Source of the DNA: a virus
Length of the DNA: 64,000 nucleotides
Strand: one strand, 5' to 3'
Virus record (IMG/VR): IMGVR_UViG_3300024327_000005
Location: 22 to 64,021 of that record
The notes under the pieces were generated by a model. That model was not told the origin of the DNA. It made no database searches and saw only the letters and a program-made list of their open reading frames with translations. How positions within the stretch are numbered: position 1 is the stretch's first letter; the number at the start of each line of letters is the position of its first letter. This document shows positions 1 through 64,000 of this stretch, in pieces. Position numbers and translations under genes: made by a program.

Positions 1-1
1 C

Positions 2-268
2 ATGAAGACTGGAGTGCAAACGCCTTGGCATTCACCCCTGAGGAGGTCAACCATGTCGTGTGATAGCTGTGTAAAAAACGGAGAAATCTGTGAAGACCTC
101 TATATGTTTTCGGGTGACTGTAGCGGAATCCACGAGATCGACGATGAAGTCTTCTGTCCTGACTGCTCACCCTGGAGTCGTCAGGAAGGAAACAGCTCCC
201 ACTGGGACGACGATGAGTGGGGTGGAGACCCCGACGATGTAGCAGGCAAGGCATTTACAGGCTACTAA
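2..268 (+). CDS. hypothetical protein, Cys-rich with acidic tail (may be 5'-partial)
   Basis: ORF at the window edge with several Cys and a DDDEW...DPDD tail. Confidence 0.5.
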   Translation: MKTGVQTPWHSPLRRSTMSCDSCVKNGEICEDLYMFSGDCSGIHEIDDEVFCPDCSPWSRQEGNSSHWDDDEWGGDPDDVAGKAFTGY

Positions 269-515
269 CTTTCCAATCAGACCAGCATTTAACTATGCTG
301 CAAACCCTCTAGTAGGGGATTCTTTCAAAAGAAGAGTCTTAAAAGTGTCGAAACCAGTACAATTATGTTTATGTTATCCTTTCTGGAACATAGTTGTAAG
401 AAGTTATTGAAACACTTCTGTCTCTTGTGGTGAGGCGACATGGTAGGGCGTATGCCCCTGATGACTCCGTTGTGGAGTGATTGTGAAAATAAAATTCTCA
501 ATTCAAGGAGACGAA

Positions 516-641
516 ATGTCTACTAGAACAGTAAACCAACATATCTTTGACTTGCTTGTAAGTCTCGGCTTAGCGAAAGCAGTGTGTCGAGACCTAGCAA
601 TCATAGACAACCAAATAATCAAAAGGAGACGACATGTCTAG
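516..641 (+). CDS. small hypothetical protein (41 aa, not in ORF track)
   Basis: AAGGAGACGAAATG RBS, then an open frame MSTRTVNQHIFDLLV... ending TAG. Confidence 0.5.
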   Translation: MSTRTVNQHIFDLLVSLGLAKAVCRDLAIIDNQIIKRRRHV

Positions 642-1026
642 TATCCCACAAGTGCACCAGCAAGTGTACGACCTGCTCTCAACTGAGCAAAAACAATTCT
701 TCTATATCCACTCGTTGTGGCAAGGTGTTTCGTGCATCCGCCTAAAAAGTGGCATAATGAAGGAGTTCGCAGGGAGCGGAGGCGATTGTCAAATGCAGAC
801 ATTCCTCGCCTCTGCGCAACATATCGTTTCTTTAGCACATGACAAAAACATTTGGACTTGCGTTAGGTTCAGTAACAATGGCTATCAGTCGGTCTTGGTC
901 TACTTGGGAACTCGAAATGTAGACGAGTTCATGAGACTCTCAAAGATTAGACAGATGGAAAGAGCCAACCAAGACCCAGACGCTGGTGTTTTAGATGATA
1001 ACGGGAACCCATACGGAGACCGTTAA
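634..1026 (+). CDS. hypothetical protein
   Basis: 130-aa ORF with strong RBS AAGGAG. Confidence 0.7.
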   Translation: MSSIPQVHQQVYDLLSTEQKQFFYIHSLWQGVSCIRLKSGIMKEFAGSGGDCQMQTFLASAQHIVSLAHDKNIWTCVRFSNNGYQSVLVYLGTRNVDEFMRLSKIRQMERANQDPDAGVLDDNGNPYGDR

Positions 1027-1099
1027 ACAACAACAACAGGCAAAACATCTTCTCTAAAAGAGCAAAATAACATTCCTTAAACAAACAAAGGAAAATATT

Positions 1100-1423
1100 A
1101 TGATACTTAAAAGAGTTAAAGATGATTTTAATGCCTTGCCTGGATGGGCAAGGATAATTTTCGTGGGCGGGATGCTAGCAAGCATCATTAAGTGGTTTCC
1201 AATAATTGAACTGTTGGAACTCTTCTTACTAATCGTGGTTATACCACTTGGATTTCTTACATTCGTAGGCGTGATCTCAAAAGAGACCAGCAATACTATT
1301 GTTTCTACATGGACAATGGTCTGTAACCTATTAAGAAAAGAAATTAAAGAGGCTGGCCGACCTACAAGCAACCAAAACGGGACAGATGAAGAAGTGACAA
1401 CAAGCACGGAAGTAGAGGCTTAA
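1100..1423 (+). CDS. hypothetical membrane protein
   Basis: two hydrophobic segments in the N-terminal half; RBS AAGGA. Confidence 0.65.
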   Translation: MILKRVKDDFNALPGWARIIFVGGMLASIIKWFPIIELLELFLLIVVIPLGFLTFVGVISKETSNTIVSTWTMVCNLLRKEIKEAGRPTSNQNGTDEEVTTSTEVEA

Positions 1424-1497
1424 AATGGAAGAAGCTCTATTTACTCGGATTATCATCACAATTATCTGTTTCGCAATATTTCTATGAAAGGTTTTCG

Positions 1498-1770
1498 ATG
1501 AAAACACTACTTACAATTATCATCACAATGTTGGCAAACCCAGCATTCGCAGACACACCATGTGAGAAACAAGTATCACATGTTGAAAGCATTCACAAGC
1601 AAATCATCTCACTCGCCAAAGAGTGCGACGAATTACCATTAAGTAAGCAACTGACCTGCTATCAAGTGCTAGCCGGGAATCAAGAGGCACTCGCAGGCGC
1701 ACTCTACCATGCAGAAATAATCTGTACAAAAATAGCAATCACAAAACTTCGAAAGGAAGTAAAAAGATGA
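1498..1770 (+). CDS. hypothetical secreted protein
   Basis: signal-peptide-like MKTLLTIIITMLANPAFA; four Cys. Confidence 0.6.
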   Translation: MKTLLTIIITMLANPAFADTPCEKQVSHVESIHKQIISLAKECDELPLSKQLTCYQVLAGNQEALAGALYHAEIICTKIAITKLRKEVKR

Positions 1771-2162
1771 ACATAATCAACAACATCGCAACAGGGCTAG
1801 AGGAAATCTATCTGCAAAGAGATAAGATCCCTGAGTTATGGACTCGAGTCACAACCTTCTATGCAGAGAATGTATGGAAGGACCTCATCGACCTCGGAGA
1901 GAAGGTCCACATGGTCAAGCAGACGCATTCTCCAAAGAGTGCAATCGCTTCGACTTTCCTTCCTCGAACCGTGAGAAACTTCAAGCAGTTCGACAAAGAG
2001 ATCTCGGAATTTATGGACTCTCCTGAAGAAGAGCCCGAAGCAACAGAAACAGCCGAAAAGCACTCAGCAAAGCTCTTGCATACCAACACGAATGGAAAGC
2101 CATTCAACTGGAGCGGCGCTGGAGACTACGACAAAGACGCAGTAAACAATGTGGCTGATTGA
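1767..2162 (+). CDS. hypothetical protein
   Basis: ORF coupled to the upstream gene by an ATGA overlap. Confidence 0.65.
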   Translation: MNIINNIATGLEEIYLQRDKIPELWTRVTTFYAENVWKDLIDLGEKVHMVKQTHSPKSAIASTFLPRTVRNFKQFDKEISEFMDSPEEEPEATETAEKHSAKLLHTNTNGKPFNWSGAGDYDKDAVNNVAD

Positions 2163-2484
2163 ATTCAGCTTCACATTCTACATAACTTTGAGCTTCTTGA
2201 TGTTTGACAGACATCAAACCTTCGAACAATAAGGAATCACATGACTGCGATTATAATAATTCTATGCCTATTCAACTCAGTCATCCTCCTTAAATTGGCT
2301 TGGCTCCTATCAGAGCCATATTAATCCTAAAACCGCTAAGGTAACATAGCGGTATATAAATAACGAGGCGTCACTCTCATAATGTCTAATAGGCAGAGAG
2401 AACTACACCCACGCCTACAATGGATAAACATGAAGAAAGTAGAATCTTCTTTGTGCCAAGAGTGTTACTTGGGGTGATTTATAT

Positions 2485-2648
2485 GCGGAAGTAGCTCAAA
2501 GGTAGAGCGTCAACCATACCGGGATAAAAGTGGTGATCAAAAGGGCTAGAAATCCTTGCGGTCGCCACTGAAAGACCAAACGTACGTGCTTTCTAGCGTA
2601 GGGGTAATACAAGTTGAAGGCATGCAGGTTCGAATCCTGTCTTCCGCC
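2485..2648 (+). tRNA. tRNA-like gene (Gly-type acceptor stem) interrupted by a ~91-nt insertion in the anticodon loop; identity uncertain
   Basis: acceptor GCGGAAG/CTTCCGC, D-arm GCTC-AAAGGTA-GAGC, anticodon stem TCAAC(2510-14)/GTTGA(2613-17), T-arm GCAGG-TTCGAAT-CCTGT; 98 nt between the anticodon stem halves instead of 7. Confidence 0.7.
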
Positions 2649-2652
2649 GCAA

Positions 2653-2724
2653 AGACTCTTAGCTCAACGGTAGAGCAGCGGACTTTTAATCCGTTGGCTC
2701 TGGGTTCGAATCCCAGAGGGTCTA
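2653..2724 (+). tRNA. tRNA-Lys(TTT), CCA not encoded
   Basis: full cloverleaf: AGACTCT/AGGGTCT, loop CTTTTAA, T-loop TTCGAAT. Confidence 0.93.
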
Positions 2725-2742
2725 TTCTTTATTTCTTTAAAT

Positions 2743-2806
2743 AGGTGTATTATCTCAACTTTCTTTAAAAAAGAGTGGTTGGTGTTTACGGATAATGCAC
2801 CTTTTT
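2743..2806 (+). other. long hairpin between tRNAs followed by a T-run (terminator or processing element)
   Basis: AGGTGTATTATC(2743-54) pairs with GATAATGCACCT(2791-2802); inner CAAC/GTTG and CTTT/AAAG helices. Confidence 0.45.
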
Positions 2807-2816
2807 AAACATGTAA

Positions 2817-2889
2817 GGGCCTATAGCTCAGTGGTTAGAGCTCCCGACTCATAATCGGCAGGTCCCAGGTTCAAATCCTGGTGGGCCCA
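2817..2889 (+). tRNA. tRNA with CAT anticodon, most like Ile2 (lysidine type); elongator Met not excluded; CCA not encoded
   Basis: GGGCCTA/TGGGCCC acceptor, anticodon arm GA-CTCATAA-TC as in bacterial Ile2, T-loop TTCAAAT. Confidence 0.88.
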
Positions 2890-2945
2890 TTCACCTAAAA
2901 GACATAGAACTCAGATGATTATGAAGTAGTAGCATACTGCTTCTC

Positions 2946-3494
2946 ATGTTTCTATTACCGCAAAATCCAAATAAAGGCAAAAAGATGACAAAGAAATGGG
3001 AAACAGAACTACGAGAAAGTCTCGACAGAGAGACTAAATCTCTAAAAGAAACAATCAAAATCAATAGATACCCCACAAACACGGGTACGTGTACCTATTT
3101 TTTAACCTGCTTCACTCAGGCCAAAAGACGCGGACTGGACGTGTCTGAAGCCGAAGCGCTCATTCAGGCTAATCCATGGATTCAAGAAGAGAGTCTGGTC
3201 GAATGTGATTGGTTCAAGCCATTTCGTAGACTGAAGCTCGACGGGCTAACTGAATCACAAAAGTTAATGCTCATGCTCCAAGCGGACGAGCACTTGTGCG
3301 TCCTTGAATTCCTAACAAAATCCATCAATCTGCGTGAAAACTGGGTTGAAGGGCTAATTAGAGGGCTTCCAAACAGCCTCACCCTCTCGAAAGAAAGTGG
3401 TGAAAAAGTTCAGCACATGATTCAGGAGGGTCCAATTGAGGGGCCATTCCAAGAGTGGCTCCAAGCTCAAATCTCAAACCTAACAACAACTTAA
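2946..3494 (+). CDS. hypothetical protein
   Basis: 182-aa ORF. Confidence 0.7.
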   Translation: MFLLPQNPNKGKKMTKKWETELRESLDRETKSLKETIKINRYPTNTGTCTYFLTCFTQAKRRGLDVSEAEALIQANPWIQEESLVECDWFKPFRRLKLDGLTESQKLMLMLQADEHLCVLEFLTKSINLRENWVEGLIRGLPNSLTLSKESGEKVQHMIQEGPIEGPFQEWLQAQISNLTTT

Positions 3495-3506
3495 AGGAGG
3501 TCCGAA

Positions 3507-3743
3507 ATGGACAAGGAAGCAATACGAGAAAAACTTAACAGAAGCCTGGGGTACAAGTCCCCAGAGCAGCTTCAGTCCATGATGGGATTCATCGGAAGCA
3601 TCAGCAGACAAGGAGAAGTGAAGATTGAAGACAAATGGTGGCCTGAAAAGGACTATCTTGTTGGCCTTCTCAGAGACGGAGGAAATGGAGTGCATAAAAT
3701 GGCTGTACTCTTCCCCGATAAATCCTTCTACACGTTTGGATAA
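3507..3743 (+). CDS. hypothetical protein
   Basis: RBS AAGGAGG. Confidence 0.65.
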   Translation: MDKEAIREKLNRSLGYKSPEQLQSMMGFIGSISRQGEVKIEDKWWPEKDYLVGLLRDGGNGVHKMAVLFPDKSFYTFG

Positions 3744-3745
3744 CC

Positions 3746-3994
3746 ATGTACCATACATTTAGACTCTTCGAGAGAAGTAAGAAAAACGGATTCTTAGAAA
3801 CCAAAGGCTCTGTGATAACTATTAACATGGCGCTAGTTCAAGCAATCCAAATGAAAAACTTCTGCGTCCAAATAGACTCAGACCTTGAAACCATGACGTT
3901 ACTTGAAGTTTCATTCACTAGCAAGACGATCATAGTTGAACCACAAAACTATGACGAGTTTCAGCTAATGATGGATCAAATGTCTCAAAGATAA
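3746..3994 (+). CDS. hypothetical protein
   Basis: ORF in a tightly packed run. Confidence 0.6.
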   Translation: MYHTFRLFERSKKNGFLETKGSVITINMALVQAIQMKNFCVQIDSDLETMTLLEVSFTSKTIIVEPQNYDEFQLMMDQMSQR

Positions 3995-4005
3995 AGGCAA
4001 CTATC

Positions 4006-4272
4006 ATGAAGAAGTGGCTACTGTTGGCAATCGCCCCATACTTATTCTTCCTAATGTTCATTTATGGACCAGAAGAATGGCAGATTATCGCTTGGTTAAT
4101 AGCTTGTTGTAATTTTGCTACAGCAGCATCTTATTATGACAAAACCTTTAAAGCAAGTGAGCGCATAGAAAACGAAACGCTAAGAGAAATCTTCCTAGCA
4201 CCATACTCAATAAGCGCAATCTTCCTATACTCTATGGGAGTTATCCCACCACCAACAAAATTAACTCTATGA
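4006..4272 (+). CDS. hypothetical membrane protein
   Basis: three hydrophobic segments. Confidence 0.6.
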   Translation: MKKWLLLAIAPYLFFLMFIYGPEEWQIIAWLIACCNFATAASYYDKTFKASERIENETLREIFLAPYSISAIFLYSMGVIPPPTKLTL

Positions 4273-4288
4273 AGAAAGGAGATCCGAA

Positions 4289-4717
4289 ATGGACCCTAAA
4301 AAGATAGCAAAAAAAGCGATATCAAAAGCCTTCGATAACAATTGCGAGGCAATTGTACTCTATTACATACTCGCAAACATCGGAGGAACCTTCGGGCTGA
4401 TAATCCGAAGAGAAATCGAAGAGATTATGGAGATTGAGTTAAACACTGAAGATCCATTTTTCTTTTTAGACTGGCTTCCCATTAATCTTAAGAAAGAGCT
4501 TGTTGCACTGGCTCAAGAAAAGCTAGTCAAGGCGACATTCATCACAAATGATAAGCCAAAGAGCCTGTACGATAATACTCATTGGCACATTGTTGCCAAC
4601 GCAACAATCAAGACCATAATTGAGTCAAAAGCTCGAAAATGGGCCACGCAAAACAAAGAATGGATGAACCAAAATGACAATCGAAATGACAGCGTCACAA
4701 CAATCCACTTCCTCTAA
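4289..4717 (+). CDS. hypothetical protein
   Basis: RBS AAGGAG; 142 aa. Confidence 0.65.
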   Translation: MDPKKIAKKAISKAFDNNCEAIVLYYILANIGGTFGLIIRREIEEIMEIELNTEDPFFFLDWLPINLKKELVALAQEKLVKATFITNDKPKSLYDNTHWHIVANATIKTIIESKARKWATQNKEWMNQNDNRNDSVTTIHFL

Positions 4718-5030
4718 GCAAACGATTATAGTATGCGAAGAATACGGTTACAAATGGTGGTTGTGGGAATTCCATGGAAGTTTTATCAATCTCCAAGAAT
4801 ACTGGGACAAACTAGTTGTCCCCGCAATAAAAACTCAAGGATGTCTATTGGCAATTAGAGGTCTCAAAGGGCACCTAACGTCTATAAGACCAATCAACTC
4901 TCCTATTGACCCAGATAGCTGGGTGCTGCCATCTGGAGACATCCTCAAAATGGCCAAAACTACCCACCATTGTCACATTCACGAAAGTGATGATAGCTGG
5001 TTGGATCTAAAAGGAAGCAACAATGTTTAG
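4674..5030 (+). CDS. hypothetical protein
   Basis: 118-aa ORF. Confidence 0.55.
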   Translation: MTIEMTASQQSTSSKQTIIVCEEYGYKWWLWEFHGSFINLQEYWDKLVVPAIKTQGCLLAIRGLKGHLTSIRPINSPIDPDSWVLPSGDILKMAKTTHHCHIHESDDSWLDLKGSNNV

Positions 5031-5299
5031 AAACTCCAAGATACAGGCTATCAAGGTGGTTCTTAACCACCTAATGAGAAACATCGATTTAGAAATGAGC
5101 CTTTTAGAGGGCGAATTGCATACTGAAAACCCACACAAAAGCGAAGCGCTACTTCATTTCGCTCCACAGACCCGCATGCAAACAACTCAATAATGAGATC
5201 ATTGAACACATAATCGAAAACGAGACCCATTATTTCAAAATGTTCTCTGATGAAACATCAAGAGAATCCGGCTTCGTAACCTTTGACTAAGGCACCAGA

Positions 5300-5587
5300 A
5301 TGACTGAAAATGCAAAAGAAGAACTACTTAACACATTAAAAAAGTTCAAGATACCTGTCGCAAGCATAACCAAAGCAAAAGTTGGCTTTTCAGCAAACTG
5401 GGAGGTTAACTTTTTAACCACATCAGATACCCAAGAACTCCTAGAGTATCTCGATAGAAGTTACGACTCGGGATACGGTTCCCAAGAATTGCATGGGCAC
5501 ATTGTAATCTCAAAGGAGCTATGGCTCTCTAGAGGGGAATATGATGGCTCAGAATGGTGGAACGTCCACCAATGTCCAGAAATCTAA
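5300..5587 (+). CDS. conserved phage hypothetical protein
   Basis: YDSGYGSQELxG...RGEYDGSEWW motif that I recall from many phage proteins. Confidence 0.65.
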   Translation: MTENAKEELLNTLKKFKIPVASITKAKVGFSANWEVNFLTTSDTQELLEYLDRSYDSGYGSQELHGHIVISKELWLSRGEYDGSEWWNVHQCPEI

Positions 5588-5707
5588 AACAAAGGAAATT
5601 CGCAAAGTTCACCTTAAAGAACTAGTGGTCTACCTGAAGCATAATGCTCAAGGTACTGATGTGTTGTCATAAGGCAACGAAACCAAAAAACAGAAAGAGG
5701 TGTCGAA

Positions 5708-6007
5708 ATGACTCCAACCGAATTACTAATCATAGACCAAATGTGGGAACGCTCAATGAGTGTTATGATGCCCAGCATCTTAAATTTGGCGGGACAAGAA
5801 GACTCTAACGAAGAATTAGAAAGTTTCTTGTCTTCAGGAAAGGAAGTCTGGAAGAAAATGATGAGCGAGTATTTATCTAAATCAGATATTGAAAACCTAA
5901 TCAAAGCATTCTACGCATCCTCTCAAATCGACGAGAAAAAGTTGAAACTATTCAACGCGGTTTATACGACTCGAATCATCGAGATCGCTGAAGAATGTTT
6001 CAACTAA
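5708..6007 (+). CDS. hypothetical protein
   Basis: RBS GAGGTG; 99 aa. Confidence 0.6.
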   Translation: MTPTELLIIDQMWERSMSVMMPSILNLAGQEDSNEELESFLSSGKEVWKKMMSEYLSKSDIENLIKAFYASSQIDEKKLKLFNAVYTTRIIEIAEECFN

Positions 6008-6157
6008 TATTTACAGTGCTCATACTAGTGCTAGCAATAGTATTGGCTAGAGCATTCAAAGAAGAACTATCGTTTCACTTAACCATATTCATGGGTTGGG
6101 TGAGTGTATTCGCATTAATAAAAATCGTGCGACTGATCATAGCCTAAAGGAGGCGAA

Positions 6158-6388
6158 ATGCCAGCAACAACAAAAGCAGACAAGTCAACCATTGACTACT
6201 TCCTTGAAAATTACTCTGGCTTTGCAGAAAGAGCAAAAGAGTTAATTGAAACCAACCAAGACCATCAATGGGTATGGGAGTACTCCTTGTTTTCAGATCC
6301 TCAAGATTACAACAAGCTGATTCTCATCGGCATTGATTATGAGCATGGCGAAACTGAAAGGATCAGCCAGTATGAAAAAGGATATTGA
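6158..6388 (+). CDS. hypothetical protein
   Basis: RBS AAGGAGG. Confidence 0.6.
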   Translation: MPATTKADKSTIDYFLENYSGFAERAKELIETNQDHQWVWEYSLFSDPQDYNKLILIGIDYEHGETERISQYEKGY

Positions 6389-6587
6389 TGCAGCCATAGG
6401 AAGATGGCAAGCCCTACACGGCAACCGTCTCAACTGCGACCCAGAGTCTATTGTAGGTTGGTCCTACAAGCTCACAGATGAACAAAAAGTTGCGCTTATC
6501 AAAAAGCAAATACAACTTGAATGTGCTTCAGTTGACGCACATCGAAATCTTCTCAACAGGTAACTAATGTCGAAAGGACAAACTCAA

Positions 6588-6905
6588 ATGTCAATCATCA
6601 ATCTCACTCCCCACAATCTGAACATCCACACAAGCAACGGAACAGTAGTAGAAGTACCTCCTTCTGGATCGGTTGCACGAGTTGCAACCACGTACACTGC
6701 TATTGCATCAATCGGAGATATTGACGTCTTCGATTGCGTATATGGAGAGATTACTGGATTGCCCGACCCAGCAATCAACTCAATCTTTGTGGTCAGCGGC
6801 CAAACTAATGCCGCACTGTCTCATCGCGGAGACGTCTTCTCTCCAGGCGAGTTGGTGCGAGACGAGTCAGGTAAACCGATTGGTTGCTTGGGCTTAAAAG
6901 CCTAA
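6588..6905 (+). CDS. conserved phage hypothetical protein (NLTPH family)
   Basis: IINLTPH...PPSGxVARV...GLP...IVS...RxDVFSPGELVRDExGxxIGC; start moved to ATG 6588 after AAAGGA. Confidence 0.7.
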   Translation: MSIINLTPHNLNIHTSNGTVVEVPPSGSVARVATTYTAIASIGDIDVFDCVYGEITGLPDPAINSIFVVSGQTNAALSHRGDVFSPGELVRDESGKPIGCLGLKA

Positions 6906-6940
6906 TCCGCCAGTTGGTGTGACCACCACTTTGAGCGACC

Positions 6941-6990
6941 AGACGCACCTTCCCCCGCCAGGGGGAAATAGCCCCCGCCAGGGGGCGTCT
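6941..6990. repeat. twin GC-rich hairpins CCCCC-GCCA-GGGGG inside an outer AGACGC/GCGTCT inverted repeat
   Basis: TTCCCCCGCCAGGGGGAA-ATA-GCCCCCGCCAGGGGGC read directly from the sequence. Confidence 0.8.
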
Positions 6991-7207
6991 ATAGCTGTCT
7001 CCACTAAGTGCAAAGCACTTTAAAAAAACCTTAAATATGTGACGAGACCTAGAATTGTATAACCTTATATTCAAAACTAAAACTATAAAATGTAAAACCC
7101 TACAACACTGGCATAAAACAGTAATAGGGCTAGAAAAAAAAGGCCTAATCTATAAGGAGTTCAAGAGAACCGAACTTGGATGGTGCTTTTACTACTGAGG
7201 GAACCAA

Positions 7208-7420
7208 ATGCAAAAGTACTACATGCTACTCCTGCAAGAGTACACAGACGAAAAACTAACTGACAACTTCTACTTAAAGGACACCGTTTATCCCGGAACA
7301 GTAACCTACCCCACTTATGAAGAAGCAAAAAAAGAAGCAAAAAAAATTAACTACGAAACTGGTCCCAACACAAGGATCGAATGCATCGTGATACTAAACA
7401 ATAAGATTGGAAAACAATAA
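7208..7420 (+). CDS. hypothetical protein
   Basis: RBS GAGGG; 70 aa. Confidence 0.6.
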   Translation: MQKYYMLLLQEYTDEKLTDNFYLKDTVYPGTVTYPTYEEAKKEAKKINYETGPNTRIECIVILNNKIGKQ

Positions 7421-7422
7421 AC

Positions 7423-7746
7423 ATGTCACAACAAAGATTTGAATTCATGAAAGACATGAACCCCGACTACGAAGCCTTAGGCGAGCAAATAGGGATTCTG
7501 CTAAACGAAAAGCAATCCGCCTATGGGAATGCCTTCGGAAATATGTCTCAAATTTTCAACATAATTTATCCCAACGGAATACAGCCGCATCAATACGATA
7601 ACGTACTTACAATAGTTAGGATGATGGATAAGATCTTTAGAATCGCCAACCTTCCAGAAACCGGAAAAGACTCCATGGAAGAAGACCCGTGGAAAGATAT
7701 CGCTGGCTACGCAATGCTAGCGCTACAAAATATTGAAGAGCCCTAA
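7423..7746 (+). CDS. DUF1599-like (MazG-fold, nucleotide-modification-associated) protein
   Basis: EKQSAYGNAF...VRMMDKIFRIA...EDPWKDIAGYA. Confidence 0.55.
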   Translation: MSQQRFEFMKDMNPDYEALGEQIGILLNEKQSAYGNAFGNMSQIFNIIYPNGIQPHQYDNVLTIVRMMDKIFRIANLPETGKDSMEEDPWKDIAGYAMLALQNIEEP

Positions 7747-8025
7747 GTGATGAAATTCTTAGACGCCTTCATATTCTATTTTGGTATATATGGAATCTCT
7801 TGGTCAATGATATACGCAAAGCCGCTACAACCAATAAAGCGCTTCTTCACTGGAAGAAGCAAAACATTACACGACTTACTTGAATGTATCGTCTGCACGT
7901 CATTCTGGGTCGGACTACCCTTTACATACCTCCACTTCAATAACGAGCCATGGACAACACAAGTGCTAGTACTATTTAGTACCGTAACTTTCACTTGGCT
8001 ACTTTCAAACTTACTAGAGGATTAA
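7747..8025 (+). CDS. DUF1360-like membrane protein
   Basis: hydrophobic, with LLECIVCTSFWVG motif. Confidence 0.5.
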   Translation: MMKFLDAFIFYFGIYGISWSMIYAKPLQPIKRFFTGRSKTLHDLLECIVCTSFWVGLPFTYLHFNNEPWTTQVLVLFSTVTFTWLLSNLLED

Positions 8026-8029
8026 TATA

Positions 8030-8455
8030 ATGCTAACAGCAAAACAAAGATACACCTTAAACTTAATTAACAAAATCGACACTGCCCACTTTACTACAGA
8101 AGGAGTATATCTTGCACAAGGTAACAGTAAGCAGTTATCAAAAAAAGCGCTTACAGGACACTTAACCATGCTGCTAAAAAAAGACAAAATATATAAAGTC
8201 AGAAGAGGCAACTATGCGCTCGCAACACCAGCAGCACCCATTTTAAACTTAGATGCTTTGACATCGTCAAGCAGCCCACTCTCATCAAGTGAATTACCAT
8301 CATTCTTGGCACACGAAGACATTGAGAAGCTTCTGGAATGGAAGAGCCAAAGCATCGGTGCCACTTACAAAGAGATAGAGCGCTTACAACTAAAAGTAAT
8401 TAAGCTAGAGAAACAAAAAACAACAATAAGCAATATTAAAGTAAAATTCTGCTGA
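8030..8455 (+). CDS. putative winged-helix + coiled-coil protein (paralog 1)
   Basis: wHTH-like N-terminus (LTMLLKKDKIYKVRRGNYAL); C-terminus shared with the next gene. Confidence 0.5.
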   Translation: MLTAKQRYTLNLINKIDTAHFTTEGVYLAQGNSKQLSKKALTGHLTMLLKKDKIYKVRRGNYALATPAAPILNLDALTSSSSPLSSSELPSFLAHEDIEKLLEWKSQSIGATYKEIERLQLKVIKLEKQKTTISNIKVKFC

Positions 8456-8468
8456 AAAGGATGCTAAA

Positions 8469-8870
8469 TTGACTATTAATCATAAAAAAAACTTACACCG
8501 CATATCAAAAATGAAGAGTCGACTTATTGAAACTCAAAAAAAAGAATTCACAAGACGAGAGTTCATGCGAACGACAGATACTTCTTCCTATTATTTTAAT
8601 CAAGCACTGCACGCAGGGCTAATTATAGATACTGAAGAGGTCTTTCTCAACAGGGCCGGATCGCCAATCATTTATCGGTTAGCAGATGCATTTTTAAGCT
8701 ACGCAGAAACTAAACAAAGTTACTCCTTAGATAAGGAAGATCTTGATATGCTTCTTACCGCTAAGAGCACAAAAGTAGCAAAACTGAATGACTCTATCCG
8801 TACGATGGAGAATCAAGTGATCAAACTAAAAAAACAAAAAGCTCTCCTAGCAAACATTAAGTTGTCGTAA
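8469..8870 (+). CDS. putative winged-helix + coiled-coil protein (paralog 2)
   Basis: EDLDMLLTAKS...VIKLKKQK..L.NIK matches the previous gene. Confidence 0.5.
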   Translation: MTINHKKNLHRISKMKSRLIETQKKEFTRREFMRTTDTSSYYFNQALHAGLIIDTEEVFLNRAGSPIIYRLADAFLSYAETKQSYSLDKEDLDMLLTAKSTKVAKLNDSIRTMENQVIKLKKQKALLANIKLS

Positions 8871-9028
8871 CATGGATTTTCATAACACTAGAATGGGTCA
8901 AAAATTCTTTTCACATGATGTCCCCGAGCTATTAGAGACACTGAAAAAGATAGCCGAGATCCTCGAAAACAATGAACCTCTAAAACCAAAAAAAGAGTTC
9001 GACAACAGGCTCTTGGATAAAGATCCTA

Positions 9029-9562
9029 ATGAAGCAAAAATATAAACAACAACAAAATTTCTTATTAAAAGATGAAATTAAATATTTAAATTCTAAACTT
9101 CATCATATTCAATGGCGAGAAAAAAGTACTACAAGCTCCACATGGGTAAGTGGCGGTTTTGAAACCATAATAAATCCGCACCCAGAGTGGATACTTCCAC
9201 TACTAGGACACATGCAGTCTTTATTCAAGATAGAGTTCAATTATGTACTGTATTCAAAGTACAGCTCACTAAATCACTCATCTGCACCAAGCCAAAACAA
9301 TGACTTTTACCTCGGAGAGTCTCCTGTGACTCCAATCTTGGGTGTTGGGAGTTCAATCCCGCTCGAAATTACAAGCAAGTACACAGACGAGACAGAACGA
9401 CTGGAACTTAAAGATAACGATTTATTCTTAATAAATCCCAAGCAACAAAACAAATGGCTGATTGCCATCCCTAAGGGCAACCTACTAGTGGAACCACACT
9501 ATTCGCTTTCTTTTAGAAAGGTAATTCACTCCAGCGGAGATGAAGCATACTCCAACCTATAG
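9029..9562 (+). CDS. AlkB/ALKBH2-3-like 2OG-Fe(II) dioxygenase fold with metal ligands lost
   Basis: FNYVL, LGESP, LGVG, QQNKWLIAIPK and HYSLSFR align with FNSVL, LGxNP, SLGA, TQxxWxHxIPK and RINLTFR; HxD and distal H are absent. Confidence 0.7.
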   Translation: MKQKYKQQQNFLLKDEIKYLNSKLHHIQWREKSTTSSTWVSGGFETIINPHPEWILPLLGHMQSLFKIEFNYVLYSKYSSLNHSSAPSQNNDFYLGESPVTPILGVGSSIPLEITSKYTDETERLELKDNDLFLINPKQQNKWLIAIPKGNLLVEPHYSLSFRKVIHSSGDEAYSNL

Positions 9563-9578
9563 GTAAGAAGAAAATATC

Positions 9579-9773
9579 ATGTCAAAGAAGTGCCCTGAAA
9601 TTCAAATCAATTCAGTTCAAGATACCTACAAAGTAATATCAGAAGCAGACGAGGTTTTTTATTTCGAAGCCACCTCTGCTGACGAAGCTGAACTATTATA
9701 CAATGAGGCATATCTCTTCCCAAAAGAGCCTCACACACACATTCACAAAATAATAAAACTAAAAGAGGCTTAA
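9579..9773 (+). CDS. hypothetical protein
   Basis: 64-aa ORF in run. Confidence 0.5.
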   Translation: MSKKCPEIQINSVQDTYKVISEADEVFYFEATSADEAELLYNEAYLFPKEPHTHIHKIIKLKEA

Positions 9774-9776
9774 TCT

Positions 9777-10076
9777 ATGAAAGATATGCTGGAAAGAACA
9801 ATTAGCCCCGGCGACTTCTTTCTCATCCCTGGAGGGAATGTGCGCTACGGAGGGTTAGTATTGGAAATTGGAATAGTATTAGCTTTAACAGAAAAAAGAA
9901 TGAAAACTTTAATTACAAGATTTGATAAAATCAAACTCAAACCCACAACAAAGACCTCTACTAAAGTATTTAAAATTAGCCCTGCTGAAATTATCAAAGA
10001 TCTAGATAACGTTTTAGTGCCCGCGATAATTGAATTGCAAGCTAAGTACAAAGAATACAGGCTCAGCACAATGTAG
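9777..10076 (+). CDS. hypothetical protein
   Basis: 99-aa ORF. Confidence 0.6.
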   Translation: MKDMLERTISPGDFFLIPGGNVRYGGLVLEIGIVLALTEKRMKTLITRFDKIKLKPTTKTSTKVFKISPAEIIKDLDNVLVPAIIELQAKYKEYRLSTM

Positions 10077-10114
10077 TGTCGCTTTTGCTTGTGTAAAAAA
10101 AAGAAAGGTTATAA

Positions 10115-10378
10115 ATGACAAAAACAGAAGCAATCATCCTGGTAGTCTTCCTCACTTCAATCACTTTCATGCTCTATAAAAAGAATGAAAGCTACCACAA
10201 CCAGAAAAAAGATTATTACGACTGCTACAATAAGGTCACGAAGCTAAGCCTAAGCCCCATGAATGCATATGATTATAGCATGATAGAAAAGACTACTATG
10301 ATAGATCAGTTGCAATGTAAGAAATCAAAGTATACCGATCATTATGTTAAATTAATTAAGAAAGCATATAAAAGATGA
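10115..10378 (+). CDS. hypothetical membrane-anchored protein
   Basis: N-terminal TM segment. Confidence 0.55.
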   Translation: MTKTEAIILVVFLTSITFMLYKKNESYHNQKKDYYDCYNKVTKLSLSPMNAYDYSMIEKTTMIDQLQCKKSKYTDHYVKLIKKAYKR

Positions 10379-10656
10379 AAATCTATAATTTTAACCCTCC
10401 AAATCCATTCATGAAAAAAACTTATCAAGTTGAAAAAACATCATCATCAACCAGCACTGTTCATGTTAAAAGCGCCTTTCTCGGCGCTTGGTCATTTCCG
10501 CTAAGTGAGATAGACCACAAGACACTATGCAATAAGATAAACAGGTATTGTAACGAATCTATAATGCTTCAAGATCTATTTTCCGAAATGTCTCCAAATC
10601 AACGAGAGAGTTTTTTAACGAAACCAACGATGCACGATGTCTTTGAAGAGGACTAA
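10375..10656 (+). CDS. hypothetical protein
   Basis: ATGA overlap with the upstream gene. Confidence 0.55.
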   Translation: MKIYNFNPPNPFMKKTYQVEKTSSSTSTVHVKSAFLGAWSFPLSEIDHKTLCNKINRYCNESIMLQDLFSEMSPNQRESFLTKPTMHDVFEED

Positions 10657-10657
10657 A

Positions 10658-10990
10658 ATGAAAATTAAGAGAATATTATTAATATTTTCAATCGTTTTCT
10701 TTTCGCCTACACTCAGCGTTGAAGAGTTAAAAATCCACAGTAGTAGCAGTAGTTATGCCACTCCAAATAATTACGGTCTATCTGAAGAAGATATTGCTTA
10801 TATTAAAGAAACCTTCAAGAAGAAACAATACAATGATATTTCGAAATTGCCCTCCGTTACTCCTCGACCTAAAGTTACGGAATTTTTTAAAATCTTAAGA
10901 GTACAAAATAGCGATAATTGGTTCTCCGCTTATCTACTTCTGCTGAAAATAGTCCCTGACCTATTTATAGAAAATGAGTTAGGATGCTGA
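10658..10990 (+). CDS. hypothetical secreted or membrane protein
   Basis: MKIKRILLIFSIVFFS signal-like N-terminus. Confidence 0.5.
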   Translation: MKIKRILLIFSIVFFSPTLSVEELKIHSSSSSYATPNNYGLSEEDIAYIKETFKKKQYNDISKLPSVTPRPKVTEFFKILRVQNSDNWFSAYLLLLKIVPDLFIENELGC

Positions 10991-11004
10991 ATTAAGGCCT
11001 GCTA

Positions 11005-12132
11005 ATGCTTAAAATAAAATCTACTATATGCTTAAACATGATAGTGAAAAATGAAACAAAAACCTTACCGAGGTTATTTGAATCATTAAAAAACATTATT
11101 GATACTTACGTAATCGTTGATACTGGAAGTACGGACGGTACGCAAGAATATATCACCAATTATATGGATGAACTGGGTGTGCCTGGCCAACTTTATGAAC
11201 GGCCTTGGGTCAATTTTGGTGTCAATCGACAAATAGCATTAGACTTAGCTACAGGCACTGCAGACTATGCTTTAATCATAGATGCAGATGAAGAACTTAT
11301 CGTTAAAAATTTTGAATTCTTTAAAAATCTAAATTTAGACAAGTATAGCCTTATAAAAGAATTGTCATCAATAGAAATTCAAATCCCTGCATTAGTTAGA
11401 ATTTCAAACTCCAACGAGCAAGGGTGGGTCTGGAGTGGCGTTGTCCATGAATTCTTAACTTGTCCCCCAGGTGCCTCTTCGGAAAATGTCCCTAAAGAAA
11501 CCGCCTACATACATAGTCATTTGTTCGAGGGCTGTAGATCGCAAAACGTTACAGTAAGAGAGAAGTATTTAAAAGACGCAAAATTGCTTGAAGCGGAATT
11601 AATGCGAAATCCAAGCGACACAAGATCGATTTTTTATCTTGCTCAAAGCTATAGGGATGCAAATGAGCCTGACAAGGCAATTGAAAATTATTTAAAACGA
11701 GCTGAAGCAGGAGGCTGGACCGAAGAAGTGTTCTATTCCTACTACCAATTAGGGCTGTTGACACTTCATGTAAAAAACGATGTTAAAAAAGCAGAAGGAT
11801 ACTTTCTAGATGCAGCTAAGGCAAATCCACGACGCTATGCAGAAGTGGCCTACCCTCTTGTAAAGCATTACAGAGCGATAGAGGACCACTCGAGTGCAGT
11901 ATTCTGGGGCTGGTCTGCGCTACCGTCAATGAAACTCCAAGAGGAGCAACTATCTGGCAGCTGGCTGTTCTGTCAGAAAGATGTTTATGACTGGAGGCTA
12001 AAAGATGAACTATCTCTAGCCTTGTATTATTTTAATGCAAAGCCAATTTCTGAAAAGCTTATGAAAGAACTATTAACCGAAGTTCCTCCTGAACAAAAAC
12101 AAAGAATCATAAACAATATTGCTTATTTTTAA
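11005..12132 (+). CDS. glycosyltransferase family 2 with C-terminal TPR repeats
   Basis: ICLNMIVKNE, VIVDTGSTDGT, IIDADE (DxD), GVVHE; TPR-like FYLAQSYRD and YYQLG. Confidence 0.85.
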   Translation: MLKIKSTICLNMIVKNETKTLPRLFESLKNIIDTYVIVDTGSTDGTQEYITNYMDELGVPGQLYERPWVNFGVNRQIALDLATGTADYALIIDADEELIVKNFEFFKNLNLDKYSLIKELSSIEIQIPALVRISNSNEQGWVWSGVVHEFLTCPPGASSENVPKETAYIHSHLFEGCRSQNVTVREKYLKDAKLLEAELMRNPSDTRSIFYLAQSYRDANEPDKAIENYLKRAEAGGWTEEVFYSYYQLGLLTLHVKNDVKKAEGYFLDAAKANPRRYAEVAYPLVKHYRAIEDHSSAVFWGWSALPSMKLQEEQLSGSWLFCQKDVYDWRLKDELSLALYYFNAKPISEKLMKELLTEVPPEQKQRIINNIAYF

Positions 12133-12272
12133 GCTAAAACTTTAAAAGACCCCTAACAAAAGATTATCGCTATGAATATTTTCCCCCTCCCAATAGGCAA
12201 CATAGAATCAGTAGTATCTTTAACTTTACTAATTCTATTAGCTTACTACTTCTATGTGCAAAAGGAAGACAA

Positions 12273-12476
12273 ATGAAAAGAAACTTTTTTGACCGATTAG
12301 GCCATTTTAAATGGTCAGTCCATAACTTGTTCGCACATCCTATCATGGAGATGCTTCATCTCGTTGGGCTGTCTTCGTTGGGGAATAAGTTGCATGACTT
12401 TACAATCCCCGAACCATCCCACACCTTAGATCATGAGCATGAAATTGATTTTGATAAAGCGCATTCTGAAAGATGA
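12273..12476 (+). CDS. hypothetical protein
   Basis: WSVHNLFAHP motif; RBS AAGGA. Confidence 0.55.
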   Translation: MKRNFFDRLGHFKWSVHNLFAHPIMEMLHLVGLSSLGNKLHDFTIPEPSHTLDHEHEIDFDKAHSER

Positions 12477-12724
12477 CTCCTGACTACGAACATGGAGATC
12501 TATTAATCCGCCGCGTTCGAAACGGCTGGCTTGTAGCTGCTGGCGATGGAGACAAAGTCGAAATATATGTATATGAAGATGAAGAGAATCCAAATTGGAT
12601 TGCTGAATCGTTATACAGCTTATTGGCCGATCAGTTCGAATGCTACATGCAGACAAAAAGATCAGCAGGAATTAAAATGTCATTTTCACATAAATCCATT
12701 GAAGAAGAAGACTCAACCATATAA
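12473..12724 (+). CDS. hypothetical protein
   Basis: ATGA overlap with the upstream gene. Confidence 0.55.
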   Translation: MTPDYEHGDLLIRRVRNGWLVAAGDGDKVEIYVYEDEENPNWIAESLYSLLADQFECYMQTKRSAGIKMSFSHKSIEEEDSTI

Positions 12725-12761
12725 GTCGAACCTCCAAAAATATGAGCCATAAGGAAAAGGA

Positions 12762-13757
12762 ATGAAGTGTTTAGTTCTTGGTCTAATGATAGTAAACCTT
12801 ATATGTTCTTTATCTTTTGCAAAAAATAGACTTTTAGTCTCTAACTTTCAAACGAACTCAGAGTTCGTATCTAATGAAGATCTTCTGATACTTACTGAGA
12901 GAGTCATTGTTATTATCAGCGAGATCAAGACATACGATCTTATCACAAAAGAAAATATACTGACACTTTTACCACCAGACCAAAACCTAGAGGAGTGTAT
13001 AGGCGAGTGTGAAATTGAAACAGGTAGGCTAGTAGGTGCAAACAAAGTCATCTCTGGTTGGGTTGTTAAGTCAAAAAAACTATACCAACTCACCATTAAG
13101 CTGCATGACACTAGGACAGGAGTCCTAGAGATAGCCAAGTTGATATCCGCTACCAACTTTAAGGGCGTGTTATCTGAACTACAAAATAGGAGGTCTTCTC
13201 TCTTGCAGACAGACAAGGAAGCAGAGAGAGATTTAGAAGGTAGGCTCGCTTTAATAAGAAGTTCGAGACGAGAGAAAGAAGAGAGAAAGAGAAAAATATT
13301 GCAAAAGGAGGCGAAGGAGAGACTAAGACTAGAGGAAAAGAAGCGTAACCGAGTCAAACTCATGCTGAAAAAAAAGAAGAAAAGACGCCTCCCGCCCCTG
13401 ATTCAGGGCTTGTCTCTTAAAAAGCTTGAATGGAAAAAAAAGAGAGGGAGAGAGAAAAAGACTCGTGAAGAGGTCCCAGAGGGGGCATATATCCCACCGA
13501 AACTTAAACGTAAAGTTACGCCTATGTATACTGTAAAGGCCCTCGCCTTAGATATAGAGGGGCACCTCTCTCTCATGATATCAATAGATACAAAGGGGAG
13601 AGTATATGCCGCTAAAATTACCAGACCACTTGGTTACGGTCTCGATCAAGTCGGGTTAAAGACAGTTAAACTATGGCGGTACGCGCCTGCGATGCTCAAC
13701 GGGAAGCCTGTCAAGAGTGAGAGGAGGGTCGCCATGAACTTTGTGATTAATAACTAA
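12762..13757 (+). CDS. secreted protein: CsgG/TolB-N-like domain, charged coil, C-terminal TonB_C domain
   Basis: signal peptide; CIGECEIETGRLVGANKVISG; PPKLKRKVTPMY...EGxxxLxIxIDxxGxV...LGYGLD...WRYAPAMLNGKPV. Confidence 0.75.
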   Translation: MKCLVLGLMIVNLICSLSFAKNRLLVSNFQTNSEFVSNEDLLILTERVIVIISEIKTYDLITKENILTLLPPDQNLEECIGECEIETGRLVGANKVISGWVVKSKKLYQLTIKLHDTRTGVLEIAKLISATNFKGVLSELQNRRSSLLQTDKEAERDLEGRLALIRSSRREKEERKRKILQKEAKERLRLEEKKRNRVKLMLKKKKKRRLPPLIQGLSLKKLEWKKKRGREKKTREEVPEGAYIPPKLKRKVTPMYTVKALALDIEGHLSLMISIDTKGRVYAAKITRPLGYGLDQVGLKTVKLWRYAPAMLNGKPVKSERRVAMNFVINN

Positions 13758-13905
13758 TCATGACCTCGACTAAACCTCTGCGCATCCAAACCTTAACGCG
13801 CCACAAAGACATAAAAATAGAACAAGATGTCACGTCAACAAGAATCATTGTTCTCATTAATAGATATAGCACCCCCCTCGAAGACACAAATTGAAGGACA
13901 CAAAA

Positions 13906-14220
13906 ATGTGCAAAGTAGTAAACCTATACAAAGAGCCCTATGACGTATACATAGGGCGTGCAGGAAAAGGTAAGAGCGGTTACTTTGGGAATCCAATACT
14001 CAGAGGTAAGCGCTGTCTTTATTGCGGTATGATTCATAATGAATCTGGTACAACATTAGACTGCTACAGAGACTACCTGAATGAAAGAATAAAAGAAGAC
14101 GCCGAATTTAAGGCAAATGTAAAAGCACTAAAAGGGAAAACTTTGGGATGCTTTTGTAAACCAAAGCCATGCCACGGAGATATTCTGGCAGAAACATGTT
14201 TAGATCTATGGAAAATTTAA
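13906..14220 (+). CDS. DUF4326 domain protein
   Basis: VVNLYKEPYDVYIGR...FGNP...LKGKTLGCFCKPKPCHGDIL. Confidence 0.85.
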   Translation: MCKVVNLYKEPYDVYIGRAGKGKSGYFGNPILRGKRCLYCGMIHNESGTTLDCYRDYLNERIKEDAEFKANVKALKGKTLGCFCKPKPCHGDILAETCLDLWKI

Positions 14221-14486
14221 AACAAGAATGGTGGTATTTTGAACTCGATGAAGACGACAATTTACGCCTAGCAGACAAGAATAAATTTAAGCATCGCCCA
14301 AGCGATGCAAACCCTGATCAAGGGAACCCCTATACCCCCTGGTATGAACTTGAAGACCATTACAATGATGAACACATTCATATAAAAGCAGTTAACTACC
14401 CAAGGGCTTTGAAAAAAGCCATTCAAATCAAAGAAAACAATAAAAATACAAACCCCCAGACTACTCGTCTTAATATTTTACGGTAA
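14208..14486 (+). CDS. hypothetical protein
   Basis: ORF from internal ATG 14208. Confidence 0.5.
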   Translation: MENLKQEWWYFELDEDDNLRLADKNKFKHRPSDANPDQGNPYTPWYELEDHYNDEHIHIKAVNYPRALKKAIQIKENNKNTNPQTTRLNILR

Positions 14487-14515
14487 TAATACCTATGATT
14501 TTGGTTTTTTAACTT

Positions 14516-14764
14516 ATGTTATATATCCTCTTCCTGACCTGGCTGATGACTTCAGCAGTAATTTCCTTCGGAACGGCAATTACACTATTTTTCAAATGGA
14601 AAAAGGATGACAACAATGCGTTTAAGATCAAATACTTGATAGTTTTGATTTGCCTTACAACTGCATGTATTTTTTTGTTACTCCCGATTTACTTAATAGA
14701 GAATAAGCTTGACGTCAGAATTAATAAGGCATATCAAGCAGTTAAAAAGAATTTCCGTTCCTGA
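14516..14764 (+). CDS. hypothetical 2-TM membrane protein
   Basis: two hydrophobic helices. Confidence 0.55.
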   Translation: MLYILFLTWLMTSAVISFGTAITLFFKWKKDDNNAFKIKYLIVLICLTTACIFLLLPIYLIENKLDVRINKAYQAVKKNFRS

Positions 14765-14877
14765 ATGAGCCGCTGCTTGGGAGGCAATATGGCTTCAACA
14801 AAATTAATACAAGGAGAAGCGCTAAGTAGATTTTAAAATCTTTTAACACTACACTCTTATTGAAGAGGGAGTGAATT

Positions 14878-15732
14878 ATGCTTAGCTTACTACAAGACGA
14901 CATGGAGAGAAAAACCATAGCTATAGTGCTTACAGACATTATCGGTAGCACTAAGTTCATTCAAAGAAACGGCAATTTAAACTCCACTAAGTGGTTTAAG
15001 GCACACGATAAACTATGCATAAGTTTAATCACAAGATTTAACGGAGTACTTTCTGACTCTTCAGATGGGTTTTTAATGTATTTCAATACAGTGCAAGACG
15101 CAGTTGCATTTTCGATTCACTATAAAAAGAAATTGATTCAACATAAATTTCCCTTCAAAAGTCGAATCGGAATTCATTGGGACGAGATGTTTATTATCAA
15201 AACCCCAGAAGCCTTAATTGCTGCTAATCATAAAAGAATATCATTAGATGGAATCGGAAAGAATGTTGCTGCTAGAGCAATGAGTCTTTGCAATTCAAAA
15301 CAAATCATCCTCACACACAAGGCTTACCTTGCGTATAAGGGACGGCTAACAAAACATCAATACATACCCAGTACCTATCTCGTTGTTTGCGCTGGCCTGT
15401 ACAAATTTAAAGGCGTTGCAAATCCAGAGCAGCTATGGGTTGTAGGAAGCAATGAGGCCGAGTTGCAGCCTCCCCGCAGCAATGACAAAGCAAAGAAGAT
15501 CGCTGGCCCAAAACGAATTCGCACCTCTCTCAAGCACAAACAATCTAAAGAAGTTTTTATGTGGCTTTTTTGGCGACTGGGATTGATAATTTCATTATAT
15601 TTAATGTATCTATTGTGGCCACTACTATCTTCAGCTCAAAAGAAAAATTCTCTAAATATAGATTTCTTCATCCTCAGACCATTTGAGTATCTTCAATCAT
15701 TCTTCGATTTTATACAGGGACTAATCCCATGA
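14878..15732 (+). CDS. class III nucleotide (adenylate/guanylate-type) cyclase with C-terminal TM segment(s)
   Basis: VLTDIIGST (metal Asp), HD, SDGFLMYF (second Asp), RIGIH, KNVAARAMSL, YKFKGV. Confidence 0.85.
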   Translation: MLSLLQDDMERKTIAIVLTDIIGSTKFIQRNGNLNSTKWFKAHDKLCISLITRFNGVLSDSSDGFLMYFNTVQDAVAFSIHYKKKLIQHKFPFKSRIGIHWDEMFIIKTPEALIAANHKRISLDGIGKNVAARAMSLCNSKQIILTHKAYLAYKGRLTKHQYIPSTYLVVCAGLYKFKGVANPEQLWVVGSNEAELQPPRSNDKAKKIAGPKRIRTSLKHKQSKEVFMWLFWRLGLIISLYLMYLLWPLLSSAQKKNSLNIDFFILRPFEYLQSFFDFIQGLIP

Positions 15733-16208
15733 CTATAAAAAAATTCAAACAAGACATACTCTCTGACAAGGCTAAGCGCGGTTGGTGGTTTAGTGTTGTA
15801 TTTATGATTATTGTAGTAGGATTAATACTATTTTTAACATATGTTAAAATCGTAGATGAAAACAGGGACGTTCTAGTTGGAATACTAGGCATGATCACTG
15901 GCTCTATATCAAGCATGATGGCTATCGCCTCAGGCAGAGACCCTAGTGAAGTTGAAGAGCTAAAAGATAAACTATCAGCGTCAGATGCTGATAGAGCTGC
16001 GCTAATTGGAAGACTTCGTGACTGCCAAATACAATTGCAATTGAAAACTGACCAGATCTTTGAGCTTCAAAACGCAGTAATAAATAAACTTTCTGTTTTT
16101 CACGAAACCCCACCAATAACAACTAAGAATGAAAATGAAGTAATCTTAAATCCTCATATCGAGGCATGGTTGCCGGTGGATAGAAACAAAGATTTGAAAA
16201 AATCTTAA
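15729..16208 (+). CDS. 2-TM + coiled-coil membrane protein, translationally coupled to the cyclase
   Basis: ATGA overlap; two TM helices then a heptad-like stretch. Confidence 0.65.
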   Translation: MTIKKFKQDILSDKAKRGWWFSVVFMIIVVGLILFLTYVKIVDENRDVLVGILGMITGSISSMMAIASGRDPSEVEELKDKLSASDADRAALIGRLRDCQIQLQLKTDQIFELQNAVINKLSVFHETPPITTKNENEVILNPHIEAWLPVDRNKDLKKS

Positions 16209-16260
16209 AATACTTCTCCTAGTTTTATAAAAAACCTAACTCTTACAAAGGACACTTCTC

Positions 16261-16476
16261 ATGTTTAAAAAACTATTAATTATCTGTCTCGCTATTTCAT
16301 TTCTTGCTTGCGACGATGAATCAAGCGACAACAAAGACTCTTCAGTGGCAGGCACAGATAGTTCGCCCACTGCAGGCGCTGGAACTTCTGACGCAGGACT
16401 CCCAATGCAATATTATGACTTTGACACAATGGAAATCGAACCAGATCAAGATGCTGGTCCAGATATGGATGACTAA
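16261..16476 (+). CDS. small acidic lipoprotein
   Basis: lipobox FLA-C after a hydrophobic signal; D/S/G-rich mature part. Confidence 0.65.
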   Translation: MFKKLLIICLAISFLACDDESSDNKDSSVAGTDSSPTAGAGTSDAGLPMQYYDFDTMEIEPDQDAGPDMDD

Positions 16477-16479
16477 CTA

Positions 16480-16776
16480 ATGCCTAAATGTCTCGTTATA
16501 CACTATACGGACAAAGAAACAAATAAGCTGATGTGGGCCTGTCCAAAGGGGCTGACTAGCACAAAGCATGTAGCGACAGCAACAAAATGCTGGCGCTACA
16601 ACTGCCCAGGTATAAGGGAGCTGCCCGCTAGTTCTAAATGCGCTCATGAAGGTTGCGATAACCTGGCTAGCGATATTGAAAGAGCCAAGTACTGCAGCAA
16701 GCAATGCAAAAGCAAAGAGTCTAGTCGACGTTATCGAATGAAAAAGAAAAATGAACAAGAATCAACTGATCAGTAA
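16480..16776 (+). CDS. Cys-rich putative zinc-binding protein
   Basis: several CxxC and CxxxxC motifs; basic C-terminus. Confidence 0.55.
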   Translation: MPKCLVIHYTDKETNKLMWACPKGLTSTKHVATATKCWRYNCPGIRELPASSKCAHEGCDNLASDIERAKYCSKQCKSKESSRRYRMKKKNEQESTDQ

Positions 16777-16933
16777 GGCTAGATATAAAAATCGACTAAC
16801 GGTTTGCTTAGAATGCCCCTTCTATCAAGAGAAGTATAATCGTTGTTTAAAATGCGGATGCTTCCTTATATTAAAAGCTGCACTAAGATCGACTGAATGT
16901 CCCCTAAACAAATGGGAAAAAAAGGAAAAATAA
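16751..16933 (+). CDS. small Zn-finger protein (DUF6171-like)
   Basis: RxxxCxxC...CxxCGCF..K.....CPxxKW. Confidence 0.6.
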   Translation: MNKNQLISKARYKNRLTVCLECPFYQEKYNRCLKCGCFLILKAALRSTECPLNKWEKKEK

Positions 16934-16935
16934 AT

Positions 16936-17229
16936 ATGGTCTATCTTGAACCTAGAGAAACTTTTGACGCTTTTATTATTGGAGAAGCCACAGGCTTTAA
17001 TCTAGATGAAAACTGTTTGATTTATTCAAAAACGAAAATCATAAACCATCTAGCTTCGGAGCTACTTGCTGGGCAAGATCCGAAAAAGAACAATCGATTC
17101 GAAGAATTGACTTTCGAAATGGCTACTGAATATTTCGAGTATAATATAATCGGGGCATACATGGGCCCTAATACTCCCATCTTTTTAGAAAGCCTGAATG
17201 GCAGCTTTGAGGAAGACTATGTTCAGTAA
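16936..17229 (+). CDS. hypothetical phage protein
   Basis: EYFEYNIIGAYMGPNTPIF motif. Confidence 0.6.
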   Translation: MVYLEPRETFDAFIIGEATGFNLDENCLIYSKTKIINHLASELLAGQDPKKNNRFEELTFEMATEYFEYNIIGAYMGPNTPIFLESLNGSFEEDYVQ

Positions 17230-17599
17230 GTTTTTTAATAAATATCTTTCAAAAAAAAAGCATAAAGCAATAATAAAAGATCTAGAATCCATAGGAGATA
17301 ACAAAACCACCAAGGAGTTTTTAAACTGGCTGGTTCACGATCACGGAAAAGTCCACTTTAGACTTAAACCTGAAGAGATGAAGCATTTAATAACAAACTA
17401 TCTTATAGATTGGGAGAAGAATGAGTTTGATGATTCATTCTTAATTTGGGATTCCAAAACGCAGTACCTCGAATTAAATTATTTCATTGAGGCAATCAAA
17501 GGTGATCACGGGTTTAAGATAGCTCAAAACGCATTTGATTACCTGTATGACACCTACCCCCCTTTGACAGAATATTTTAAAATTCAGGAGCAAAACTAA
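17219..17599 (+). CDS. hypothetical protein
   Basis: ORF in a packed run. Confidence 0.55.
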   Translation: MFSKFFNKYLSKKKHKAIIKDLESIGDNKTTKEFLNWLVHDHGKVHFRLKPEEMKHLITNYLIDWEKNEFDDSFLIWDSKTQYLELNYFIEAIKGDHGFKIAQNAFDYLYDTYPPLTEYFKIQEQN

Positions 17600-17859
17600 T
17601 GTGGTGCTTAGAAATAATCAAACATATTAATAAGAAAAAGCTACAACCGCTACCTATTGAGCTAATAAAAGAGCAAATAACTCAATTAAACTTTAACTTG
17701 CATTCTTATAAAGTTTTACAAGACCCAATCTTACATAGTAACATTCAGTACAATTATATTGTACCTGCAACTAAAAAAGGTATAAGTTTTATAAACCAAA
17801 TGCTCACAGATTTAGAAGATGCTCTATTTATTGAAGAGCTAAATGTGTACTTAGTCTAA
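17599..17859 (+). CDS. hypothetical protein
   Basis: TAATG overlap with the upstream gene. Confidence 0.55.
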   Translation: MWCLEIIKHINKKKLQPLPIELIKEQITQLNFNLHSYKVLQDPILHSNIQYNYIVPATKKGISFINQMLTDLEDALFIEELNVYLV

Positions 17860-17951
17860 TCGGAGACAACATGTATTGCTATTATGATTTTTTTAACCAA
17901 ATCTGCATCTGTATCGAGTATTTGTACGTTTGATAAAAAAGGAAGTAACCA

Positions 17952-18212
17952 ATGAACGATAAGCTGCCTCTTAAATCTAAAAAATTCTTAGCTTACCTAA
18001 TCGCTGATCTTGGCTGGAAGTTCATCTTGATGTACTTCATGTATAAGCACCAATCTAAAATTGACACATATGTATTTGGAATAATGCTTAGCTTAATAAT
18101 TGTAAGCGGTTTTATTCAAGTAGGCTATATTCTGGGCCAAGCAGCTTTGGATCGCTATGTCCAAATCTCAAATAACTTAACCAACAACAACATAGAAAAA
18201 GAAGACAAGTGA
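17952..18212 (+). CDS. possible holin (2-TM small membrane protein)
   Basis: KSKKFL N-terminus, two TMs, charged C-terminus, close to the SLT gene. Confidence 0.45.
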   Translation: MNDKLPLKSKKFLAYLIADLGWKFILMYFMYKHQSKIDTYVFGIMLSLIIVSGFIQVGYILGQAALDRYVQISNNLTNNNIEKEDK

Positions 18213-18439
18213 CTACGTACAACTTAAGCGAAGCAGCTAAAAAGAATTTAATTACCTTCCTCAATGAACTCAATGAACTTTTGCGTAACCATGATTTAAA
18301 CATTCAGTTTATGGATGGCGCGCTCTTCTCAAAGGCTTCTGGCTATATTGGACAGCTGGAAGACAATAGAGATCAGGTCGTAATTAATGACGGGCTGGAC
18401 GATTCTTTCAGCTCTTCTAAAATCATACCGAAAGGCTAA
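18209..18439 (+). CDS. hypothetical protein
   Basis: GTGA overlap with the upstream gene. Confidence 0.5.
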   Translation: MTTYNLSEAAKKNLITFLNELNELLRNHDLNIQFMDGALFSKASGYIGQLEDNRDQVVINDGLDDSFSSSKIIPKG

Positions 18440-18444
18440 GCTAC

Positions 18445-18927
18445 ATGCTGAACCCGTTTTACCTTTGCATGGTCTTCTCCATGCTCTCAGGAACTCCCCA
18501 TTTCGCGTTGTCCGAAGACGCAAAAATCCTTGCGTGTGACAATGCTCAAAACATACTTACAGCTTCACAAGAAGAAGAGATAGACCCGTTCATACTAGCA
18601 AGCCTTATCTACCATGAAAGCAGGTTTGTGCCCAAATCTAAATCCTCCGCTGGAGCTTGCGGATTAACACAAGTAATGGCGAAATATGTTTCGCCTACAT
18701 GCAAGCAGTTGATGGATAACGAGCAACTATCGATACAAACTGGTGCTAACTTGCTTAAAAATTGGTTGCTTAAAAATAACAACTCCTACTACATCAGCTT
18801 ACAATGCTATGCTAGTGGATATAAATGCAAGCATAAGCCTTATGCAAAAAAGATAATTGCAAGAGCTAAAAAGCTTAAAACCCTATATGATAAAACAAAA
18901 AGGAGAATAGAAAATGCCCTCCATTAA
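18445..18927 (+). CDS. lytic transglycosylase (SLT domain)
   Basis: IDPFILASLIYHESRF...SSAGACGLTQVM...YASG; weakly hydrophobic N-terminus. Confidence 0.85.
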   Translation: MLNPFYLCMVFSMLSGTPHFALSEDAKILACDNAQNILTASQEEEIDPFILASLIYHESRFVPKSKSSAGACGLTQVMAKYVSPTCKQLMDNEQLSIQTGANLLKNWLLKNNNSYYISLQCYASGYKCKHKPYAKKIIARAKKLKTLYDKTKRRIENALH

Positions 18928-19636
18928 AGGCGCACTAGTTGTAACTAATAAGGACTGGAAATATGTTTACAACAGTATATTAAACTTCGTTAATGAAGAG
19001 GTAGATAACGCTTACAACAAAGCTGTAGCTTTCTACAACCATGTCAAAGAAGAAAAGCATACAAAGAGCTTTGCAGTTGAAAACTTCAATGACTTGATCG
19101 CAAACCAAACTCCCTCAACGTACCAAAAGATGCTAATTAAATCAGCGCTATTTAGCGGAACTAATGATTACATTTACGCACCTAAGAAAAATAACTTTAA
19201 GAAATTTACAAATCGAACCTCTTACATCGATACAGGTAGTATCGTGATCGAAATCAATAAAAAATCTTGCAGTGTTTACTTAACTACAGGAGTGTTTGTA
19301 GACTTTGATAAATATATTATTGAAAACACCTTCCTGAGTGAATTCATAAATATGGTCAACACCATTCCCTGGCCTACAAGAAATGGCCCAAGCAAAGCTA
19401 CTAGAGGTTGCAGACTCCTAACCTTCGAAGAGAACCAAGCGACAATCTTTTATAAATCTGGACCACGCCCGCCAGAACTCTCAACAGAGCTGGTCGTAAA
19501 AGACATCACAGTAAGCGAACCAAACCATCTTGCATCTAAAATGATCAAGGCAATTAAGTATGTCTCTTCAGAAACCTCTATCGAGACGGCGCAACCAATA
19601 CCGACTTCAGTAAACAACAATTTTGATGATTGTTGA
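18914..19636 (+). CDS. hypothetical protein
   Basis: 240-aa ORF. Confidence 0.7.
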   Translation: MPSIKGALVVTNKDWKYVYNSILNFVNEEVDNAYNKAVAFYNHVKEEKHTKSFAVENFNDLIANQTPSTYQKMLIKSALFSGTNDYIYAPKKNNFKKFTNRTSYIDTGSIVIEINKKSCSVYLTTGVFVDFDKYIIENTFLSEFINMVNTIPWPTRNGPSKATRGCRLLTFEENQATIFYKSGPRPPELSTELVVKDITVSEPNHLASKMIKAIKYVSSETSIETAQPIPTSVNNNFDDC

Positions 19637-19650
19637 AAAGGCATTAAGCA

Positions 19651-20010
19651 ATGAATCTAGAATCTGATTATATCACACAATTGACAGATAATTACTTTCC
19701 CACACGTGAGTTTACTGGTTGGGGCGAAAGAACGCAAAATCTAACCTCTATAACTTTTTTGGCAGAAATATTCAACCAATATATCGACGCCGCGCAGAGG
19801 TCAAGTAATTTTAAAAATTCGAAAGCAATGGAAGAAGATAAAGAGCTTTTATTAGCTCTTTCGCACAACTTGCTGTTCTTATTGAATTTCATGAAAAACA
19901 ATAATATTACTTACAAAGACTTATTTGACAATTACATAAAGCACAATAAAACCACAACACACAGTCATCCTGAATGGCCAATCTCAGCACAAAATCATTC
20001 AATTAATTGA
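19651..20010 (+). CDS. hypothetical protein
   Basis: 119-aa ORF. Confidence 0.6.
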   Translation: MNLESDYITQLTDNYFPTREFTGWGERTQNLTSITFLAEIFNQYIDAAQRSSNFKNSKAMEEDKELLLALSHNLLFLLNFMKNNNITYKDLFDNYIKHNKTTTHSHPEWPISAQNHSIN

Positions 20011-20020
20011 AGGCTTTCCG

Positions 20021-20752
20021 ATGGATCAGGAACGAAAAATAATTCAGCTATACCAAGACGTCACAAGCGTTCCTGGATATGTAGAACTACTAGACTATAT
20101 GGGCGATGATGGATTGACTTGTGTCAATGCAGCAAGAGTATCTTTCGATCAAAAAAGCGAAACTCTTTCCAAAAGGGATCATAACTTACTAGAGTATCTT
20201 TTAAAGAATCGACACACTTCAGTCTTCGAACACAATGTGTTAACTTTTTCATTTAAAGTGCCGCTTTTTGTAGCGCGCCAGCACATGAGACATCGCACTT
20301 GGAGCTTCAATGAAGTAAGTAGGCGCTATACCAATAGTAACTTAGACTTTTACTTACCTGAATTCTTCAGAGAACAATCAGAATCAAACAGGCAGGGGTC
20401 CTTGCTGACATCTACTCACGACCCAGTCTTAGATACGATTCATGGCACATTCATGGATCATCATCACAAAGCAAGTGAAGCAGTAAAACTCCATGTCAAA
20501 GACTCTCTGAAACTTTACGACAAAATGCTTAAAGGTGGTATCTGTAAAGAGCAAGCGAGAATCGTTCTCCCCCAAAACCTATATACACGTTATTGGGGAA
20601 CTGTAAATTTGAATAATTTTATCAAATTCATAGCGTTGCGAGATCACGAACATGCTCAAAAAGAGATTCAAGAGATGGCCAAAGCCTGCAAGTCGCTAGT
20701 TAAACAAGTTTGGCCAAACATAATAGAACTATATGAAAAAAATAAGGAATAA
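20021..20752 (+). CDS. thyX: FAD-dependent thymidylate synthase
   Basis: HTSVFEH, RQHMRHRTWSFNEVSRRY (RHRx7S), QARIVLP, HAQKEIQ. Confidence 0.95.
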   Translation: MDQERKIIQLYQDVTSVPGYVELLDYMGDDGLTCVNAARVSFDQKSETLSKRDHNLLEYLLKNRHTSVFEHNVLTFSFKVPLFVARQHMRHRTWSFNEVSRRYTNSNLDFYLPEFFREQSESNRQGSLLTSTHDPVLDTIHGTFMDHHHKASEAVKLHVKDSLKLYDKMLKGGICKEQARIVLPQNLYTRYWGTVNLNNFIKFIALRDHEHAQKEIQEMAKACKSLVKQVWPNIIELYEKNKE

Positions 20753-20754
20753 TT

Positions 20755-21096
20755 ATGCATAAAAATATCAACCATTGGGTTGGTGAAGGTAAGATAGTGA
20801 CTCCGCTAGAACTGAGAACCACCTCAAATGACTACAAAGTAACGAACTTTCTTTTAAGAATCACAACCTCTTATAAGGTCGAGAATACAAACGCTCAAGA
20901 CGCCAAGTATAAGGAATCCAACACTTACGTTCCCGTAGTGGCTTGGGGTGACAAAGCTCAGATAGTAACAAGCAAGTACAACGAAAAAGATATCATCCGT
21001 GTTGTAGGTAGATTAAAAAATTCGTCCAAAAATACTTGCAAGTCTGGATGGGAAATAGTGTTAGAGGATATATCAATGATCCAAGCGGCCACTTGA
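20755..21096 (+). CDS. ssb: short SSB-like OB-fold protein without acidic tail
   Basis: GKIVTPLELRTT...FLLRI...YVPVVAWGDKA...IRVVGRL. Confidence 0.7.
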   Translation: MHKNINHWVGEGKIVTPLELRTTSNDYKVTNFLLRITTSYKVENTNAQDAKYKESNTYVPVVAWGDKAQIVTSKYNEKDIIRVVGRLKNSSKNTCKSGWEIVLEDISMIQAAT

Positions 21097-21990
21097 GCAT
21101 TTAATGGCATCGTTAAGAATGCTCTGCATGTCTAACGAAGCACAATCAATTTTATTTTTAGTTAAATTGAAATGATTGATAAACGAAGCACAATTGCACT
21201 TACTACAATCTTCGCAGTAGCCCTTCTTGTCACAAACATTAAGCTCCATCCCAGTAGCACTTGCTACTGCTTCCCACAAGGCCGCTAAGGCCTTCAATTG
21301 AGCCGGATAGAAGTCTAGGTGCTTACCTAGGGGTTTGCCATGAACTTCCGACTCAACAATAGGCCTGGACCCAAAGCCACGCTTTTCATACCAAGATTGA
21401 TACTTCGTGTAATAAGCGTTGGAAATCTCTACGCCAATTCCGTTTATATTCCAAAGCTTACTACCTGCTTGCCAGGCAGGATGCTGAATATCTAGCATCT
21501 GATAGATAGTTCCATCATTATCTATCAAGAAGTGCATCGACAGTCCGCGCTTATTGATTATTCGAGCACAAGCTTCACTTGAAAGTGTAGCATCCCAATG
21601 ATTTACAAATTGAATTGGTTCCCGACTTGGTTTTTCAGACCAATCGTAGTAGCAGCCCTCCTTGGCTTTTAAGCCGCCTCTCTCATCCCACAATATCACT
21701 TTACCCCAATTTATTGGAAAGGATTCTCCATTATAAACAATGCTTTTCTCCCCCTTCCTTTTGTTGCGTTTTGCAGGTATAAAATCTTCACTGTACAGCC
21801 TGTGAGTCTCCAACCTTCGGTATGTAATTGGACCCACAATACCATCAGAGCCCAAAGAAAAGTCATTTTGAAAATCTAAAATCATTTTGATCAGATGTTC
21901 ATCGAAGTCATCATGATCGAACCATCCTGGAGTCCAACCATACTTCTTAGAAGATGCTATATTCTTCTTAATTACTTTTTTCACATTCAT
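21073..21990 (-). CDS. N-acetylmuramoyl-L-alanine amidase (Amidase_2) with a peptidoglycan-binding repeat
   Basis: FQ...LGSDGIVGPITY; VNHWD, SMHFLIDNDGTIYQ, AWQAG, GIGVEISN. Confidence 0.85.
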   Translation of the reverse strand: MNVKKVIKKNIASSKKYGWTPGWFDHDDFDEHLIKMILDFQNDFSLGSDGIVGPITYRRLETHRLYSEDFIPAKRNKRKGEKSIVYNGESFPINWGKVILWDERGGLKAKEGCYYDWSEKPSREPIQFVNHWDATLSSEACARIINKRGLSMHFLIDNDGTIYQMLDIQHPAWQAGSKLWNINGIGVEISNAYYTKYQSWYEKRGFGSRPIVESEVHGKPLGKHLDFYPAQLKALAALWEAVASATGMELNVCDKKGYCEDCSKCNCASFINHFNLTKNKIDCASLDMQSILNDAIKCSSGRLDH

Positions 21991-22115
21991 CTTTAACTAC
22001 CTTCAAAAAATATTTACGCATAGCGTACAAAAAGGCCTACCATGTTAACCGTAGCAAGTAAACTGATTGAAACTATTAAAATAATCTTTAACACAATAAC
22101 TGTACTAATGCTAAT

Positions 22116-22385
22116 TTGGACCTAAAAGTGACCACTATAATTTTCCCAGGAATCATAACAGCGATTCTAACCTCTCTTGGCTTTGTATTTTGCAGTTATA
22201 TTTTTTATAAGCTGCTCTTATATGTCGAGTGGAAAATATTTAAAACAACAAAACCACAGTCGCCGCTTCATTACAAAATGTTCCTTTTGGAACAGGAGAA
22301 TGAGAAGCTACAAAAAAAAATCAACGAACTGGAAGATGAAAATTCCAGAATTATCAATTCCCTAATAAAGCATCTACAAGGATAA
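22116..22385 (+). CDS. TM + coiled-coil protein
   Basis: N-terminal TM, C-terminal heptads. Confidence 0.55.
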   Translation: MDLKVTTIIFPGIITAILTSLGFVFCSYIFYKLLLYVEWKIFKTTKPQSPLHYKMFLLEQENEKLQKKINELEDENSRIINSLIKHLQG

Positions 22386-22389
22386 ACCT

Positions 22390-22713
22390 ATGCAAAACTA
22401 TACCGTCCGATACAATCTCCGTCTAAATGAAGATATAAACTTAAAAGTTTCTGCAAGCTCTCAGCAAGCTGCAGAAATCATGGCTTACGATACAATCTTA
22501 GAAATGATTTCCTCAAGCATTCTCGGTAATGACCTTGAAATCTCAATTGAACATATCTCGTCAGTTTTAGAACGACCCCCCGTTGCAACCTCTGGATACG
22601 TACCATTAGTTCAGCAGCACAGAAACGAAAGCTCTGAAAGTATGACTCCTAACAACGGATACACTTCAATAGCGTCTTTGCAAAACGCCCCAGCTTACAC
22701 CCGATTAACTTAA
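22390..22713 (+). CDS. hypothetical protein
   Basis: 107-aa ORF. Confidence 0.55.
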   Translation: MQNYTVRYNLRLNEDINLKVSASSQQAAEIMAYDTILEMISSSILGNDLEISIEHISSVLERPPVATSGYVPLVQQHRNESSESMTPNNGYTSIASLQNAPAYTRLT

Positions 22714-22790
22714 AATACTTTTACAGACTTTAAAGTATTACCAAAACTGTAACAAAAAAGTAAAAGTGTCAAAATGTAAAAGTCTGTAAA
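22714..22790. repeat. intergenic nested inverted repeats (candidate regulatory site)
   Basis: TTTACAGACTTT(22720-31)/AAAGTCTGTAAA(22779-90); AATACTTT(22714-21)/AAAGTATT(22732-39). Confidence 0.55.
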
Positions 22791-22815
22791 CACCTCTAGA
22801 AAAGAGCAATGGACT

Positions 22816-23637
22816 TTGTTAAAGACTTTTAACTTAAATGATTCAAAACTGAATTATCACCAAAAAATAATAAAAAAAATACAAACTGACTTGTCAGCAT
22901 TACCAGAAAGATTCTGGAAAACAAACCCTATTATCAGCGGAAGCTATGCGGTCCACCTTCTGTTCAAACCGGCAACTTTATATGACGATATCGACGTTTA
23001 TTTCGAAACCGAAAAGGACTTCTTGGACTGCACTAAAGTTCTGAAAGGGCTTATTGAAAGCAACCCATTACCAAATGGGGGACAGATTTATCCCGCAAAG
23101 AACTCCACTACTTATCTTTATGATTTTGCAAAAATACAATTGATAAATAAAGCGTTCATGCCTCCGCAGAATCTGATTTATGATCACGATTTAAAAAACG
23201 TCTCAATCGCAATACAAGGTACTGATATTTATCTTGACGATGAAATCTTTAGTCTTTTTTGGAATGATAAGATTTCTATAAGATCGACACAAATAACAGA
23301 CGATATGTCCGACAAAGATAAGATGATTAAAATTGCAAATCTTTATTATCGTGTTAAAAAGTATGCGCTAAAGTATGATTTAATTCCCGACTATGAATCG
23401 AGAATTATCTTAACCGAGCTGCTTGACTTCCTAGAAGCGATGCCAGAAAACATTAAAGAAACTACCTATGTAGACAGTAGCATCTACTACGGCTCATATA
23501 CTGCATCTCAAAAGAATAAATCTTCGATATCTGTAACAATTCATCGAATGAGAGTAGATTTAGCTCATATGAACCAAATCGAAAACTCATCTTTAGATGA
23601 GCACGAATCCTCAGTTAATAGCTGGTTGGAGTTCTAA
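22816..23637 (+). CDS. Pol-beta superfamily nucleotidyltransferase-like protein
   Basis: PIISGSYA...YDDIDVYF (G[GS]x13DxD), KIQLI. Confidence 0.65.
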   Translation: MLKTFNLNDSKLNYHQKIIKKIQTDLSALPERFWKTNPIISGSYAVHLLFKPATLYDDIDVYFETEKDFLDCTKVLKGLIESNPLPNGGQIYPAKNSTTYLYDFAKIQLINKAFMPPQNLIYDHDLKNVSIAIQGTDIYLDDEIFSLFWNDKISIRSTQITDDMSDKDKMIKIANLYYRVKKYALKYDLIPDYESRIILTELLDFLEAMPENIKETTYVDSSIYYGSYTASQKNKSSISVTIHRMRVDLAHMNQIENSSLDEHESSVNSWLEF

Positions 23638-23668
23638 CTCACAGCCAGCTGCACTAGAAGGCAAAAGA

Positions 23669-23875
23669 ATGAAAACAATATGCTTAAACTTGCAAGATTG
23701 CGGTTATAGCGAAGTTATACCTGCTTCCCGGTTTAACGAAATCAACCTCAATGAACCCTTCACTACCTGTCCTCTCTGCGGGTATTACGCAGTGACTACA
23801 TCTCAAAATGTAATTTCAGATATAGACTTAAATATATATAAAAAGATATACAAACAATTAAGGAAAGATGAATGA
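23669..23875 (+). CDS. small zinc-ribbon protein
   Basis: CLNLQDCG...CPLCG; overlaps the start of the 966-aa gene. Confidence 0.55.
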   Translation: MKTICLNLQDCGYSEVIPASRFNEINLNEPFTTCPLCGYYAVTTSQNVISDIDLNIYKKIYKQLRKDE

Positions 23876-26772
23876 TCTTTATTAACCTCCTCGCTAATAT
23901 AGCCCCATCGAATTTAAATAGACAGCCCTACATAGACGCTCTCACTAAGCTTATAGTGATGGAGGATCCAGAGTCTCCAAATACGACTTACTATTCTGGT
24001 AATTTATCCGAAGCAATCAGGAATACAGAAGGCGTTGGTAATTTCGTTGAATCCTTAAACCCAACTCTATTTAAGGATGAAGATTCAACGTTTCCGCTAA
24101 TAGACGTAATTCACATGCGGAATAGCGTTATAAATCTAAATAGCATTTTAAGATCTTCGTATCCAAACACATCTTTTTGGAATCGATATCTCAACGGTAA
24201 TGTCGCGCAATTAAGTGCCCAACATCCAACGCTGCTTGCAAATGCATTATGCTTGAATCAGAACTTCAGAAATATTACCGGGTACAATCGAAGAGAACCT
24301 AATCTTTATTTTTCTAAAATCTACGAGGCATTCAAATGCACTAGAGGTTTAAACGAAAAGATATCAATCAACAACGAAGCTCATGCGTCGTTGTTAAATG
24401 ATCAAAAAAATCTATGCGCTGTTAGCAGATTCAAACCTCACATATTGCAAATCGACAACAATCAACACACTGTAAAGGATCAGCATCAAGTTTTTCGGTA
24501 CCTAAGAGACTTCATTCTAATCACGCTAGCGCTGAAAGAAAAGCCAGAAGAGAGTACGGACGAAGTGTTGAAGCAGTTGGAGTCTGTAATTCCTGACGAA
24601 AGTCTTTTTGCATATACTCAAACAAGACGCACAGATAACGATACCAGTTTCAATAACTTGAATTTCAATAGAATCACCACTACGCTGTTAGCTCAGTCGC
24701 CAGAAGAACTAACTCGACAGGTAAATTCTATAGACAGCTTAACTTTCAACACTTATATCAAGCAAAACCGCCTGGGCCTTTTCGATGGGAAAGAAGTTTT
24801 CTCTTTTTTCTCAAAAGCGTTTTTTCAAAAATTCTTACATATTTCAAACAAGAAATCAGTACATGAAGACGCTTCTGAATCAGAGATACTTCAAAACATT
24901 GTTTGTTTCGATACGATTCCGCCAATAGACCTCCAATTAGCGCCGTCTAAAGGTAACCATAATAACTGGAGCTATGGTGACGGCTTGTCTTCTGAACCAG
25001 CCCATTCTCGTGCAATGATCCTTCCAAGTCAAGATTCTAATGCAGATTTCATCCCAATTGGCCTTGGTACTGGAGTTACATTCATGCATGGAGCGCAAGA
25101 CATTTACTCAATAAAACTACAAGAACACATTGAGTCTTTACCCCAATCAAGAGTCGTTGGGTTGATTTCTAATGGGTTCACAAAAAGAACCCAAAAAGAA
25201 AAGTTTGAATTCATATCACTTACAAAGAAACAGTCAACGATTCGAAAAGGGTTTTTCATACCCACATTATTTCCAATCGAATACAGAGATGAGAACTTTG
25301 AAATACAAAAAGGATATTCGTTCTCCTTAGTTTGTTTAAGTTCTACATATGACGAAATGTGTAATAAGTCAAGAAGCAGAGAGGAGTTGCTTAATATGCT
25401 GAGTAACTACCAGACAACTGACGGTATGTATTTTATCGACAAGGCTCAGCACATAGCCTTACAGAAAGAGATCATGAAGGGGTTAATAGAGTACTCAAAC
25501 TCTCTAATCCCATCTTTCAAGGATTTAAGTCCACAAAGCCTCAACTCGCTTAAGGCTACCTTAAAAGCGAAGAAGGAAAAAGCAGAAACCTTTTTATCTA
25601 CTATTGATATTGATTTTTTCGATCACTTATCTTCTGAACCAAATGTAAATCCTCTTATAAAAAAGAAATACAACAAAGTATCCACAGGCTACAATCGCTT
25701 ATCTAAAATAAATACTGAAAAAGAAAATTCCTCAGTATTAGCTAGTGCTAACGTTGAGTCCCAGCTGGGTGCAATTGACACAAAAATGGCACAAATCGAA
25801 ATCTTTAAGCAAGAGATCGCTAAATCCGAAATTGAAATTACGAAACACTTAGCGAACCTAAAGGAAAGTTTTAACTCTCGAGTAGAGATATCCAGCACAC
25901 TAATGCTGAACCGAGAACTATACGAATCAGTTAAAATTCGTTATGAATCTGCATGTCAAAAAGCTAAGGACGATAAAGATTACATTAGTAATGGGTTCTT
26001 TAAAAACTTATCAATCAGTAACCAGATCACCATTTTTGAACTAATTCTGACAGACGAGACTGACTCAGATAATCAAATAAAATATGATCAAGATTTTTTC
26101 AATGCTAATGGAAATGCGAATTTCCAATCTTTTGATAAAAATGTGCATAAGATCCAAAGTGTAAAATTTTTAATTAATTCTCCTTCGATAATTAGCGTAG
26201 ATAATGGCGCAAAAAGTAGTATTTGCGGCGGACCCTACGTCGTCTCTGTTTTTAGAGGTGCGTTACAAATCGCTTTGGCCTATCCAAGCTCAATACATGG
26301 AGTTTCAAATGGTGACATCCTTGTACATCCTCATTCATCGCAAATTAGAAAGAATAATTTTGTAACTCAAACCCAAGAGTATCAATGGATGTCTGCCTGT
26401 CTCGGTGAAGCATCCTCTCTGATCTATAGCGCTTTCGAAAGTAACAATTTGAAAACAATTTTGCTGGCAGCATTAACTTGGGTTAAAAGCGCCAACAGTA
26501 CCGATGTCTGGGGCAAAAGATATAAATTTTTCCCAAAAGCAACTGAAATAAACTTCGAAACTAATCCACCTACAAGTCCTGCTGTCGACGAAGAGGTCAT
26601 TAACGAAGATGAAATTCACGACTTTCTGGAAGAAATGATTTCTGAAGATTCAACTGAAGCTGAATCAGAGATTGAAATAGTACCCTCCGAAGAGCCAGAA
26701 GCTCAAGGATTTTCACCTGATCAATTTGCTCAACCTGTAACTGGCTATGTACCAGCCTATAATCGATCTTGA
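23872..26772 (+). CDS. large protein: unknown N-terminus, coiled coil, C-terminal E2/UBC-like domain, acidic tail
   Basis: HPH (819-821) then SACLG (Cys843) and helices ending W..SANSTDVWG; first gene of an E2-JAB-E1-Ubl cluster. Confidence 0.65.
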   Translation: MIFINLLANIAPSNLNRQPYIDALTKLIVMEDPESPNTTYYSGNLSEAIRNTEGVGNFVESLNPTLFKDEDSTFPLIDVIHMRNSVINLNSILRSSYPNTSFWNRYLNGNVAQLSAQHPTLLANALCLNQNFRNITGYNRREPNLYFSKIYEAFKCTRGLNEKISINNEAHASLLNDQKNLCAVSRFKPHILQIDNNQHTVKDQHQVFRYLRDFILITLALKEKPEESTDEVLKQLESVIPDESLFAYTQTRRTDNDTSFNNLNFNRITTTLLAQSPEELTRQVNSIDSLTFNTYIKQNRLGLFDGKEVFSFFSKAFFQKFLHISNKKSVHEDASESEILQNIVCFDTIPPIDLQLAPSKGNHNNWSYGDGLSSEPAHSRAMILPSQDSNADFIPIGLGTGVTFMHGAQDIYSIKLQEHIESLPQSRVVGLISNGFTKRTQKEKFEFISLTKKQSTIRKGFFIPTLFPIEYRDENFEIQKGYSFSLVCLSSTYDEMCNKSRSREELLNMLSNYQTTDGMYFIDKAQHIALQKEIMKGLIEYSNSLIPSFKDLSPQSLNSLKATLKAKKEKAETFLSTIDIDFFDHLSSEPNVNPLIKKKYNKVSTGYNRLSKINTEKENSSVLASANVESQLGAIDTKMAQIEIFKQEIAKSEIEITKHLANLKESFNSRVEISSTLMLNRELYESVKIRYESACQKAKDDKDYISNGFFKNLSISNQITIFELILTDETDSDNQIKYDQDFFNANGNANFQSFDKNVHKIQSVKFLINSPSIISVDNGAKSSICGGPYVVSVFRGALQIALAYPSSIHGVSNGDILVHPHSSQIRKNNFVTQTQEYQWMSACLGEASSLIYSAFESNNLKTILLAALTWVKSANSTDVWGKRYKFFPKATEINFETNPPTSPAVDEEVINEDEIHDFLEEMISEDSTEAESEIEIVPSEEPEAQGFSPDQFAQPVTGYVPAYNRS

Positions 26773-26796
26773 TACATTAAAAAAAAGAAAAAATAG

Positions 26797-27915
26797 ATGC
26801 AATCCATAACTACATATAAAGTTTTAAATAACTTGCCTTACATTAATATAACCTATAAGGGGCTTTTAGCAATTAAAGAAATTGTAAAAATTGCGCCCCA
26901 AGAAGCTCAATGGTTCCATACTGTTGAACCCTTTGCTTACAAGCAATCCCCACATGAAATTCAACTACTTTTGTCTGATAAGATTTACATTCCAAGTCAA
27001 AACACTTCAGCAGTACAAGTAGACACTACATCTGCAATGATGATGGATTTTTATAAAGACCTACAAAAAGACTATCAAGACCAGAATGTTGTGAACCAAA
27101 AACTTACAGCAATGACGTGCTGGTGTCACAGCCATCACAACATGTCTCCAAATCCCAGCCATCAAGACGATTTACAATTCAACTCCTTTATCTCTCTCGC
27201 AAAAGATCAGGAGCAGAAATCTTGGCAAATTATGCTAATTTTTAACAAGAAAGATCAATTCTATTCAAGAGTTTATGACCCCCACACGGCTACAGTCCAC
27301 GAGGGTGTGCCTGTTAATATAATCAATGATTACAATTTCAATTACATACATCAGGCTGCTAAAGATAAGTTCAAAAAGCCTAAGTTAGCCCCCAAAAATT
27401 TGTGGTCTTTCAATCAAGGTAGTTTTGGTGCCAAATCTTCAGCCCCAAAGACGGCAGCATCCCTAGACTTGAAGCCCACAGGTGGGCAATCTGTCAATTG
27501 GGAAATTGCCATCGAAATACTGGCAGAAGCTTTCGATTGGTATAGCTTCGAAAGCTTATCGACGAGCCAACACAATAAAAAGATTGACTTTACTGAGCTT
27601 AGAACTAGCGACTTCTTTGCTACATTAGCAAAATATCTAGATGACAAAGAAATTATATTGTTTTCATATTTAGTTTCTAAGCGGGCATCTGACATATTGC
27701 CTATATTTACAGAAAAAGCATTTGAAAAGAAATTTGCACTAGCTGACTATGATGATTTCGAAGCCGCAATTATAGAAGAATATACTTCTTGCATTGAAAA
27801 TGAAACTTTTACTCTAAGTGAGATAAGTGAAGCGCTGCAAGATACATTAAAATTAACTGAAATTTCTACAAAAAAAGATTGCAAGGAGTTCCTTAAAGAA
27901 AATGGTCACATCTAA
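26797..27915 (+). CDS. JAB/JAMM (MPN+) metalloprotease with C-terminal extension
   Basis: E36 plus H111-x-H113-x7-S121-x2-D124, the canonical JAMM motif. Confidence 0.85.
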   Translation: MQSITTYKVLNNLPYINITYKGLLAIKEIVKIAPQEAQWFHTVEPFAYKQSPHEIQLLLSDKIYIPSQNTSAVQVDTTSAMMMDFYKDLQKDYQDQNVVNQKLTAMTCWCHSHHNMSPNPSHQDDLQFNSFISLAKDQEQKSWQIMLIFNKKDQFYSRVYDPHTATVHEGVPVNIINDYNFNYIHQAAKDKFKKPKLAPKNLWSFNQGSFGAKSSAPKTAASLDLKPTGGQSVNWEIAIEILAEAFDWYSFESLSTSQHNKKIDFTELRTSDFFATLAKYLDDKEIILFSYLVSKRASDILPIFTEKAFEKKFALADYDDFEAAIIEEYTSCIENETFTLSEISEALQDTLKLTEISTKKDCKEFLKENGHI

Positions 27916-28624
27916 CGTAAGTTTTTTAAGACATGGTGCCTTTTTTGGTCCTGAAGATTCTCAAGAGCGAATACTGAACATTATTGGCGTTGGCGCAACA
28001 GGAAGTTGGGTTGGATATCTAGCTGCAAAAATGGGCTGGCAGCACTTCCGAGTATGGGACGCAGACACGGTAGAGAGCCACAATCTGCCCAACCAGATAT
28101 ATGATATCTCTCAGGTTGGGATGCCAAAGGTTGAGGCATTCAAGCAAAAACTGCTTGAATTCAACCCAACTGTACAAGTCAAGACCTATAATGAGTTTTA
28201 TACTTCTGAAAAGTACAGAAACGAATTGGAAGATTATGTGTTTATTGGTGTCGACACTCTGTTCGCACGCAAAGATATAATGGAGGGAGCTAAATCACAT
28301 TTACTGATAGAGGGAATCTTCGAAAGTCGAATGGGGTTTCAGCACGCTGAAATAAACTATCTAGATCCAGCCTACCCTTCTCAAGTGGACGAGTACCTGT
28401 CTCTCTTGAAAACCGATGATGAAGTTGAAGAAAGCGCGTGTAATGCACGTATAATCACAACTTTAACTTGTATAATCGCCTCAAACATAGTACATACTAT
28501 TTGCGCTCTTGCAGCGCAAGAAAGACACGGGGAGTGTTATGCTCCTCCAAAAAAACAAATGTTTTCTCTTCCTTCTAACATAAATACCCCCTTATCAATC
28601 CATACACCAAGGATAGCTAAATGA
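27902..28624 (+). CDS. ThiF/E1-like ubiquitin-activating enzyme
   Basis: R10, IIGVGATGS, WDADTVESHNLPNQ, IGVDT, ESRMG, candidate catalytic Cys180 (ESAC). Confidence 0.9.
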   Translation: MVTSNVSFLRHGAFFGPEDSQERILNIIGVGATGSWVGYLAAKMGWQHFRVWDADTVESHNLPNQIYDISQVGMPKVEAFKQKLLEFNPTVQVKTYNEFYTSEKYRNELEDYVFIGVDTLFARKDIMEGAKSHLLIEGIFESRMGFQHAEINYLDPAYPSQVDEYLSLLKTDDEVEESACNARIITTLTCIIASNIVHTICALAAQERHGECYAPPKKQMFSLPSNINTPLSIHTPRIAK

Positions 28625-28809
28625 CAGTTAAAGATCAACTTCAAGAAGTTCTAACTCTAATTACAGCAGCAGTTCAAGATGCTGAAAAATTTGACTCTGG
28701 TAACGATACCGCTGGAAAGCGGTTACGTATGGCTGCACAAGAAGCCAAAACAAAACTTCAACAACTTCGAGTAAACATCCAAGAAGAGAGAAACTCAAGA
28801 AAACAATAA
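28621..28809 (+). CDS. histone H1-like Hc1-family small protein
   Basis: DAEKFDSGNDTAGKRLR...LR..IQE resembles the GNKAAGTRAR motif family. Confidence 0.6.
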   Translation: MTVKDQLQEVLTLITAAVQDAEKFDSGNDTAGKRLRMAAQEAKTKLQQLRVNIQEERNSRKQ

Positions 28810-28853
28810 ATAACACTCGTGGTATCGAGTTAAAATACTAAACATATTAATTT

Positions 28854-28879
28854 AAAAGGAAGCCTGGCTTCCTTTTTTT
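28854..28879 (+). terminator. intrinsic terminator
   Basis: AAAAGGAAGC-CTG-GCTTCC followed by T7. Confidence 0.75.
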
Positions 28880-28899
28880 GTATTACTTAAGGAAAATAA

Positions 28900-29118
28900 A
28901 TGAACAACATCACACTAATAATCATCCCCGGCCCTGGCGCTCGCTCTGTCCAAATCGATCAAAACATTACTGTTGCTAGCTTGGTCTGCTCAGAAAACCT
29001 ACACGGTAGAGATATTATTATTAACGGCGCCGGAGTTCCGGCGGCACAATTCGAAACCACAACAATTCCTAACGATGCAGAAGTCTTCGCAACTGGATCG
29101 GTGAAGGGCAACCGTTAG
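28900..29118 (+). CDS. ubiquitin-like (ThiS/MoaD beta-grasp) protein Ubl-1, precursor ending KG|NR
   Basis: 70-aa core ...EVFATGSVKG; lies in the E1/E2/JAB cluster; paralogous to Ubl-2 and Ubl-3. Confidence 0.8.
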   Translation: MNNITLIIIPGPGARSVQIDQNITVASLVCSENLHGRDIIINGAGVPAAQFETTTIPNDAEVFATGSVKGNR

Positions 29119-29423
29119 TGGGTGCATGCACCTTTTTTGATGAAGCATTTGGAGATTCAGCTGAAGAAGCCTTTCAAGCAGCAAAATCAGATGCAAATTG
29201 GATGCATGGCCACGCCGGTTATACCGGAACTATTGCTGAAAAAAACGACTTCTCTATGGCTTCAAACGAACTCTTAGCAGAAGTCGCAGCTTACAAGCTC
29301 GCCAGATCTCTCATCGCTACTGACTATTGCGACAAGTGGGGGCTTGCTGGATGCATCCAAATCACTAATTCACCTAACAATTCACTTAACAAATATTTAT
29401 TCTTTGGCTGGGCTTCTGAATAA
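29118..29423 (+). CDS. conserved phage hypothetical protein X1
   Basis: GTG start overlaps the Ubl-1 TAG; HGHAGYTGTIAEK motif. Confidence 0.7.
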   Translation: MGACTFFDEAFGDSAEEAFQAAKSDANWMHGHAGYTGTIAEKNDFSMASNELLAEVAAYKLARSLIATDYCDKWGLAGCIQITNSPNNSLNKYLFFGWASE

Positions 29424-29460
29424 GTATCCAGCCAAACACATCTAGAACTAACCAACACAC

Positions 29461-29480
29461 AAGGAGTGAAAACTCCTTTT
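29461..29480 (+). promoter_or_regulatory. GNRA-capped hairpin before Ubl-2 (terminator or processing signal)
   Basis: AAGGAGT-GAAA-ACTCCTT-TT. Confidence 0.45.
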
Positions 29481-29503
29481 CAACATATAAGAAGAAAAAA
29501 ATT

Positions 29504-29746
29504 ATGTCTAACGCTACATTAATCATTATACCTGGACCTGGCGCTCGTTCTATTCAGTTGGATTCCAACATGACGATTGCTCAACTTGTTTGTAGAGAAA
29601 ATCTACACGGTCGTGACATCATCATTAACGGCACTGGAGTTCCAGTGGCACAATTCGAAACACAAATCATTCCTAATGGTGCAGAAGTTTTTGCAACCGG
29701 CTCTGTAAAGGGCAACTCTTTAAATTTTACCATGCGTCTTCTTTAG
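29504..29746 (+). CDS. ubiquitin-like protein Ubl-2, precursor KG|NSLNFTMRLL
   Basis: 56/70 residues identical to the Ubl-1 core (hand count). Confidence 0.8.
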   Translation: MSNATLIIIPGPGARSIQLDSNMTIAQLVCRENLHGRDIIINGTGVPVAQFETQIIPNGAEVFATGSVKGNSLNFTMRLL

Positions 29747-30018
29747 GGGCTGGAGCTAAGCAAGCTTACTCAAATCTGATTGAATCAGAAAGTGCTTGGA
29801 AGGAACACTCAAGTATTCCTTCCGCATTCCTAGAGACTAAAAGGTACAAGATCGTCATAACGACCCCTTTTAGCACTGAAGAAGACGCCTTGGATTTCAT
29901 TTCAACCAACTCTCCTTTTAAAATGCGTTCTAAGACTGCTGGATGCGTAATCCTTGGAGTTGAAGACGGACTAACTAACTACTTATTTTTTACACAAACA
30001 CAGGATAAAAATGACTAA
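29719..30018 (+). CDS. start-less paralog X2 of X1 in the -1 frame of Ubl-2 (frameshift fusion or pseudogene; not in ORF track)
   Basis: 99 open codons FKFYHASSLG...KTAGCVIL...TNYLFF; no ATG/GTG/TTG until codon 58; begins at TTTAAATTTT. Confidence 0.55.
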   Translation, partial: FKFYHASSLGAGAKQAYSNLIESESAWKEHSSIPSAFLETKRYKIVITTPFSTEEDALDFISTNSPFKMRSKTAGCVILGVEDGLTNYLFFTQTQDKND

Positions 30019-30325
30019 CATCACATTAATAATCATACCTGGCTCTGGCGCTCGCCAAGTCTCAGTACAACCTGGTTCTACTATTGCAGACCTTGTTTCA
30101 AATGAAAATCTTCACGGTCGAGATATCATCGTTGACGGCGCTGGTGTTCCAGCGACGCTCTGGGCAAGCACTCAGGTAACCTCAAATGCAGAAATTTTCG
30201 CAACGGGCTCCGTAAAAGGCAATGCCAAAGGCGGAGGTCGACCTGCTAATGCTCCATCAGGAACTGGCCGCCCTTCTGGGGGTGGCCGAGGCAACAATCC
30301 TCCATCCTCTGGCTCTAAAAAATAA
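30011..30325 (+). CDS. ubiquitin-like protein Ubl-3 with a 34-aa Gly/Pro/Ser/Asn-rich C-terminal extension
   Basis: same 70-aa core ending FATGSVKG, then NAKGGGRP...GGGRGNNPPSSGSKK. Confidence 0.8.
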   Translation: MTNITLIIIPGSGARQVSVQPGSTIADLVSNENLHGRDIIVDGAGVPATLWASTQVTSNAEIFATGSVKGNAKGGGRPANAPSGTGRPSGGGRGNNPPSSGSKK

Positions 30326-30496
30326 GCTATTCCGGCACACCTTAAAGGCTGTCAAGCTTAATTGAAAAAAGCCACTTTAACCAACTCCAATACATCAAGA
30401 AGTAAACTTCAACACTTTTGATCAGCAACCTTGCTACCTCAACTGATTGTTTTTACCATTATCGTAACTCATTTTGACATTCATAAGGGGTACACG

Positions 30497-31384
30497 ATGA
30501 AATCGAACAAGTCAGTCTTAAAGGAAGTTTTAATTCCTGATGAAATTTTTATCGACTTTTACAGAGACGGCATTATAGCGCAGTCAATGGCCAATCTGCT
30601 CAAACTTAATCCTGGCGAATACTGTTTTGTTTTGGACTCAGACAATAATAAGGCTGTTGCGATCAATATAGACAACAATCTCATACTTATGGATTCGTTT
30701 AAAAATAAAACAATAAACGGCTTTTCTCCAAAAGACTTGCTGCAGACTATTTATTTCAATTTACTTGAGCAAGAGTCTATGATTGTAGTTGCTGCATTAG
30801 GTCCCGCTGGCACCGGAAAGACTACAGTTGCCTTAACAAAAGCAATTGCAGATTACTTTTCTGATAGGAAAAAGATATACTTATGCAAACCTACTCATCT
30901 GGTTAAAACTCACGAGAATCAAGTTTTTGGACCAGTACCAGGAGACATGCAGGAGAAGTATACGCCTTATCTAGGAAGTTTTGAAATTATACTAAACAAG
31001 ATGTTAGGCAGCGACGGTGGCGACTACTTAAAAAGCATGATAGAAAAGAAACACATCGAATTTATGCCCGTAGAATTCACTCGGGGATGTACCTTCGAAA
31101 ACTGCACGTTCATCTTAGATGAGGCGCAGAATTTATCTTGGCATGAACTAAAAACAGTGCTATCAAGAATAGGCGAAAAAAGCAAAATAATACTTTGCGG
31201 AGACCCTAACCAAATTGATGCAAACTTTAAATATATTCATAGCGGACTTTACACGCTTCTAAATTCACCTTCCTTTAAAAGCTCTACTTTTACTTCAAAG
31301 ATAGAGCTTAAAAAACAATACAGAGGTCGGATACCCGACCTCATCTATAACATAGATAAAGAATTAATTAAGGACAACCAATGA
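30497..31384 (+). CDS. phoH: PhoH-family ATPase
   Basis: GPAGTGKT, RGCTF, ILDEAQN, SRIGEKSKIILCGDPNQID. Confidence 0.92.
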   Translation: MKSNKSVLKEVLIPDEIFIDFYRDGIIAQSMANLLKLNPGEYCFVLDSDNNKAVAINIDNNLILMDSFKNKTINGFSPKDLLQTIYFNLLEQESMIVVAALGPAGTGKTTVALTKAIADYFSDRKKIYLCKPTHLVKTHENQVFGPVPGDMQEKYTPYLGSFEIILNKMLGSDGGDYLKSMIEKKHIEFMPVEFTRGCTFENCTFILDEAQNLSWHELKTVLSRIGEKSKIILCGDPNQIDANFKYIHSGLYTLLNSPSFKSSTFTSKIELKKQYRGRIPDLIYNIDKELIKDNQ

Positions 31385-31818
31385 CATACCCTTCAAGTTT
31401 TAACATTTATAAAAAAGCAGCCGCTGCCCAGTTCACTGTCTTACCCCCAAGGAGGGACGACAACGGACGAATTAATAAAAATGGCGCTGTACTCCTGGAG
31501 ATGGCTCCATCATCCGGAGAGAAAACTTATGATTGGAAAAACAATAAAGTAACTTTCGCATTTGGCATCAACGATTTATGCTTATTTTTCGACGACCCAA
31601 ACGCGCCTAAATGGGGATCATTCTTCCATGTAAACGATTCCACCAATAAGAAGTTAACATTCAGCCATGGAGAAGGCAAATATGCTGGTACGTATATGAT
31701 GTCACTCATGATGGGTGAAAATCGCGTGAGCGTAAGTTTGACTGGCGGCGAATTTAATGTTCTCGGCCGACTATTCTCAGCAGCAATTCCGATCATTCTC
31801 GGTTGGAACAATGTTTGA
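31381..31818 (+). CDS. Whirly-like single-stranded DNA-binding protein
   Basis: IYKKAAA, GAVLLEMAP..G.KTYDW, FFH, EFNVL..LF...IP.ILGW follow plant WHY1 motifs in order. Confidence 0.7.
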   Translation: MTYPSSFNIYKKAAAAQFTVLPPRRDDNGRINKNGAVLLEMAPSSGEKTYDWKNNKVTFAFGINDLCLFFDDPNAPKWGSFFHVNDSTNKKLTFSHGEGKYAGTYMMSLMMGENRVSVSLTGGEFNVLGRLFSAAIPIILGWNNV

Positions 31819-32086
31819 GATTAAGAATGAAAAAGAACAGTTCAATATAACTCCAGATAAACTGTTCGATTTGATACTAAAGCAATGTTTCGTTGATTCA
31901 GAAAATGATTTTCTAATCGACGTAGACACTTATGCAGAAGAAATTGCAAAAACCATAAAGAAGGATTTGCTTTCTGCAAACCTAAACCAACTGTTCTCAA
32001 TATACTTTATGGCAGGTTACCACTATAAAGTATTTTTAAATAATAATGAAGTAACAATTAATAGAAACACTAAGGAAAAAATATAA
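31811..32086 (+). CDS. hypothetical protein
   Basis: ORF in operon. Confidence 0.6.
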   Translation: MFEIKNEKEQFNITPDKLFDLILKQCFVDSENDFLIDVDTYAEEIAKTIKKDLLSANLNQLFSIYFMAGYHYKVFLNNNEVTINRNTKEKI

Positions 32087-32500
32087 ATGTTTTCATACTC
32101 CATTTCAGTCAGACGCATCAACAACCCAAACAGTAAGCTTAAAGCTTTCGCTACCGTGACCATCGACGACCTTCTTGACCTTGAAGGCTTTAAGGTCATA
32201 GACGGCGCAAAAGGGCTTTTTGTAAGCGTCCCCTCACACAAAGGCAATGTTGTCGAAGACGGAATCTCTGTCGAGAAATACTTTGATGACGTCCGCTTTA
32301 AAGGCGAAGAGGGTATAGCTTTTGCAGAAGAGCTCAAGTCTTCTATCATCAGCGAATATTCAAGCTCTAGCTCGCAAACAGTAAAGAAACCAAACCGAGC
32401 AGCTGCAGCCACAGCAAACGTAAAGGCAAGTGCTAAAAACAACGAAACCAATAGCGATTCCACACCACCAAGAGATCGTAAGCCTCTCTGGGGTTATTGA
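32087..32500 (+). CDS. spoVG: SpoVG-family nucleic-acid-binding protein
   Basis: KLKAFATVTIDD...GFKVIDGAKGLFVSVPS...YFD. Confidence 0.85.
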   Translation: MFSYSISVRRINNPNSKLKAFATVTIDDLLDLEGFKVIDGAKGLFVSVPSHKGNVVEDGISVEKYFDDVRFKGEEGIAFAEELKSSIISEYSSSSSQTVKKPNRAAAATANVKASAKNNETNSDSTPPRDRKPLWGY

Positions 32501-32501
32501 T

Positions 32502-33050
32502 ATGGCGGATGATGCTTTAGAGATTAAAAAAACAGACGCAACTGACATATTAGAAGCTTTAAGTGAAGGGGCTGCACTGTATACTGAAGTCACCGAAGCC
32601 TTTATTAAAGAGTTTGTCTTTTATGAAAAAACTCTTTATGAGTGGGCAACTGAGCTGATGATTCCCATACCTGACAATCGTGGGTTAGATATCGTTACCT
32701 TCAGGAACTTATTGTTAAAGCTCGCCAATAACCTTCAGATTGCCTCAAACTACTACTCTGTTGCATCCTCCATGTCAGAAACTATAGGTGGAGGCAACAC
32801 TATGAGAAAAGCAGATATAGTTAGTCTTATCGTAAATAACTACGCTAAAAAAGGTGCCAAACGTCCTGCTGCTTCAGTAATTGAGAAGATGGCAGATTCA
32901 TATTTAACAAATACTGTTTCAGCAGAACGAGCAGCAAAAATTGTAAAAAACTTCTGGAAGCAACGAGTCGATACTATGCTCGATCTAAGAAAAGTTTTCG
33001 AACAAATAGGACTCTCTCTCTCTGTAGAAATGAAGTTCACAGCCAATTAA
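32502..33050 (+). CDS. hypothetical helical protein
   Basis: ORF from ATG 32502. Confidence 0.65.
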   Translation: MADDALEIKKTDATDILEALSEGAALYTEVTEAFIKEFVFYEKTLYEWATELMIPIPDNRGLDIVTFRNLLLKLANNLQIASNYYSVASSMSETIGGGNTMRKADIVSLIVNNYAKKGAKRPAASVIEKMADSYLTNTVSAERAAKIVKNFWKQRVDTMLDLRKVFEQIGLSLSVEMKFTAN

Positions 33051-33059
33051 GGAGTTACC

Positions 33060-33410
33060 ATGGGTTTAGATAATTACTGGTCGCTCAAGAATAGCGACAA
33101 AGAGCATCCAAAGTTTTCCCCTGAATTAAATCTTTGCTCTGGGATCTTTTCAAGCGACGGTGCTAAATCATTCAGGGGCAAAGTTTATTCACCCTTCTTC
33201 GAGGAAGAGTTTGGTGTCACTTTATATCAAGAGGAAATATCGCCCAAAGACATAAGAGAGATCTCGGAAAAACTCAAGACCTTCATAGAAGAAAATGCAG
33301 CTCATGACCGTCGTTTAAGTAGACACCTGGAGAACCAAGAAGTTAATGATTTATTACGTATGTTTGAAGCGTATGCAGAGCTTAATGCTACGCTGATAGG
33401 TTGGTGGTAA
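33060..33410 (+). CDS. conserved phage hypothetical protein
   Basis: MGLD start, SFRGKVY, ends GWW; RBS AAGGAG. Confidence 0.65.
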   Translation: MGLDNYWSLKNSDKEHPKFSPELNLCSGIFSSDGAKSFRGKVYSPFFEEEFGVTLYQEEISPKDIREISEKLKTFIEENAAHDRRLSRHLENQEVNDLLRMFEAYAELNATLIGWW

Positions 33411-33414
33411 AGAT

Positions 33415-33657
33415 ATGGAAAGCGGAATAGCCTTAGGCCTTATAAGTTATGTGTCATTTGTATTCTCCTTCTTCCATTTTCCCACTCGCTTAAAGACGTT
33501 CTTATTAAGCAACCCCTTCCTTACGGATTGTCTATCAGTTAGTATCTCATTCGTCTTACTCACTGGAGTTTCAAAATCAATAGTAGCTGTTATCGCTGCA
33601 ATGCTCTGTGGGCTGCTAGTTAATATCACCTTAATGATACATAGCAACTGGTTTTAA
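33415..33657 (+). CDS. small membrane protein
   Basis: three hydrophobic segments. Confidence 0.55.
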   Translation: MESGIALGLISYVSFVFSFFHFPTRLKTFLLSNPFLTDCLSVSISFVLLTGVSKSIVAVIAAMLCGLLVNITLMIHSNWF

Positions 33658-33705
33658 TCGACTTAAACTAACGTCTCAAACTATTCACCTAAAAAAAGAA
33701 GTAAA

Positions 33706-36120
33706 ATGACACTCGCCAACACAACTACAACCGCACTTGCGTATTTTAATAACGATGAATTAGCAGCTCAAGTCTGGACAAACAAGTACGCACTAAGAAC
33801 AAAGGCAGGAGAACTCAAAGAGTTCTCCCCTGACGATATGCATCGACGGCTAGCAAGCGAATTCGCTAGAATCGAAACAGCCTATAACAATATATCTAAA
33901 ATTCCGAAAACAAACCCCCTAACAGAAGCTAAAATATATGCACAGCTAAAAGGATTTAAGAAAATTGTCCCGCAAGGGTCCCCAATGATGGGCATCGGGA
34001 ACCATCACATAAATACTTCGTTAAGTAACTGTGTTGTAGTTGAATCTCCAGAAGACAATATCTCTTCAATCATGAATAGTGGTAGAAGTTTAGCAAACTT
34101 ATTTAAACGCAGATGTGGAGTTGGATTAGACTTAAGCTCTCTGCGCCCAGAAGGTACAAGAGTCTCTAATTCAGCCGGAACTACCACAGGTGCATGGTCT
34201 TTCGCTGACTACTATAGTCATGTTTGCCGAATGATAGGCCAGAACGGCCGTAGAGGAGCGCTAATGTTATCTCTTGACATTAGGCATCCAGACATCGAAA
34301 AGTTCGCTCTAATGAAGAATGACTTAACGAAAGTTACAGGCGCTAACATTAGTATTAAAGTCACTGATGACTTCATGAATGCCGTAAAGGAAAAAGAGTC
34401 ATTCACCTTAAGGTTCCCTGTTGACTCTGAAACTCCAATCTATGAAAAAGAGATTTCAGCTGTAGCACTTTGGGAAAAGATAATCATCTCAGCCAAAACC
34501 ACAGCAGAGCCAGGGCTGTTGATGTGGGACAACATCACTAAATATCTTCCAGCAAACGAGTATCTAGACTTTAAAACAATAAGTACAAATCCATGTGCCG
34601 AGATTCCCTTATCTGCTTACGATTCGTGTAGACTGATATCAATCAATCTTAAAAATTTTGTTACAGACGCATTTTCGCCTAATGCAAAGTTCGACTATGA
34701 CGAATTCACCGAAACAGTTAGGTGCGCAATGCGCATGTCAGACAACTTGGTGGAATTAGAATTAGAAAAGCTACAAGGCTTAATCGACATCTCAGATGCA
34801 GAAGACGAAAAGCGATTATGGAAAAAGCTATATTCTGCTTGCAAGAATGGACGCAGGACTGGACTCGGAACTCACGGACTGGCAGATGCACTTGCAAACT
34901 TGAACCTCACTTATGGCAGCCCAAGTTCTCTTAAAGCTATAAATAAAATCTATGGCTTATTGAAAATCGAAGCATACAAAGAGAGTGTTCAGCTAGCGAA
35001 AGAAAGAGGCAGCTTCCCTGTATTCCGCTGGGAGGTTGAGAAAGACAACCTCTATATAAAGTCATTGCCACAAGAGCTTCAAGCTGAAATAAAAAAGTAT
35101 GGACGCAGAAATATCAGCATCTTAACAAACGCTCCAACAGGTAGTGTTTCTTTACTCTCTCAAACCTCTTCTGGGCTTGAGCCGGTATTCAGGAACTCCT
35201 ATATTAGGCGAAGGAAACTCGAAGCGAATGCAAGCGAATCAGTGGATTTTATCGATCCACTTGGTGATAAGTGGCATGACTTTGAAGTCTTTCATCATAA
35301 TGCGCAAGAATGGAAAGCTTTACATCCGAACCAGCAACTTCCGGACTTGTTTATTGAATCCCAAGATATTAGCTGGCGAGCTAGACTTAGCGTTCAGGCT
35401 GAAATTCAACAACATATTGACCATGCTATAAGCTCAACTATAAACCTGCCTGCAGATACTAGTGAAGTTACAGTTAGCAATATATATATGACCGCATGGG
35501 AGAAGCAGCTGAAAGGCGTCACTGTTTACGTCGACGGAAGCAGGAGTGGAGTCTTAATTACCAAAAGTAAGGAAGACAACTTTCCGCAACACTCTGCGCC
35601 AAAAAGACCAGAGAACCTTGATTGCGATATTCACCTTACAAAGATTCAGGACGAACCATGGCTCATCCTCGTAGGGCTCTTGGGTGGAAAGCCCTATGAG
35701 ATATTTGGAGGCAATGCAAGTTTCTTGGATTTACCTAAGAAGTACAAGCAAGGTAAGATAAAAAAACGAATATTTAAATCGCAAAATGCAAAGTACGACT
35801 TGTATCTTGAAGATGCGGAATTGGTTTTTAAAGATATCGTTTCTGTATTTAATAATCCGAACAACCTTGCTTTTGCAAGAATGGTATCTTTAGGACTAAG
35901 GCATGGCGCAGAAGTAAAATTTATGGTAGAGCAATTGCAGAAAGATAAGACTAGCAGTATGTTTAGTTTTTCTAAGTGTATATCTCGGATACTAAAGCAA
36001 TACATTCAAGATGGAGCAATACCAAGTGACAAGATTTGCAAAAGCTGTAATAATGACTCACTAATCTACCAAGATGGTTGTGTCGCCTGCACTAATTGTG
36101 GTGCGGGACGATGCGAATAA
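33706..36120 (+). CDS. nrdJ: class II (B12-dependent) ribonucleotide reductase
   Basis: PQGSP, SNCVV, RRGALM, TNPCAE, RRTGLG, APTGS, SSTIN; C-terminal Cys cluster; no beta subunit gene adjacent. Confidence 0.9.
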   Translation: MTLANTTTTALAYFNNDELAAQVWTNKYALRTKAGELKEFSPDDMHRRLASEFARIETAYNNISKIPKTNPLTEAKIYAQLKGFKKIVPQGSPMMGIGNHHINTSLSNCVVVESPEDNISSIMNSGRSLANLFKRRCGVGLDLSSLRPEGTRVSNSAGTTTGAWSFADYYSHVCRMIGQNGRRGALMLSLDIRHPDIEKFALMKNDLTKVTGANISIKVTDDFMNAVKEKESFTLRFPVDSETPIYEKEISAVALWEKIIISAKTTAEPGLLMWDNITKYLPANEYLDFKTISTNPCAEIPLSAYDSCRLISINLKNFVTDAFSPNAKFDYDEFTETVRCAMRMSDNLVELELEKLQGLIDISDAEDEKRLWKKLYSACKNGRRTGLGTHGLADALANLNLTYGSPSSLKAINKIYGLLKIEAYKESVQLAKERGSFPVFRWEVEKDNLYIKSLPQELQAEIKKYGRRNISILTNAPTGSVSLLSQTSSGLEPVFRNSYIRRRKLEANASESVDFIDPLGDKWHDFEVFHHNAQEWKALHPNQQLPDLFIESQDISWRARLSVQAEIQQHIDHAISSTINLPADTSEVTVSNIYMTAWEKQLKGVTVYVDGSRSGVLITKSKEDNFPQHSAPKRPENLDCDIHLTKIQDEPWLILVGLLGGKPYEIFGGNASFLDLPKKYKQGKIKKRIFKSQNAKYDLYLEDAELVFKDIVSVFNNPNNLAFARMVSLGLRHGAEVKFMVEQLQKDKTSSMFSFSKCISRILKQYIQDGAIPSDKICKSCNNDSLIYQDGCVACTNCGAGRCE

Positions 36121-36129
36121 AGGTGCAAT

Positions 36130-36486
36130 ATGAATAATATCAACGACTACGTAAAATCTTCGTATAACAATGCGAAAGATCATGGCTGGCACGATCAACC
36201 GAGAACAATAGGTGATCTAATCTGCCTGATGCACTCAGAGCTTTCCGAAGCTCTTGAGGAACATCGGAAAGGCAAAACACCTCAAGAAATCTACTATGTA
36301 TCAAAAAACCCTATCCTGTTGGGCGCTCCTGAAAAGCCAGAAGGAATCCCCATAGAATTAGCTGACTGCATAATCAGAATATTTGATTTTTGCGGTCTTC
36401 ACGGCATAGATCTTGAAGAAGCACTTTCCCTAAAGATGAAATACAATGAAACTAGACCCTACAGGCACGGTAACAAGGTAGTCTAG
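36130..36486 (+). CDS. MazG-like NTP pyrophosphohydrolase
   Basis: LMHSELSEALEE...KPEGIPIELADCIIRIFD...KMKYNETRPYRHG. Confidence 0.85.
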   Translation: MNNINDYVKSSYNNAKDHGWHDQPRTIGDLICLMHSELSEALEEHRKGKTPQEIYYVSKNPILLGAPEKPEGIPIELADCIIRIFDFCGLHGIDLEEALSLKMKYNETRPYRHGNKVV

Positions 36487-36487
36487 T

Positions 36488-37069
36488 ATGATTGAGTTTG
36501 AGGAATTGAGCCAGGATGAAGATTATAAACGTATAATCCAGGCAGTTGTCATTAGTGCGATTTCTGACTATACGAAACTTTCGCATCCAAAAAATAGAAA
36601 CAAGCGCTACCTTGAACAAAGCTATCGCAATTCTATCAATATGTTTTTTGACGATGATTACCGTTTCGAAGCATTTACCTCAGTCCTCACAGAGAAGCCC
36701 CTTGCTACAAAAGATCTAATCTCTATATTAATCTCGAACCAAAGGGTTTCAATGAGTAAAGCTCGTCAATATGCAATAGAAGAATCAGTACGCTATTGGT
36801 GGGAAAAGAATTTCCACGATATTAGTGTCCCAGCTTCAATTAATATCTTTGGTATTGTTTATTCCGTACATGCGGCCTCCACAGAACATATAGATTTTGA
36901 TAAAAACAAATTGTATCTACCTATAAAGAAAATAGGCTCTGACAGGATTTTCTTTAAGCTCTGTTTAAAGGTCATCCTGAAGGAGTCCGAAATAGACCTT
37001 TCAGATGAATCATTTGAAAGACTGCACAAGGTGTTTTATTTATTCTTAAAAATAAACAACGCATTTTAA
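36488..37069 (+). CDS. hypothetical protein
   Basis: 193-aa ORF. Confidence 0.65.
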   Translation: MIEFEELSQDEDYKRIIQAVVISAISDYTKLSHPKNRNKRYLEQSYRNSINMFFDDDYRFEAFTSVLTEKPLATKDLISILISNQRVSMSKARQYAIEESVRYWWEKNFHDISVPASINIFGIVYSVHAASTEHIDFDKNKLYLPIKKIGSDRIFFKLCLKVILKESEIDLSDESFERLHKVFYLFLKINNAF

Positions 37070-37079
37070 GGTTTAAAAC

Positions 37080-37742
37080 ATGAATAACATCCTTCTCTTC
37101 CTATTAGTCCTGTTCTTCACCATCATCTTAAAGAAGAACCATTCTATAAAAGCAGCCAACAGAGAGATTCACGATCTTTTGAACAAGAGTGTCCTTCTAA
37201 CAATTCATCTTGAGCGAATTGAAGAGCAAAAACAAAATATGCACAACCTTAATTGTAAGGTTTCCAAATTGGAACTCTTGAATAAATCAAGTGATTTTGA
37301 AATATCAGAACTAAAAACAGCTTCTAATGCTATGAAAATAGCACACAAACTAGAAATCAAAGAAAAAACAGAGGCAGCGAGAAAAGATGCTGTAAAGAAA
37401 TCACGAGCAGTCATCAGAGGTCAAGCCACCGAGCATTTAGCCCCGTACATACTGAAAGATACAAATCCTAAAGATTATAGATTCATGGGAAACCCCATAG
37501 ACTATATTTGCTTTGAAGGACTTTCAGATTTGTTGGACGGGGTTTCCAATGAAATTAAGTCAATACACTTCATCGATATAAAAACAGGGAAATCTTCCCT
37601 AAGCAAAAGCCAACGACGAATACGAGATGCCATTAAAGAATCTCGTGTTCAATTCTCAGAAATAAACTTAGACAAAGAATTAGAAAAACAAAATGATCAA
37701 ACTAAAAAAGGATCTGAAATTAACGACATTACAGAAAGTTAA
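37080..37742 (+). CDS. Endonuc_Holl-like (Holliday junction resolvase-related) PD-(D/E)XK protein with N-terminal TM/coil
   Basis: SRAVIRGQATEHLAPY, RFMGNPIDY, FIDIKTGKS.LS..QRRIRDAI. Confidence 0.8.
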   Translation: MNNILLFLLVLFFTIILKKNHSIKAANREIHDLLNKSVLLTIHLERIEEQKQNMHNLNCKVSKLELLNKSSDFEISELKTASNAMKIAHKLEIKEKTEAARKDAVKKSRAVIRGQATEHLAPYILKDTNPKDYRFMGNPIDYICFEGLSDLLDGVSNEIKSIHFIDIKTGKSSLSKSQRRIRDAIKESRVQFSEINLDKELEKQNDQTKKGSEINDITES

Positions 37743-38016
37743 AATTAAAGACGATGACTGGAATAGACCTGGAGGTGGATACTTAAATCCAGGTTCTGTA
37801 GTTATCGTAACAAGCGGACCGACAAGAATTTCTGACGTACCTTTTAAAGTCCTTTCAGGTTCTGGTGAAGTTACTCATCGAAACCCTACGGGAGAAACCG
37901 TAAGACATATCACACCAGGACCAGGCAGGTTCTTCTTTTCTCAAGGCCATGAAACAAAATCACCCTACGACTTCGGAACTTTAAATACAGCATTGTTCGA
38001 GGTTTGTAATGACTGA
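37693..38016 (+). CDS. hypothetical protein
   Basis: 107-aa ORF. Confidence 0.55.
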   Translation: MIKLKKDLKLTTLQKVKIKDDDWNRPGGGYLNPGSVVIVTSGPTRISDVPFKVLSGSGEVTHRNPTGETVRHITPGPGRFFFSQGHETKSPYDFGTLNTALFEVCND

Positions 38017-38284
38017 AGAACTTTCTGTATACGTCTTCTGGGAATTCGATATTGAAACAGATGCTGATACACAAAGATGTTTAAAAATTACCTCTGAACT
38101 CCTTCAAGAAGCGCTAGAGGATAAAGAAAAAGGTATACATCTAAATGATCGCCTTTGTGAATTCTACGACGTCCCTAACAGATTCACCTATCTAGAAGAT
38201 GAATCTGAAGATTCTTACGATCCCATAACGAACCACCTCTCTGACACCTATGGGTGGCTGGTCAAGGATCTCTTGATCCTATAG
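38009..38284 (+). CDS. hypothetical acidic protein
   Basis: 91-aa ORF. Confidence 0.55.
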   Translation: MTEELSVYVFWEFDIETDADTQRCLKITSELLQEALEDKEKGIHLNDRLCEFYDVPNRFTYLEDESEDSYDPITNHLSDTYGWLVKDLLIL

Positions 38285-38371
38285 AGACTTTTTTTGAACA
38301 CAAAAGGTAATGCTATATGTTACTTTCTGTGTTTAATTACCAATAATAAAGAAAATGAAATTCATCAAATT

Positions 38372-38809
38372 ATGAGAAAACCTTGGGATGAGTATTTCAT
38401 GGACATAGCATTTATGGTCGCTACGAGGAGTACCTGTACTCGAAAGAAAGTTGGCGCTGTAATTGTAAATCCAGAATTCAAAGCCATTCTATCGACAGGA
38501 TACAATGGCTCCTTACCTTCAGCGCCTCATTGTAAAGATGTGGGTTGTCATGTTGTCAGTAATCACTGCACAAGAACAATCCACGCTGAAACAAACGCTA
38601 TAAATCAAGCAGCAAAAATGGGCGCATATTTAAAAGGAGCGACCATATACTGCACGTGCAAACCCTGCTGGAATTGCTTCAAGAATCTAGTTCAAGCAGG
38701 AATAAAAACAATTCACTTTCAAGAAGACTATGAAGACGCTAATCAAAAGCTATATAGGGAATATTTAAATGAAAACCCAACAATATTGTTTAAACGTCTA
38801 GAAAATTAG
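38372..38809 (+). CDS. dCMP deaminase (ComEB-like)
   Basis: WDEYFM, RSTC, GYNG, HAETNAI, PCWNC. Confidence 0.9.
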   Translation: MRKPWDEYFMDIAFMVATRSTCTRKKVGAVIVNPEFKAILSTGYNGSLPSAPHCKDVGCHVVSNHCTRTIHAETNAINQAAKMGAYLKGATIYCTCKPCWNCFKNLVQAGIKTIHFQEDYEDANQKLYREYLNENPTILFKRLEN

Positions 38810-38827
38810 ATATAAAAGGATTAATTA

Positions 38828-39865
38828 ATGGCAAATAAAAAAATTACAGGGATCCCCGAAATTGATATGATTGCAGCTTCTATTGCCAAGAAATTTGGCA
38901 AAGAAGACATTATGAGTTTAGGACCTAAATATGAAAAAGTTACACCAATCTCTACAGGCTCAATATCTTTGGATGCTTGTCTTGGCGTTGGAGGCTTACC
39001 TAATGATCGTGTCGTCGAAATATATGGTCCGCCCAGTGCCGGAAAAACCTCTCTCTGCCTACAAGTACTTAAACAGTTTACAGAAAAATATGGATATGAC
39101 AGACCTCCTGTCTATGTTGATCTTGAACGCACTACTGGTTTGGATCTTGTCACTTCTATGGGGCTCGAACCAAAAAAAATGATTTTTTGTTATCCTGACA
39201 CCGCCGAAGAAGCACTTCAGCTCTGTCAAGACCTTGGTAAGACAGGTAAAGTCGGCATAATAGTTTTTGATAGTATTGACGCTGCTCAAAGCGAAAAAGA
39301 CACAAAAAGATTAATGAATGAAACGGGAGTAGGCGACTTACCTCGCTTACTTTCAAAAGCTTTGCGTTCTATATCCAAGATAAGCGTTGATAACGAATGT
39401 CTATACTTGTTTATTAATCAAGTTAGAATGAAAATTGGCGTTATGTATGGGAACCCAGAAACAACTTCAGGTGGCAACGCCATACCTTTTTACTGCTCGG
39501 TTCGACTTCGAGTAAGCAGTAAGCCCTCTAAAGATCAAGATGGCGCCATAACAATGAAGGTTAAAGTTGTCAAAAACAAAGTTGCTCCCGCTTTAAATAA
39601 AACTGCTGAGTTTGACTTTATATGTGGAAAAGGCACAGATCCTTATTTAGACATAATTGGTTATGCTAAAGACGTAGGGTTGATGAGGTTTGCAGGCTCA
39701 TCCGTCAAGTGGATAAACCCTGCAACAAAAGAAGAAGAGTCTCTTTGTACTGGTGGTAAGCTGGGGGCGAAAAGTCATTTTATTGACAACCCAGAGGACT
39801 ACCAACTGCTATATCATCATATCCTCAGTTCAGATAGAGAAGACGAGAATGAAGATGACGCATGA
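38828..39865 (+). CDS. recA: RecA recombinase
   Basis: STGSISLD, GPPSAGKT, VFDSI, FINQVRMKIGVMYGNPETTSGGNA. Confidence 0.95.
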   Translation: MANKKITGIPEIDMIAASIAKKFGKEDIMSLGPKYEKVTPISTGSISLDACLGVGGLPNDRVVEIYGPPSAGKTSLCLQVLKQFTEKYGYDRPPVYVDLERTTGLDLVTSMGLEPKKMIFCYPDTAEEALQLCQDLGKTGKVGIIVFDSIDAAQSEKDTKRLMNETGVGDLPRLLSKALRSISKISVDNECLYLFINQVRMKIGVMYGNPETTSGGNAIPFYCSVRLRVSSKPSKDQDGAITMKVKVVKNKVAPALNKTAEFDFICGKGTDPYLDIIGYAKDVGLMRFAGSSVKWINPATKEEESLCTGGKLGAKSHFIDNPEDYQLLYHHILSSDREDENEDDA

Positions 39866-41183
39866 CTGCTCCAGGCATACAGCTAAAAATAGTCAGGATA
39901 TAACCTCCAACCACACTGAGTCAAAGTATGTACATCTACATGTGCACACAGAATACTCTTTGCTTGATGGCATAAATAAGGTCTCTAGGCTCCCATCTTT
40001 TGTTAAAACTATGAATCAGCCAGCAGTTGCAATGACAGATCATGGTAACATTTCTGGGTGTTATAGGTTTTACAAAGAGTGCAACAAAGTAAATGTTAAG
40101 CCCATAATAGGCATGGAAGCTTACTATTCCATTAACGACAGAACTCTTCGAGAGCCAGACGAAATGGGAAAGAGCTATTACCACTTAATCCTTTTGGCTC
40201 AAAATAATATTGGCTTACACAACTTAATAAAGCTGTCCTCTAAAGCCTATACCACTGGCTTCTATAGGAAGCCTAGGATTGATGATAAACTTCTTGCAGA
40301 CCACTCGGAAGGTCTAATCGCTACCACTACTTGCTTGGGTAGTCGCGCCTCTCAGCTGATACTAAATAACGAAATTACTGCAGCCGAAAAATTAATTCAT
40401 CATCATCGAGCCATATTCAAAGATAGATTCATCGTTGAATTACAATTGCACCGAGAAGAAGAACAGCAGGCTGTAAATAAAGTCTTGCAGCAAATCGCTT
40501 TAAAAAACAACTTCCCGATGATAGTCACAAACGATTGTCATTACGCTTATGAGCATGATAAAATGCATCATGAAGCAGCATTATGCTTGCAGACTAAGAC
40601 AACGTTGTCGAATCCAAAGAGGTTTTCATTTGGTGAAATAAAAGTTCATATGGCAGATCATGACTGGATGTGGAACGAATCTTCAAATCAAGGAATGCCA
40701 TACGACGTTATTTCGAACACTGTCGAACTTGCGAATATGATAGATTCAGACACTTATTTTATGGACAGGATGAACAGGTACCCGAAGTTTAAAGACCTTC
40801 CCGAAGGTTATACTAGCATTGACTTTTTAGCTCTAGAAAGCCAGCATGGACTATTCAATAGGTTTGGTCAGATGCCGACTTTGGAATATCAAAACAGATT
40901 GACTCATGAACTTAATGTAATCAAAAAGATGGGATTCTCTGACTACCTGTTGATTGTAGCTCAGTTTATGGATGGAGCGCGAACAAGAGGTGTCCTTCAT
41001 GGGCCTGGTCGTGGCTCTGCTGCAGGGTCCCTAATCGCTTATGCACTAGGCATCACTGAAGTTGATCCAATCAAATACGGTTTAATCTTTGAAAGATTTT
41101 TAAATGAAGGTCGAGGAGCTACCCCTCTGATCTTCAACAAGCAAATGGCCATCAAAGCAGATGGCATAACTATACCTTTTTAA
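39849..41183 (+). CDS. dnaE: DNA polymerase III alpha (DnaE) part 1: PHP domain through the GRGS/FERFLN palm segment
   Basis: HLHVHTEYSLLDG, TDHGN, TNDCHY, GPGRGSAAGSLIAY, FERFLNEGR, then a short tail and stop. Confidence 0.9.
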   Translation: MKMTHDCSRHTAKNSQDITSNHTESKYVHLHVHTEYSLLDGINKVSRLPSFVKTMNQPAVAMTDHGNISGCYRFYKECNKVNVKPIIGMEAYYSINDRTLREPDEMGKSYYHLILLAQNNIGLHNLIKLSSKAYTTGFYRKPRIDDKLLADHSEGLIATTTCLGSRASQLILNNEITAAEKLIHHHRAIFKDRFIVELQLHREEEQQAVNKVLQQIALKNNFPMIVTNDCHYAYEHDKMHHEAALCLQTKTTLSNPKRFSFGEIKVHMADHDWMWNESSNQGMPYDVISNTVELANMIDSDTYFMDRMNRYPKFKDLPEGYTSIDFLALESQHGLFNRFGQMPTLEYQNRLTHELNVIKKMGFSDYLLIVAQFMDGARTRGVLHGPGRGSAAGSLIAYALGITEVDPIKYGLIFERFLNEGRGATPLIFNKQMAIKADGITIPF

Positions 41184-41202
41184 CACACGATAAGAGAATA
41201 CT

Positions 41203-41394
41203 ATGGATAAAACTTACGCAACAACCCTTTACGCGATCCAAGATAACCACGGGCATCTAATCAATATTAAGAATCGCTCTCTTTACACGACTAGAGTCGA
41301 CGCCAGAACAGCTAGACGCTCATTGAATCGTAACGATGTGCGAATAGTAAGGTGTGAATTTATGAACCACACCGAATGGACTCCAGCCAGATGA
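41203..41394 (+). CDS. small hypothetical protein between dnaE parts
   Basis: 63-aa ORF. Confidence 0.55.
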   Translation: MDKTYATTLYAIQDNHGHLINIKNRSLYTTRVDARTARRSLNRNDVRIVRCEFMNHTEWTPAR

Positions 41395-41651
41395 AACCAG
41401 AGGTAACGACTACAGCTGAAGCTGTAGAATTTTTAATTAAGCATCATTCAGACTTACATGATGAGCATCGCTTTGAAAAGATTTCAGACTGTGCTGATTC
41501 AATAATGAAAAGTGAAAGACCCAATACGGCTTTCCGCCACGATGATGGAAGTTGGGTTAATAATGATTATTGCGATTATTATATTAATTTAATTGCAGCG
41601 ATAACCGTACAATGGAATTCCGAAAAAAATGAAAATAGACCAAATACCTAA
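41376..41651 (+). CDS. small hypothetical protein between dnaE parts
   Basis: 91-aa ORF. Confidence 0.5.
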   Translation: MDSSQMKPEVTTTAEAVEFLIKHHSDLHDEHRFEKISDCADSIMKSERPNTAFRHDDGSWVNNDYCDYYINLIAAITVQWNSEKNENRPNT

Positions 41652-41874
41652 ATTTTGGCGCAACAATGCGCCTGCAAAATCATTCACAGACAATTACTGG
41701 ACTGACGGGTACGATTTGTACTCCTATCAACTCAAGATAGGAGAAACGCTCCCTGACGGAACCAAAATTCTTTACGATTACACTAAAGCTGCTGGAAGGT
41801 TTATTTCTGCTACAACTAGCCGCCATGTAAACTTAGCGGCTTTCTACGCTAACGAAAAAGAAGCCCCAATGTAA
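41629..41874 (+). CDS. conserved phage hypothetical protein
   Basis: TDG..LYSY..KIG...YDYT...S.TTSRHV motif. Confidence 0.6.
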   Translation: MKIDQIPKFWRNNAPAKSFTDNYWTDGYDLYSYQLKIGETLPDGTKILYDYTKAAGRFISATTSRHVNLAAFYANEKEAPM

Positions 41875-41899
41875 GGGTAGTTAACAACCACCCTTACAT
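41869..41899. promoter_or_regulatory. perfect 10-bp inverted repeat upstream of dnaE part 2
   Basis: ATGTAAGGGT/ACCCTTACAT. Confidence 0.45.
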
Positions 41900-41943
41900 C
41901 TACGAACACTTGGCAGAATCCAACGCTTAAACATAGGAACCTC

Positions 41944-43566
41944 ATGGATCAAAAAAGAAAAGAAATATTACAGTACATTGATAAATGTATTATAGATGAA
42001 AGAATTAATCAAGTAGACCCTGATTTCCTAGAGTTTGAAATTAAAATGTCTTCTTTAAAAGATTTACAAATGATTTCAGACTGCTTGTATTCAGTTGCGA
42101 ACCTTCAAGATAAAGATCTTCACTTACCAATTTTCGCTAACAACCCCTATAATAGTATCTTACTTTATATAACTAGGTTGACAGATGAATTTGATTTTTT
42201 AAAAGCCAGGTCAAATACTATAGACGGATCTCCTCCTGATATTGATATTGACCATGATGCTTTAGATCGAGAAATTGCAATCGAGTGGTGTGCTGATTAT
42301 TGGGGTCAAGATAAAGTAGCGAATATAATAACGCACGGAACCTTTAAGCCAAAAAGTCTTGCTCGCTCTTATTATCGAATCACTGAAAAAGAGTCTGAAG
42401 ATTTAAGCGAGCTGTTAAAGAAGATTCCTCCACCTAAGTTTGGTAAGGAAGCTACATTAGAAGAGGTTCTTGAATTGAACCCTGAAGTTAAAGACGATGA
42501 GAGATATGGAGACTTCTTGGAATTCGCTGACAGGATAGAGGGCATGGTATCTAATTTTGGTATCCATGCCGCTGGAATTATCATTAGTGATAACGACATA
42601 GATGATATAGTCCCGCTATGGAAGAATAAAAAAGCTGAAAGAATAACTCAATTCGACAAAGACGAATGTGAAGAGTTAGGTCTGATTAAATTCGACTTCT
42701 TGGGAATAGATACTCTTTCTATAATTAAAGAGTGTGTGAGCCTTGTTGAAGAAAACCATGATGTTAAATTAAATCCATACGCTATTGAAGATTTTGACGA
42801 AGCCACATATGCCACATTAGACAAAGGCTTACTCACAGGAGTCTTTCAGATGGAAACTTCTGGCGTGGCTAAAAAGCTCATTGTAAAAATTAAACCAAGA
42901 TCTATAGAAGATTTATCTGCTATTTCTGCTTTGAACAGACCAGGTCCGCTACAAGCGGGACTCGACAAAGAATACATAATCAACAAATATAATAACGCTC
43001 CACCATCAAGTCTTCCAGAAAACATAGCTAACATTTTAAAAAGTTCATACTGGACTCTTGTCTATCAGGAGCAAGTTATGGAAATCTGTTCTAGTATCGC
43101 TGGGTTCACTCCCAAAGAAGCCGATGACATTAGGAGAGCTATGGGCAAGAAGAAAGTAGAAGTACTCAACGAGTATCAAAAGAAATTTGTAACTGGGTGT
43201 ATTTCTGTAGGTGGCTTATCAGAATCCTATAGTCAAGACCTATGGGAAAACCTTGTGGGATTCGCAGACTACTGCCTGCATGGAAGCACAAAGATCAAGG
43301 CTCAAGGTGGAGCCTTAAGTATTGAAAGTATTGTTAAAAACAAAATTCCTGCGACTATCGTTTCTGCTGATACTAATTCTGAAAGATTTTATTTACAAAG
43401 AGTTGCTCAATGGTATGAAAAAGGCAAAAAGAAATGTTATAAGTACGTAACAGATACTGGAGCTGAGATTTCTTGCACTCCAGAACATAAATTTTTAACT
43501 ATTAATAACGAAATGGTTGAAATTGAATCCATATATGAACGAAACTTAATATTAAAAACACAATAA
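41944..43566 (+). CDS. dnaE: DnaE part 2: catalytic palm/thumb/fingers fused to split-intein IntN
   Basis: PPDIDID, HAAG, KFDFLG, GVFQME, LNRPGP, VYQEQVM, RRAMGKK, FADY|CL. Confidence 0.92.
   Translation: MDQKRKEILQYIDKCIIDERINQVDPDFLEFEIKMSSLKDLQMISDCLYSVANLQDKDLHLPIFANNPYNSILLYITRLTDEFDFLKARSNTIDGSPPDIDIDHDALDREIAIEWCADYWGQDKVANIITHGTFKPKSLARSYYRITEKESEDLSELLKKIPPPKFGKEATLEEVLELNPEVKDDERYGDFLEFADRIEGMVSNFGIHAAGIIISDNDIDDIVPLWKNKKAERITQFDKDECEELGLIKFDFLGIDTLSIIKECVSLVEENHDVKLNPYAIEDFDEATYATLDKGLLTGVFQMETSGVAKKLIVKIKPRSIEDLSAISALNRPGPLQAGLDKEYIINKYNNAPPSSLPENIANILKSSYWTLVYQEQVMEICSSIAGFTPKEADDIRRAMGKKKVEVLNEYQKKFVTGCISVGGLSESYSQDLWENLVGFADYCLHGSTKIKAQGGALSIESIVKNKIPATIVSADTNSERFYLQRVAQWYEKGKKKCYKYVTDTGAEISCTPEHKFLTINNEMVEIESIYERNLILKTQ
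43273..43563 (+). other. split intein N-half (97 aa), DnaE type
   Basis: CL..T.I...VAQW...G...T.EHKF.T...I.ER.L matches cyanobacterial Npu/Ssp DnaE IntN; block B TxxH present. Confidence 0.92.
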
Positions 43567-43577
43567 GAGGTTTTCTT

Positions 43578-43946
43578 ATGGCTACACACTCTACAAATAT
43601 CTCTAACGGGACCCATATTATAGGGAGTACAGTTCAAATTGACACTTTAAATGTCAATAAAACGAGCACCCATGAAGAGATAATGAACTCTCTTCCTTCT
43701 TATCATACAATCATCGCATCAGGGACTGCTAACCCTGAAGAAATTTCATTAGTTGCTCCTGTGAGCGTTGATCATGTAGACAATTCTATGTTTTTTGTTG
43801 ACGGACAAGCACTATCAAGAATGCCTGACCCGACCAACCTGGGACCAGGCTATCATTTAACTGCAGACGGAATGACTTTGACCATAAGCGGTTTCACTAA
43901 TTTAAGTACTAGTGAGATCCATGGATTGTATACAGATCAACCATAA
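43578..43946 (+). CDS. putative virion structural or adaptor protein (beta-rich)
   Basis: T/S-rich, FVDGQALS; first gene of the fibre cassette. Confidence 0.5.
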   Translation: MATHSTNISNGTHIIGSTVQIDTLNVNKTSTHEEIMNSLPSYHTIIASGTANPEEISLVAPVSVDHVDNSMFFVDGQALSRMPDPTNLGPGYHLTADGMTLTISGFTNLSTSEIHGLYTDQP

Positions 43947-43990
43947 TGTTAATATGATCCAAAATACACTATCTAAATAGGAGAGAGAAA

Positions 43991-44395
43991 ATGGCCGTTG
44001 TATATCCAGGATTAGTAAATATAGACGCTTCTACAATTACGGTAACCACCGTGAATGTTTATGACGACAATCAAAGAACCCATACATACGATTTAAGTGA
44101 TCAGTTTCCAGACTGGAATCCCGAACCAGATGGTAACAGCCTAACAGGCGACGCCCTCATCGCTGCGCAGCAACCTCTGAGTACAATAACCCTGCCTGCA
44201 TCAGCAAGAGTCAATACTATAATGATTATATTAGACGGAATGACTTTATCTCCCCAATTGAATCCAAATGGCGCTGGCGACTATAAAATTGCTACTAGTA
44301 AAATAATCGATTTACTCTGGGACGACGCAGAGCTTCCGAGACGACATAGTAGTACGGACACTCCTGTACTTTTAGCTCGCTATACACTAGCTTAA
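43991..44395 (+). CDS. putative virion structural or adaptor protein
   Basis: ILDGMTLS, similar to the previous gene's motif; strong RBS AGGAG. Confidence 0.5.
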
Positions 44396-44408
44396 TAAGG
44401 ATTCCATA

Positions 44409-47117
44409 ATGGCTACAAGAAGAACTGACTTACGCAAAGGGGCAATTGACAGCTCTGTCATAACCCAGATTACAAATACCGTCATAGCACAAGTATCAGG
44501 ATCAATTGGTGCAACTGGACCTGCTGGTGCAACTGGACCTCAGGGGACCCAAGGTCAAGCTGGGGCACAAGGCTCACAAGGACCAACAGGCAATGTAGGT
44601 CCTGTGGGCCCCACAGGTGACAGTGGAATTCAAGGCTCACAAGGATCGACGGGCAACGATGGCTCTGTTGGGCCTCAAGGCCTCACTGGCGTTCAAGGAC
44701 CTACAGGCGATGCCGGTGCACAAGGAATCCAAGGCCCCCTGGGGCCTCAAGGTGCCACTGGAGACGATGGCGCTACAGGGCTTCAAGGTATTCAGGGAAT
44801 AACAGGCAACGACGGTGCTACAGGTCCTCAGGGCGTTCAAGGCGATACAGGGCCTCAAGGTGCTGCTGGAAATGATGGAGCTCAAGGTAATCCAGGTTCC
44901 ACTGGAGCTACTGGCCCACAGGGCGCCACTGGCGCTGACGGAATCGACGGAGCAACAGGGCCTCAAGGCGACACTGGCGCAACTGGTCCTACTGGCGCTA
45001 CGGGTCCACAAGGAGCAACAGGAACTAACGGTTCTAACGGAATCGACGGAGCTCAAGGCCCCACAGGGGCTCAAGGCGTTGACGGTCCACAAGGGATTCA
45101 AGGACCCGTTGGTGCCGATGGTGCAACTGGTGCTGACGGAGCAGTTGGACCCCAAGGGGCGACTGGCAACGATGGTGCTCAAGGCGTTGCTGGCCCAACA
45201 GGCGTTGCTGGCCCAACAGGCGCTGACGGAACCGACGGAGCAAATGGAGTGCAAGGCTCAACGGGTGATACTGGTGCAACAGGACCGGCAGGCGCAACTG
45301 GGTCAACTGGCCCCAGAGGCGACGCATTCGCTATAGACCAAACAGGAGTCTTAATCGAGAGTGCTATTAGTAGTATTCAGGCTACCTCTTCAATCACTGC
45401 ACAAAATCCATACTTCTTTGTTATCACTACTGACAGCAGATCTGATAGTAGTACGCCGAGTCCTTTAGCTGGCGATATGTCTGGACATCTTGTTGTCTAT
45501 GATGGGAGTGTTTGGTCTGATTTCGGTCAGTTTACAGGTACAAAAGGTGATACTGGCGATACGGGGACTCAAGGTCCCCAGGGAGCTCAGGGAGTTGTCG
45601 GTGCCACTGGAGCAGCAGGGAGCACAGGCCCTCAAGGTGACGTGGGTTCTACTGGTCCTGCAGGAGCAACTGGACCTCAAGGAATTCAAGGCGATACAGG
45701 TCCTCAAGGTGTTCAAGGTACCGCTGGGATCACAGGCCCTCAAGGAGCTACAGGATCTGCTGGGGCTGCTGGTAGTACCGGTCCTCAAGGGGACGCGGGT
45801 TCTACTGGACCAACAGGTGCAACAGGCCCACAAGGTGTGCAGGGTGATACAGGACCAACCGGACCGCAAGGCGACACTGGAGCTGCTGGACCAACAGGCA
45901 CTCAAGGCGTCCAGGGTCCCACTGGAGACACGGGCTCAACAGGATCTACTGGGGCCACAGGACTGCAAGGTGATACTGGGACGACCGGAAGTACCGGATC
46001 TCAAGGCCCCACCGGGGCAACAGGCCCTGTAGGAGCAACTGGATCTCAAGGAATTCAAGGGCCTCAAGGCGATGCTGGAGCTACAGGGTCCGTTGGGGCA
46101 ACAGGCCCTATAGGAAACACTGGCGTCCAAGGTCCCGCTGGAGACACGGGAACCCAGGGAGTAACAGGGCCTCAAGGCGACACCGGCGCTACAGGAGCGG
46201 CTGGAGCTACAGGACCGACCGGCGCTACAGGAGCGGCTGGTGCCGGTGCAAACAATGCAACTATTGCGACCACTCTTTCTACCCACAGTGGCTTTATAGC
46301 AAGCGTTGGGGATGACCTAGCAGCAGACACCAGCTTCCAAGCGAGCGTCAAAGGTGATACAGGGGCAACTGGACTCCAAGGGAGTATTGGGGCTACAGGA
46401 CCGCAAGGAGACCAGGGCCTCACTGGAGTAACAGGAGCTACTGGTCCTGTTGTGATTGCAACAGCAAGCATTCTTGGTGGTGTTAAGATTAATGGGAATA
46501 ACCTTTCTATTAATGCTTCTGGAGTCCTATCTTCTGAAGACACAGCGTTACATTCACAAGTTGATCAAATAGAAACAACTATAGGCTTAGCTACTGGAGG
46601 CACGTTAGGTTCTTGGGCCAATCATGCTAACTACAGTGTAGCAGCAACTGTTAAAGCAGCTATTGAAGGGGTTGATGAGCAAGTTAGGTTGCAAACAATT
46701 AACATAACTTCTCTTAACTCATTAGGAAATCTTCACGAAACTGCTATTGGGATTAGTTCTACAGGTAACTATGAAAGTAGAAGTGGCACAAACTATATAG
46801 ATAGCGCAACAGATGTTGTTGGAGAAGCTACTCTACTTGATGCGCAGGTTAAAACCAATGCAGATAATATTGATCTTTTAGAAATTAGAGGCGGCGGATT
46901 GCTTATGGAAACGACGACCGCGGGAATATATCTTCCAGATACAATAATGCTATCAAGTCATGCAGGGCCATTTAGGATTGATTTCGCACAAGCAATAGCG
47001 AATAGTGGTGCTGCCGATTTGACATTCTATGGAACCAAAGCAAAAACACACGAAGATCGACATTTTACAATAGACACCACAACTGGCGACATTACCTTTA
47101 CAGGTACTACACTTTAA
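44409..47117 (+). CDS. collagen-like fibre protein (~180 Gly-X-Y triplets in three blocks)
   Basis: GAT/GPQ/GPT triplets at about 44496-45323, 45538-46250 and 46352-46450; [15 protein letters not shown] linker. Confidence 0.92.
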
Positions 47118-47149
47118 ATTAAAAACTTTATATTGCAGGAGAGATTACC

Positions 47150-50100
47150 ATGGCAAAAATAAAACCTGAAACATCCGGAGATCATGACCTCGGAGACAGC
47201 TCCTTTAAGTGGGGCGCCGTGCACACGGTGCACGTCGAAACAGAAACCTTGACTACCTCTGGGAATCTTGTTGTAGGCGGTACGCTAACCGTAACCGGAT
47301 CAAACATTGTTGCTGAAGTGACAACTATAGCAGCAGAAGATCCGCTTATAAGTCTTGCAAAAGACAATACTGGCGATGTATTCGATATCGGATTCTATGG
47401 AAAAGCTGTTAATGGTTCTTCTGAAACCGATTATCATGGTTTTGTTAGAGCTGCATCTGATGGTAAATTCAAAATCTTTAAAAATGCGTCTGCCGAACCT
47501 ACTACAACTGTAGGCTCCCATGAAGTAGCCACGCTTGTGGCTGATCTTGAAGTTCCTAACGGAAGCTCTCTAAAAGTTCCTCAAGCCAATGGGACTCCAA
47601 TAGATTACATTACTGCTGTAACTTTAGGTACTGCTCAGGCTAATAAAGTTCTTACTGTAGACAATAGTAAAAATCTCACTGGAATTAATAATATCACTGC
47701 TTCTGGTACGATCCAAGCTGGTAATGTTTTGATTTCAGGAAGCGCAATTAGCACTTCTGGAGGTGCAGCTCCTTCTTTTGAAGAAGTTGCTATCACTGGT
47801 GGCTCTATTGATGGTACAACTATTGGTGGTACAACTGCAGCTGCTGTTACTGCGACTACTTTAAGTGCAAGTAGTGCTACTGTTAGCGGTACAACAACTT
47901 TGCAAGGAGCAGTTACGCTAGGCAATGCTGCTGCAGACGATATTACCGTAACAGGTAGTCTTGCATCTAGTGTAGTTCCAAAAGTAGATGGAACTCATGA
48001 TCTGGGTACTAATGCACTAAGAATGCGCCATGTCTATTCAGACAACATTACAGCAACTACTATCAATGCATTTGCTGCTGGTGGGGCTGTAAATTTCAAT
48101 AATCAAGATATGACTAATGTAAAAATTACTAGTGGTAGTATTTCTGGTTCCGACGTTACTGTTGGCGTAGGTAAGACTCTCAACGTTTCAGCTGGCACTA
48201 TTACTTTTGCTGCAGGCCAAGTCTCTAATACTGATTTAGCTACGATTAATACTGCTGGTAAAGTTTCACTTGGTGCTTTAGATATTGATGGTGCGGATGA
48301 AATGGACGCTGCTATCGCTGATGCCGACCTGCTCATTATTGATGATGGTGGCAACGGTATAGAAAAATCTATGTTAGCATCTCGCATCCCCACTTATGTT
48401 ATTTCAAAACTAAGCGGTGGAACTGGCGTTGCCCATCTTAATGGTACGTTTAGTATCGGTCAAGCAGTTGCGACTACTGATGATGTTACTTTTAGTACTG
48501 TCACTGCAACTACTTTTTCTGGTGTAGTAACTAGCATCTCTAATCATACAACTCAAAATCTCACAGAGCATTCTGACAACAAGTATTACACTGATGAAAG
48601 AGTAGACGATAGAGTTAGTGAGTTACTAAGCGACGGCCAAGCAATTGGTCTTAGTTATGCTGACAATGGAGCTGGAGCTTTAACAATTGCAGTCGATACT
48701 GCTACTGCTTCAACTTTAGGTGTAGCTTCTTTTTCAGGTGACAACTTCCTTGTTTCAAGTGGTGCTGTAACTATCAAGGATGGCGGTATTGCAAATGCTG
48801 AGTTAGCTCAAAGCGCCATGAGTATTGCAGGTCAATCAGTTTCACTTGGCGCTAGTATTACTGCAGCATCTATAGCTGCTGCTATCGGTGGCGAAGCTAT
48901 GGAATTAACAGCTGTTACCGATCTTGATAGTCCTCAAAGTAACTTGACAATCTTTAACACTAATAATGCTAGTCGTACACTTACGATAGGTGCTGTAAAT
49001 GGTACTATTGCGATTCCAGGTGATCTTGATCTTACAGGAGATATGAAAGACGATCTCAATCTTGTAGCAACAAAGAAGTATCAGATTGCTGGTACTGATG
49101 TTTTGTCTGCCACTACTCTCGGAAGCGGTGTTGTCGCTTCTAGCCTTACTTCAGTAGGTGCTCTTGCCTCAGGTAGTATTGCTTCTGGTTTTGGAACCAT
49201 CTCTACTGCAAGTAATATCTCTACTACTCAAGTTATTAATTTAGCTACAGACGCAGATATAGACGGCTATTCCGCAGACAGTGCAACCGGCAGACTTACT
49301 TTAGGCACGAGTAACGATCTAAGCCTTTATCATGGTGGAACTAATTCTTATATTGTCAATAAAGTTGGCGAACTTCGGCTTGACGCTCCTTTTTCTAGTG
49401 AGATTTCACTCTCTATAGCTGGTGCTGAAGAGGCGCATATCGATGCTGACGGTATCGATCTTGCTAGTGGTAATGACTACAGAATTAATAATGCGTCTGT
49501 ACTTTCAGCTACTACTCTCGGTTCAGGTGTAGTTGCTTCAAGCTTGACTACTGTGGGTGCTTTGGATTCAGGTAGTATTACTAATGGATTCACGTCCATT
49601 GATGTTGGTTCAGGTGCAATCACAACAACTGGAACTCTTACTGGGGGAATCCTGGCGGTTGATGATATTCAGATTAACGGATCTAATATTGGGCACACCG
49701 ATGATATTGACCTGCTTACTGTTGCAAGTGGAACCCTTACTGTTGCAGGGCGTGTAGATTTAACTACACTCGCTATTGGTAGTACTGATATTACTGCTGA
49801 CGCAACTGAACTGAATTATGTTGATGGAGTTACAAGTAACATCCAAACACAGCTTGATGCTAAAGCTCCAGCGGCCAATCCAATCTTCTCAGGCACCATT
49901 ACTTTTGGTAACGCAGTGATTAGCGAAGCAGAGCTAGAAATTCTCGACGGTGCGTTAATTTCCACTACCGAACTAAATCATCTTAACAATGCTTCTGGCT
50001 CTATCCAGACACAGCTTGATGCTAAACAAGGCCTAAACACTCAACTTACTACGCTTTCAACCAGCCTGACAGCAGCTGTTGCCACAGAGCTTGTTGCGTT

Positions 50101-50740
50101 AGCCGATGGGGAGATTGAAGTTCTTGATGGCGCAACTCCTGGTTCAGCAGTTGCAAGTAAAGCTCTTGTGGTCAATGGTTCTAAAAACATTGGCACTCTC
50201 GGTACTGTTACTCTTGGTACTCTTACTGATGGTACTGCTACTTTGACTGGCGGTGCACTAACCAGCTTAACAAAGCTTACTGTAGACAATTTGCAATTAA
50301 ACGCCAATGATCTTAAATCTACCTCTGGTGATTTAAATCTAAACTCTGCAAGTGGTGACGTTAAAATAGCAGCTGGAGTTGATCTTACATTATTGTCTGG
50401 GGGTAATATTACTGCTGATGGCAATGTTAGCATTAACGGTCTTTTGGAAACTGATGGAGTTAGACGAAAAACTTTAATCAAAACCGATTCTTATACTATT
50501 GTTGGTGACGACCATACTATTCTATTCAACGTAGAGTCGGATAGTACTTGCACTTTGGCTACTTCTAACGATTCCGACATGGTTTCTAAAGAGTATGTAA
50601 TCAAAAATGTGGGCTCAAATACTATAACTTTTGCTTCCACCAGTCAGATTGATGGAAGCCCTGCTTCCAACACTACGCTTACTGCAGGACAAAAAATAAA
50701 AGTTATAGGTACAGCAGCATTTGGTTGGCAGTCAATTTAA
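47150..50740 (+). CDS. large tail-fibre or virion fibre-like protein with internal repeats
   Basis: P....HDLG....W motif twice; VLSATTLGSGVVASSLT twice; TELN....IQTQLDAK twice; T/G/S/A-rich. Confidence 0.7.
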   Translation: MAKIKPETSGDHDLGDSSFKWGAVHTVHVETETLTTSGNLVVGGTLTVTGSNIVAEVTTIAAEDPLISLAKDNTGDVFDIGFYGKAVNGSSETDYHGFVRAASDGKFKIFKNASAEPTTTVGSHEVATLVADLEVPNGSSLKVPQANGTPIDYITAVTLGTAQANKVLTVDNSKNLTGINNITASGTIQAGNVLISGSAISTSGGAAPSFEEVAITGGSIDGTTIGGTTAAAVTATTLSASSATVSGTTTLQGAVTLGNAAADDITVTGSLASSVVPKVDGTHDLGTNALRMRHVYSDNITATTINAFAAGGAVNFNNQDMTNVKITSGSISGSDVTVGVGKTLNVSAGTITFAAGQVSNTDLATINTAGKVSLGALDIDGADEMDAAIADADLLIIDDGGNGIEKSMLASRIPTYVISKLSGGTGVAHLNGTFSIGQAVATTDDVTFSTVTATTFSGVVTSISNHTTQNLTEHSDNKYYTDERVDDRVSELLSDGQAIGLSYADNGAGALTIAVDTATASTLGVASFSGDNFLVSSGAVTIKDGGIANAELAQSAMSIAGQSVSLGASITAASIAAAIGGEAMELTAVTDLDSPQSNLTIFNTNNASRTLTIGAVNGTIAIPGDLDLTGDMKDDLNLVATKKYQIAGTDVLSATTLGSGVVASSLTSVGALASGSIASGFGTISTASNISTTQVINLATDADIDGYSADSATGRLTLGTSNDLSLYHGGTNSYIVNKVGELRLDAPFSSEISLSIAGAEEAHIDADGIDLASGNDYRINNASVLSATTLGSGVVASSLTTVGALDSGSITNGFTSIDVGSGAITTTGTLTGGILAVDDIQINGSNIGHTDDIDLLTVASGTLTVAGRVDLTTLAIGSTDITADATELNYVDGVTSNIQTQLDAKAPAANPIFSGTITFGNAVISEAELEILDGALISTTELNHLNNASGSIQTQLDAKQGLNTQLTTLSTSLTAAVATELVALADGEIEVLDGATPGSAVASKALVVNGSKNIGTLGTVTLGTLTDGTATLTGGALTSLTKLTVDNLQLNANDLKSTSGDLNLNSASGDVKIAAGVDLTLLSGGNITADGNVSINGLLETDGVRRKTLIKTDSYTIVGDDHTILFNVESDSTCTLATSNDSDMVSKEYVIKNVGSNTITFASTSQIDGSPASNTTLTAGQKIKVIGTAAFGWQSI

Positions 50741-50787
50741 TTAAAGTAATCAACACACAGTAATATAAAGTAATCTTTTAGTTTTGA

Positions 50788-50822
50788 GGGGTAGTTCGCA
50801 TTGGCGGGCTACCCCTTTTTTT
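50788..50822 (+). terminator. intrinsic terminator closing the fibre cassette
   Basis: GGGGTAGTTCGC-ATTG-GCGGGCTACCCC followed by T7. Confidence 0.85.
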
Positions 50823-50842
50823 ATATATAAAGGAAAAGAAAA

Positions 50843-51079
50843 ATGTTCGACTCGTTTCAAGAAGCACTAGAAGGTGCTCTACAGTGGACGAAATGGCACG
50901 GCCTAACCATCAAGTCTATAAAGACTTATAGAATAGAGCCACACGAATTCTACTCAACAGAATTCACTACAACAACTAACAAAAGTTATGTCTGTACTTG
51001 GGAGAGCTCTCAAGTAACATTCATTGAAATACCCAACGAAACCTCAAGGAACCTAAATGCGTATAGTCGCAACCTATGA
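50843..51079 (+). CDS. small hypothetical protein
   Basis: RBS AAGGA; 78 aa. Confidence 0.55.
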   Translation: MFDSFQEALEGALQWTKWHGLTIKSIKTYRIEPHEFYSTEFTTTTNKSYVCTWESSQVTFIEIPNETSRNLNAYSRNL

Positions 51080-51284
51080 AAACCCAAAATTCTGTAATCT
51101 TGCAGATATTGACAACTATAAAAACAAATTCAATTTCGATGGATTTGAAACCACAACTATTTATGCTTCTAGCTTAGTAGACCTAAAGCGACAAGTGAAC
51201 TTAACAAGACTTCAAAGAGCCTCTCAAAGAGGCTCTAGCAGGCCCTTAAAGTTAAGTGATTTAACCATTAGAATAAAGGATTAA
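51057..51284 (+). CDS. small hypothetical protein
   Basis: 75-aa ORF. Confidence 0.5.
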   Translation: MRIVATYENPKFCNLADIDNYKNKFNFDGFETTTIYASSLVDLKRQVNLTRLQRASQRGSSRPLKLSDLTIRIKD

Positions 51285-51287
51285 CTT

Positions 51288-51401
51288 ATGAAAATAATTT
51301 CAAAGGAGTACCTTGGAGAAGAAGAAGTTTATGATATTGGTGTAGCTTCTTTGGAAGGCAATCATAACTTTGTTCTCGAGAATGGAATTATAGCTTCTAA
51401 T
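51288..51401 (+). other. split intein C-half (38 aa)
   Basis: MKIISKEYLGEEEVYDIGV...HNFVLENGIIASN then Cys+1; compare Npu MIKIATRKYLGKQNVYDIGVERDHNFALKNGFIASN. Confidence 0.93.
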
Positions 51402-52550
51402 TGCTTTAATAAAGCACATAGCGTTAGCTACTCCATACTCACTTATGTAAGCGCGTATATGAAGACGCATTACCCTGTGGAGTTTTTTACTGCGTTGATG
51501 TCCACAAGAAGTAAAACTTTACAGCCTAAATCCTGGGCAATTAAAGCTCCTGAATACATTCAAGAAGCTAAAAAGTTTGGTGTGCATGTGTATCCGCCAT
51601 TTGTTAATCAAAGCGGATACGAATTCACAATCAGTGATGGCGAGATATACTTTGGGCTCAATGCAATCAGAGACGTCGGCAAGACTGCTGCTCGTATGAT
51701 TATTAAAGCTCGACAAAAAACACCCTTTAAATCTGTTAAAGATTTTATTTCAAGAATTAACCTTCAAAAAGTAAATACAAAAACGTTCGATGCTCTTGTT
51801 AAGGCTGGTGCCTTCGATAAGCTAGGTTACGATAGAGCAGGACTTCTAGAGAAGTGCCCTTTAATTTACGCATACGTAAGAGATCTTGAAGACTACAAGC
51901 AGCGCCAGTTAGACGTTGTGGAGCGAGACAATTACAACAACCAAGTTGTTCCGCTTATAGAGCGTAGAAACTTTCTTAGAAAAGAACTTAAGAAAATACA
52001 GAACAGAATTGATAAAGATAAAGTAAAAGAGAATGACATAGACAATTTTCATCTCATGTCTGAGGAACTAGAACCATTAGAAGCTGAGAACTTAAAGAAA
52101 AAAGTCTCTCTAAAGCCGAAAGAGAAGCCTGAGTTCCCCGAACTTCTTAAGTCAGATTCTATTGAGCTAGGTATGGAAGAGATATTAAATCAAGCAAATT
52201 ACATTGGTTGTTACATTGGTGGACACCCACTAGATTTGATATCAATTAAAAAAGACGACCTGGATTCATTAGAGGAAGGTGACTACGCTAACGTCGCTGG
52301 TGTCATCCTTTCTATGAAAGAGATTACAACAAGAAAAAACAAACAGATGGCTTTCGTTGAAATTAATGATAAAACTAGTTCAGCTGAAATTGTTATTTTT
52401 CCACAGCTATGGAAAAAAGTTTCAAGTCTAGGCTTAAAAGAAACTACAATCGTTACCTGCAAGGTAAAGGTTGAGCAAGTTGAGCCAGATATAAAGCTTA
52501 TTTTAAATTCAATTAATATTTATAAGGACTTTTATGAGATGGACTCCTGA
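51288..52550 (+). CDS. dnaE: DnaE part 3: split-intein IntC fused to C-terminal fingers, HhH and OB domains
   Basis: IASN|CFNKAH, HYPVEF, FGLNAIRDVG, KAGAFD, IGGHPLD, MAFVEINDKTSSAEIVIFP. Confidence 0.92.
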   Translation: MKIISKEYLGEEEVYDIGVASLEGNHNFVLENGIIASNCFNKAHSVSYSILTYVSAYMKTHYPVEFFTALMSTRSKTLQPKSWAIKAPEYIQEAKKFGVHVYPPFVNQSGYEFTISDGEIYFGLNAIRDVGKTAARMIIKARQKTPFKSVKDFISRINLQKVNTKTFDALVKAGAFDKLGYDRAGLLEKCPLIYAYVRDLEDYKQRQLDVVERDNYNNQVVPLIERRNFLRKELKKIQNRIDKDKVKENDIDNFHLMSEELEPLEAENLKKKVSLKPKEKPEFPELLKSDSIELGMEEILNQANYIGCYIGGHPLDLISIKKDDLDSLEEGDYANVAGVILSMKEITTRKNKQMAFVEINDKTSSAEIVIFPQLWKKVSSLGLKETTIVTCKVKVEQVEPDIKLILNSINIYKDFYEMDS

Positions 52551-53598
52551 AGAAGAATACCTATTGCAACTATTTACTGGTGAAAAAACCTTTAAAGAAA
52601 TTGCTGAATTAATCTGCCTAAAACATGAGCAAGGAACTCCTGGCTTTCCAGTGAAGCGAACCTTCGACGCAGTAAGAACTAAAATTTCTCGAAAAGATAA
52701 TTCAAAAGTATCTCAAACTTACGACAATGCATGGAAGAATATTATTGACACCGCTAAGGAGTTCAGGTCTAAAAGCTCTAAGTTAGAGCTAGGGCTTAGC
52801 ACTTCAAAAGCCAGAAAAATAATATCTTTCAGTGATCTGCACATACCATTCTTCCTCTGGGAAGATATGAAAGCAGCACTTGATAAGCATAAAGACGCTG
52901 ATATTGTAGTTCTGAATGGGGACATCCTTGATGCCTACATGTTCAGCACCTTCAGTAAGACTAAAAGTATTGCTGCAATAAAAGAATACATTGCTGCATT
53001 CGACTTAGTACACTATCTGTCGAATAACTTTCCCACGGTGGTTATGGTCTCTGGGAACCATGATTATAGAACTACTAGAGCGATAAAACAAAGTGGACTA
53101 TCAAGCGATGTTATGAAAGTCTACCGTCCAGACCTTTTGTCACGCATTGCTGCAGGAGAAAAATTAAACACTTTTGGTGAATTAGAAACTATCGTAGATT
53201 TCAAGAACGTTCATTATCAAAAATACGACTCGTGGTACGTCCGAATTGGAAAAACTATCTTCTGTCATCCAAGTGGATTCGGAAGCAAATACCCAGGCGC
53301 AACCGTAGTTAAACTTCACGATCACTTTTCACAACGTATGGATTCTAGCGATTTTGATTCTATCGTTGTGGGTCACACACATAAGGTGTACAAGGGTGTT
53401 ATCTCTGGAAAGCTCCTTATCGAACAAGGCGCAATGGCGCATAAACTCCCCTATCAATTCAGAGCAGATCTAAGATTTAAAAATGCAATGAATGGCTACG
53501 CCATCGTTTATCAAGATTCAGATGGCAACACAAACTTTAACGACTCCACTCCTATTTATTTAGGATCACATTTACCCACAAAAAAAGGCGTAATCTAA
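52534..53598 (+). CDS. calcineurin-like metallophosphoesterase with N-terminal Myb/HTH-like domain
   Basis: WTPEEE..KEIA; SDLH, NGDILD, GNHD, FCHP, GHTH. Confidence 0.85.
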   Translation: MRWTPEEEYLLQLFTGEKTFKEIAELICLKHEQGTPGFPVKRTFDAVRTKISRKDNSKVSQTYDNAWKNIIDTAKEFRSKSSKLELGLSTSKARKIISFSDLHIPFFLWEDMKAALDKHKDADIVVLNGDILDAYMFSTFSKTKSIAAIKEYIAAFDLVHYLSNNFPTVVMVSGNHDYRTTRAIKQSGLSSDVMKVYRPDLLSRIAAGEKLNTFGELETIVDFKNVHYQKYDSWYVRIGKTIFCHPSGFGSKYPGATVVKLHDHFSQRMDSSDFDSIVVGHTHKVYKGVISGKLLIEQGAMAHKLPYQFRADLRFKNAMNGYAIVYQDSDGNTNFNDSTPIYLGSHLPTKKGVI

Positions 53599-53600
53599 AC

Positions 53601-53912
53601 ATGTCAAACGACGAACTAGACCCTAACGTTCAAGAACAACCAGTACCCTTCGGATTCTTAATCCCTCTCTCTCAAGCTCTTGAAGCTAGAATCGACTATA
53701 ACTTCAATTCCATGATTCAATTATCTCTACTCGTGGAGTATCTCTATCAGGAACTTGAAGGCAAAGACATTGAAATTGAAATGGGAGATAAATTTCAAGC
53801 TTTCCAAGATGAACGAGTAAAGGAAATAAAAACTCAGTTCGAACTTCAAAAGACTGAAGCCGAGGCCGAAGCTGAGATAGCTGAATCAAAAATAAACTTA
53901 AAGGATAATTAA
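53601..53912 (+). CDS. hypothetical acidic protein
   Basis: 103-aa ORF. Confidence 0.6.
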   Translation: MSNDELDPNVQEQPVPFGFLIPLSQALEARIDYNFNSMIQLSLLVEYLYQELEGKDIEIEMGDKFQAFQDERVKEIKTQFELQKTEAEAEAEIAESKINLKDN

Positions 53913-54962
53913 ATGACTTGGTCCTTTATCAAGCATGTCTCTCAGTACTTAGAACGCCCTAAGTTAGGGGAGCAAAAAGCTCCCACCTTGTGGCCTAGCT
54001 CCGCAACAGCAGTAGTAGACGGGGCTCCCGTAGGGAAATGCCGAAGGCAGGCTTTCTTTAGATTCGCTAAAGATAATTATTATTTTGATAAGAAATACGA
54101 TCACCTAAAGCCTCTCGTTGACCTTGTTAACGAATATAAGACGCCTACAGACAAATACATGCGTTGGATTTGGATCCAAGGTGAATTGTATGAAGAGTAT
54201 TGTATCAATATGGCGAAAGAGTCAGGGATCTATATTGGCTCTCAAGTTAGTATATATGTCCCTGGCTATAATATTTCCGGCAAGATCGACCTAATTGTAG
54301 TTGATCCAGAAACAACCAATCTTCACATTGTTGAAGTTAAATCGGTTTACGGATTTAATGCTAATAGTGTTCTTGGCACTGATTCTCAACATAAGAAGGG
54401 TCTTATTGGCACCCCCAGAGAATCACATTTAATGCAATTAGGAATCTATCAATGGTGGTACGGCAACAGTAATGAGGAATTTGGTGCTGCGTTACTTACA
54501 TATGGTGCTCGTGACACTGGTCGTTTCGCTGAATACATGATTACTGTTGAAAAAGGCGACGACGACCTTGATTATATTTTCTACCAAGGTCACACTCCAA
54601 TCACTACCAAGAAGGTTAATTCTAACATCACAATTCAAAGCATCTTAGAAAACTACAAGCTGCTTTCTGATTGTCTTGAAAGTGAAAAGGGCGAAATACC
54701 CGCAGCTGATTATGAGCTGCTCTTCACTCAAGAGAAGATAGCTCAACTGCATGAACAAGGGCTGCTTAGCAAAACCGATGCGACTCAATACGAGAAGCGA
54801 AAGAAGCAGCTGGAGGAAGGCAAAAACCGAGTCGTTAAGCCCGTTCAAAAAGGCGACTGGCAGTGCCGCTTCTGTGATTATAAGTATATCTGCCACGAAG
54901 AAGACGGCACTCAAAAAGAGTTCTCGCTACAAGATTTACAAGGCGAGAACGGCGAATCGTAA
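53913..54962 (+). CDS. Cas4-like PD-(D/E)XK exonuclease (solo, no CRISPR array)
   Basis: PSS...CRRQ, GKIDL, VEVKS, QLGIY, CRFCDYKYIC (four-Cys cluster). Confidence 0.8.
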   Translation: MTWSFIKHVSQYLERPKLGEQKAPTLWPSSATAVVDGAPVGKCRRQAFFRFAKDNYYFDKKYDHLKPLVDLVNEYKTPTDKYMRWIWIQGELYEEYCINMAKESGIYIGSQVSIYVPGYNISGKIDLIVVDPETTNLHIVEVKSVYGFNANSVLGTDSQHKKGLIGTPRESHLMQLGIYQWWYGNSNEEFGAALLTYGARDTGRFAEYMITVEKGDDDLDYIFYQGHTPITTKKVNSNITIQSILENYKLLSDCLESEKGEIPAADYELLFTQEKIAQLHEQGLLSKTDATQYEKRKKQLEEGKNRVVKPVQKGDWQCRFCDYKYICHEEDGTQKEFSLQDLQGENGES

Positions 54963-55122
54963 CGGGGGTCCGCAATCATAACAAAGAGTTATGTGTTGTG
55001 AGCTTCCTTATTGAACAAATTAGTATTAGAAAAATGTAAATTTTACAGCTATACCTCAAAACGCTTTTAGAAAAGCTATACCCAGCTACGCAATAAGTAG
55101 CCTCCTCTTGAAAAGGAAATAA

Positions 55123-57618
55123 ATGTATATTACTGACACAGATGAAGTTATCGCACTATTAAGGTCGAAGCTTCCTGAGTACTTATTAAAAAAAATGTCT
55201 GCAGATACTGATTTAAATAAAAAGTTCCATTGCTTTGCTCACAATGATACGGGCAGGCCCAATATGAGCCTGAACCCTAGGACTAACAATGAAACTGTAA
55301 AATGTTTTTCATGTGAATTCTCTGGTGATATATTCACCTGTGCAGAACACTTCGATCAGCTACCTTTAAGTGGCCCTGAATGGATCACCCTGACGATCCC
55401 CACACTTTGCGATACCCTAGACATACCTTATTCTCCTGGCGTCCTCTCAGAGGAAGATAGAGAACGTATTAAGTTATTCAAGCTAGCTCAAGAAATCTCT
55501 GATGTATTAGCAGGGCTTAACCCAAAAAATAACGAGTACATGGTCGAGCGCAATTGGATTCAAAGTCTTATGCCTGCAGGAAGCATAGATAAAGATCATC
55601 TAGTATCGCTTCTTGTTGCAAAGGGGTGGGACTCCAGTTACATCTCGAGCACCAATCTAATTAGTACTCGATGGGTCGACTACTTCGCTGAAAGCAAAAT
55701 AACCTTTGCGATAAAGGATCACTGCAAAAGAACTGTTGGGTTTATTTGCAGGAACCAGAACTTCGAAGAAGACAACATCCCAAAATACACAAACAGTCCT
55801 GAGTCAGCCATTTACAAGAAGACTAAGGCTTTAATGGGCATCGACGTAGCTTATCGTGACGCCAAGAAGTATGGTCTTTACGTTGTCGAAGGTCCTGGAG
55901 AGCTCATGCAGCTCTACAGACTTGGAATTAAAAATGCTGTTTCAGTTTGCGGCACAGCGTTTACAGAGACACACTTGCTCTATTTAAAACAAATCGGAAT
56001 AAGAAAACTTTTCTTAAATTTCGACTGGGATCAAGCTGGACATGCAGCTACACAAAGAGTGTTAGAGAATATATTAAAGACCACATCTGGTGTCAGTACA
56101 TATATTGTTATGCCTCCTCAAAATTCTGAGGTTAACGATACGGATGAATTTTTAAAAGATTCCGATTCTCCAGAAGACTATCTCAACTTAAAGAAGATGT
56201 CTGCATTTGAGTGGCAACTGAACTCCTTCTCTACAGATCATACTCCTGATGTGATTTGTCAGAAGATGGTACCCATTATCGCTACGGAAGAAACTGAAGT
56301 AAAAAGGGAGCTACTTATTAAAGAATTAGCTTCCTTCACTACAGTTTCAACATCCGCTATTCTTGCAGATGTGAATGCAATACGTACAAATAAGTTCTCC
56401 CAGAAATTAGAGAAAAGTAAAACTGCAGCAGAAGCATATATGCGGGCAGTAGAACAGGACCCTAATAATATTAGGGCCCACATGGCTACGCATGAACAAA
56501 TGCTTGAACTGATTGAAAAGGAGTTCAAAACAGACTCAATTGGAATCAATTATCAAATAAATCGATTTGACGCAATCCAGGAATTAAGAGCTAATGCTTC
56601 TACTGATGCTTCTACAGCTGGATTCAAAATGAATTATTTTGACATTTTTGCCGATAGTATGAATGGCGGTATGTCTTGGTCTTCAGGAGCGCTAATGTAT
56701 GTTGGTGGCAGGGCTAACTCAGGCAAGACAGCTACATGCTTGATGATTGGTACTGATGTTGCACTTTCAGACGACAACACTACTGTGATAATTCACAGCA
56801 CTGACGATAGCTATGAGCAAATAGAGCCCCGGATCAAAACAAACATTTATAGAATGCTATATCCAGATGGACCCGCACTTACTATTGGGATGGTTGTTCA
56901 ACCAAAATTTACGTTAAAAGACTATCCTCCTGAATTTACGCATGCATTCAACAAAGCAAATGAATCTTTCAGAGCTTTAATTGAATCAGAGCGCCTAGTT
57001 ATAATCGACAGCGAAGATGGAGCGACCTTAAGTACTCTGGAGAGGAACCTTCGCTACTATCGCAATCGTCACCCTGATCGCAAGATACTCATGATTTGTG
57101 ATAACACACACAACTATATGGACTTCATGAATTTGGAGCAGTCCAGTAGGATGACATCCATTTCTAATCAACAGAAGAATCTAACTATCAAATATCACGC
57201 TTGTATGATAGCTACAGCAGAATACAGAAAGAATATGCCGATGGATCATTCTAAGCTTAAGCTGCCTGTTGATGATGATTTGGCAGACGCTAGAGCTTTG
57301 ATGTACAGACCAAATGCTATCTTTCATGTATACAATGACATGCACGATAGAAAAGAGCATTGTGAGATCTTCTGGAAAGATGACGAAGGTAATATGTATC
57401 CAAGACTTTTACTTCATTTCACGAAGAATAAAATCTCTGGATTTAAAGACAAGTTGATCCTTGATTTGGATCCGAAAACAGTCTCTCTTTCTGTATGCGA
57501 CACTAAAGATTCACTCTTAGAAGCTGAAAACTTCCGGGACCTGAAAGGTTCAGGGTATGTAACTAGTAATGGTAAAAAAGTTCTAGTTGTAAATGCAGAG
57601 GAATATTCGGATGCATAA
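55123..57618 (+). CDS. DnaG primase - DnaB-like helicase fusion
   Basis: Zn finger CFAH...CFSC, KYTNSPE..IYKK, Toprim VVEG and FDWDQAG, Walker A GGRANSGKT. Confidence 0.88.
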   Translation: MYITDTDEVIALLRSKLPEYLLKKMSADTDLNKKFHCFAHNDTGRPNMSLNPRTNNETVKCFSCEFSGDIFTCAEHFDQLPLSGPEWITLTIPTLCDTLDIPYSPGVLSEEDRERIKLFKLAQEISDVLAGLNPKNNEYMVERNWIQSLMPAGSIDKDHLVSLLVAKGWDSSYISSTNLISTRWVDYFAESKITFAIKDHCKRTVGFICRNQNFEEDNIPKYTNSPESAIYKKTKALMGIDVAYRDAKKYGLYVVEGPGELMQLYRLGIKNAVSVCGTAFTETHLLYLKQIGIRKLFLNFDWDQAGHAATQRVLENILKTTSGVSTYIVMPPQNSEVNDTDEFLKDSDSPEDYLNLKKMSAFEWQLNSFSTDHTPDVICQKMVPIIATEETEVKRELLIKELASFTTVSTSAILADVNAIRTNKFSQKLEKSKTAAEAYMRAVEQDPNNIRAHMATHEQMLELIEKEFKTDSIGINYQINRFDAIQELRANASTDASTAGFKMNYFDIFADSMNGGMSWSSGALMYVGGRANSGKTATCLMIGTDVALSDDNTTVIIHSTDDSYEQIEPRIKTNIYRMLYPDGPALTIGMVVQPKFTLKDYPPEFTHAFNKANESFRALIESERLVIIDSEDGATLSTLERNLRYYRNRHPDRKILMICDNTHNYMDFMNLEQSSRMTSISNQQKNLTIKYHACMIATAEYRKNMPMDHSKLKLPVDDDLADARALMYRPNAIFHVYNDMHDRKEHCEIFWKDDEGNMYPRLLLHFTKNKISGFKDKLILDLDPKTVSLSVCDTKDSLLEAENFRDLKGSGYVTSNGKKVLVVNAEEYSDA

Positions 57619-57928
57619 TTATCTCTCGAAATCACTGCTTGACGATAATGACCTCAAGATTGACGAGTGTGTAATCTTGGGTAGTAAATCGTTCCACATG
57701 AAGCTTCAGCCCGAAGAGGGGACCATCGGTCTCTATGTTGTTTCTGGTTGCGCAACCGTATATGAATTTGATATTAATTTAGTTATAATAGATACTTCGA
57801 TTGTAGCGCCTGGGCAACTTTTAAGGCTGAATGCAGCAAAAACAAAAACAATTCTCATCGAATCGCTTGGCTCTTTTGATGAAGATGTGAAATTCTTAAA
57901 AATTGAAAGGAAACTTCATGCCAGATAA
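57611..57928 (+). CDS. hypothetical protein
   Basis: ORF in operon. Confidence 0.55.
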   Translation: MHNYLSKSLLDDNDLKIDECVILGSKSFHMKLQPEEGTIGLYVVSGCATVYEFDINLVIIDTSIVAPGQLLRLNAAKTKTILIESLGSFDEDVKFLKIERKLHAR

Positions 57929-58211
57929 TAAGACTATGGGAATCTACGTCCACTCAAATAAAACGTTCTATTACCTTGAAGGCGGAAGCAACTATATAGG
58001 AAACTCTTTAGACCGTGTTCGAAAAGCGCTTATACAAAGGGACTTGATCGTCCCCGAATTCAACACGAATTATGCTAGATCACCTTACGACATTGTGTCT
58101 TATAGTGACGCACACAAAAACGACTATTTGCTCCAGCCAATATTCTTATCTCAGCATATTAAACAGCTGTATGATAAAAACAAAGAAACCCTGAAAGGTA
58201 AATTCAAATGA
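57918..58211 (+). CDS. hypothetical protein
   Basis: ORF in operon. Confidence 0.55.
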   Translation: MPDNKTMGIYVHSNKTFYYLEGGSNYIGNSLDRVRKALIQRDLIVPEFNTNYARSPYDIVSYSDAHKNDYLLQPIFLSQHIKQLYDKNKETLKGKFK

Positions 58212-58534
58212 ACTTAACTGCAATTCAAGATAGTCTTAAGGACTTACGTATTGTTCTAGGTCTCGTCTCTGCACTGTTTGGGCTTGGTTCAATCTGCGGA
58301 TACCAGCTTTCCCCAAAGCCAATAGCCAAGTCAATAATGTGCAAGAATGAAGACAATCAAATTAAGATCCTAAATAAACAATTAGCTGATCTCCGGACCG
58401 AGAGGTTGGACGACGTTACTCGAGTACAAAGCGAATGTATGACAACTCAAGATAAAATCTGTGCGGATAAAATCATGAAGTACAGAACAGCTTGTCTCTC
58501 GCTAAAGTGTGAAGTCTGCAAGGCATCAAGATGA
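58208..58534 (+). CDS. TM + coiled-coil, Cys-containing protein
   Basis: N-terminal TM and seven Cys. Confidence 0.55.
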   Translation: MNLTAIQDSLKDLRIVLGLVSALFGLGSICGYQLSPKPIAKSIMCKNEDNQIKILNKQLADLRTERLDDVTRVQSECMTTQDKICADKIMKYRTACLSLKCEVCKASR

Positions 58535-58986
58535 AAAAAATATTTATAGCTTTTTTAATAAGTTCACTTGTGGTGCAGAGCGCTTCTGCGCAAGAGTTGA
58601 GTCCCCTCGACTTTAAGCTGAAACTAGGACAGCACGAATTTTTATTCCCTTATCTATTTGCTCAAGATAAATCCCCTACTGAGGGGTATTTACTTTCTGT
58701 CGCAGACATAGCCTTGCTTAAGATTGAATTAGATTCTTTTGATGAGATTTTAAATGAGAACTTAAATCTCTTAAAAAAAGAATGCAAAGCCAGCGTAATT
58801 AGATGCCAGGAAGACTCAAACGAAAGATGGGACAAAGTTAATATTGAAAACGAAACCTTAAAGGAAAAGCTCAAGCTAAAGACTCAGCTTTACAAAGATC
58901 AAAAGAATAAAACACTTATTTATTCTTTCTCTTCGGCGCTAGTTGCTGGACTTGCTTCTTTCGTAATCATTAAGGCTTTTTATTAA
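58531..58986 (+). CDS. signal peptide + coiled coil + C-terminal TM protein
   Basis: MKKIFIAFL...ASA|Q; C-terminal hydrophobic helix. Confidence 0.55.
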   Translation: MKKIFIAFLISSLVVQSASAQELSPLDFKLKLGQHEFLFPYLFAQDKSPTEGYLLSVADIALLKIELDSFDEILNENLNLLKKECKASVIRCQEDSNERWDKVNIENETLKEKLKLKTQLYKDQKNKTLIYSFSSALVAGLASFVIIKAFY

Positions 58987-59008
58987 GACTATCTATACAG
59001 AACCCCAG

Positions 59009-59737
59009 GTGAAGACTTATCTAAGTTGCTCTGCTCTTTTTCATCTTGGTGGATCCGTATATAGTTACGACCCTTCTCAAGAAGTTCTCTATAAAACTTT
59101 AAAAGATTTTTATTTAAAGATATTAAAGTTTGAAGTGAATGACTTTGATAAAGACTTAATAAAAATAATTAAAAAGAATTTAAAAGAATTCTGTCCAGAC
59201 ATAACATCACTTGATGACTTACAATACCTTATGAATTGGACGTTATCAGCTGTTAATGAGTTCTTTCAAATCTTTCCTTTAAAGAAGTATACACCTCTTA
59301 TAGTTAGTCACGAGCCAATAGTAGCGCATGGCTCCCTGTTAGTATCGTTAACTTTTGATCTGCTTTTAGTACAAAACAATAAGTTATCCTTTATTCATGC
59401 AGTATGCTTTTATCCAAAGCTAGATTCTCATAATAAGAATTGCGATTTTTTTAATTCAGTTAAGATTGATTTTTTGAAAAGAGTTTATACTAAAAAGGGC
59501 TGCGCTAAACCTTCAGTCAGCTTACATAATCTTTCCATTAAATCTGCATCATTTCGCAATAAAAACACGAAGAACTACCCTTATACAAAAGAAACAGTCA
59601 CAAAGATTACAAAGACAAATAGCGCTCAAGCAAAGAGCTCTTTAACTTACTTTGACCAAAACAAAGAAATAAAAATAATTAAACCTTTTTGCGACGCATA
59701 CAGCTGTCCCAAACGGAAGGAGTGCCAAGATGCCTGA
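59009..59737 (+). CDS. hypothetical protein (possibly a degenerate PD-(D/E)XK fold)
   Basis: 242 aa; C-terminal C...CP.RKEC. Confidence 0.5.
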   Translation: MKTYLSCSALFHLGGSVYSYDPSQEVLYKTLKDFYLKILKFEVNDFDKDLIKIIKKNLKEFCPDITSLDDLQYLMNWTLSAVNEFFQIFPLKKYTPLIVSHEPIVAHGSLLVSLTFDLLLVQNNKLSFIHAVCFYPKLDSHNKNCDFFNSVKIDFLKRVYTKKGCAKPSVSLHNLSIKSASFRNKNTKNYPYTKETVTKITKTNSAQAKSSLTYFDQNKEIKIIKPFCDAYSCPKRKECQDA

Positions 59738-60032
59738 ATACGGTGATTTTAAAATAGCCTCAAGGGCAAGAATAAACTTGCCAGTAAATTTATTTGGCGG
59801 AGGCCCCTGGGTTCACATGGCAACAGCTACACGTTCATTGTCTGAATACGTTGCTGTTTTACATGAGCCCACAGGAAAGATATACCTAGAGCAAATAACT
59901 GCTACAGGAAGGTTTATTCATATTGAAGATAATGCTCTCTGGATAGACTTATTAAACTTTCTTGTAAGCGAAGGCGTTTTGGGGTTTGATAAGGACCAGG
60001 AGATAATCATAGGAAACGAATTTGACAGCTAG
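59730..60032 (+). CDS. hypothetical protein
   Basis: 100-aa ORF. Confidence 0.55.
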   Translation: MPEYGDFKIASRARINLPVNLFGGGPWVHMATATRSLSEYVAVLHEPTGKIYLEQITATGRFIHIEDNALWIDLLNFLVSEGVLGFDKDQEIIIGNEFDS

Positions 60033-60447
60033 AACCTCCTGGAAGAATCAATTCTATCATTATGAATCTGCATCAAAATTTCATAATTCAATTAGACAAA
60101 TATTTATTACGGATATGTTTTTTAAACAGCTACAATGCTTTCAGGAAGTCCCTGTTAAAGATCTTGTGCCAGACTACACCTCACCTTATGATGCTGTAGA
60201 CTGGTACATTGATGAGTATAATATCATAATAGAATTACACGGGATACAGCACTACAAGATCCAATCCTTCGGATCAAAAGACTCTTACTGGAACCAAAAG
60301 AAAAACTTTCACAATATAAAATATCGTGATAACAGGAAGAAGACAGCGCTTCTAAACGCAGGATATTCTTTTCTAGAACTATCTTATAAGGAATGTGCTA
60401 AAGTTACTCCTGAGTATTTGAAACATAAAATTTTTTATGAAAGTTAG
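60022..60447 (+). CDS. DUF559/Vsr-like endonuclease
   Basis: VDWYI...IIELHGIQHY...DNRKK..L..AGYSFLELSY. Confidence 0.7.
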   Translation: MTARTSWKNQFYHYESASKFHNSIRQIFITDMFFKQLQCFQEVPVKDLVPDYTSPYDAVDWYIDEYNIIIELHGIQHYKIQSFGSKDSYWNQKKNFHNIKYRDNRKKTALLNAGYSFLELSYKECAKVTPEYLKHKIFYES

Positions 60448-60450
60448 TTT

Positions 60451-61083
60451 ATGAACGAATTACAACAGAAACTTCTTGCTGAGTTATTGGTTGATGACAA
60501 TTTTGAATCCTGGAATTGTTTCGAGCCCAAGTATTTTGGTGCAGACAGTAGGACGTTGCCTTTCTTTAGTAATGTAGATAAGCATACAGCGCTGCTGCTT
60601 ATAAGCCAGCTAAGGCATCTCGAAGAGATGGAGCCCGAAAAGCCAATAACGATTATGCTTAATACACAAGGAGGTTCTCTTACAGACGGGCTAGCTATAC
60701 ATGACACAATTGTGCAGCTAGCTTGCCCTGTAATAGTTCATGCTTTAGGACTGTGTGCATCCGCCGGACTTCTGATCTTAAGCGCAGCAGACTATAGGGT
60801 TGCGTCGCCGAATACCACTTTTTATTATCATCAACCCGTAGTAGAAGACTTTATGATTAACAGCATGCAAAACATGAACGAGTTAAACGACTATTACAGT
60901 AACTGCAAAGAAGTTACAGATGATATAATGAAGGCTAGAGCCAAGATAAAAAAGTCAACTTGGACAAAAAACTTTGAAGGAAAAACAAATTATTATTTTG
61001 ATTCAGAGACGGCTTTATCATTCAACTTGATTGATAGCGTCACTGAAAGCAACAAACTCGATTACGAGATAGAAAAGAGTTAA
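60451..61083 (+). CDS. clpP: ClpP-like protease
   Basis: ITIMLNTQGGS..DGLAIHD, GLCASAG (Ser), YHQP (His); triad Asp not evident. Confidence 0.8.
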   Translation: MNELQQKLLAELLVDDNFESWNCFEPKYFGADSRTLPFFSNVDKHTALLLISQLRHLEEMEPEKPITIMLNTQGGSLTDGLAIHDTIVQLACPVIVHALGLCASAGLLILSAADYRVASPNTTFYYHQPVVEDFMINSMQNMNELNDYYSNCKEVTDDIMKARAKIKKSTWTKNFEGKTNYYFDSETALSFNLIDSVTESNKLDYEIEKS

Positions 61084-61087
61084 GCCT

Positions 61088-61435
61088 ATGGCTTCTAGAG
61101 GAAGAGGTGCCAGAATTAAAGGTGCTACATTTGAGCGACAGCTAGCTAAATATTTTACTGACAATACAAGATTTGAAGCAAAGCGTGGCATCGGCCAAAG
61201 CCGGATGGGAGGCTCTGAGGTCAGCGATGTTGACATGCCAATCATCCACGTCGAAGCAAAGAGGCACAAGCGCTGCCATATAAAATCAGCTCTGAAGCAG
61301 GCTATCGCAGATGCAAATATTAATGGAAAGATCCCTGTCGCCATAACGAAAGACGACAGAGAAGAGATATTGTGCACTATGCTTATTGATGATTGGATAC
61401 GGTTCTTCAATGCTTTTGTAGAGACTACTGAGTGA
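61088..61435 (+). CDS. Holliday junction resolvase-like PD-(D/E)XK nuclease
   Basis: KGATFERQLA, SDV, HVEAKRHK, PVAITK. Confidence 0.7.
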   Translation: MASRGRGARIKGATFERQLAKYFTDNTRFEAKRGIGQSRMGGSEVSDVDMPIIHVEAKRHKRCHIKSALKQAIADANINGKIPVAITKDDREEILCTMLIDDWIRFFNAFVETTE

Positions 61436-62109
61436 AAAACTCACTGTACATAACTGGCAACTTTTCATCTTTTGTTGAGAGTTATATTGATGCTAAAAAC
61501 AACAAAGCATCAAATGCCATAATGTACTGTCTAAGCTCCCTAGGAGACTGCTTCTCAACCTGGGAGCAAGAGTTCAACTCAAACGATTATCATAAAAACA
61601 TAAATCTAGTTACGTTATATAAATTAATTGCCGCAGACAACAAGCCTGTAGCAACACTAGACTGGAAGATCAACACATATAAAAGCTATTTAAACTTTTA
61701 TAGTTTATCATTTAAAGATCATTTAATTGAATGCTTCTTAAAGCATATAGAAAAAGAAACGGTTGTATACTCAAATTATAATAAAGAATATAAATTATTA
61801 TACTTTCTCGCTAGAGAGATTAAATACAGCCTTTTTAAAATCATCAGACAGGCCTGTCAATTAAGTAAGCGCGACTACACAACAAACAAAACATACACAC
61901 TAACTAAACCTTCCTTCTACAAAGAGTCCTCTATAAATCTAGATTTATACTTTCTTTTTTTAAAAAATAGATTATTATATTCAATAATTCTATCCATTAT
62001 TTATGAGAACATTTCCTGGAAGGAAATCAAACAAAAATACGAGCTTTCAAACGCTCAGTTCAAAAAAATTAAAAACGAGGCACATCAATGGATAAGCAAA
62101 ACGCTATAA
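61432..62109 (+). CDS. hypothetical protein with C-terminal sigma region-4-like HTH
   Basis: ISWKEIKQKYELSNAQFKKIKNEA. Confidence 0.4.
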   Translation: MKNSLYITGNFSSFVESYIDAKNNKASNAIMYCLSSLGDCFSTWEQEFNSNDYHKNINLVTLYKLIAADNKPVATLDWKINTYKSYLNFYSLSFKDHLIECFLKHIEKETVVYSNYNKEYKLLYFLAREIKYSLFKIIRQACQLSKRDYTTNKTYTLTKPSFYKESSINLDLYFLFLKNRLLYSIILSIIYENISWKEIKQKYELSNAQFKKIKNEAHQWISKTL

Positions 62110-62582
62110 AACAACTAGGTAACAATCCTTCTGTTGCTCACCAGCAAGCGTTGGTTCAAAAATTAACTGGTTCAAAAATTACCAAGCAACTCAAAATGAT
62201 AATCCCAGGCGGAGCAAACCTAACTGAAGATATATCAAAAGATCAATTGTCCTCTGCTGTTTTCACTTGGTTGAGAAGATGTAGACATTTCAAGGATGTG
62301 ACAATCTCTTTTCCTTCAGACTTAAACGAACTCTCTACTGAAGTGGCAGTCGTCGTTGATTTCAACCAGAACAGCAAGCTGCCCGAATGGGAGGTTCAAG
62401 GCAAGAAGTGGCTTTCTGAAAGAATTTCAGATGTACTTGCAATGGACAATGTCGTAGGTGTTAAAGTAGATAAGGCAGGGGTTCATGCGATACTTGACGC
62501 AGATCAATCCTTTTCTGCATCATCGTCCAACTGGGAACCACACTTAATCTTTACACCGAACAAACCTTCTGGAGGGTTTTAA
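62088..62582 (+). CDS. hypothetical protein
   Basis: 164-aa ORF. Confidence 0.6.
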   Translation: MDKQNAIKQLGNNPSVAHQQALVQKLTGSKITKQLKMIIPGGANLTEDISKDQLSSAVFTWLRRCRHFKDVTISFPSDLNELSTEVAVVVDFNQNSKLPEWEVQGKKWLSERISDVLAMDNVVGVKVDKAGVHAILDADQSFSASSSNWEPHLIFTPNKPSGGF

Positions 62583-62583
62583 T

Positions 62584-62877
62584 ATGAGTCTATTTAAAGA
62601 GCGCGCGAACAACAATAAATTAGTGATTGCTTTGCGTAATGAAATTATTAATTATAAAAATCAAATAAAAGAACTGTCCGCTTCAGCTTCTTCAAATCTT
62701 AGTGAAAATCTAAGTTCTGAGCTGAACGCCTTGAAGAGCGAGCACTCCCAATGCATGGATATGCTTACCGAGCTTGAAGATCAACTTGTTAAGAATAAAG
62801 CTGAAATGAAAAAACTCAAATCAGAGAATACCCGGCTAAAGAAAAAAGCAGGATCTTCTGAGAATCAGGAGCAATAA
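62584..62877 (+). CDS. coiled-coil hypothetical protein
   Basis: heptad pattern. Confidence 0.55.
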   Translation: MSLFKERANNNKLVIALRNEIINYKNQIKELSASASSNLSENLSSELNALKSEHSQCMDMLTELEDQLVKNKAEMKKLKSENTRLKKKAGSSENQEQ

Positions 62878-62940
62878 CGATGGCGTGTCAAAAATGCAAA
62901 GAAAAAGCCAAAAAGGCCTTAGAGAAACCACTTAAAGAAG

Positions 62941-63168
62941 CTAATCGACACTAGGTAAATCCTCTAGTATCGAAACTCTTTTTTCCAATGAACTTACAGT
63001 CTCATTGAGCACTGCAATTTCAGTAGTAAGCACAGTGATGATTTGTTGAACCTGATTAGTTGACGCCAAATTATTTTGAGCGGTGAATATATCTCTGATT
63101 CGCTCTTCAAGATTGGTTATTCTTCTTAATGTTCGCTGATCAAACTCAACATTAATATCAATAGCCAT
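62941..63168 (-). CDS. coiled-coil hypothetical protein
   Basis: start moved to MAIDIN, coupled to the upstream TAA. Confidence 0.55.
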   Translation of the reverse strand: MAIDINVEFDQRTLRRITNLEERIRDIFTAQNNLASTNQVQQIITVLTTEIAVLNETVSSLEKRVSILEDLPSVD

Positions 63169-63509
63169 TACTGTCCTCCGTTCTGGAAGAAGGCGGCTAT
63201 TAAACTTACAACTCCCCCACCCGCCGCTCCCCAAGTCAATTTTTCAGCTACACTAACCTTCACTTGAGTTAACTCGTCTTTATGCTTCGCTTCGCTTTTC
63301 TTTAAGTCGCGAACTTCAGACTCAAGCTTCTCAAGCTTTGTCTTCATCGACACCTGCTCTAACTCACTACGATTAATCTTTTCTATTAATGTGTCAAGTC
63401 GATCTATCACTTTGGATATTTCCCGTTCGAAGTTCTTCTCAAGCTCGTTTAACCTAAACGCTATTATCTCAACATTAGGGAGATTCTCTTGTTCTTTTAA
63501 AATAGCCAT
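63168..63509 (-). CDS. coiled-coil protein with C-terminal TM
   Basis: heptads followed by WGAAGGGVVSLIAAFF. Confidence 0.6.
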   Translation of the reverse strand: MAILKEQENLPNVEIIAFRLNELEKNFEREISKVIDRLDTLIEKINRSELEQVSMKTKLEKLESEVRDLKKSEAKHKDELTQVKVSVAEKLTWGAAGGGVVSLIAAFFQNGGQ

Positions 63510-63562
63510 GTGATAAAGTCCTCTGTGAGTGTTTGTTTTATTGTATCAGTTACCAACATCAC

Positions 63563-63820
63563 TTATCCATAGTATGGCGCTACAATAACAGTAAAGCTTC
63601 TAAACGCCCCAAAGGAATCATAGCTACTTGGCGTGTCGGTCTCTATGAGCAATTCAGTTTTTACCGCCCACGTCCCTGTATGGTCGTTGCTCTGTAAAGA
63701 AAAGGAAGAATTACTTACTACAGGGACGTTAATGGACTGAAAAACAACGCTAGATGATTTAGTGTATTTGTACTCAGTTCCGCCTGGCGCTACTATGGTA
63801 ATTTTATAATCATAACCCAT
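63563..63820 (-). CDS. small beta-rich hypothetical protein (possibly structural)
   Basis: 85-aa ORF in the minus-strand module. Confidence 0.5.
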   Translation of the reverse strand: MGYDYKITIVAPGGTEYKYTKSSSVVFQSINVPVVSNSSFSLQSNDHTGTWAVKTELLIETDTPSSYDSFGAFRSFTVIVAPYYG

Positions 63821-64000
63821 TGCAATATTTGATTCTTTGAAAAAATTAAACTCCAGAAGAAAATCGTCGGGGTAATCTAGATAGATTCCTGAACTTGGGT
63901 TTATGGAAAAATACCCTATTGTTTCCGTTGAGCTCGTAATTGCATCTCCAGATGGCTTGTCGGAGTAGTAATTATCTTTTGTGTTGAAAATTATCGTCCC

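Follow-up and report, generated by a model that had tools for sequence, protein, structure and literature searches.

A tRNA-shaped phage gene with a conserved folded insert in place of its anticodon loop

A phage gene that shows every arm of a tRNA and has a long insert where the anticodon loop should be raises the question of whether it is a decayed tRNA, a precursor from which an intron is removed, or a carrier of some other RNA function. Such a gene was found in the window, i.e. the whole stretch of 64,000 nt analysed here, which makes up nearly all of a 65.5-kb IMG/VR record (CheckV completeness ~40%). The window encodes a ribonucleotide reductase, a primase-helicase, a DnaE-type polymerase in three separate reading frames, ThyX, PhoH, a ThiF-family protein, a TonB C-terminal domain protein, an amidase endolysin, RecA and ClpP. 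Judged from this gene content (TonB, amidase and RecA), the host is a Gram-negative bacterium. The DNA of the window is present in many seawater metagenomes, while no cultured phage is close to it, the closest cultured-phage polymerase being at most 42% identical.

Positions 2485-2648 hold a real tRNA-shaped gene, which is the first member of a three-gene tRNA cluster (Table 1) and for which a promoter scan upstream returned no sigma-70-like site. The Rfam tRNA model RF00005 covered it end to end with 46.8 bits (cut-off of 29) and placed a 97-nt insertion in the anticodon loop, this match appearing only with permissive filters and being missed at the Rfam gathering filters. ARAGORN at default settings did not call the gene, and with the intron option (-i) reported a tRNA-Val(tac) with a 91-nt intron. 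Two of the checks proposed in the original prediction, an intron-aware tRNA search and a comparison with Rfam, both recovered the tRNA body, and the insert was left without a family. The coordinates given there, including the 98 nt between the anticodon stem halves (2510-2514 and 2613-2617), agreed throughout with the sequence. Moreover, folding was stronger than in shuffled controls both for the whole gene (z = -3.65) and for the insert alone (z = -3.37).

Table 1. Coordinates of the tRNA-shaped gene, its structural elements and the neighbouring tRNA genes (positions in the window).
Feature	Position	Strand	Remarks
Whole tRNA-shaped gene, 164 nt	2485..2648	+	No encoded CCA; found with Rfam RF00005 and ARAGORN -i
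Acceptor stem, 5' strand	2485..2491	+	Pairs with 2641-2647; discriminator at 2648
D arm	2494..2508	+	Stem invariant, loop variable
Anticodon stem, 5' strand UCAAC	2510..2514	+	Pairs with 2613-2617 GUUGA; invariant in all variants
5' linker, C32 and one extra base (A or C)	2515..2516	+	Extra base missing in L002
P1, 5' strand	2517..2520	+	Pairs with 2603-2606; helix closing the insert; 100% paired
J1/2 strand GGGAUAAA	2521..2528	+	Nearly invariant
P2 hairpin	2529..2569	+	P2a, internal loop, P2b, loop L2
P2a, lower P2	2529-2538/2560-2569	+	
P2b, upper P2	2541-2545/2553-2557	+	Loop L2 = 2546-2552
J2/3 strand	2570..2580	+	ACCAAAC invariant
P3 hairpin	2581..2602	+	Stem 2581-2587/2596-2602, loop L3 2588-2595
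Kissing helix, L2 with L3	2547-2552 with 2590-2595	+	100% paired
3' side of former anticodon loop, A-UAC-AA	2607..2612	+	ACACAU in L002, GUACAA in L004
T arm	2624..2640	+	C50:G64 to U:A in L002
tRNA-Lys(UUU), second gene of the cluster	2653..2724	+	Starts 4 nt 3' of the tRNA-shaped gene
tRNA-Met(CAU), third gene of the cluster	2817..2889	+	

The original prediction had drawn three helices within the insert, and all of them were found: TACC/GGTA (2517-20/2603-06), AGTGGTGA/TCGCCACT (2529-36/2562-69) and GCTAGAAA/TTTCTAGC (2545-52/2590-97). The last two do cross, as described, although an additional helix absent from that list, P3, recasts the proposed pseudoknot as a kissing contact between two hairpin loops. 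P3 adjoins P1 directly, without a linker, in a P1 and P3 stack of 11 bp. The sequence of P3 and its loop was constant but for one position in L3 and one in P3, and a G2582.G2601 mismatch in P3 was particular to the window, being G.U in the other five aligned sequences. The kissing helix comprised 6-7 bp and could reach 8 bp in the window. Given the insert without the tRNA body, RNAalifold independently recovered P1, P2 and P3 and added two GG/CC pairs, in which the first two G of J1/2 may pair with CC at 2576-2577; these pairs are invariant, and their formation is predicted. Furthermore, the structure has many G.U pairs, which would read C.A on the opposite strand, so that the structured molecule is the RNA of the + strand. 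Altogether, the sequences support a fold of the insert in which P1 closes it, P2 forms a long hairpin, P3 stacks on P1 and the loops of P2 and P3 kiss.

A similar layout is known from three-helix 'tuning-fork' aptamers such as the purine riboswitch, with P1 on P3, P2 alongside and a contact between L2 and L3. The insert shares with the purine riboswitch the P1/P3 stack, the parallel P2, the L2/L3 contact and conserved junction strands, but differs in having 6-7 Watson-Crick kissing pairs, no expression platform and no sequence or model match. Comparison with the 4227 Rfam families gave nothing for the insert, even at E values up to 10 on 118 nt. The insert is thus, as far as alignment and models tell, a compact RNA fold supported by covariation and with no matching Rfam family.

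Homologues were obtained by two routes, one leading from the neighbouring proteins to contigs of ENA, JGI and Logan, and the other being one metagenome pattern scan, which yielded two further homologues. A total of seven distinct variants of the gene were found in marine metagenomes, six of them 88-94% identical to the window and the seventh, L002, 77% identical. The L002 form appeared letter for letter in five independent assemblies (L002 and L243-L246) and is therefore a maintained allele. The named structure was then scored on a six-sequence alignment in which effectively one sequence is distant: 97.5% of the cells were standard pairs, against 38-46% when the partners were slid by 1-3 columns. 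Six pairs were changed on both sides, one each in the acceptor stem, P1, P2a, P2b, the kissing helix (A-U to G-C in L002) and the T stem. All seven acceptor pairs were kept in every variant, G1:C72 becoming A:U in L004 and G.U in L002, and in the elbow contact of L002 the alignment showed G19 changed to A together with T-loop C56 to U, giving A19:U56. Between the window and L002, P2 was only 56% identical, yet 92% of its cells were paired and two pairs were changed on both sides, and P1 retained its pairing at 50% identity (UACC/GGUA in the window, CAUC/GAUG in L002, UGCC/GGUA in L004 and UAUC/GGUA in L005). At 88%, the core of the insert (J1/2, J2/3 and P3/L3) was as similar as the exons (88%), the value for the adjacent tRNA-Lys being 64/72. 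Almost no variation was seen in P3, in the GG/CC pairs and in the junction strands, and the pairs drawn there are predicted.

Since P1 and P2 drift with their pairing kept, and the core is as conserved as the exons and tRNA-Lys, the insert is a selected folded RNA domain and not a product of decay. The original prediction had named the lack of covariation in the insert helices as the mark of a decayed pseudo-tRNA; both these helices and the tRNA arms covary, which argues against decay. The divergence is small, with a single distant sequence among six, and the persistence of A35-C36-A37 and the junction strands may in part be due to the little time elapsed. A decaying tRNA pseudogene with a neutral insertion, for instance a small mobile repeat, and without function would account for the non-canonical position 33 and the mixed Gly/Val identity described below, and for the related phage L009, in which tRNA-Lys(UUU) alone occupies the homologous place (1556-2186) and the tRNA-shaped gene is missing. 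However, the six both-sided changes, the 97.5% of cells paired and a core conserved as much as the neighbouring working tRNAs speak against it. The ATAC repeat noted earlier at both borders is present in the window-type variants and absent in L002 and L005, and without conservation it is not a target-site duplication. Moreover, a model built from the insert (R1) found only the family itself, and no second copy, in the window and ~1.6 Mb of fetched loci, the element being single-copy. A neutral origin is therefore regarded as highly improbable.

Exact and gapped DNA patterns of the gene had no match in IMG/VR, and of 99 genome and 3 viral DNA-pattern matches none was scored as real by model R1. 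Two weak matches of this model in Flavobacteriaceae (L082 and L052, ~18-19 bits) were rejected, P3 being missing altogether. As for the surroundings, L009 lacks, in its stretch 1556-2186, a Val-like gene, tRNA-Met and any homologue of the downstream 182-aa ORF. Strict co-occurrence of this neighbouring 182-aa protein with the tRNA-shaped RNA was not seen, and the protein had no relatives in IMG/VR and no Pfam or PHROG family.

The tRNA body was examined for its ancestry and identity marks. A scan of viral and prokaryotic collections for tRNAs that share the acceptor stem and the beginning of the D arm brought up 241 sequences; 238 of them were called as tRNA-Gly and 240 carried U73. The best tRNA match to the joined exons was identical at 61 of 73 positions, and where the two differed in the anticodon and T stems the changes were compensatory. 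The acceptor had indeed been described at first as Gly-like with C73, and by its sequence the tRNA body descends from a tRNA-Gly gene. According to the established E. coli identity rules, the main marks for GlyRS are U73 and C35, and both are changed here, U73 to C (A in L004) and C35 to A. Most variants had C as the discriminator (2648), whereas L004 had A, and G:C, A:U and G.U all occurred as the 1:72 pair. The resulting set is incoherent for any one amino acid, combining a Gly-type body, a Val-type anticodon and, in most variants, C73. On the other hand, the cloverleaf was kept in all variants, with the acceptor, D, anticodon and T arms paired and the elbow contact maintained.

A canonical 7-nt anticodon loop with U33 is absent from 2485-2648. 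The insert is followed by A-UAC-AA in the window, by A-CAC-AU in L002 and by G-UAC-AA in L004, and the sole rule giving a 7-nt loop in all variants is to join C32 to these six bases, which leaves A or G at position 33. Under every excision rule applied to the alignment, position 33 was A, G or C and never U; the TAC anticodon that had been predicted for precise excision is also the one that ARAGORN -i calls in the window. Excision in the style of RNase P and RNase Z was rejected, as it leaves a 6-nt loop in L002 and A or C at position 33, and L3 is tied up in Watson-Crick kissing and does not form a T loop. In a tRNA that decodes, U33, the discriminator and the identity pairs would be expected not to vary. 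In the present gene it is the helices and the elbow that stay constant while these marks drift, a pattern that fits an RNA selected for tRNA shape and not for decoding, and the aligned variants argue that the body is under selection of this kind.

These observations led us to favour, if with somewhat less than even confidence, a non-decoding, tRNA-scaffolded functional RNA derived from tRNA-Gly, in which the insert is retained as the working module. It is preferred to an intron because shape is what appears to be selected, the glycine marks are lost, position 33 is never U and the 91-nt insert is conserved, folded and without a family. The tRNA half would be kept so that the cellular tRNA-end enzymes cut the RNA out of the transcript of the tRNA cluster, and it would further provide for CCA addition and stability of the RNA, possibly being bound by tRNA-binding proteins as well. 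The 91-nt insert would not be removed and would stay in the mature RNA as its working part, with P1 and P3 stacked, P2 alongside and the loops of P2 and P3 kissing. The single strands of the junction would form a putative site for a specific partner, most likely a host or phage protein and possibly a small molecule. The original prediction had left three options, an unusual tRNA intron, a small ribozyme or a tRNA-scaffolded decoy against anticodon nucleases; a functional module on a tRNA scaffold is the part that we retain, whereas the specific role as such a decoy is a weak candidate, since the insert destroys the very loop that such nucleases recognize.

Carriers of this kind have counterparts. 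In YrlA-type Y RNA (RF02553) and in tmRNA, as proposed here, a tRNA-shaped part serves processing, stability or recognition and the function lies in another part, and the artificial 'tRNA scaffold' used for expressing RNAs likewise makes the tRNA part carry another functional RNA. However, YrlA has a closed acceptor and carries its termini within the Ro-binding stem, while the present gene has normal tRNA ends and a module that replaces the loop; the YrlA model matched the T arm alone, with only 17 bits (cut-off of 69). YrlA-type Y RNA usually adjoins an rsr (TROVE) gene, and no member of the TROVE, RtcB or Rnl2 families was found in the 65.5-kb record, which represents ~40% of the genome; the missing TROVE/Ro gene counts against a retained module within that scope. 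Further points against the retained module are that every insertion in a tRNA anticodon loop is, to our knowledge, an intron, that the six bases 3' of the insert still hold a valine anticodon (UAC or CAC) followed by A37, and that C32 together with these bases makes an ordinary 7-nt loop except at position 33.

A true intron is accordingly the main competitor, which we consider possible but rather unlikely. The RNA would be cut after C32 and after P1 and the exons joined into a 73-nt tRNA-Val (anticodon UAC, or CAC in L002), which would decode GUN codons for the phage, the insert being removed either by its own catalysis, as a new small ribozyme, or by proteins, with cuts by nucleases of the cell or the phage and joining by an RNA ligase. 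It is kept for the precedent of anticodon-loop introns, the leftover valine anticodon with A37, the juxtaposition of both borders beside the anticodon stem by P1, and the short unexplained introns published from phage tRNA genes (Devoto et al. 2019, PMC6784885). In addition, ARAGORN -i yields a clean tRNA-Val(tac) when the 91 nt are taken out. The single rule of C32, insert and six bases gives every variant, in spite of an indel, a 7-nt loop with an NAC anticodon followed by A37, and the core is conserved, as would be expected of a ribozyme intron.

Against these points stand the properties of the product and the lack of a route to it. Position 33 of the tRNA would be occupied by A, G or C, its body would be that of a tRNA-Gly, it would carry C73 where ValRS prefers A73, and its discriminator differs among close relatives. 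Valine codon use does not follow the anticodon: GUA and GUG make up 29% and 11% of the valine codons in the window and 35% and 21% in L002, where GUG is thus a minority codon despite the CAC anticodon. No insert-less allele was found by a DNA search with the joined exons, the matches being tRNA-Thr, tRNA-Arg or non-tRNAs. An RNA-library contig (X19) covers 2369-2581, including the 5' leader, unspliced and at 100% identity, and may represent precursor RNA or DNA carry-over; among the contigs compared with the locus, none showed a joint across the insert, a result neutral on splicing. Neither an RtcB nor an Rnl2 ligase accompanies the gene in the part of the genome recovered. With a bacterial host, an intron would lack any known mechanism; of the intron suggested at the outset, then, what stands is a rival with ARAGORN support, burdened by this lack and by a purine or C at position 33.

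The known classes of tRNA intron were compared one by one. Group I introns of bacterial and phage tRNAs, such as those of tRNA-Leu(UAA) and Azoarcus tRNA-Ile, are ~200 nt or longer, are built on a P3-P9 core, show U.G pairing at the 5' splice site and end in G. The insert resembles them in its anticodon-loop site and in being a structured, conserved RNA. However, it had been judged too short for this class, and rightly so: its 91 nt lie far below the size of group I and group II introns, it has no P3-P9 core and no Rfam intron or ribozyme match, a conserved U is missing at the 5' border, and the 3' border is preceded by A, or by G in L002. Archaeal and eukaryal tRNA introns are recognized by a bulge-helix-bulge, with two 3-nt bulges on opposite strands and 4 bp apart. 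The earlier failure to fit this motif is explained by the unpaired stretches of the insert (1-2 nt and 6 nt), which face each other on the same side of P1. Closer are the tRNA genes of Lak megaphages, which contain 'enigmatic' short introns whose removal is unexplained (Devoto et al. 2019, PMC6784885). There too, an insert outside group I, short and highly conserved, interrupts the anticodon loop of a phage tRNA, but intron-less alleles exist and one of the inserts looks like a tRNA (PMC6784885), while the present insert belongs to a marine phage of ~160 kb, has no intron-less allele that we could find, adopts a three-helix kissing-loop fold and sits in a loop without U33.

Catalysis by the insert was considered in two forms. 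In the first, it would be a new class of small catalytic intron that cuts at both ends of P1 and joins the exons alone or with a host ligase, which we hold to be improbable. In the second, slightly less probable still, it would be a self-cleaving ribozyme only, which cuts in or near the former anticodon loop and leaves tRNA halves or a fragment without rejoining them; the compact pseudoknotted fold and the conserved junction strands are what could be expected of it, but a gene yielding only a broken tRNA has no evident use. HDV-like ribozymes have a nested double pseudoknot (P1-P2-P3-P1.1(-P4)) and cleave at their own 5' end, while twister has a P1-L1-P2-P4 layout with pseudoknots between L4 and the internal loops and conserved core bases. 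No twister, HDV-like, hammerhead, pistol, hatchet or twister-sister model matched 118 nt at E values up to 10. The resemblance to HDV-ribozyme L3 seen at first found no support either, the helices backed by the alignment being kissing hairpins and not of the nested kind. The 12-mer GGAUAAAAGUGG at 2521-2532 is shared with the rice Osa-1-4 twister ribozyme (P4 to P2 linker) and might favour a cleaving ribozyme; however, the string lies in another topology, with a pseudoknot strand in a terminal and not an internal loop, and the three Rfam twister models gave no match. Twister was thus discarded with this 12-mer as the sole likeness, which is probably due to chance. In favour of a cleaving ribozyme, small self-cleaving theta ribozymes, of the minimal HDV-like kind, are found directly downstream of phage tRNAs, whose trailers they trim (Kienbeck et al. 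2024, PMC10879173). Like them, the insert is small, structured and physically tied to a phage tRNA gene, but it lies inside the anticodon loop, could not be fitted to the nested double pseudoknot and matched no model.

The readings differ in what they would mean. If the insert is retained, a phage would naturally use a tRNA as the carrier of a functional RNA, as biotechnology does deliberately, and the gene would add to the rising number of phage tRNA look-alikes with a possible effect on tRNA-binding or defence proteins of the host. If it is removed, a route of tRNA splicing not yet known in bacteria or phages would exist, and a catalytic intron would be the first self-removing tRNA intron of bacteria or phages outside groups I and II. 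In either case, the insert is small enough for direct biochemical and structural work. Literature searches returned no description of the present RNA.

Other unusual tRNA-shaped genes were seen in phages. Four of them, from IMG/VR (L128, - strand, ~2469-2584; L181, 3206-3323; L191, 10733-10850; and L194, - strand) have a normal anticodon arm and a ~60-nt insert in the variable region, with the loop CAUUUAA (UUU anticodon, A at position 33) in the first three and GAGUUAA in L194. In L162 (3508-3621) and L166 (- strand), the anticodon arm is lengthened by a stem of ~12 bp, whose cap resembles a circularly permuted tRNA (T arm, then D arm). Moreover, L144 (13109-13247), L179 (1363-1497) and L127 (- strand) are also tRNA-shaped, with an intact acceptor stem and with the D and T arms 90-110 nt apart; the anticodon arm of L179 reads GAU, and its extra ~80 nt lie in the variable region.

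Within the window, the three frames of the DnaE-type polymerase (39753-41183, 41944-43566 and 51288-52550) correspond to profile positions 14-443, 441-790 and 790-1055, respectively. A 0.76-kb gap separates the first two and a 7.7-kb stretch the last two, the latter containing a 902-aa collagen-repeat, tail-fibre-like gene (44409-47117, GC 0.50) and a 1196-aa ORF without a family (47150-50740). Finally, an element of ~70 nt lies between tRNA-Lys and tRNA-Met (2735-2809) and is nearly identical in all relatives, being found at 9700-9775 in L002, 4590-4665 in L004 and 330-260 on the - strand of L005. Its Rfam match was at chance level (icaR 5'UTR, 27 bits against a cut-off of 88). Where other genes are inserted, as in L005, it travels with tRNA-Met, and the element could represent a small RNA or a promoter of the phage.

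What the first reader, a model, noticed from the sequence alone, without database searches (positions are those of the whole stretch)
23872..30325. Phage-encoded, apparently complete ubiquitin-like conjugation system (E2 + JAB + E1 + three Ubls)
Seen in the sequence: contiguous same-strand genes for a 966-aa protein with an HPH...ACLG (Cys843) E2-like C-terminus, a JAB protease with an intact E36/H111-x-H113-x7-S121-x2-D124 motif, a ThiF E1 (GxGxxG, DxDxVxxxNL, Cys180), and three 70-aa beta-grasp paralogs all ending FATGSVKG|N. No ThiG, MoaE or other sulfur-carrier pathway partner is recognisable nearby. Established: E1-E2-JAB-Ubl sets mediate protein conjugation in bacterial Bil anti-phage systems, and CBASS Cap2/Cap3 use E1-E2 and JAB domains. 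Inference: here the machinery is on the virus side and could tag host or phage proteins, or counter host Ubl defences. The ~700-aa N-terminal/coiled-coil part of the E2 protein could act as a built-in E3-like substrate recruiter.
Basis: partly seen in the sequence, partly recalled or inferred. Interest (0 to 1): 0.93.

Follow-up and report, generated by a model that had tools for sequence, protein, structure and literature searches.

The report
Phage ubiquitin-like tagging gene module
An uncultured marine phage, like a large group of its relatives, carries what looks like its own ubiquitin-style protein-tagging kit (activating enzyme, candidate carrier enzyme, trimming protease and several tag genes built like ubiquitin precursor genes); such kits were previously described only on the bacterial, anti-phage side.

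Summary

- **Activating enzyme (E1):** a ThiF-family protein (Pfam 1.5e-22).
- **Protease:** has a perfect JAMM motif.
- **Tags (Ubls):** three 70-aa ThiS-like proteins end in VKG-N. The Asn follows KG in 122 of 122 homologues, and the tails that follow run from 0 to 41 residues.
- **Candidate E2:** the C-terminal domain of the 966-aa protein is a new family of at least 274 clusters with no Pfam match. A pLDDT-90 model finds nothing with Foldseek. In an exhaustive structural search, 42 of the top 50 matches are E2/UEV/RWD folds, but every Z is 4.2 or lower. The E2 call is therefore plausible, not proven.

New findings:
- A relative carries a head-to-tail di-Ubl gene.
- Ubl2 is very probably fused to a start-less downstream protein by a conserved -1 frameshift at A_AAT_TTT.
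- A conserved 4-Cys zinc-ribbon gene and a Gad2-like gene sit just upstream.
- The module keeps the same gene order in nine of ten related contigs; the tenth breaks off just after the E2-like gene. No sulfur-pathway genes are nearby.

Best reading, about 0.6: a phage-encoded Ubl conjugation pathway whose target is unknown. Rivals are a sulfur-carrier pathway and C-terminal-Asn chemistry.

The scan had already noted the frameshift idea on this same window.

The parts
22816..23637 (+). Gad2-like nucleotidyltransferase-fold protein (273 aa); conserved upstream neighbour of the module
   Evidence: 54% identical (E 1e-86) to the L002 protein that carries Pfam PF26128 Gad2. The same position is held in L002-L007, L010 and L012. 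No Pfam hit for the window copy itself.
23669..23875 (+). Small 4-Cys zinc-ribbon protein (~68 aa from the internal ATG; the ORF is listed from 23597). Its end overlaps the start of the 966-aa gene by 4 nt. Candidate adaptor or E3-like partner (inferred).
   Evidence: C5, C11, C34 and C37 are invariant in 7 diverged loci. Weak Pfam Zn_ribbon_9 hit. Always lies directly upstream of the large gene.
23872..26772 (+). 966-aa protein: poorly conserved N-terminal ~690 aa with no recognisable domain, plus a conserved C-terminal domain
   Evidence: 12 full-length homologues, all from metagenomes; alignment. No Pfam, PHROG or PADLOC family. Atlas search of residues 1-700 uninformative.
25939..26586 (+). 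C-terminal candidate E2-like domain (residues 690-905) with invariant GGPY, H819-P-H821, C843-L-G-E, W870, D878-x-W-G
   Evidence: At least 274 clusters at E<=1e-3 among 1.84 billion representatives. Invariant residues in 115 sequences. No Pfam family in any member. AF2 model pLDDT 90, pTM 0.83. Foldseek against PDB, AFDB and Swiss-Prot gave nothing. In VIA-align against 48,161 chains, 42 of the top 50 are E2/UEV/RWD; the best is E2S at Z 4.2, rmsd 4.5 A over 112 residues.
26797..27915 (+). JAMM/JAB metalloprotease (N-terminal ~195 aa) with a variable C-terminal ~170 aa
   Evidence: Invariant E36, H111xH113x7S121x2D124. Pfam Prok-JAB E 0.004, below cut-off. PADLOC JAB models E 0.001-0.02. No sequence match in the PDB.
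27902..28624 (+). Minimal ThiF-type E1 (240 aa, a single adenylation domain, no CxxC zinc motifs) with invariant Cys180
   Evidence: Pfam ThiF 1.5e-22. PADLOC E1-E2 models down to 1e-11. Invariant residues. PDB relatives include ThiF-type 9egb, PaaA, UBA5, TcdA, MoeB, ThiF, MccB, Cap2 and BubCD.
28621..28809 (+). Hc1 histone-H1-like small basic protein; start overlaps the E1 stop by 4 nt; lineage-specific accessory gene
   Evidence: Pfam Hc1 8.6e-12. Present in L002-L007 but absent in the remote L011 and L012.
28854..28876 (+). Strong intrinsic-terminator-like hairpin separating the enzyme genes from the Ubl genes
   Evidence: 10-bp stem followed by a T run.
28900..29118 (+). Ubl1: 70-aa ThiS-like core ending VKG, then N-R-stop
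   Evidence: Family evidence.
29118..29423 (+). X1: 101-aa protein of unknown function (GYTGTIAEK, invariant AGC[IV], FLFFGWAS). GTG start overlaps the Ubl1 stop (TAGTG).
   Evidence: Conserved after a Ubl gene in L002, L004 and L006. Homologous to X2 (hhalign 94.9%, E 4e-8). No Pfam, PHROG or PDB match. Contigs from RNA libraries cover it.
29504..29746 (+). Ubl2, zero-frame product: 70-aa core plus N-SLNFTMRLL
29722..29728 (+). A_AAT_TTT slippery heptamer in phase with the Ubl2 frame (overlaps T_TTA_AAT at 29719-29725); proposed -1 ribosomal frameshift site
   Evidence: The heptamer is conserved and in phase in the window, L002 and L007, while the flanking codons differ.
29728..30018 (+). X2: 96 codons in the -1 frame with no ATG/GTG/TTG near its start; proposed C-terminal part of a 171-aa Ubl2-X2 fusion
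   Evidence: The -1 frame reads YHASSLGAGAK..., conserved in three genomes with almost only synonymous differences, starting exactly at the heptamer. X2 has its own ATG in L004 and L006. An independent DNA run and one RNA-library contig span the site without an indel.
30011..30325 (+). Ubl3: 70-aa core plus N plus a 33-aa Gly/Pro/Arg-rich tail (…PSGTGRPSGGGRGNNPP…)
   Evidence: This tail class recurs with a conserved sequence in many homologue clusters.

Best explanation
This is a phage-encoded ubiquitin-like protein conjugation module, conserved across a large lineage of uncultured marine phages. Every biochemical step below is inferred; none was shown.

1. The Ubls are made as precursors. 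The forms are single genes with tails of 0 to 41 residues, a head-to-tail di-Ubl in a relative, and a Ubl2-X2 fusion made by -1 ribosomal frameshifting.
2. The JAMM protease trims them at the invariant VKG|N junction and exposes Gly70.
3. The minimal ThiF-type E1 adenylates that carboxylate and probably takes it onto Cys180.
4. The Ubl passes to Cys843 of the C-terminal domain of the 966-aa protein. That domain is a very divergent UBC-like fold with an HPH...C active-site arrangement.
5. The large, fast-evolving N-terminal region of that protein would choose the target, perhaps together with the small zinc-ribbon protein. In that case the protein would work like an E2/E3 hybrid.

The target (host or phage protein) and the biological role (host takeover, counter-defence or assembly) are unknown.
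For: **Components**
- E1 is a clear ThiF-family member with intact adenylation residues and an invariant Cys180.
- The JAMM motif is complete and invariant.
- The Ubls are ThiS-like. JGI names several homologues 'sulfur carrier protein ThiS'. TIGR01683 matches 5 of 13 copies weakly. Atlas neighbour clusters carry ThiS/SAMP2.

**Precursor-type gene organisation**
- Asn follows KG in 122 of 122 homologues, then comes a hypervariable tail.
- L004 carries a di-Ubl gene.
- The Ubl2-X2 frameshift fusion is conserved in three genomes.
- In Bil systems the JAB enzyme likewise pre-processes the Ubl (PMC10557695).

**Candidate E2**
- Invariant HPH and Cys in 115 sequences.
- The model has pLDDT 90.
- 42 of the 50 best structural matches among 48,161 chains are E2/UEV/RWD. 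They include the bacterial Cap2, CdnG-E2 and BubB, at 3.7-4.5 A over 104-116 residues.
- That range is the same as the published BubB versus UBE2D2 comparison, 3.8 A over 104 C-alpha atoms (PMC11601596).

**Context**
- The order Zn-ribbon, large protein, JAB, E1, Ubl is strictly kept in diverged contigs.
- No sulfur-pathway partners are found.
- E1 (71-81% identity) and the Ubls (63-80%) are far more conserved than the large protein (33-47%) between the same genomes.
Against: - All E2 structural matches have Z 4.2 or lower, below the level the tool regards as reliable.
- Foldseek finds no E2 in the PDB, AFDB clusters, Swiss-Prot or the Atlas.
- No E2 HMM matches: UQ_con, Pfam and PADLOC were tried.
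- The domain has more strands than a UBC core, and its HPH-to-Cys spacing of 21 residues is longer than in classical E2s.
- The Ubl fold was not modelled, and the Pfam ThiS model gives no hit.
- The Ubl C-terminus is KG-N rather than GG. The absolute invariance of the Asn, even where it is the last residue, is not explained by simple trimming.
- JAB + E1 + extended Ubl also occurs in sulfur-carrier pathways.
- No target and no biochemical data exist.
Confidence: 0.6

Rival explanations
1. This is a sulfur-carrier pathway of the QbsCDE / CysO-Mec-MoeZ type. The JAB enzyme trims the ThiS-like protein, the E1 adenylates it, and a thiocarboxylate donates sulfur to a small molecule or a nucleic-acid base. 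The Cys of the large protein would act as a persulfide relay or acceptor enzyme.
For: - The small proteins are ThiS-like and are named so by JGI.
- The nearest solved relatives of the E1 include MoeB, ThiF, Uba4 and TcdA.
- JAB + E1 + Ubl triads with C-terminal extensions are known in sulfur transfer (own knowledge; Iyer 2006, PMC1779556).
- The E2 assignment is weak.
Against: - No rhodanese, PP-loop ATPase, ThiG or MoaE gene is in the record, and no sulfur-pathway gene is in ten related contigs.
- The C-terminus is KG-N, not GG.
- Three to four Ubl paralogues, a di-Ubl and Ubl-cargo fusions are atypical for sulfur carriers.
- The partner domain resembles E2 folds, not sulfurtransferases.
Confidence: 0.15
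2. The invariant Asn itself is the reactive C-terminus, as in microcin C (MccB/MccA). Tails would be removed after Asn. The E1 would adenylate the Asn carboxylate, which cyclises to a succinimide. That gives either an adenylated end product or an activated end that reacts without classical thioesters.
For: - Asn follows KG in 122 of 122 homologues.
- At least 27 clusters, plus L011, L012, L002 copy c and L006 copy a, end exactly at Asn.
- The E1-like enzymes PaaA and MccB are among the closer solved relatives, at 1.5e-11 and 7e-8.
Against: - The E1 lacks the N-terminal peptide-clamp domain of MccB; it is 240 aa with an adenylation domain only.
- MccB substrates are short peptides, not folded beta-grasp proteins.
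- A JAMM protease and a Cys/His partner enzyme are not part of microcin C systems (own knowledge).
- UBA5, MoeB and ThiF score similarly to MccB.
Confidence: 0.1
3. The module does not conjugate at all. It acts as a counter-defence decoy or eraser: the JAB enzyme strips host Bil or CBASS conjugates, and the Ubls or the E1 titrate host enzymes.
For: - The Gad2-like gene, from an anti-Gabija family, is a constant neighbour.
- JAB peptidases reverse Bil and CBASS conjugation (PMC10557695, PMC11601596).
Against: - The catalytic residues of the E1 and the HPH/Cys of the large protein are invariant over a deep family. That argues for active chemistry rather than decoys.
- The Ubls show no detectable similarity to the PADLOC models.
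Confidence: 0.08

Closest known systems
Bacterial Bil (BilABCD) anti-phage ubiquitination-like systems
   Same: Same four roles in one gene cluster: Ubl, E2-type Cys enzyme, JAB peptidase and E1. The Ubl is made with extra C-terminal residues that the JAB enzyme is expected to remove. No separate E3 is present.
   Different: - It is encoded by a phage, not a bacterial defence island.
- The E1 is a single 240-aa adenylation domain, not the tandem inactive-active-Cys architecture.
- The candidate E2 is the C-terminal domain of a ~1000-aa protein and matches no Prok-E2 model.
- The Ubls are single ThiS-like domains in 1-4 copies, not ISG15-like tandem domains.
- The junction is KG|N.
Type II CBASS Cap2 (E1-E2 fusion) and Cap3 (JAB)
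   Same: E1, E2-like and JAB activities lie next to a nucleotidyltransferase-fold gene. The Cap2 E2 domain is among the structural matches (Z 3.5), and the PADLOC E1-E2 models hit the E1.
   Different: - E1 and E2 are not fused.
- Free Ubl genes are present, whereas CBASS conjugates the CD-NTase itself.
- The neighbouring transferase is Gad2-like and was not shown to be a CD-NTase.
Eukaryotic ubiquitin precursor genes (polyubiquitin, ubiquitin-ribosomal protein fusions) and large E2/E3 hybrid enzymes such as UBE2O and BIRC6 (own knowledge)
   Same: Head-to-tail Ubl repeats, Ubl-cargo fusions, one extra residue after the last Gly, an HP[N/H]...Cys order in the carrier domain, and a carrier domain embedded in a very large protein.
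   Different: No detectable sequence homology to ubiquitin or to UBC. The fusion is made by frameshifting. The organism is a phage.
ThiS/MoaD-ThiF/MoeB sulfur-carrier pairs and JAB-containing variants (QbsCDE, CysO/Mec+)
   Same: ThiF-type adenylating enzyme, a ThiS-like ~70-aa protein, and JAB trimming of a C-terminal extension.
   Different: No sulfur-acceptor or sulfur-donor genes. The end is KG-N instead of GG. There are multiple paralogues and fusions, plus an obligate large Cys/His partner protein.
Lambda/T1 tail-assembly TAPI (Ubl) and TAPK (JAB-NlpC/P60) (Iyer 2006, PMC1779556)
   Same: This is the only previously described phage pairing of a Ubl with a JAB peptidase.
   Different: It has no E1 and no E2-like enzyme and lies in the tail-gene context. 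Here the module sits among replication and host-takeover genes.

Membership tests
ThiF/MoeB/E1 adenylating enzymes (PF00899) | Match to the family profile above the curated cut-off | tested here: met
   80.3 bits against a cut-off of 28.1, E 1.5e-22.
ThiF/MoeB/E1 adenylating enzymes (PF00899) | Nucleotide-binding GxGxxG, DxD...NL motif, catalytic Lys and Asp, Cys in the crossover region | tested here: met
   G29xG31xxG34, D53xD55, K76, D118 and C180 are invariant in 7 homologues. The Arg of the usual NLxRQ motif is replaced (NLPNQ).
JAMM/MPN+ metalloproteases | E...HxHx7Sx2D zinc-binding and catalytic motif | tested here: met
   E36, H111, H113, S121 and D124 are invariant in 5 homologues.
JAMM/MPN+ metalloproteases | Profile match above the curated cut-off | tested here: not met
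   Pfam Prok-JAB 17.3 bits against a cut-off of 25. PADLOC JAB E 0.001. No PDB sequence match.
UBC/E2 superfold | UBC fold: N-terminal helix, antiparallel meander, C-terminal helices | tested here: inconclusive
   42 of the top 50 exhaustive structural matches are E2/UEV/RWD, but Z is 4.2 or lower. Foldseek finds none.
UBC/E2 superfold | Catalytic Cys preceded by an HPN-type motif | tested here: inconclusive
   HPH and Cys are invariant and in the right order, just before the first long helix. The spacing is 21 residues rather than about 8, and residue-level superposition on an E2 Cys could not be obtained.
UBC/E2 superfold | Sequence-profile membership (UQ_con, Prok-E2 families) | tested here: not met
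   No Pfam family in any of 115 members. No UQ_con match in the record. No PADLOC match.
ThiS/MoaD/ubiquitin beta-grasp modifiers | Profile match or beta-grasp fold | tested here: inconclusive
   TIGR01683 thiS E 0.03-0.1 in 5 of 13 copies. SAMP2 E 0.15. The Pfam ThiS model gives no hit. JGI names homologues ThiS. Atlas neighbour clusters carry ThiS/SAMP2.
ThiS/MoaD/ubiquitin beta-grasp modifiers | C-terminal Gly-Gly | tested here: not met
   The end is Lys-Gly followed by an invariant Asn.
Bil (BilABCD) systems | [quoted passage not shown] | tested here: not met
   The E1 is 240 aa with one ThiF domain spanning residues 23-207.
Bil (BilABCD) systems | Stand-alone bacterial E2 (BilB) and a bacterial defence context | tested here: not met
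   The candidate E2 is the C-terminus of a 966-aa protein with no E2 profile match. The context is phage. Only two hits occur in 185,579 species genomes, both on MAG contigs.
Programmed -1 ribosomal frameshift | In-phase X_XXY_YYZ heptamer conserved among relatives | tested here: met
   A_AAT_TTT is in phase in the window, L002 and L007.
Programmed -1 ribosomal frameshift | Downstream ORF without a start codon, with coding-type conservation in the -1 frame from the slip site | tested here: met
   No ATG, GTG or TTG until 54 codons into X2 (TTG, Leu55 of 96). Differences among the three genomes are almost all synonymous in the -1 frame, starting at the heptamer.
Programmed -1 ribosomal frameshift | Stimulatory downstream RNA structure | tested here: not met
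   No conserved or unusually stable structure: consensus -7.8 kcal/mol, z-scores -1.2 to +1.3.

The most novel reading that the evidence does not exclude
Abundant marine phages run their own minimal 'ubiquitin code'. Several Ubl paralogues with different tails, a di-Ubl and a frameshift-made Ubl-cargo fusion are processed at an invariant Gly-Asn junction. They are then transferred by a new, very divergent E2/E3-hybrid family onto host or phage proteins. In some relatives this may feed an adjacent AAA+/Lon-N-type unfoldase. Alternatively the chemistry runs through the invariant C-terminal Asn (a succinimide route) rather than classical thioesters.
Probability: 0.2. Interest if true: 0.92.

Novelty: new variant of a known kind. 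Interest (0 to 1): 0.8.

Why it matters
Ubiquitin-like conjugation in prokaryotes has so far been shown only as a bacterial weapon against phages (Bil, type II CBASS, Bub). A full E1 / candidate E2 / JAB / Ubl set that is fixed in a large, widespread marine phage lineage would put the same chemistry on the virus side.

It would also bring several new things:
- a new carrier-enzyme family, at least 274 clusters with no Pfam match;
- a minimal 240-aa E1;
- ubiquitin-style precursor genes (a di-Ubl, tails, and a frameshift fusion) outside eukaryotes.

This bears on how ubiquitin gene organisation and E2 enzymes evolved. It also offers a possible new mode of host takeover or counter-defence.

A possibly related triad sits in the cultured Bacteroides phage crAss001 (gp78, gp77 JAB, gp76 ThiF). 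If the relationship is real, the question becomes testable at the bench.

Tried and rejected
- **DNA and protein searches of deposited phages.** BLASTN of the cluster, and TBLASTN of the 966-aa and JAB proteins, found nothing. Only the E1 finds phage relatives, at under 35% identity.
- **Peptide-pattern scan of IMG/VR** with the 966-aa protein found nothing.
- **Family searches on the large protein, the Ubls and X1.** Pfam, PHROGs and PADLOC gave nothing. The A4 members show only scattered chance Pfam hits.
- **Foldseek with both models** against the PDB, AFDB clusters, Swiss-Prot and the Atlas gave no E2. It returned only uncharacterised viral or bacterial proteins.
- **Profile searches of the PDB** with the E2-like, JAB, Ubl and X1 alignments gave nothing meaningful.
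- **ThiS and UQ_con models** on the phage record gave no match.
- **Downstream frameshift-stimulating structure:** none found.
- **BLASTP of X1 against X2** found nothing. Profile comparison later showed they are homologous.
- **Atlas search of the N-terminal 700 aa** was uninformative.
- **Literature search for PDB entry 9EGB** gave nothing relevant.
- **Rejected readings.** Chance ORFs are excluded because the genes are deeply conserved. An assembly error at the Ubl2/X2 junction is excluded because three diverged genomes and an independent DNA run share the same frame arrangement.

Full report
**Setting.** The window is nearly the whole of a 65.5-kb IMG/VR virus record that CheckV rates about 40% complete. 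Almost all its genes lie on the + strand. They include ribonucleotide reductase, a DnaE-type polymerase in three pieces, PhoH and a primase-helicase. Near-identical DNA occurs in more than 20 seawater and marine metagenome runs from many studies. No deposited phage genome matches the cluster at DNA level, and none matches the 966-aa or JAB proteins at protein level.

**Check of the observation.**
- The E1 (27902-28624) is a solid ThiF-family member (Pfam 1.5e-22; PADLOC E1-E2 models down to 1e-11). GxGxxG, WDxDxVExHNL, K76, D118 and C180 are invariant in seven homologues, two of them only about 40% identical.
- The 372-aa protein scores weakly on JAB profiles (Pfam E 0.004, below cut-off; PADLOC E 0.001). 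It nevertheless carries a complete and invariant JAMM motif: E36, H111xH113x7S121x2D124.
- The three small proteins are paralogues, 63-80% identical, and end FATGSVKG-N.
- H819-P-H821 and C843-L-G-E of the 966-aa protein are invariant in 13 full-length homologues.

**Is the 966-aa C-terminus an E2?** This is the crux.
- A profile of residues 690-905 finds at least 274 clusters among 1.84 billion representative proteins. In full-length members the domain lies at the C-terminal end of a 650-1150-aa protein; the shorter hits look like fragments.
- In 115 diverse members, GGP, HPH, C-x-G, W, D-x-W-G stay invariant. None of the members hits any Pfam family.
- With that alignment AlphaFold2 gives a confident model (pLDDT 90, pTM 0.83).
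- Foldseek finds nothing in the PDB, AFDB clusters, Swiss-Prot or the ESM Atlas except uncharacterised, mostly viral proteins.
- An exhaustive VIA-align comparison with 48,161 PDB representatives is strikingly one-sided. By my count 42 of the 50 best chains are E2, UEV or RWD folds. Examples: E2S at Z 4.2 and 4.5 A over 112 residues; UbcH5 at 3.7 A over 104; and the bacterial BubB, Cap2 and CdnG-E2.
- Every Z is 4.2 or lower, which the tool itself calls unreliable. On the other hand, the accepted bacterial E2 BubB superposes on human UBE2D2 at 3.8 A over 104 C-alpha atoms (PMC11601596).
- In the model the HPH motif and the Cys lie between the sheet and the first long helix, in the same order as HPN and Cys in E2s. 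The sheet has extra strands and the spacing is longer.
- My reading: a very divergent UBC-like domain that probably carries the Ubl on Cys843. This is likely, not demonstrated. I could not obtain a residue-level superposition.

**The Ubls.**
- The Pfam ThiS and ubiquitin models do not hit.
- TIGR01683 (thiS) matches 5 of 13 copies weakly. One copy hits SAMP2 at E 0.15. Atlas feature neighbours include viral clusters carrying ThiS/SAMP2. JGI labels several homologues 'sulfur carrier protein ThiS'.
- The family is large, at 359 clusters in the word-indexed search.
- In the 120 best clusters the residue after KG is Asn in 122 of 122 cases. The tail after it is hypervariable, from 0 to 41 residues. 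Twenty-seven clusters end exactly at Asn. One tail class, the RGG-like ...PSxTGRPSGGGRGNN..., is itself conserved.
- The remote relatives L011 and L012 each have a single 71-aa Ubl ending KGN.

**Precursor-style gene organisation (new here).**
- In L004 two Ubl units are fused head to tail in one ORF (...VKGN-NSSF-TLIV...).
- In the window Ubl1 is followed by X1, whose GTG start overlaps the Ubl1 stop.
- Ubl2 is followed by X2. X2 lies in the -1 frame and has no ATG, GTG or TTG until codon 55 of its 96.
- The heptamer A_AAT_TTT (29722-29728) is in phase with the Ubl frame in the window, L002 and L007, although the neighbouring codons differ.
- From exactly that point the -1 frame reads YHASSLGAGAK... 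in all three genomes, with almost only synonymous differences. The zero frame changes non-synonymously there and stops eight or nine codons after the Asn.
- In L004 and L006, X2 has its own ATG. The protein therefore also works unfused.
- No conserved downstream RNA structure was found. An independent DNA run and one contig from an RNA library cross the site without an indel. This argues against assembly error and gives no sign of transcriptional slippage.
- I rate a programmed -1 frameshift giving a 171-aa Ubl2-X2 fusion at about 0.7.
- X1 and X2 are homologous (hhalign 94.9%, E 4e-8). They share an invariant Cys (AGC[IV]) and a YLFF end, and have no known relatives.

**Conserved context.**
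- Ten related contigs gave gene tables, among them 159-kb and 172-kb contigs.
- Nine of them keep the order Zn-ribbon (4 invariant Cys), large protein, ~370-aa JAB, ThiF, then Ubl(s). The tenth, the short contig L010, breaks off just after the large gene.
- A Gad2-like gene lies further upstream in most contigs. Some also carry an AAA+ gene there, which in L012 has a Lon substrate-binding domain.
- An Hc1-like gene follows ThiF in the closer relatives.
- PhoH (absent from one contig), Whirly and SpoVG follow downstream.
- No sulfur-pathway gene appears in any of these tables. ThiG, MoaE, rhodanese and PP-loop models find nothing in the record.
- A strong terminator-like hairpin separates the enzyme genes from the Ubl genes.
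- Only two of 185,579 species genomes hold the domain, both on MAG contigs that look like phage.
- Between the same genomes the E1 (71-81% identity) and the Ubls (63-80%) are much more conserved than the large protein (33-47%). That pattern fits a modifier with many partners.

**Mechanism proposed (all steps inferred).**
1. The JAB enzyme trims the precursors at G70|N71.
2. The E1 adenylates Gly70 and probably forms a thioester on Cys180.
3. The Ubl moves to Cys843 of the UBC-like domain.
4. The N-terminal ~690 aa, perhaps with the zinc-ribbon protein, selects the substrate.

Pre-processing of the Ubl by the JAB enzyme is established for Bil (PMC10557695).

Rivals:
- **Sulfur-carrier pathway.** This fits the ThiS likeness and the E1's relatives, but there are no partner genes, the end is not GG, and the gene organisation is atypical.
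- **Chemistry on the invariant C-terminal Asn, as in MccB/MccA.** This would explain the invariant Asn and the genes that end at it. However, the E1 lacks the MccB peptide clamp, and microcin C systems contain neither a JAB enzyme nor a Cys/His enzyme.
- **A non-conjugating counter-defence decoy or eraser.**

**Comparison with the known.**
- It works like Bil, with the same four roles, but it is not a member. The E1 is a single domain, the E2 candidate matches no Prok-E2 model and is embedded in a ~1000-aa protein, and the host is a phage.
- It is not type II CBASS, because E1 and E2 are not fused and free Ubls are present.
- The only phage Ubl-JAB pair in the literature I could search is the lambda/T1 tail-assembly TAPI/TAPK (PMC1779556).
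- Four full-text searches found no report of a phage-encoded E1-E2-Ubl set. The library does not hold most subscription-journal papers.

**Leads.**
- In crAss001, gp78 (HSH...CTG), gp77 (Prok-JAB E 5e-4) and gp76 (ThiF) lie in the same order.
- In Xanthomonas jumbo phage PhiXhv-12 an 892-aa protein with IHPH...LCLG precedes a ThiF gene.
- Both profile matches are weak (hhalign probability 14% and 7%). These are leads only.

**Verdict.** This is a conserved, probably functional phage Ubl module with a new candidate E2 family and ubiquitin-like precursor genes. Confidence in true conjugation is about 0.6. The target and the biological role are unknown.

Noticed in passing
window 39753-41183, 41944-43566, 51288-52550: The DnaE-type polymerase (phrog_405) is encoded in three separate pieces. 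The last two lie about 7.7 kb apart, with a 902-aa collagen-like tail-fibre gene (44409-47117) and a 1196-aa ORF with no PHROG match (47150-50740) between them. GC content rises to 0.54 at 44-46 kb.
   Followed up: no
L002 15929-16126 and neighbouring frames: A second X2-like copy after Ubl-b in the TARA contig is split over two frames (…ELAWFEEFQIQSPF* in one frame, then …LDLKTYKIVNTQPF… in another). It is either a decaying copy or a second recoding site.
   Followed up: partly
window 30221-30325; many homologues: The Ubl3-type tail (…RPANAPSGTGRPSGGGRGNNPP…K) is itself conserved across many clusters. It looks like an RGG-type low-complexity peptide with a function of its own, not mere padding.
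   Followed up: partly
L009 (crAss001 gp78-gp77-gp76) and L008 (Xanthomonas phage PhiXhv-12, 892-aa protein + ThiF): Cultured phages carry ThiF genes annotated 'thiamine biosynthesis protein'. Beside each lies a large protein with an HxH...CxG motif, and in crAss001 also a JAB-like metalloprotease. These may be distant relatives of this module. The profile support is weak (hhalign 14% and 7%).
   Followed up: partly
L002 7372-9006, L012 58-1788; contig without DNA: In some relatives an AAA+ ATPase precedes the Gad2-like gene, and in L012 it has a Lon substrate-binding domain. It is absent from the window and from L004.
   Followed up: no
window 2653-2724 and 2817-2889: Two phage tRNA genes: tRNA-Lys(ttt) and tRNA-Met(cat).
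   Followed up: no
window 31381-31818, 32087-32500 and relatives: Whirly-family (PF08536) and SpoVG (PF04026) genes follow PhoH in nearly all related contigs. Both are unusual in phages. The Pfam assignments come from the relatives' gene tables.
   Followed up: no
L011 5090-5458, L012 9154-9567: In the remote relatives the single Ubl gene is followed, directly in L011 and after one 67-aa ORF in L012, by a small P-loop (GxxxSGKTT) kinase-like protein instead of the X1/X2 proteins.
   Followed up: no

Follow-up and report, generated by a model that had tools for sequence, protein, structure and literature searches.

Eukaryotic ubiquitin is made from polyubiquitin genes (UBI4, UBB and UBC) and from ubiquitin-ribosomal protein fusions (UBA52 and RPS27A), and both the head-to-tail units and the tag-cargo fusions are released by a deubiquitinase. 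The Bil systems (BilABCD, types I and II) carry the ubiquitin-like tag (Ubl), E1, E2 and JAB on separate genes and work by a Cys-based relay and JAB trimming of C-terminal extensions, without an E3 (PMC10557695; bioRxiv 10.1101/2023.09.04.556158); their E1 has an IAD-AAD-CYS architecture (PMC11601596). Bub systems use Tyr and Ser oxyesters on E1 and E2, and include BubE (PMC11601596). The Iyer-Burroughs-Aravind type 6d/PRTRC systems combine a stand-alone small Ubl, ending in Gly, with JAB, E1 and E2 (PMC1779556). Finally, the microcin C synthetase MccB, whose substrate is MccA, is an E1-like enzyme that activates a C-terminal Asn (PMC11118369).

The locus described here belongs to a large marine phage whose DNA is present in seawater metagenomes; the stretch analyzed, of 64,000 nucleotides, is called the window. 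It is rather probable that this uncultured phage possesses its own ubiquitin-like conjugation kit, in which the tag genes double as precursor and cargo genes. As in Bil, the Ubl, E1, E2-like and JAB genes are separate, they share one neighborhood and carry catalytic-type Cys residues, and the predicted scheme is again a Cys relay with JAB trimming of C-terminal extensions and no E3. The kit is unlike Bil in being phage-encoded, among replication genes, rather than a host-encoded anti-phage activity. Moreover, its E1 is a minimal 240-aa protein with a single ThiF domain, its E2-like domain, which bears HPH and CLG motifs, forms part of a 966-aa protein, its tag probably ends in Asn, and several tag genes come with cargo. 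Like eukaryotic polyubiquitin, the phage genes set a single conserved junction ahead of either further units or cargo, as seen in Ubl-3 and in relatives; unlike polyubiquitin, the units are diverged (57-80% identical), have neither Gly-Gly nor, K69 apart, Lys, and one cargo is attached by a predicted -1 frameshift. The phage kit would, in other words, work like Bil with polyubiquitin-style genes.

The set of a stand-alone small Ubl with JAB, E1 and E2 also recalls type 6d/PRTRC, yet the phage tags probably end in Asn instead and none of the Prok_Ub, Prok-E2_D and PRTRC models reaches its cut-off at the locus (the PRTRC ThiF model gives the E1 23.5 bits, with a cut-off of 144.75). Conserved Cys residues stand in place of the E1 Tyr and E2 Ser of Bub, and no BubE-like gene was seen at the phage locus. 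With MccB the kit would share the activation of a C-terminal Asn by an E1-like enzyme, but the phage substrate is a beta-grasp protein and the phage E1 has a conserved Cys together with E2 and JAB partners. In the largely open-access literature covered, we found no account of such a kit, of an Asn-ended Ubl or of the peptide motif described below. If this reading is true, ubiquitin-type conjugation would be extended to a non-Gly, side-chain-reactive terminus linked to MccB chemistry, phages would run a tagging cascade of their own with polyubiquitin-style precursor genes, and a recoding event would set the ratio of tag to cargo.

The locus and its enzyme genes

Going by their translations, genes of the window encode ThyX, ribonucleotide reductase, RecA and PhoH; a DnaE-type polymerase, a primase-helicase and a collagen-like tail fiber are present as well, and the Ubl locus sits amid the replication genes. 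The longest IMG/VR viral contigs with a syntenic locus measure about 160 kb in the near clade and 208 kb further out. The DnaE-type polymerase appears to be split in three ORFs (39753-41183, 41944-43566 and 51288-52550), the second and third of which correspond to successive stretches of phrog_405; the collagen-like tail-fiber gene and a 1196-aa gene without assigned function lie between the pieces. Genes for tRNA-Lys(TTT) and tRNA-Met are present at window positions 2653-2889.

The enzyme genes and the elements that follow them are:

23872-26772, plus strand: 966-aa protein with a C-terminal E2-like domain (HPH at 819-821, putative catalytic Cys843)
26797-27915, plus strand: JAB/JAMM metallopeptidase (E37, H111, H113, S121, D124)
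27902-28624, plus strand: E1 of the ThiF family, minimal and single-domain, 240 aa (Thr33, Asp118, catalytic-type Cys180)
28621-28809, plus strand: Hc1-family small protein, 62 aa (PF07432, E 8.6e-12)
28854-28879, plus strand: terminator-like hairpin with a U tract, lineage-specific and of unremarkable strength (z -1.5)

The E1 is a clear ThiF protein (E 1.5e-22), its Cys180 is kept in 52 of 52 sequences, and Thr33 is located in the nucleotide-binding loop. The Prok-JAB match of the JAB gene lies below the Pfam cut-off (E 0.004); the metal motif is intact and conserved in 43 relatives, and a JAB was seen at nearly every locus whose sequence extends far enough. In two loci (L318 and L319) the JAB matches come in two pieces, neither with an intact motif, and the gene may be split or interrupted. 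The E2-like domain, preceded by a long variable and coiled region, has no Pfam E2 match. It carries HPH...CLG, with Cys843 kept in 34 of 34 relatives and HPH conserved as well. An Atlas structure search with a low-confidence model gave TM scores of 0.37-0.47 to Prok-E2_D/UBC clusters, PRTRC protein B being the top match (TM 0.47). The E2 assignment thus rests on the motif and on weak structural matches. A family search with the Ubls, the passenger proteins X and X', the peptide and the E2-like domain returned nothing in Pfam, NCBIfam, PHROGs or PADLOC.

In the near clade the Hc1-family gene is syntenic between E1 and the first Ubl. The first-pass annotation had a terminator separating the tags from the enzyme genes; hairpin and U tract are indeed present, but they follow the Hc1-like gene and not an enzyme gene. 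A conserved terminator ahead of the Ubl array was considered and rejected, such an element being present before the first Ubl in 4 of 44 rows and the gap there being at most 25 nt in 33 of 44. Upstream of Ubl-2, a hairpin with a GAAA loop and a short U run (29461-29481, z -3.3) resembles the one before Ubl-1 and was possibly duplicated along with the gene.

Tag cores and the end of the mature tag

Downstream of the enzyme genes the order is Ubl-1 with X, Ubl-2 with X', and Ubl-3 fused to a peptide:

28900-29118, plus strand: Ubl-1, 72 aa, with a stop that overlaps the start of X; Asn71 (codon 29110-29112) is the proposed mature end
29118-29423, plus strand: gene X, 101 aa, starting at a GTG that overlaps the Ubl-1 stop (TAG-TG)
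29504-29746, plus strand: Ubl-2 zero-frame product, 80 aa; Asn71 codon 29714-29716
29722-29728, plus strand: slippery heptamer A_AAT_TTT, overlapping T_TTA_AAT; predicted -1 ribosomal frameshift
29722-30018, plus strand: gene X', -1 frame, without a start codon; stop overlaps the Ubl-3 start
30011-30325, plus strand: Ubl-3, 104 aa including a Gly/Pro-rich micropeptide joined to it in frame
30224-30322, plus strand: the cargo peptide, 33 aa after Asn71, motif PSxTGxPSGGGRGN; elsewhere a free small ORF

The description of the three tags in the first-pass annotation was borne out by the ORF translations and their alignment. The cores are 70 aa long and ungapped, with pairwise identities of 56/70 (Ubl-1 and Ubl-2, as claimed), 44/70 and 40/70; all three read K69-G70-N71, and the tails after G70 comprise 2 (NR), 10 (NSLNFTMRLL) and 34 residues. 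K69 is, as had been noted, the sole Lys of each core, and this is above chance: Lys makes up 7.4% of window proteins, which gives a probability of about 0.005 per sequence of finding no other Lys in 68 aa, and K69 is likewise the only one in 135 of 155 relative cores. Such depletion accords with a tag that escapes self-modification, and mono-conjugation is therefore plausible on sequence grounds. By analogy with BilA, in which self-modification falls on a Lys five positions short of the end (PMC10557695), K69 could itself be the acceptor of a tag.

A search of PDB sequences with the Ubl profile gave no genuine match. The predicted structure (pLDDT 91) nevertheless has a beta-grasp topology and superposes on ThiS, MoaD and ubiquitin with Z of 8-9.9 and an rmsd of 2-3 Å over 61-67 residues, so that the models allow the three Ubls to be assigned to this fold with confidence. 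The modeled complex of an E1 dimer with Ubl-1(1-71) and ATP/Mg scored 0.82, the best control reaching 0.00, and passed a mark attained by 58 of 80 solved and 2 of 110 mismatched pairs. Contact agreement was at least 93% and partner pLDDT at least 90, and the modeled interface takes in Ubl residues 65-71 and E1 residues 31-34 and 116-120. Such a pass shows likeness to a textbook-like pair rather than binding, and the output is silent on which residue faces ATP.

Head-to-tail poly-Ubls of two to four units account for 48 of the 167 units of relatives and in-frame Ubl-X fusions for 11, and all of them share the KG-N junction. These fusions would need a protease, and an intact JAB, E1 and E2-like kit adjoins the tags; the earlier view of the Ubls as precursors that require JAB is strengthened to this extent. 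The cut after G70 that it proposed is probably wrong, and the "shared cleavage site" had been inferred, not observed. Structural register, family ends and E1 covariation all favor Asn71, and we judge it likely, from the sequences, that the mature tag ends there and that JAB cuts after it.

Asn71 is invariant in 267 of 267 distinct near units, 70 of whose genes end there. Residue 72 in the same units is any of 16 residues, with Pro, Asp, Glu and Trp absent, and a fixed residue 71 before a free residue 72 is what one would look for at P1 and P1'. Moreover, some fusions keep a downstream Met after the Asn, which suggests that the Asn belongs to the tag. In the structural alignment, model residues 67, 68, 69 and 70 correspond to ubiquitin 72, 73, 74 and 75; G70 pairs with ubiquitin 75 or 74, never 76, and with the penultimate Gly of MOCS2A, which would put Asn71 at the place of the terminal Gly (ubiquitin Gly76).

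The main alternative is that JAB cuts after Gly70, Asn71 being a cap or a P1' determinant, and that the tag is conjugated through a single Gly as in Bil. BilC cleaves BilA at V-A-G97/A98, where A98 is a one-residue cap, and this site resembles V-K-G/N of the phage Ubls (PMC10557695). In addition, known beta-grasp modifiers end in Gly, G70 is invariant over the whole family, and JAB is retained even where genes end in KGN followed by the stop. A search for loci without JAB, meant to separate the two cuts, favored neither, JAB being kept almost everywhere. Against this, a tail ending at G70 would be one residue short of those of ubiquitin, ThiS and MoaD. In distant representatives, KG is followed by Ala in 48, Asn in 42 and Gly in 1; 72 stop at this residue and none ends at KG. 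Position 71 is Gly in some phages: a single tag of a syntenic phage ends in KGG, and another lineage ends in KGG-A, where an Ala caps the di-Gly.

The E1 bears on the same question. Position 33 is Thr in 61 of 61 Asn loci, Val in 4 of 4 Ala loci and Ile or Ser in 3 of 3 Gly loci, and it is the best-separating E1 column, although the covariation rests on only 2-3 independent changes (three on the E1 tree, two of them forced). One retrieval pattern for the E1 loci favored Thr33; loci from an independent pattern comprised 18 Asn-Thr, 3 Ala-Val and 2 Gly-Ile pairs, and Thr33 was found in 52 of 52 Ubl-anchored loci. Three Ala loci retrieved through their Ubl as a test of the prediction all had Val at position 33. 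Were residue 71 cut off before the E1 came into play, no such covariation would be expected, and we take this as evidence that Asn71 is retained in the mature tag. Altogether, a cut after Gly70 seems unlikely to us.

Ends other than Asn have a precedent, a terminal Gly or Ala being activated for CBASS cGAS (PMC10097602). For Asn itself the precedent is MccB, which turns the terminal Asn into a succinimide and then into isoAsn-AMP; cyclization of the Asn-AMP outpaces attack by outside nucleophiles (PMC11118369), so that a stable Asn thioester needs explaining. The phage tag might therefore end in Asn71 and yet follow MccB-like succinimide/N-AMP chemistry, with imide acylation or a nucleotidylated effector as the outcome, and the retention of Asn over E1s only about 33% identical would agree with this. 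However, E1 Cys180 and E2 Cys843 are invariant, and the Ala- and Gly-ended relatives, which a succinimide mechanism could not serve, keep the same kit. We consider this chemistry somewhat less likely still than the Gly70 cut.

Passengers of the tag genes

Gene X belongs to an uncharacterized phage family and occurs as an in-frame fusion behind Ubl in relatives. Its model (pLDDT 88.6) gave a best Z of 4.7 among solved structures, a dodecin-like match within background, and the only proteins to match were uncharacterized ones of phages. Ubl-1 ends in Arg in the window and in His in its nearest relatives, and the sequences indicate that its tail is a by-product of the overlap and translational coupling with X.

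X' is a paralog of X according to a profile search (BLASTP gave no alignment between the two) and is very probably made by programmed -1 frameshifting as a 171-aa Ubl-2-X' fusion. As expected for such an event, a conserved in-frame heptamer of the X_XXY_YYZ type is followed by a conserved -1 ORF without a start. A_AAT_TTT occurs in the right phase in 10 of 10 start-less X' loci behind a Ubl, at 2, 3, 8 or 9 codons after G70, and is absent from X' genes that have their own start; the in-frame background is 3 in 18079 codons. The heptamer is retained across X' proteins of 38-91% identity, and in E. coli few frameshift motifs surpass the H_HH.U_UU.Y class in efficiency (PMC4066793). In two loci (L012 and L016), a mere two codons of open -1 frame precede the slippery site. 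An independent DNA run across the Ubl-2/X' region has no indel. RNA-run contigs over X, X' and the Ubl-2/X' junction have none either, but since such contigs are unable to show expression they carry no weight here. The ten-residue Ubl-2 tail is accordingly best read as the shadow of X', the zero-frame by-product of ribosomes that did not shift.

It could be argued instead that X' is a pseudogene in decay, or that it begins at an unusual start, and that the Ubl-2 tail is a true functional decapeptide. Downstream RNA structure at the window's own site is not significant (z -0.5), the window clade being without a strong stimulatory hairpin; a hairpin 3' of the slippery site, with z of -3.3 to -4.6, is found only in L007, L045 and L048, and L068 has a start-less X' without the heptamer. 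On the other hand, the X' frame is open for 95-112 codons across lineages and its first 30 codons vary 21:12:7 at positions 3:1:2. Most changes in the overlap are synonymous in the -1 frame but change the zero-frame product (4 of 5 variable columns fall at third codon positions of the -1 frame), and there is no near-cognate start upstream in the window's -1 frame. Decay or an unusual start is thus very improbable, and frameshifting is retained as our reading of X'.

An SD-like purine run lies 9 nt upstream of the heptamer and is dictated by the Lys-Gly codons. A comparison of a single with a double origin of the frameshift gave p-AU 0.19. In L007 (8637-8730), L045, L046 and L048, the slippery site is preceded, in the zero frame, by an SD-like AGGA and an in-frame GTG, and three of the four have a strong hairpin after it; in the L007 lineage, X' may arise in two ways, within a tri-Ubl fusion and from a start of its own, with the frameshift needed in either case. 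The X' of L068 (2098-2410), without ATG, GTG or TTG, stands behind an SD-like run and perhaps starts at ATC or ATT.

The third passenger is the Ubl-3 tail. The first-pass annotation mentioned similar PSxTGxPSGGGRGN peptides as stand-alone ORFs, and the databases confirm them: the family occurs at no fewer than 120 places in the GTDB genome set, spread over many bacterial phyla and one archaeon, and 38 viral contigs carry it too. Almost always it forms a small ORF by itself, about 25-70 codons long, whose synonymous positions vary freely; in 24 of the 167 units of this phage clade it stands behind a Ubl. By its sequence, then, the Ubl-3 tail is a widespread, unannotated stand-alone micropeptide fused as cargo. 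Of the suggestion that it may be a released or modified peptide, release would follow from the predicted cut. The fusion offers an experimental handle on a micropeptide family of many prokaryotic phyla, placed behind a putatively cleavable tag.

The free peptides do not appear to be a standard part of the kit, because no E1, JAB or Ubl gene was found within 3 kb of them. Their neighbors are recurrent (L111, L116, L118, L180, L182, L196 and others), the peptide gene standing between a divergent HTH-like gene (15 loci) and a convergent gene for a Cys-rich putative membrane protein (18 loci). A tblastn match in Synechococcus phage BUCT-ZZ01 was rejected, as it lies inside an unrelated 395-aa gene.

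Proposed mechanism

A ThiS/MoaD-like sulfur-carrier or cofactor pathway without protein conjugation is highly improbable: ThiS and MoaD are the best structural matches, relatives are named ThiS in databases and the E1 matches ThiF/MoeB models below cut-off, but the thiS model gives the Ubl 13.6 bits with a cut-off of 37.45, the tag has no Gly-Gly end, an E2-like Cys domain and JAB stand alongside, no thiamine, molybdopterin or sulfurtransferase gene is in the neighborhood, and Lys depletion suits a tag that avoids self-modification.

We therefore return to conjugation through Asn71. JAB would cut after Asn71 and leave a mature tag ending in K-G-N; the dimeric E1 would then adenylate the Asn carboxylate, Thr33 accommodating the Asn side chain. 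From there the tag might move via E1 Cys180 to E2 Cys843 and on to target lysines, which probably receive single tags, given that lysines have been purged from the tag itself. Each tag gene would also deliver a passenger, X by translational coupling, X' by programmed -1 frameshifting as the 171-aa fusion and the micropeptide in frame. A cut after Asn71 would free X (where it is fused) starting G-A- and the peptide starting A-K-G-G, and these starts would match the free genes after Met removal. Host takeover, counter-defense or assembly control are possible purposes. With some reserve, we lean toward a widespread phage Ubl family that is conjugated through a C-terminal Asn read by an E1-loop Thr and whose tag genes, in this clade, deliver an X-family protein and a micropeptide.

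Distant E1 homologs are also found in cultured phages (L352, 3262-5660; L351, 1736-5612), which might provide tractable models for phage Ubl kits. In crAss001 the ThiF gene adjoins a metalloprotease gene, and Xanthomonas phage PhiXhv-12 has an E1 together with a 140-aa upstream protein that ends in Gly-Gly.

Follow-up and report, generated by a model that had tools for sequence, protein, structure and literature searches.

How does a marine phage obtain a working replicative DNA polymerase from a gene that is broken into pieces, and how does the intein at one of these breaks relate to the one known from cyanobacteria? Natural protein trans-splicing has its founding example in the DnaE split intein of cyanobacteria, on which the most widely used ligation tools are based. 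Throughout the literature searched, inteins at its insertion site (site a) are treated as a cyanobacterial group derived from one irreversible break; they are widespread among Cyanobacteria and all known ones are split, and viruses at site a are not mentioned (Novikova et al., 2016, PMC4760082). Here we analyze 64,000 nucleotides of viral DNA (positions 22 to 64,021 of IMG/VR record IMGVR_UViG_3300024327_000005; hereafter the window), from an uncultured marine phage of ~160 kb whose replicative DNA polymerase is encoded as dnaE parts 1, 2, and 3 (Table 1). Our collective results suggest that its dnaE very probably contains a functional, naturally split class-1 intein.

Organization of the dnaE locus

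Translation of part 1 likely starts at the ATG at 39849, within a longer GTG frame opening at 39753, since its relatives align only from residues 36-59 on. All relatives share the intein-free break between parts 1 and 2, the gap measuring 0.28-4 kb and varying in content; in the window it holds three small ORFs, none of which has a Pfam match. The N-extein of part 2 begins with ~95 additional residues, followed by the remaining palm and the finger domain, and ends in ...GFADY. We considered that the N-terminus of part 2 might derive from a duplication of the part 1 end that has since decayed, and rejected this idea, as it had no statistical support (BLASTP E 3.4). The ORFs carrying the intein halves (part 2, 41944-43566; part 3, 51288-52550) lie on the same strand and are separated, from stop codon to start codon, by 7721 nt, which agrees with the distance of ~7.7 kb given in a first-pass annotation of this DNA.

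Table 1. Features of the split dnaE locus (positions in the window)
Feature	Coordinates	Strand	Evidence
dnaE part 1, PHP domain and start of palm/NTPase domain	39849..41183	+	Pfam PHP E 3.6e-47; DNA_pol3_alpha profile positions 4-102
Three small ORFs (63, 91, 81 aa) in the intein-free break between parts 1 and 2	41203..41874	+	
dnaE part 2 N-extein, 443 aa	41944..43272	+	Pfam DNA_pol3_alpha profile positions 100-260; DNA_pol3_finger E 1.7e-46
IntN, 97 codons and stop codon	43273..43566	+	PDB 4lx3 (Npu DnaE IntN) E 2.7e-17; TIGR01445 42 bits
Four-gene cassette: 122 aa, 134 aa, 902-aa collagen-repeat protein, 1196-aa protein	43578..50740	+	Pfam Collagen E 8.5e-82
Intrinsic-terminator-like hairpin, strong, closing the cassette	50786..50817	+	14-bp stem with 8 G-C pairs, then T run
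Two small ORFs (78, 75 aa) between terminator and IntC	50843..51284	+	
IntC, 38 codons	51288..51401	+	PDB Npu/Ssp IntC chains; TIGR01443 34.7 bits
dnaE part 3 C-extein, 382 aa, HhH and OB domains	51402..52550	+	Pfam HHH_6 E 1.8e-28; OB fold E 8.9e-7

Intein halves and insertion site

IntN corresponds to residues 444-540 of part 2 (97 aa; 43273-43563, with the stop codon at 43564-43566), the translation of which ends in ...LVGFADY/CLHGST...CTPEHKF...IYERNLILKTQ, while IntC comprises residues 1-38 of part 3 (MKIISKEY...NHNFVLENGIIASN/CFNKAH). The ORF translations thus bear out what the first-pass annotation had proposed, namely a 97-aa IntN after FADY, a 38-aa IntC before CFNKAH and a penultimate Ser in place of His, IntC ending in ASN. 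All splicing residues are intact: Cys1 (C444; block A, CLHGST), the T-x-x-H of block B (T-P-E-H), the Asp of block F (VYDIGV), the His and terminal Asn of block G (NHNF...IASN), and Cys+1 (codon 51402-51404), with which the C-extein opens in CFNKAH. The N-terminal Cys and the T-x-x-H of block B, together with blocks F and G, the terminal Asn and the Cys at +1, are the features of a class-1 intein. In an HMM comparison, which had been proposed earlier as a check, both halves exceeded the cut-offs of their profiles (24.5 bits for TIGR01445, 15.6 bits for TIGR01443; scores in Table 1). IntN alone did not reach the gathering score of Pfam Intein_splicing (PF14890; 28.3 vs 35.8 bits), a shortfall that is expected for one half, since the model spans both. 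The similarity to the Npu/Ssp halves asserted by the same annotation is confirmed by the structure match of IntN (Table 1) and by the matches of IntC to Npu/Ssp IntC chains in the PDB (E 1e-7 to 9e-10); judged by these scores, the resemblance to intein profiles and Npu DnaE structures is far beyond chance. The identity of IntN to cyanobacterial IntN is only 32-41%.

Alignments of both halves place the insertion between the finger-domain motif ...FA(D/E)Y and CFNK(A/S)H, which is the cyanobacterial site, as had been claimed; part 2 aligns to the final residues of the cyanobacterial DnaE-N model NF007079, and the alignment of part 3 to the DnaE-C model NF005616 starts at position 2 of the model. 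These alignments mark the intein as a homologue and allele of the DnaE split intein that cyanobacteria carry at PolIII-alpha insertion point a; it shows the natural split at the endonuclease-insertion position, and its halves reside in separate genes, as is characteristic of split inteins at this point. With the inteins of Ssp PCC6803 and Npu it shares the site (Y/CFNK), the split point between blocks B and F, the penultimate Ser, the Phe at +2 and the class-1 residues, and its halves are of similar length (97+38 aa vs about 102+36 aa). It differs from them in a 2-3 residue insert (SLEG) within IntC, in the arrangement of the halves in cis around a putative fibre-gene cassette, and in its host gene, which is a divergent phage dnaE instead of a cyanobacterial DnaE.

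The cassette between the halves

The first of the four cassette genes begins 11 nt past the IntN stop codon and is preceded by a GAGG ribosome-binding site. The cassette proteins, one of them with collagen repeats, are probably virion fibre or surface proteins, a view to which synteny and variability among the relatives also contribute. Downstream of the terminator-like hairpin, the 78- and 75-aa ORFs have no Pfam match; the latter is conserved in the relative L003 (67% identity), where it likewise directly precedes part 3. At precisely the canonical split point, the IntC gene has an ATG start and a ribosome-binding site. The T4/Aeh1 late-promoter motif TATAAATA was not enriched and was missing from the locus, and a scan for sigma-70-like promoters returned no more sites than in shuffled sequence. 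Two side observations concern the cassette: its proteins have viral fibre-like proteins as their nearest Atlas clusters, which we regard as a lead only, and contigs from RNA libraries fall mostly on the cassette and almost never on dnaE parts 2 and 3, DNA carry-over being possible in these libraries.

Fractured genes known from marine phages include gp41, NrdJ, NrdA, IMPDH, and DnaE-1/2/3 (Dassa et al., 2009, PMC2677866). Our locus resembles them in that a split intein interrupts a replication gene of a phage, in its marine metagenomic setting and in the location of the halves on one strand with foreign genes between them. However, the three DnaE loci of that study use integration points other than the cyanobacterial site, and their gap is a single free-standing homing endonuclease, whereas here it is composed of 2-14 kb of variable, structural-type genes. 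Neither Pfam searches of the ORFs between the halves (down to E = 1) nor PHROGs searches of three of these ORFs revealed a homing endonuclease, in line with the first-pass annotation, and Pfam and PHROGs gave no endonuclease match in the scanned cassette ORFs of relatives either.

Distribution in the phage family

The splicing residues are kept in some 80 sequence clusters, all from a single family of marine phages whose complete genomes measure 158-162 kb. In each of the phage-type IntC sequences parsed (60 of 60), the last residue is Asn and the next one Cys; the ending is ASN in 57. Whole-genome searches of five phages, three of them with complete genomes, each gave a single IntN gene and a single IntC gene, located on the same strand at a distance of 2.2-13.6 kb. 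Two relatives lack the intein and are nested within the split alleles, suggestive of its secondary loss. In five relatives (three complete genomes), psbA was not found and T4-type gp23 had no match, the gp23 control likewise matching nowhere. In the GenBank phage collection, from which records close to the window are possibly absent, searches at near-identity and at protein level returned no record with the intein halves, and a published description was not found either.

Docking charges and predicted complex

Electrostatic inversion of IntN and IntC is an engineered route to orthogonality, and charge-swapped Npu DnaE pairs serve as orthogonal split inteins. The phage pair shows such an inversion naturally: the net charge of the docking strands is +3 in IntN and -5 in IntC, as opposed to a cyanobacterial median of -9 and about +1, respectively. 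Unlike the engineered pairs, it is also diverged at many other positions. Given this reversed polarity, orthogonality of the phage pair to Npu is plausible. The net charges of the two strands are anticorrelated among 18 IntN/IntC pairs (Spearman rho -0.65, p 0.0035, shared ancestry ignored) and in the 10 phage pairs alone (rho -0.78, p 0.007, likewise ignoring shared ancestry), and this covariation of docking-strand charges between the halves indicates that IntN and IntC coevolve. The predicted IntN-IntC complex reached an ipSAE of 0.66, compared with 0.00 for the best control, and passed a mark that is reached by 51 of 78 solved complexes and by 2 of 108 mismatched pairs. Three runs agreed in 89% of contacts, with a partner pLDDT of 65-66, and the predicted contacts link IntN residues 494-503 with IntC residues 3-14. 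Passing this mark may reflect the likeness of the halves to solved Npu structures.

Proposed trans-splicing and alternative explanations

The catalytic residues conserved throughout the family, the covarying docking charges and the predicted complex support the view that the phage halves probably undergo trans-splicing. From the anatomy, homology, conservation, covariation, and genomic arrangement observed here, we infer how the locus would operate, including its splicing, its transcription and the role of its cassette. Part 2 (N-extein with IntN) and part 3 (IntC with C-extein) would be made by separate translation, and the basic IntN strand near GKKKCYKY would pair antiparallel with the acidic IntC strand KEYLGEEE, completing the HINT fold. 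An N-S acyl shift at Cys1, transesterification to Cys+1, cyclization of the terminal Asn and an S-N shift would then follow, yielding an 825-aa fingers-to-OB polypeptide with the junction ...GFADY-CFNKAH.... Part 1 (PHP and early palm) would join the spliced product non-covalently, as no intein is present at the other break. The variable cassette of fibre-like genes occupies the place where other inteins hold a homing endonuclease; it is apparently co-transcribed with part 2 and ends in a terminator of its own.

Parts 1 and 2 of the same polymerase evidently work without an intein, hence non-covalent breaks are tolerated, and the halves could in principle be a docking device only, which associates without splicing and leaves the polymerase as a non-covalent assembly. 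We consider this quite improbable: all nucleophiles and assisting residues are present and kept across the family, although Cys1, the terminal Asn and Cys+1 would be superfluous for mere docking, and Cys+1 is retained even in the intein-less relatives. Still less can be said for an excision of the 7.7-kb insert from the DNA or RNA (a programmed rearrangement or an intron), after which a contiguous intein gene would be expressed. IntN ends in a stop codon and IntC possesses its own start signals at the canonical split point, the cassette is composed of long conserved ORFs with their own terminator, and zero joints were observed in four runs; hence, we give this explanation hardly any credence.

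The nearest characterized relatives of both halves are cyanobacterial, and one could therefore suspect that the locus is cyanobacterial DNA lately captured by the phage, or a chimeric assembly, and not a resident phage intein. The exteins, however, are not of the cyanobacterial type: both miss the cyanobacterial equivalog cut-offs by far (part 2, 313 vs 1525 bits for DnaE-N, NF007079; part 3, 239.5 vs 646 bits for DnaE-C, NF005616; the cyanobacterial control P0094 scored 744.6 bits), and generic DnaE models score above the cyanobacterial contiguous model. The low identity of IntN to its cyanobacterial counterparts also argues against a recent capture, as does the recurrence of the split arrangement: it is seen in over 20 viral contigs that stem from different samples, among them genomes with terminal repeats. 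An assembly artefact, against which the first-pass annotation had cautioned, did not produce the split locus, since contigs of the independent seawater runs X8 and X10 span the two junctions and show 0 differences. Capture or chimerism is thus extremely unlikely, and a resident phage intein that splices in trans remains by far our preferred explanation.

Origin and significance

In intein trees, the cyanobacterial sequences group as one tight clade, placed within or next to a deeper phage diversity. Since monophyly of the phage inteins was not rejected (AU p 0.173), we claim no phage-to-cyanobacterium direction; the value for the origin of the DnaE split intein that the first-pass annotation had attributed to this locus stands with regard to relevance, but not with regard to the direction of transfer. 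A contiguous HNH intein at the same site in L204 and L205 is not put forward as the ancestor, as it forms a very long branch outside the split clade, while L209, L214, and L240, considered as cis alleles, proved to have their inteins at the neighbouring site FNK/C...N/SH. We speculate, while regarding the scenario as unlikely when taken as a whole, that the DnaE split intein could be primarily a phage element, which was split in phage dnaE as a cassette of structural genes came to lie at the endonuclease position, by replacement or insertion, then diversified there and passed once into an early cyanobacterium; in the phages, the halves would serve as conserved arms for recombination, by which host-range (fibre) cassettes are exchanged, and the charge-inverted pair would be naturally orthogonal to Npu. 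If this were true, the Npu/Ssp intein would be a domesticated offshoot of a viral lineage.

Our findings show that a widely used protein-ligation element also lives in viruses, and there in more diverse forms. Its dozens of natural variants, some of which, including the pair in the window, have inverted docking charges, are candidate orthogonal ligation tools, and with viral allelic split inteins at hand the origin and transfer route of the element become testable on real sequences. For the phages themselves, a large variable cassette of probable fibre genes between the intein halves is an unusual arrangement for an essential replication gene, and the break in this gene, given the intein-less alleles nested among split ones, is apparently reversible or replaceable.

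A cyanobacterial-type split intein in a phage dnaE

Nearly all of the 65.5-kb source contig, viral according to IMG/VR and with an estimated completeness of ~40%, is taken up by the window, whose right half is a replication module with all genes on one strand (in order: ribonucleotide reductase, UvsX/RecA-like recombinase, dnaE, SbcD-like phosphoesterase, Cas4-type nuclease and primase-helicase). Its dnaE is spread over three ORFs (parts 1 to 3). Part 2 carries the N-terminal intein half (IntN; 97 residues, C444 to Q540) directly after ...GFADY, and part 3 begins with the 38-residue C-terminal half (IntC), which ends in ASN and is followed by CFNKAH; in the translations, both halves have exactly the coordinates and motifs reported in the first-pass annotation. 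The claimed likeness to the Npu and Ssp DnaE inteins was borne out by structure-chain matches and by intein and DnaE profile models. IntN matched the Npu and Ssp crystal/NMR chains at E 2.7e-17 to 1e-12 and the next-ranked inteins (gp41-1, RecA, DnaB) at E ~1e-3 or worse, IntC matched the same Npu/Ssp entries at E 9e-10 to 1e-6, and the generic NCBIfam intein models were passed at both the N-terminal (42 bits vs a cut-off of 24.5) and the C-terminal end (34.7 vs 15.6 bits). Moreover, the alignment of part 2 with the cyanobacterial DnaE-N model (profile positions 403-869 of 876) runs to the model's extreme end, and that of part 3 with the cyanobacterial DnaE-C model begins at model position 2. 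Alignments revealed that the window and cyanobacterial halves share, as had been proposed, the insertion site FA(D/E)Y/CFNK(A/S)H, together with an identical split point and conserved C1, block A, block B T-x-x-H, block F VYDIG, block G HNF...ASN and Cys+1 followed by Phe. In place of His, both groups characteristically have Ser at the penultimate position, as likewise remarked on at first pass: IntC ends in ASN in 57/60 phage-type and 42/43 cyanobacterial sequences. By site, split point and sequence, the window element belongs to the Npu/Ssp DnaE lineage, and it probably works in the same way. The whole window proteins, however, fall far below the cyanobacterial DnaE equivalog cut-offs and stand outside the DnaE-N/DnaE-C families. 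Since generic DnaE models also outscore the cyanobacterial contiguous-DnaE model on the exteins (the flanking polymerase parts), profile comparison indicates that the intein is of cyanobacterial type but the polymerase carrying it is not.

Features of the split dnaE locus in the window
Feature	Position	Description
dnaE part 1	39849-41183	Probable ATG start at 39849; PHP domain, Pfam DNA_pol3_alpha profile positions 4-102
Second dnaE break	41183-41944	Intein-free; between Pfam DNA_pol3_alpha profile positions 102 and 100
dnaE part 2	41944-43566	DNA_pol3_alpha positions 100-260, finger domain (Pfam)
Cassette genes 1 and 2		122 aa and 134 aa; first genes after IntN
Cassette gene 3		902 aa; collagen triple-helix repeats (Pfam, E 8.5e-82)
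Cassette gene 4		1196 aa; nearest Atlas clusters are viral fibre-like proteins (lead only)
Terminator hairpin	50786-50817	Strong; after the cassette genes
Two small ORFs		Between terminator and IntC
dnaE part 3	51288-52550	HhH and OB domains (Pfam)

The intein-free break between parts 1 and 2 is kept in every relative (matching gaps in the viral loci L002-L010), the gap measuring 0.28-4 kb and holding variable small ORFs. Extra residues border it, ~20 at the C-terminus of part 1 and ~95 at the N-terminus of part 2; their origin as a decayed duplicate was unsupported by BLASTP (E 3.4). In one relative (L246; G016:C1:89800-93200), part 2 is interrupted a further time, at ...SAISAIN / RNRPGPLQ, so that dnaE is in four pieces; the interrupting opposite-strand 324-aa ORF has weak matches only, to endonuclease-associated families (HNH_repeat, E 0.013; DUF2726, E 0.07). 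In another relative (L008 1198-1468), part 2 contains ~270 additional nt, close to the position of residue 401 in the window protein. In two relatives (L006 1544-3558 and L010 3970-5938), a same-strand 205-aa ORF interrupts the uvsX/recA-like gene after residue 209, leaving it as two ORFs; the C-terminus of the interrupting ORF resembles, by eye, a Vsr/DUF559-type nuclease.

Distribution in a phage family

Scans of viral contigs recovered over 20 related loci that share one gene order (uvsX, part 1, part 2-IntN, cassette, IntC-part 3, phosphoesterase, Cas4, primase). The genomes of three relatives are complete (158-162 kb), and direct terminal repeats are present in two of these. All five phage genomes searched whole, including the three complete ones, hold exactly one IntN and one IntC gene, on one strand. 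A 111.8-kb contig binned in a 'Magnetovibrio' MAG belongs to a phage of this kind and is misbinned; the MAG has an ordinary dnaE of its own at another locus. A word-indexed protein search of Tara, JGI, ENA and Logan marine data yielded phage-type IntC-part 3 proteins in ~80 clusters (90% identity level), with cyanobacterial DnaE-C proteins ranked below them. In a library with one genome per prokaryotic species, the motif N/CFNK(A/S)HS was essentially confined to Cyanobacteria and the misbinned contig, and the IntC is absent from all records of the GenBank phage collection. The first-pass annotation had named an assembly artefact as one of the readings that could overturn its claim. The window's stretch is present in at least 12 seawater metagenome runs, and since contigs of two independent runs cross both the IntN-to-cassette and the cassette-to-IntC junction with zero differences, with no joints seen in the runs' contigs at this locus, that reading fails. 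The split-intein locus is shared by a phage family, being neither a one-off nor an artefact.

Pairing of the intein halves

Within the phage family, IntN diverges down to ~45% identity, yet every catalytic residue is kept, which argues for selection on splicing, beyond docking alone. In the predicted complex, IntN residues 494-503 run antiparallel to IntC residues 3-14, with an ipSAE of 0.66 (vs 0.00 for the best of three controls), 89% contact agreement between runs and a partner pLDDT of 65-66; the benchmark mark was attained by 51/78 solved complexes and 2/108 mismatched pairs. Since Npu DnaE complexes are already solved, this pass may mirror resemblance to known structures rather than provide independent evidence. 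The window docking strands, IntN WYEKGKKKCYKYVT (+4) opposite IntC IISKEYLGEEEV (-3), are inverted in charge relative to cyanobacteria, in which the IntN strand is acidic (0 to -4) and the IntC strand neutral-to-basic (0 to +3). With shared ancestry ignored, strand charges are anticorrelated over 18 IntN/IntC pairs (rho -0.65, p 0.0035) and over phage pairs alone (rho -0.78, p 0.007). Whole-fragment charges are +3 for IntN and -5 for IntC in the window, against a median of -9 for IntN and a charge of ~+1 for IntC in cyanobacteria. Such a pattern would be the signature expected for partners needing to find each other, and it makes cross-reaction with the Npu halves appear less likely. We regard the window intein as real and probably functional.

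The cassette between the halves

G+C rises to 54% at 44000-46000, vs ~38% elsewhere, because the 902-aa gene encodes Gly-X-Y collagen repeats. The IntN stop codon and the start of the first cassette gene, which is preceded by a GAGG site, are 11 nt apart; part 2 and the cassette thus look like a single transcription unit, and part 3 would need its own start past the hairpin. The gap is 2.2-13.6 kb long in relatives and its contents vary; further long, repetitive proteins are encoded there, as is a protein with a ConA-like lectin domain. The earlier remark that no homing endonuclease is recognisable between the halves holds in the window, and none was found in the scanned cassette ORFs of relatives either. 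The fractured genes of Dassa et al. (2009; PMC2677866) have a single free-standing endonuclease in the gap, and their three DnaE loci use integration points other than site a, the PolIII-alpha insertion point of the Npu/Ssp intein; the window arrangement thus differs both in lacking the defining endonuclease and in its DnaE site. Classically, dnaE-n and dnaE-c are distant from each other in cyanobacteria, but in two of them the genes share a strand with a spacing of only ~1 kb (Egbenema, L120/L166) and ~3.3 kb (Microcoleus vaginatus, L135/L170).

Evolution of the split intein

In trees of IntN alone and of concatenated IntN+IntC rooted with other inteins, the cyanobacterial inteins, a Gloeobacterales MAG included, group in a single compact clade with good support (96/94, then 99/95), around which the phage lineages branch much more deeply and are paraphyletic. 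Forcing the phage inteins into one clade cost 7.4 log-likelihood units and was not rejected (AU p 0.173), a result compatible with either direction of transfer; the phage depth could come from faster phage evolution. The intein and extein histories disagree, and this requires that the intein moved horizontally at least once between the dnaE genes of phages and cyanobacteria, at this conserved site.

In two members of the family, L009 and L198, parts 2 and 3 form a contiguous gene (GFADY-CFNK(S/A)H) and the cassette is absent from the site; in L009 the phosphoesterase gene directly follows the fused gene. Both keep Cys+1; in more remote viral DnaEs this position is Gly, Ser or Ala. As they form a C-extein clade (99/94) within split-bearing lineages (99/98), the simplest reading would be secondary loss or replacement of the intein along with the cassette, rather than an ancestral empty site, a pattern that runs counter to the idea of irreversible breaks.

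The site-a inteins known in 2016 were all split (Novikova et al., 2016; PMC4760082). A distant viral dnaE (L205 8606-11161; L204 is identical) has a contiguous 279-residue intein at the same Y/CFNKAH site, with an intact-looking HNH motif (C-x2-C...HH...N...C-x2-C-H), and by its sequence is a cis allele at a site then described as split-only; it is too divergent to be placed as ancestor of the split form. Three further viral dnaE genes (L209, L214, L240) have cis inteins four residues downstream (GFNK/C...N/SHA), one with LAGLIDADG motifs and one a mini-intein; the finger loop of viral dnaE therefore has two adjacent intein sites. In the literature searched, no account of a site-a split intein in a virus came up, and the finding is of moderate to high relevance to the evolution of inteins and to the supply of candidate orthogonal pairs for protein ligation.
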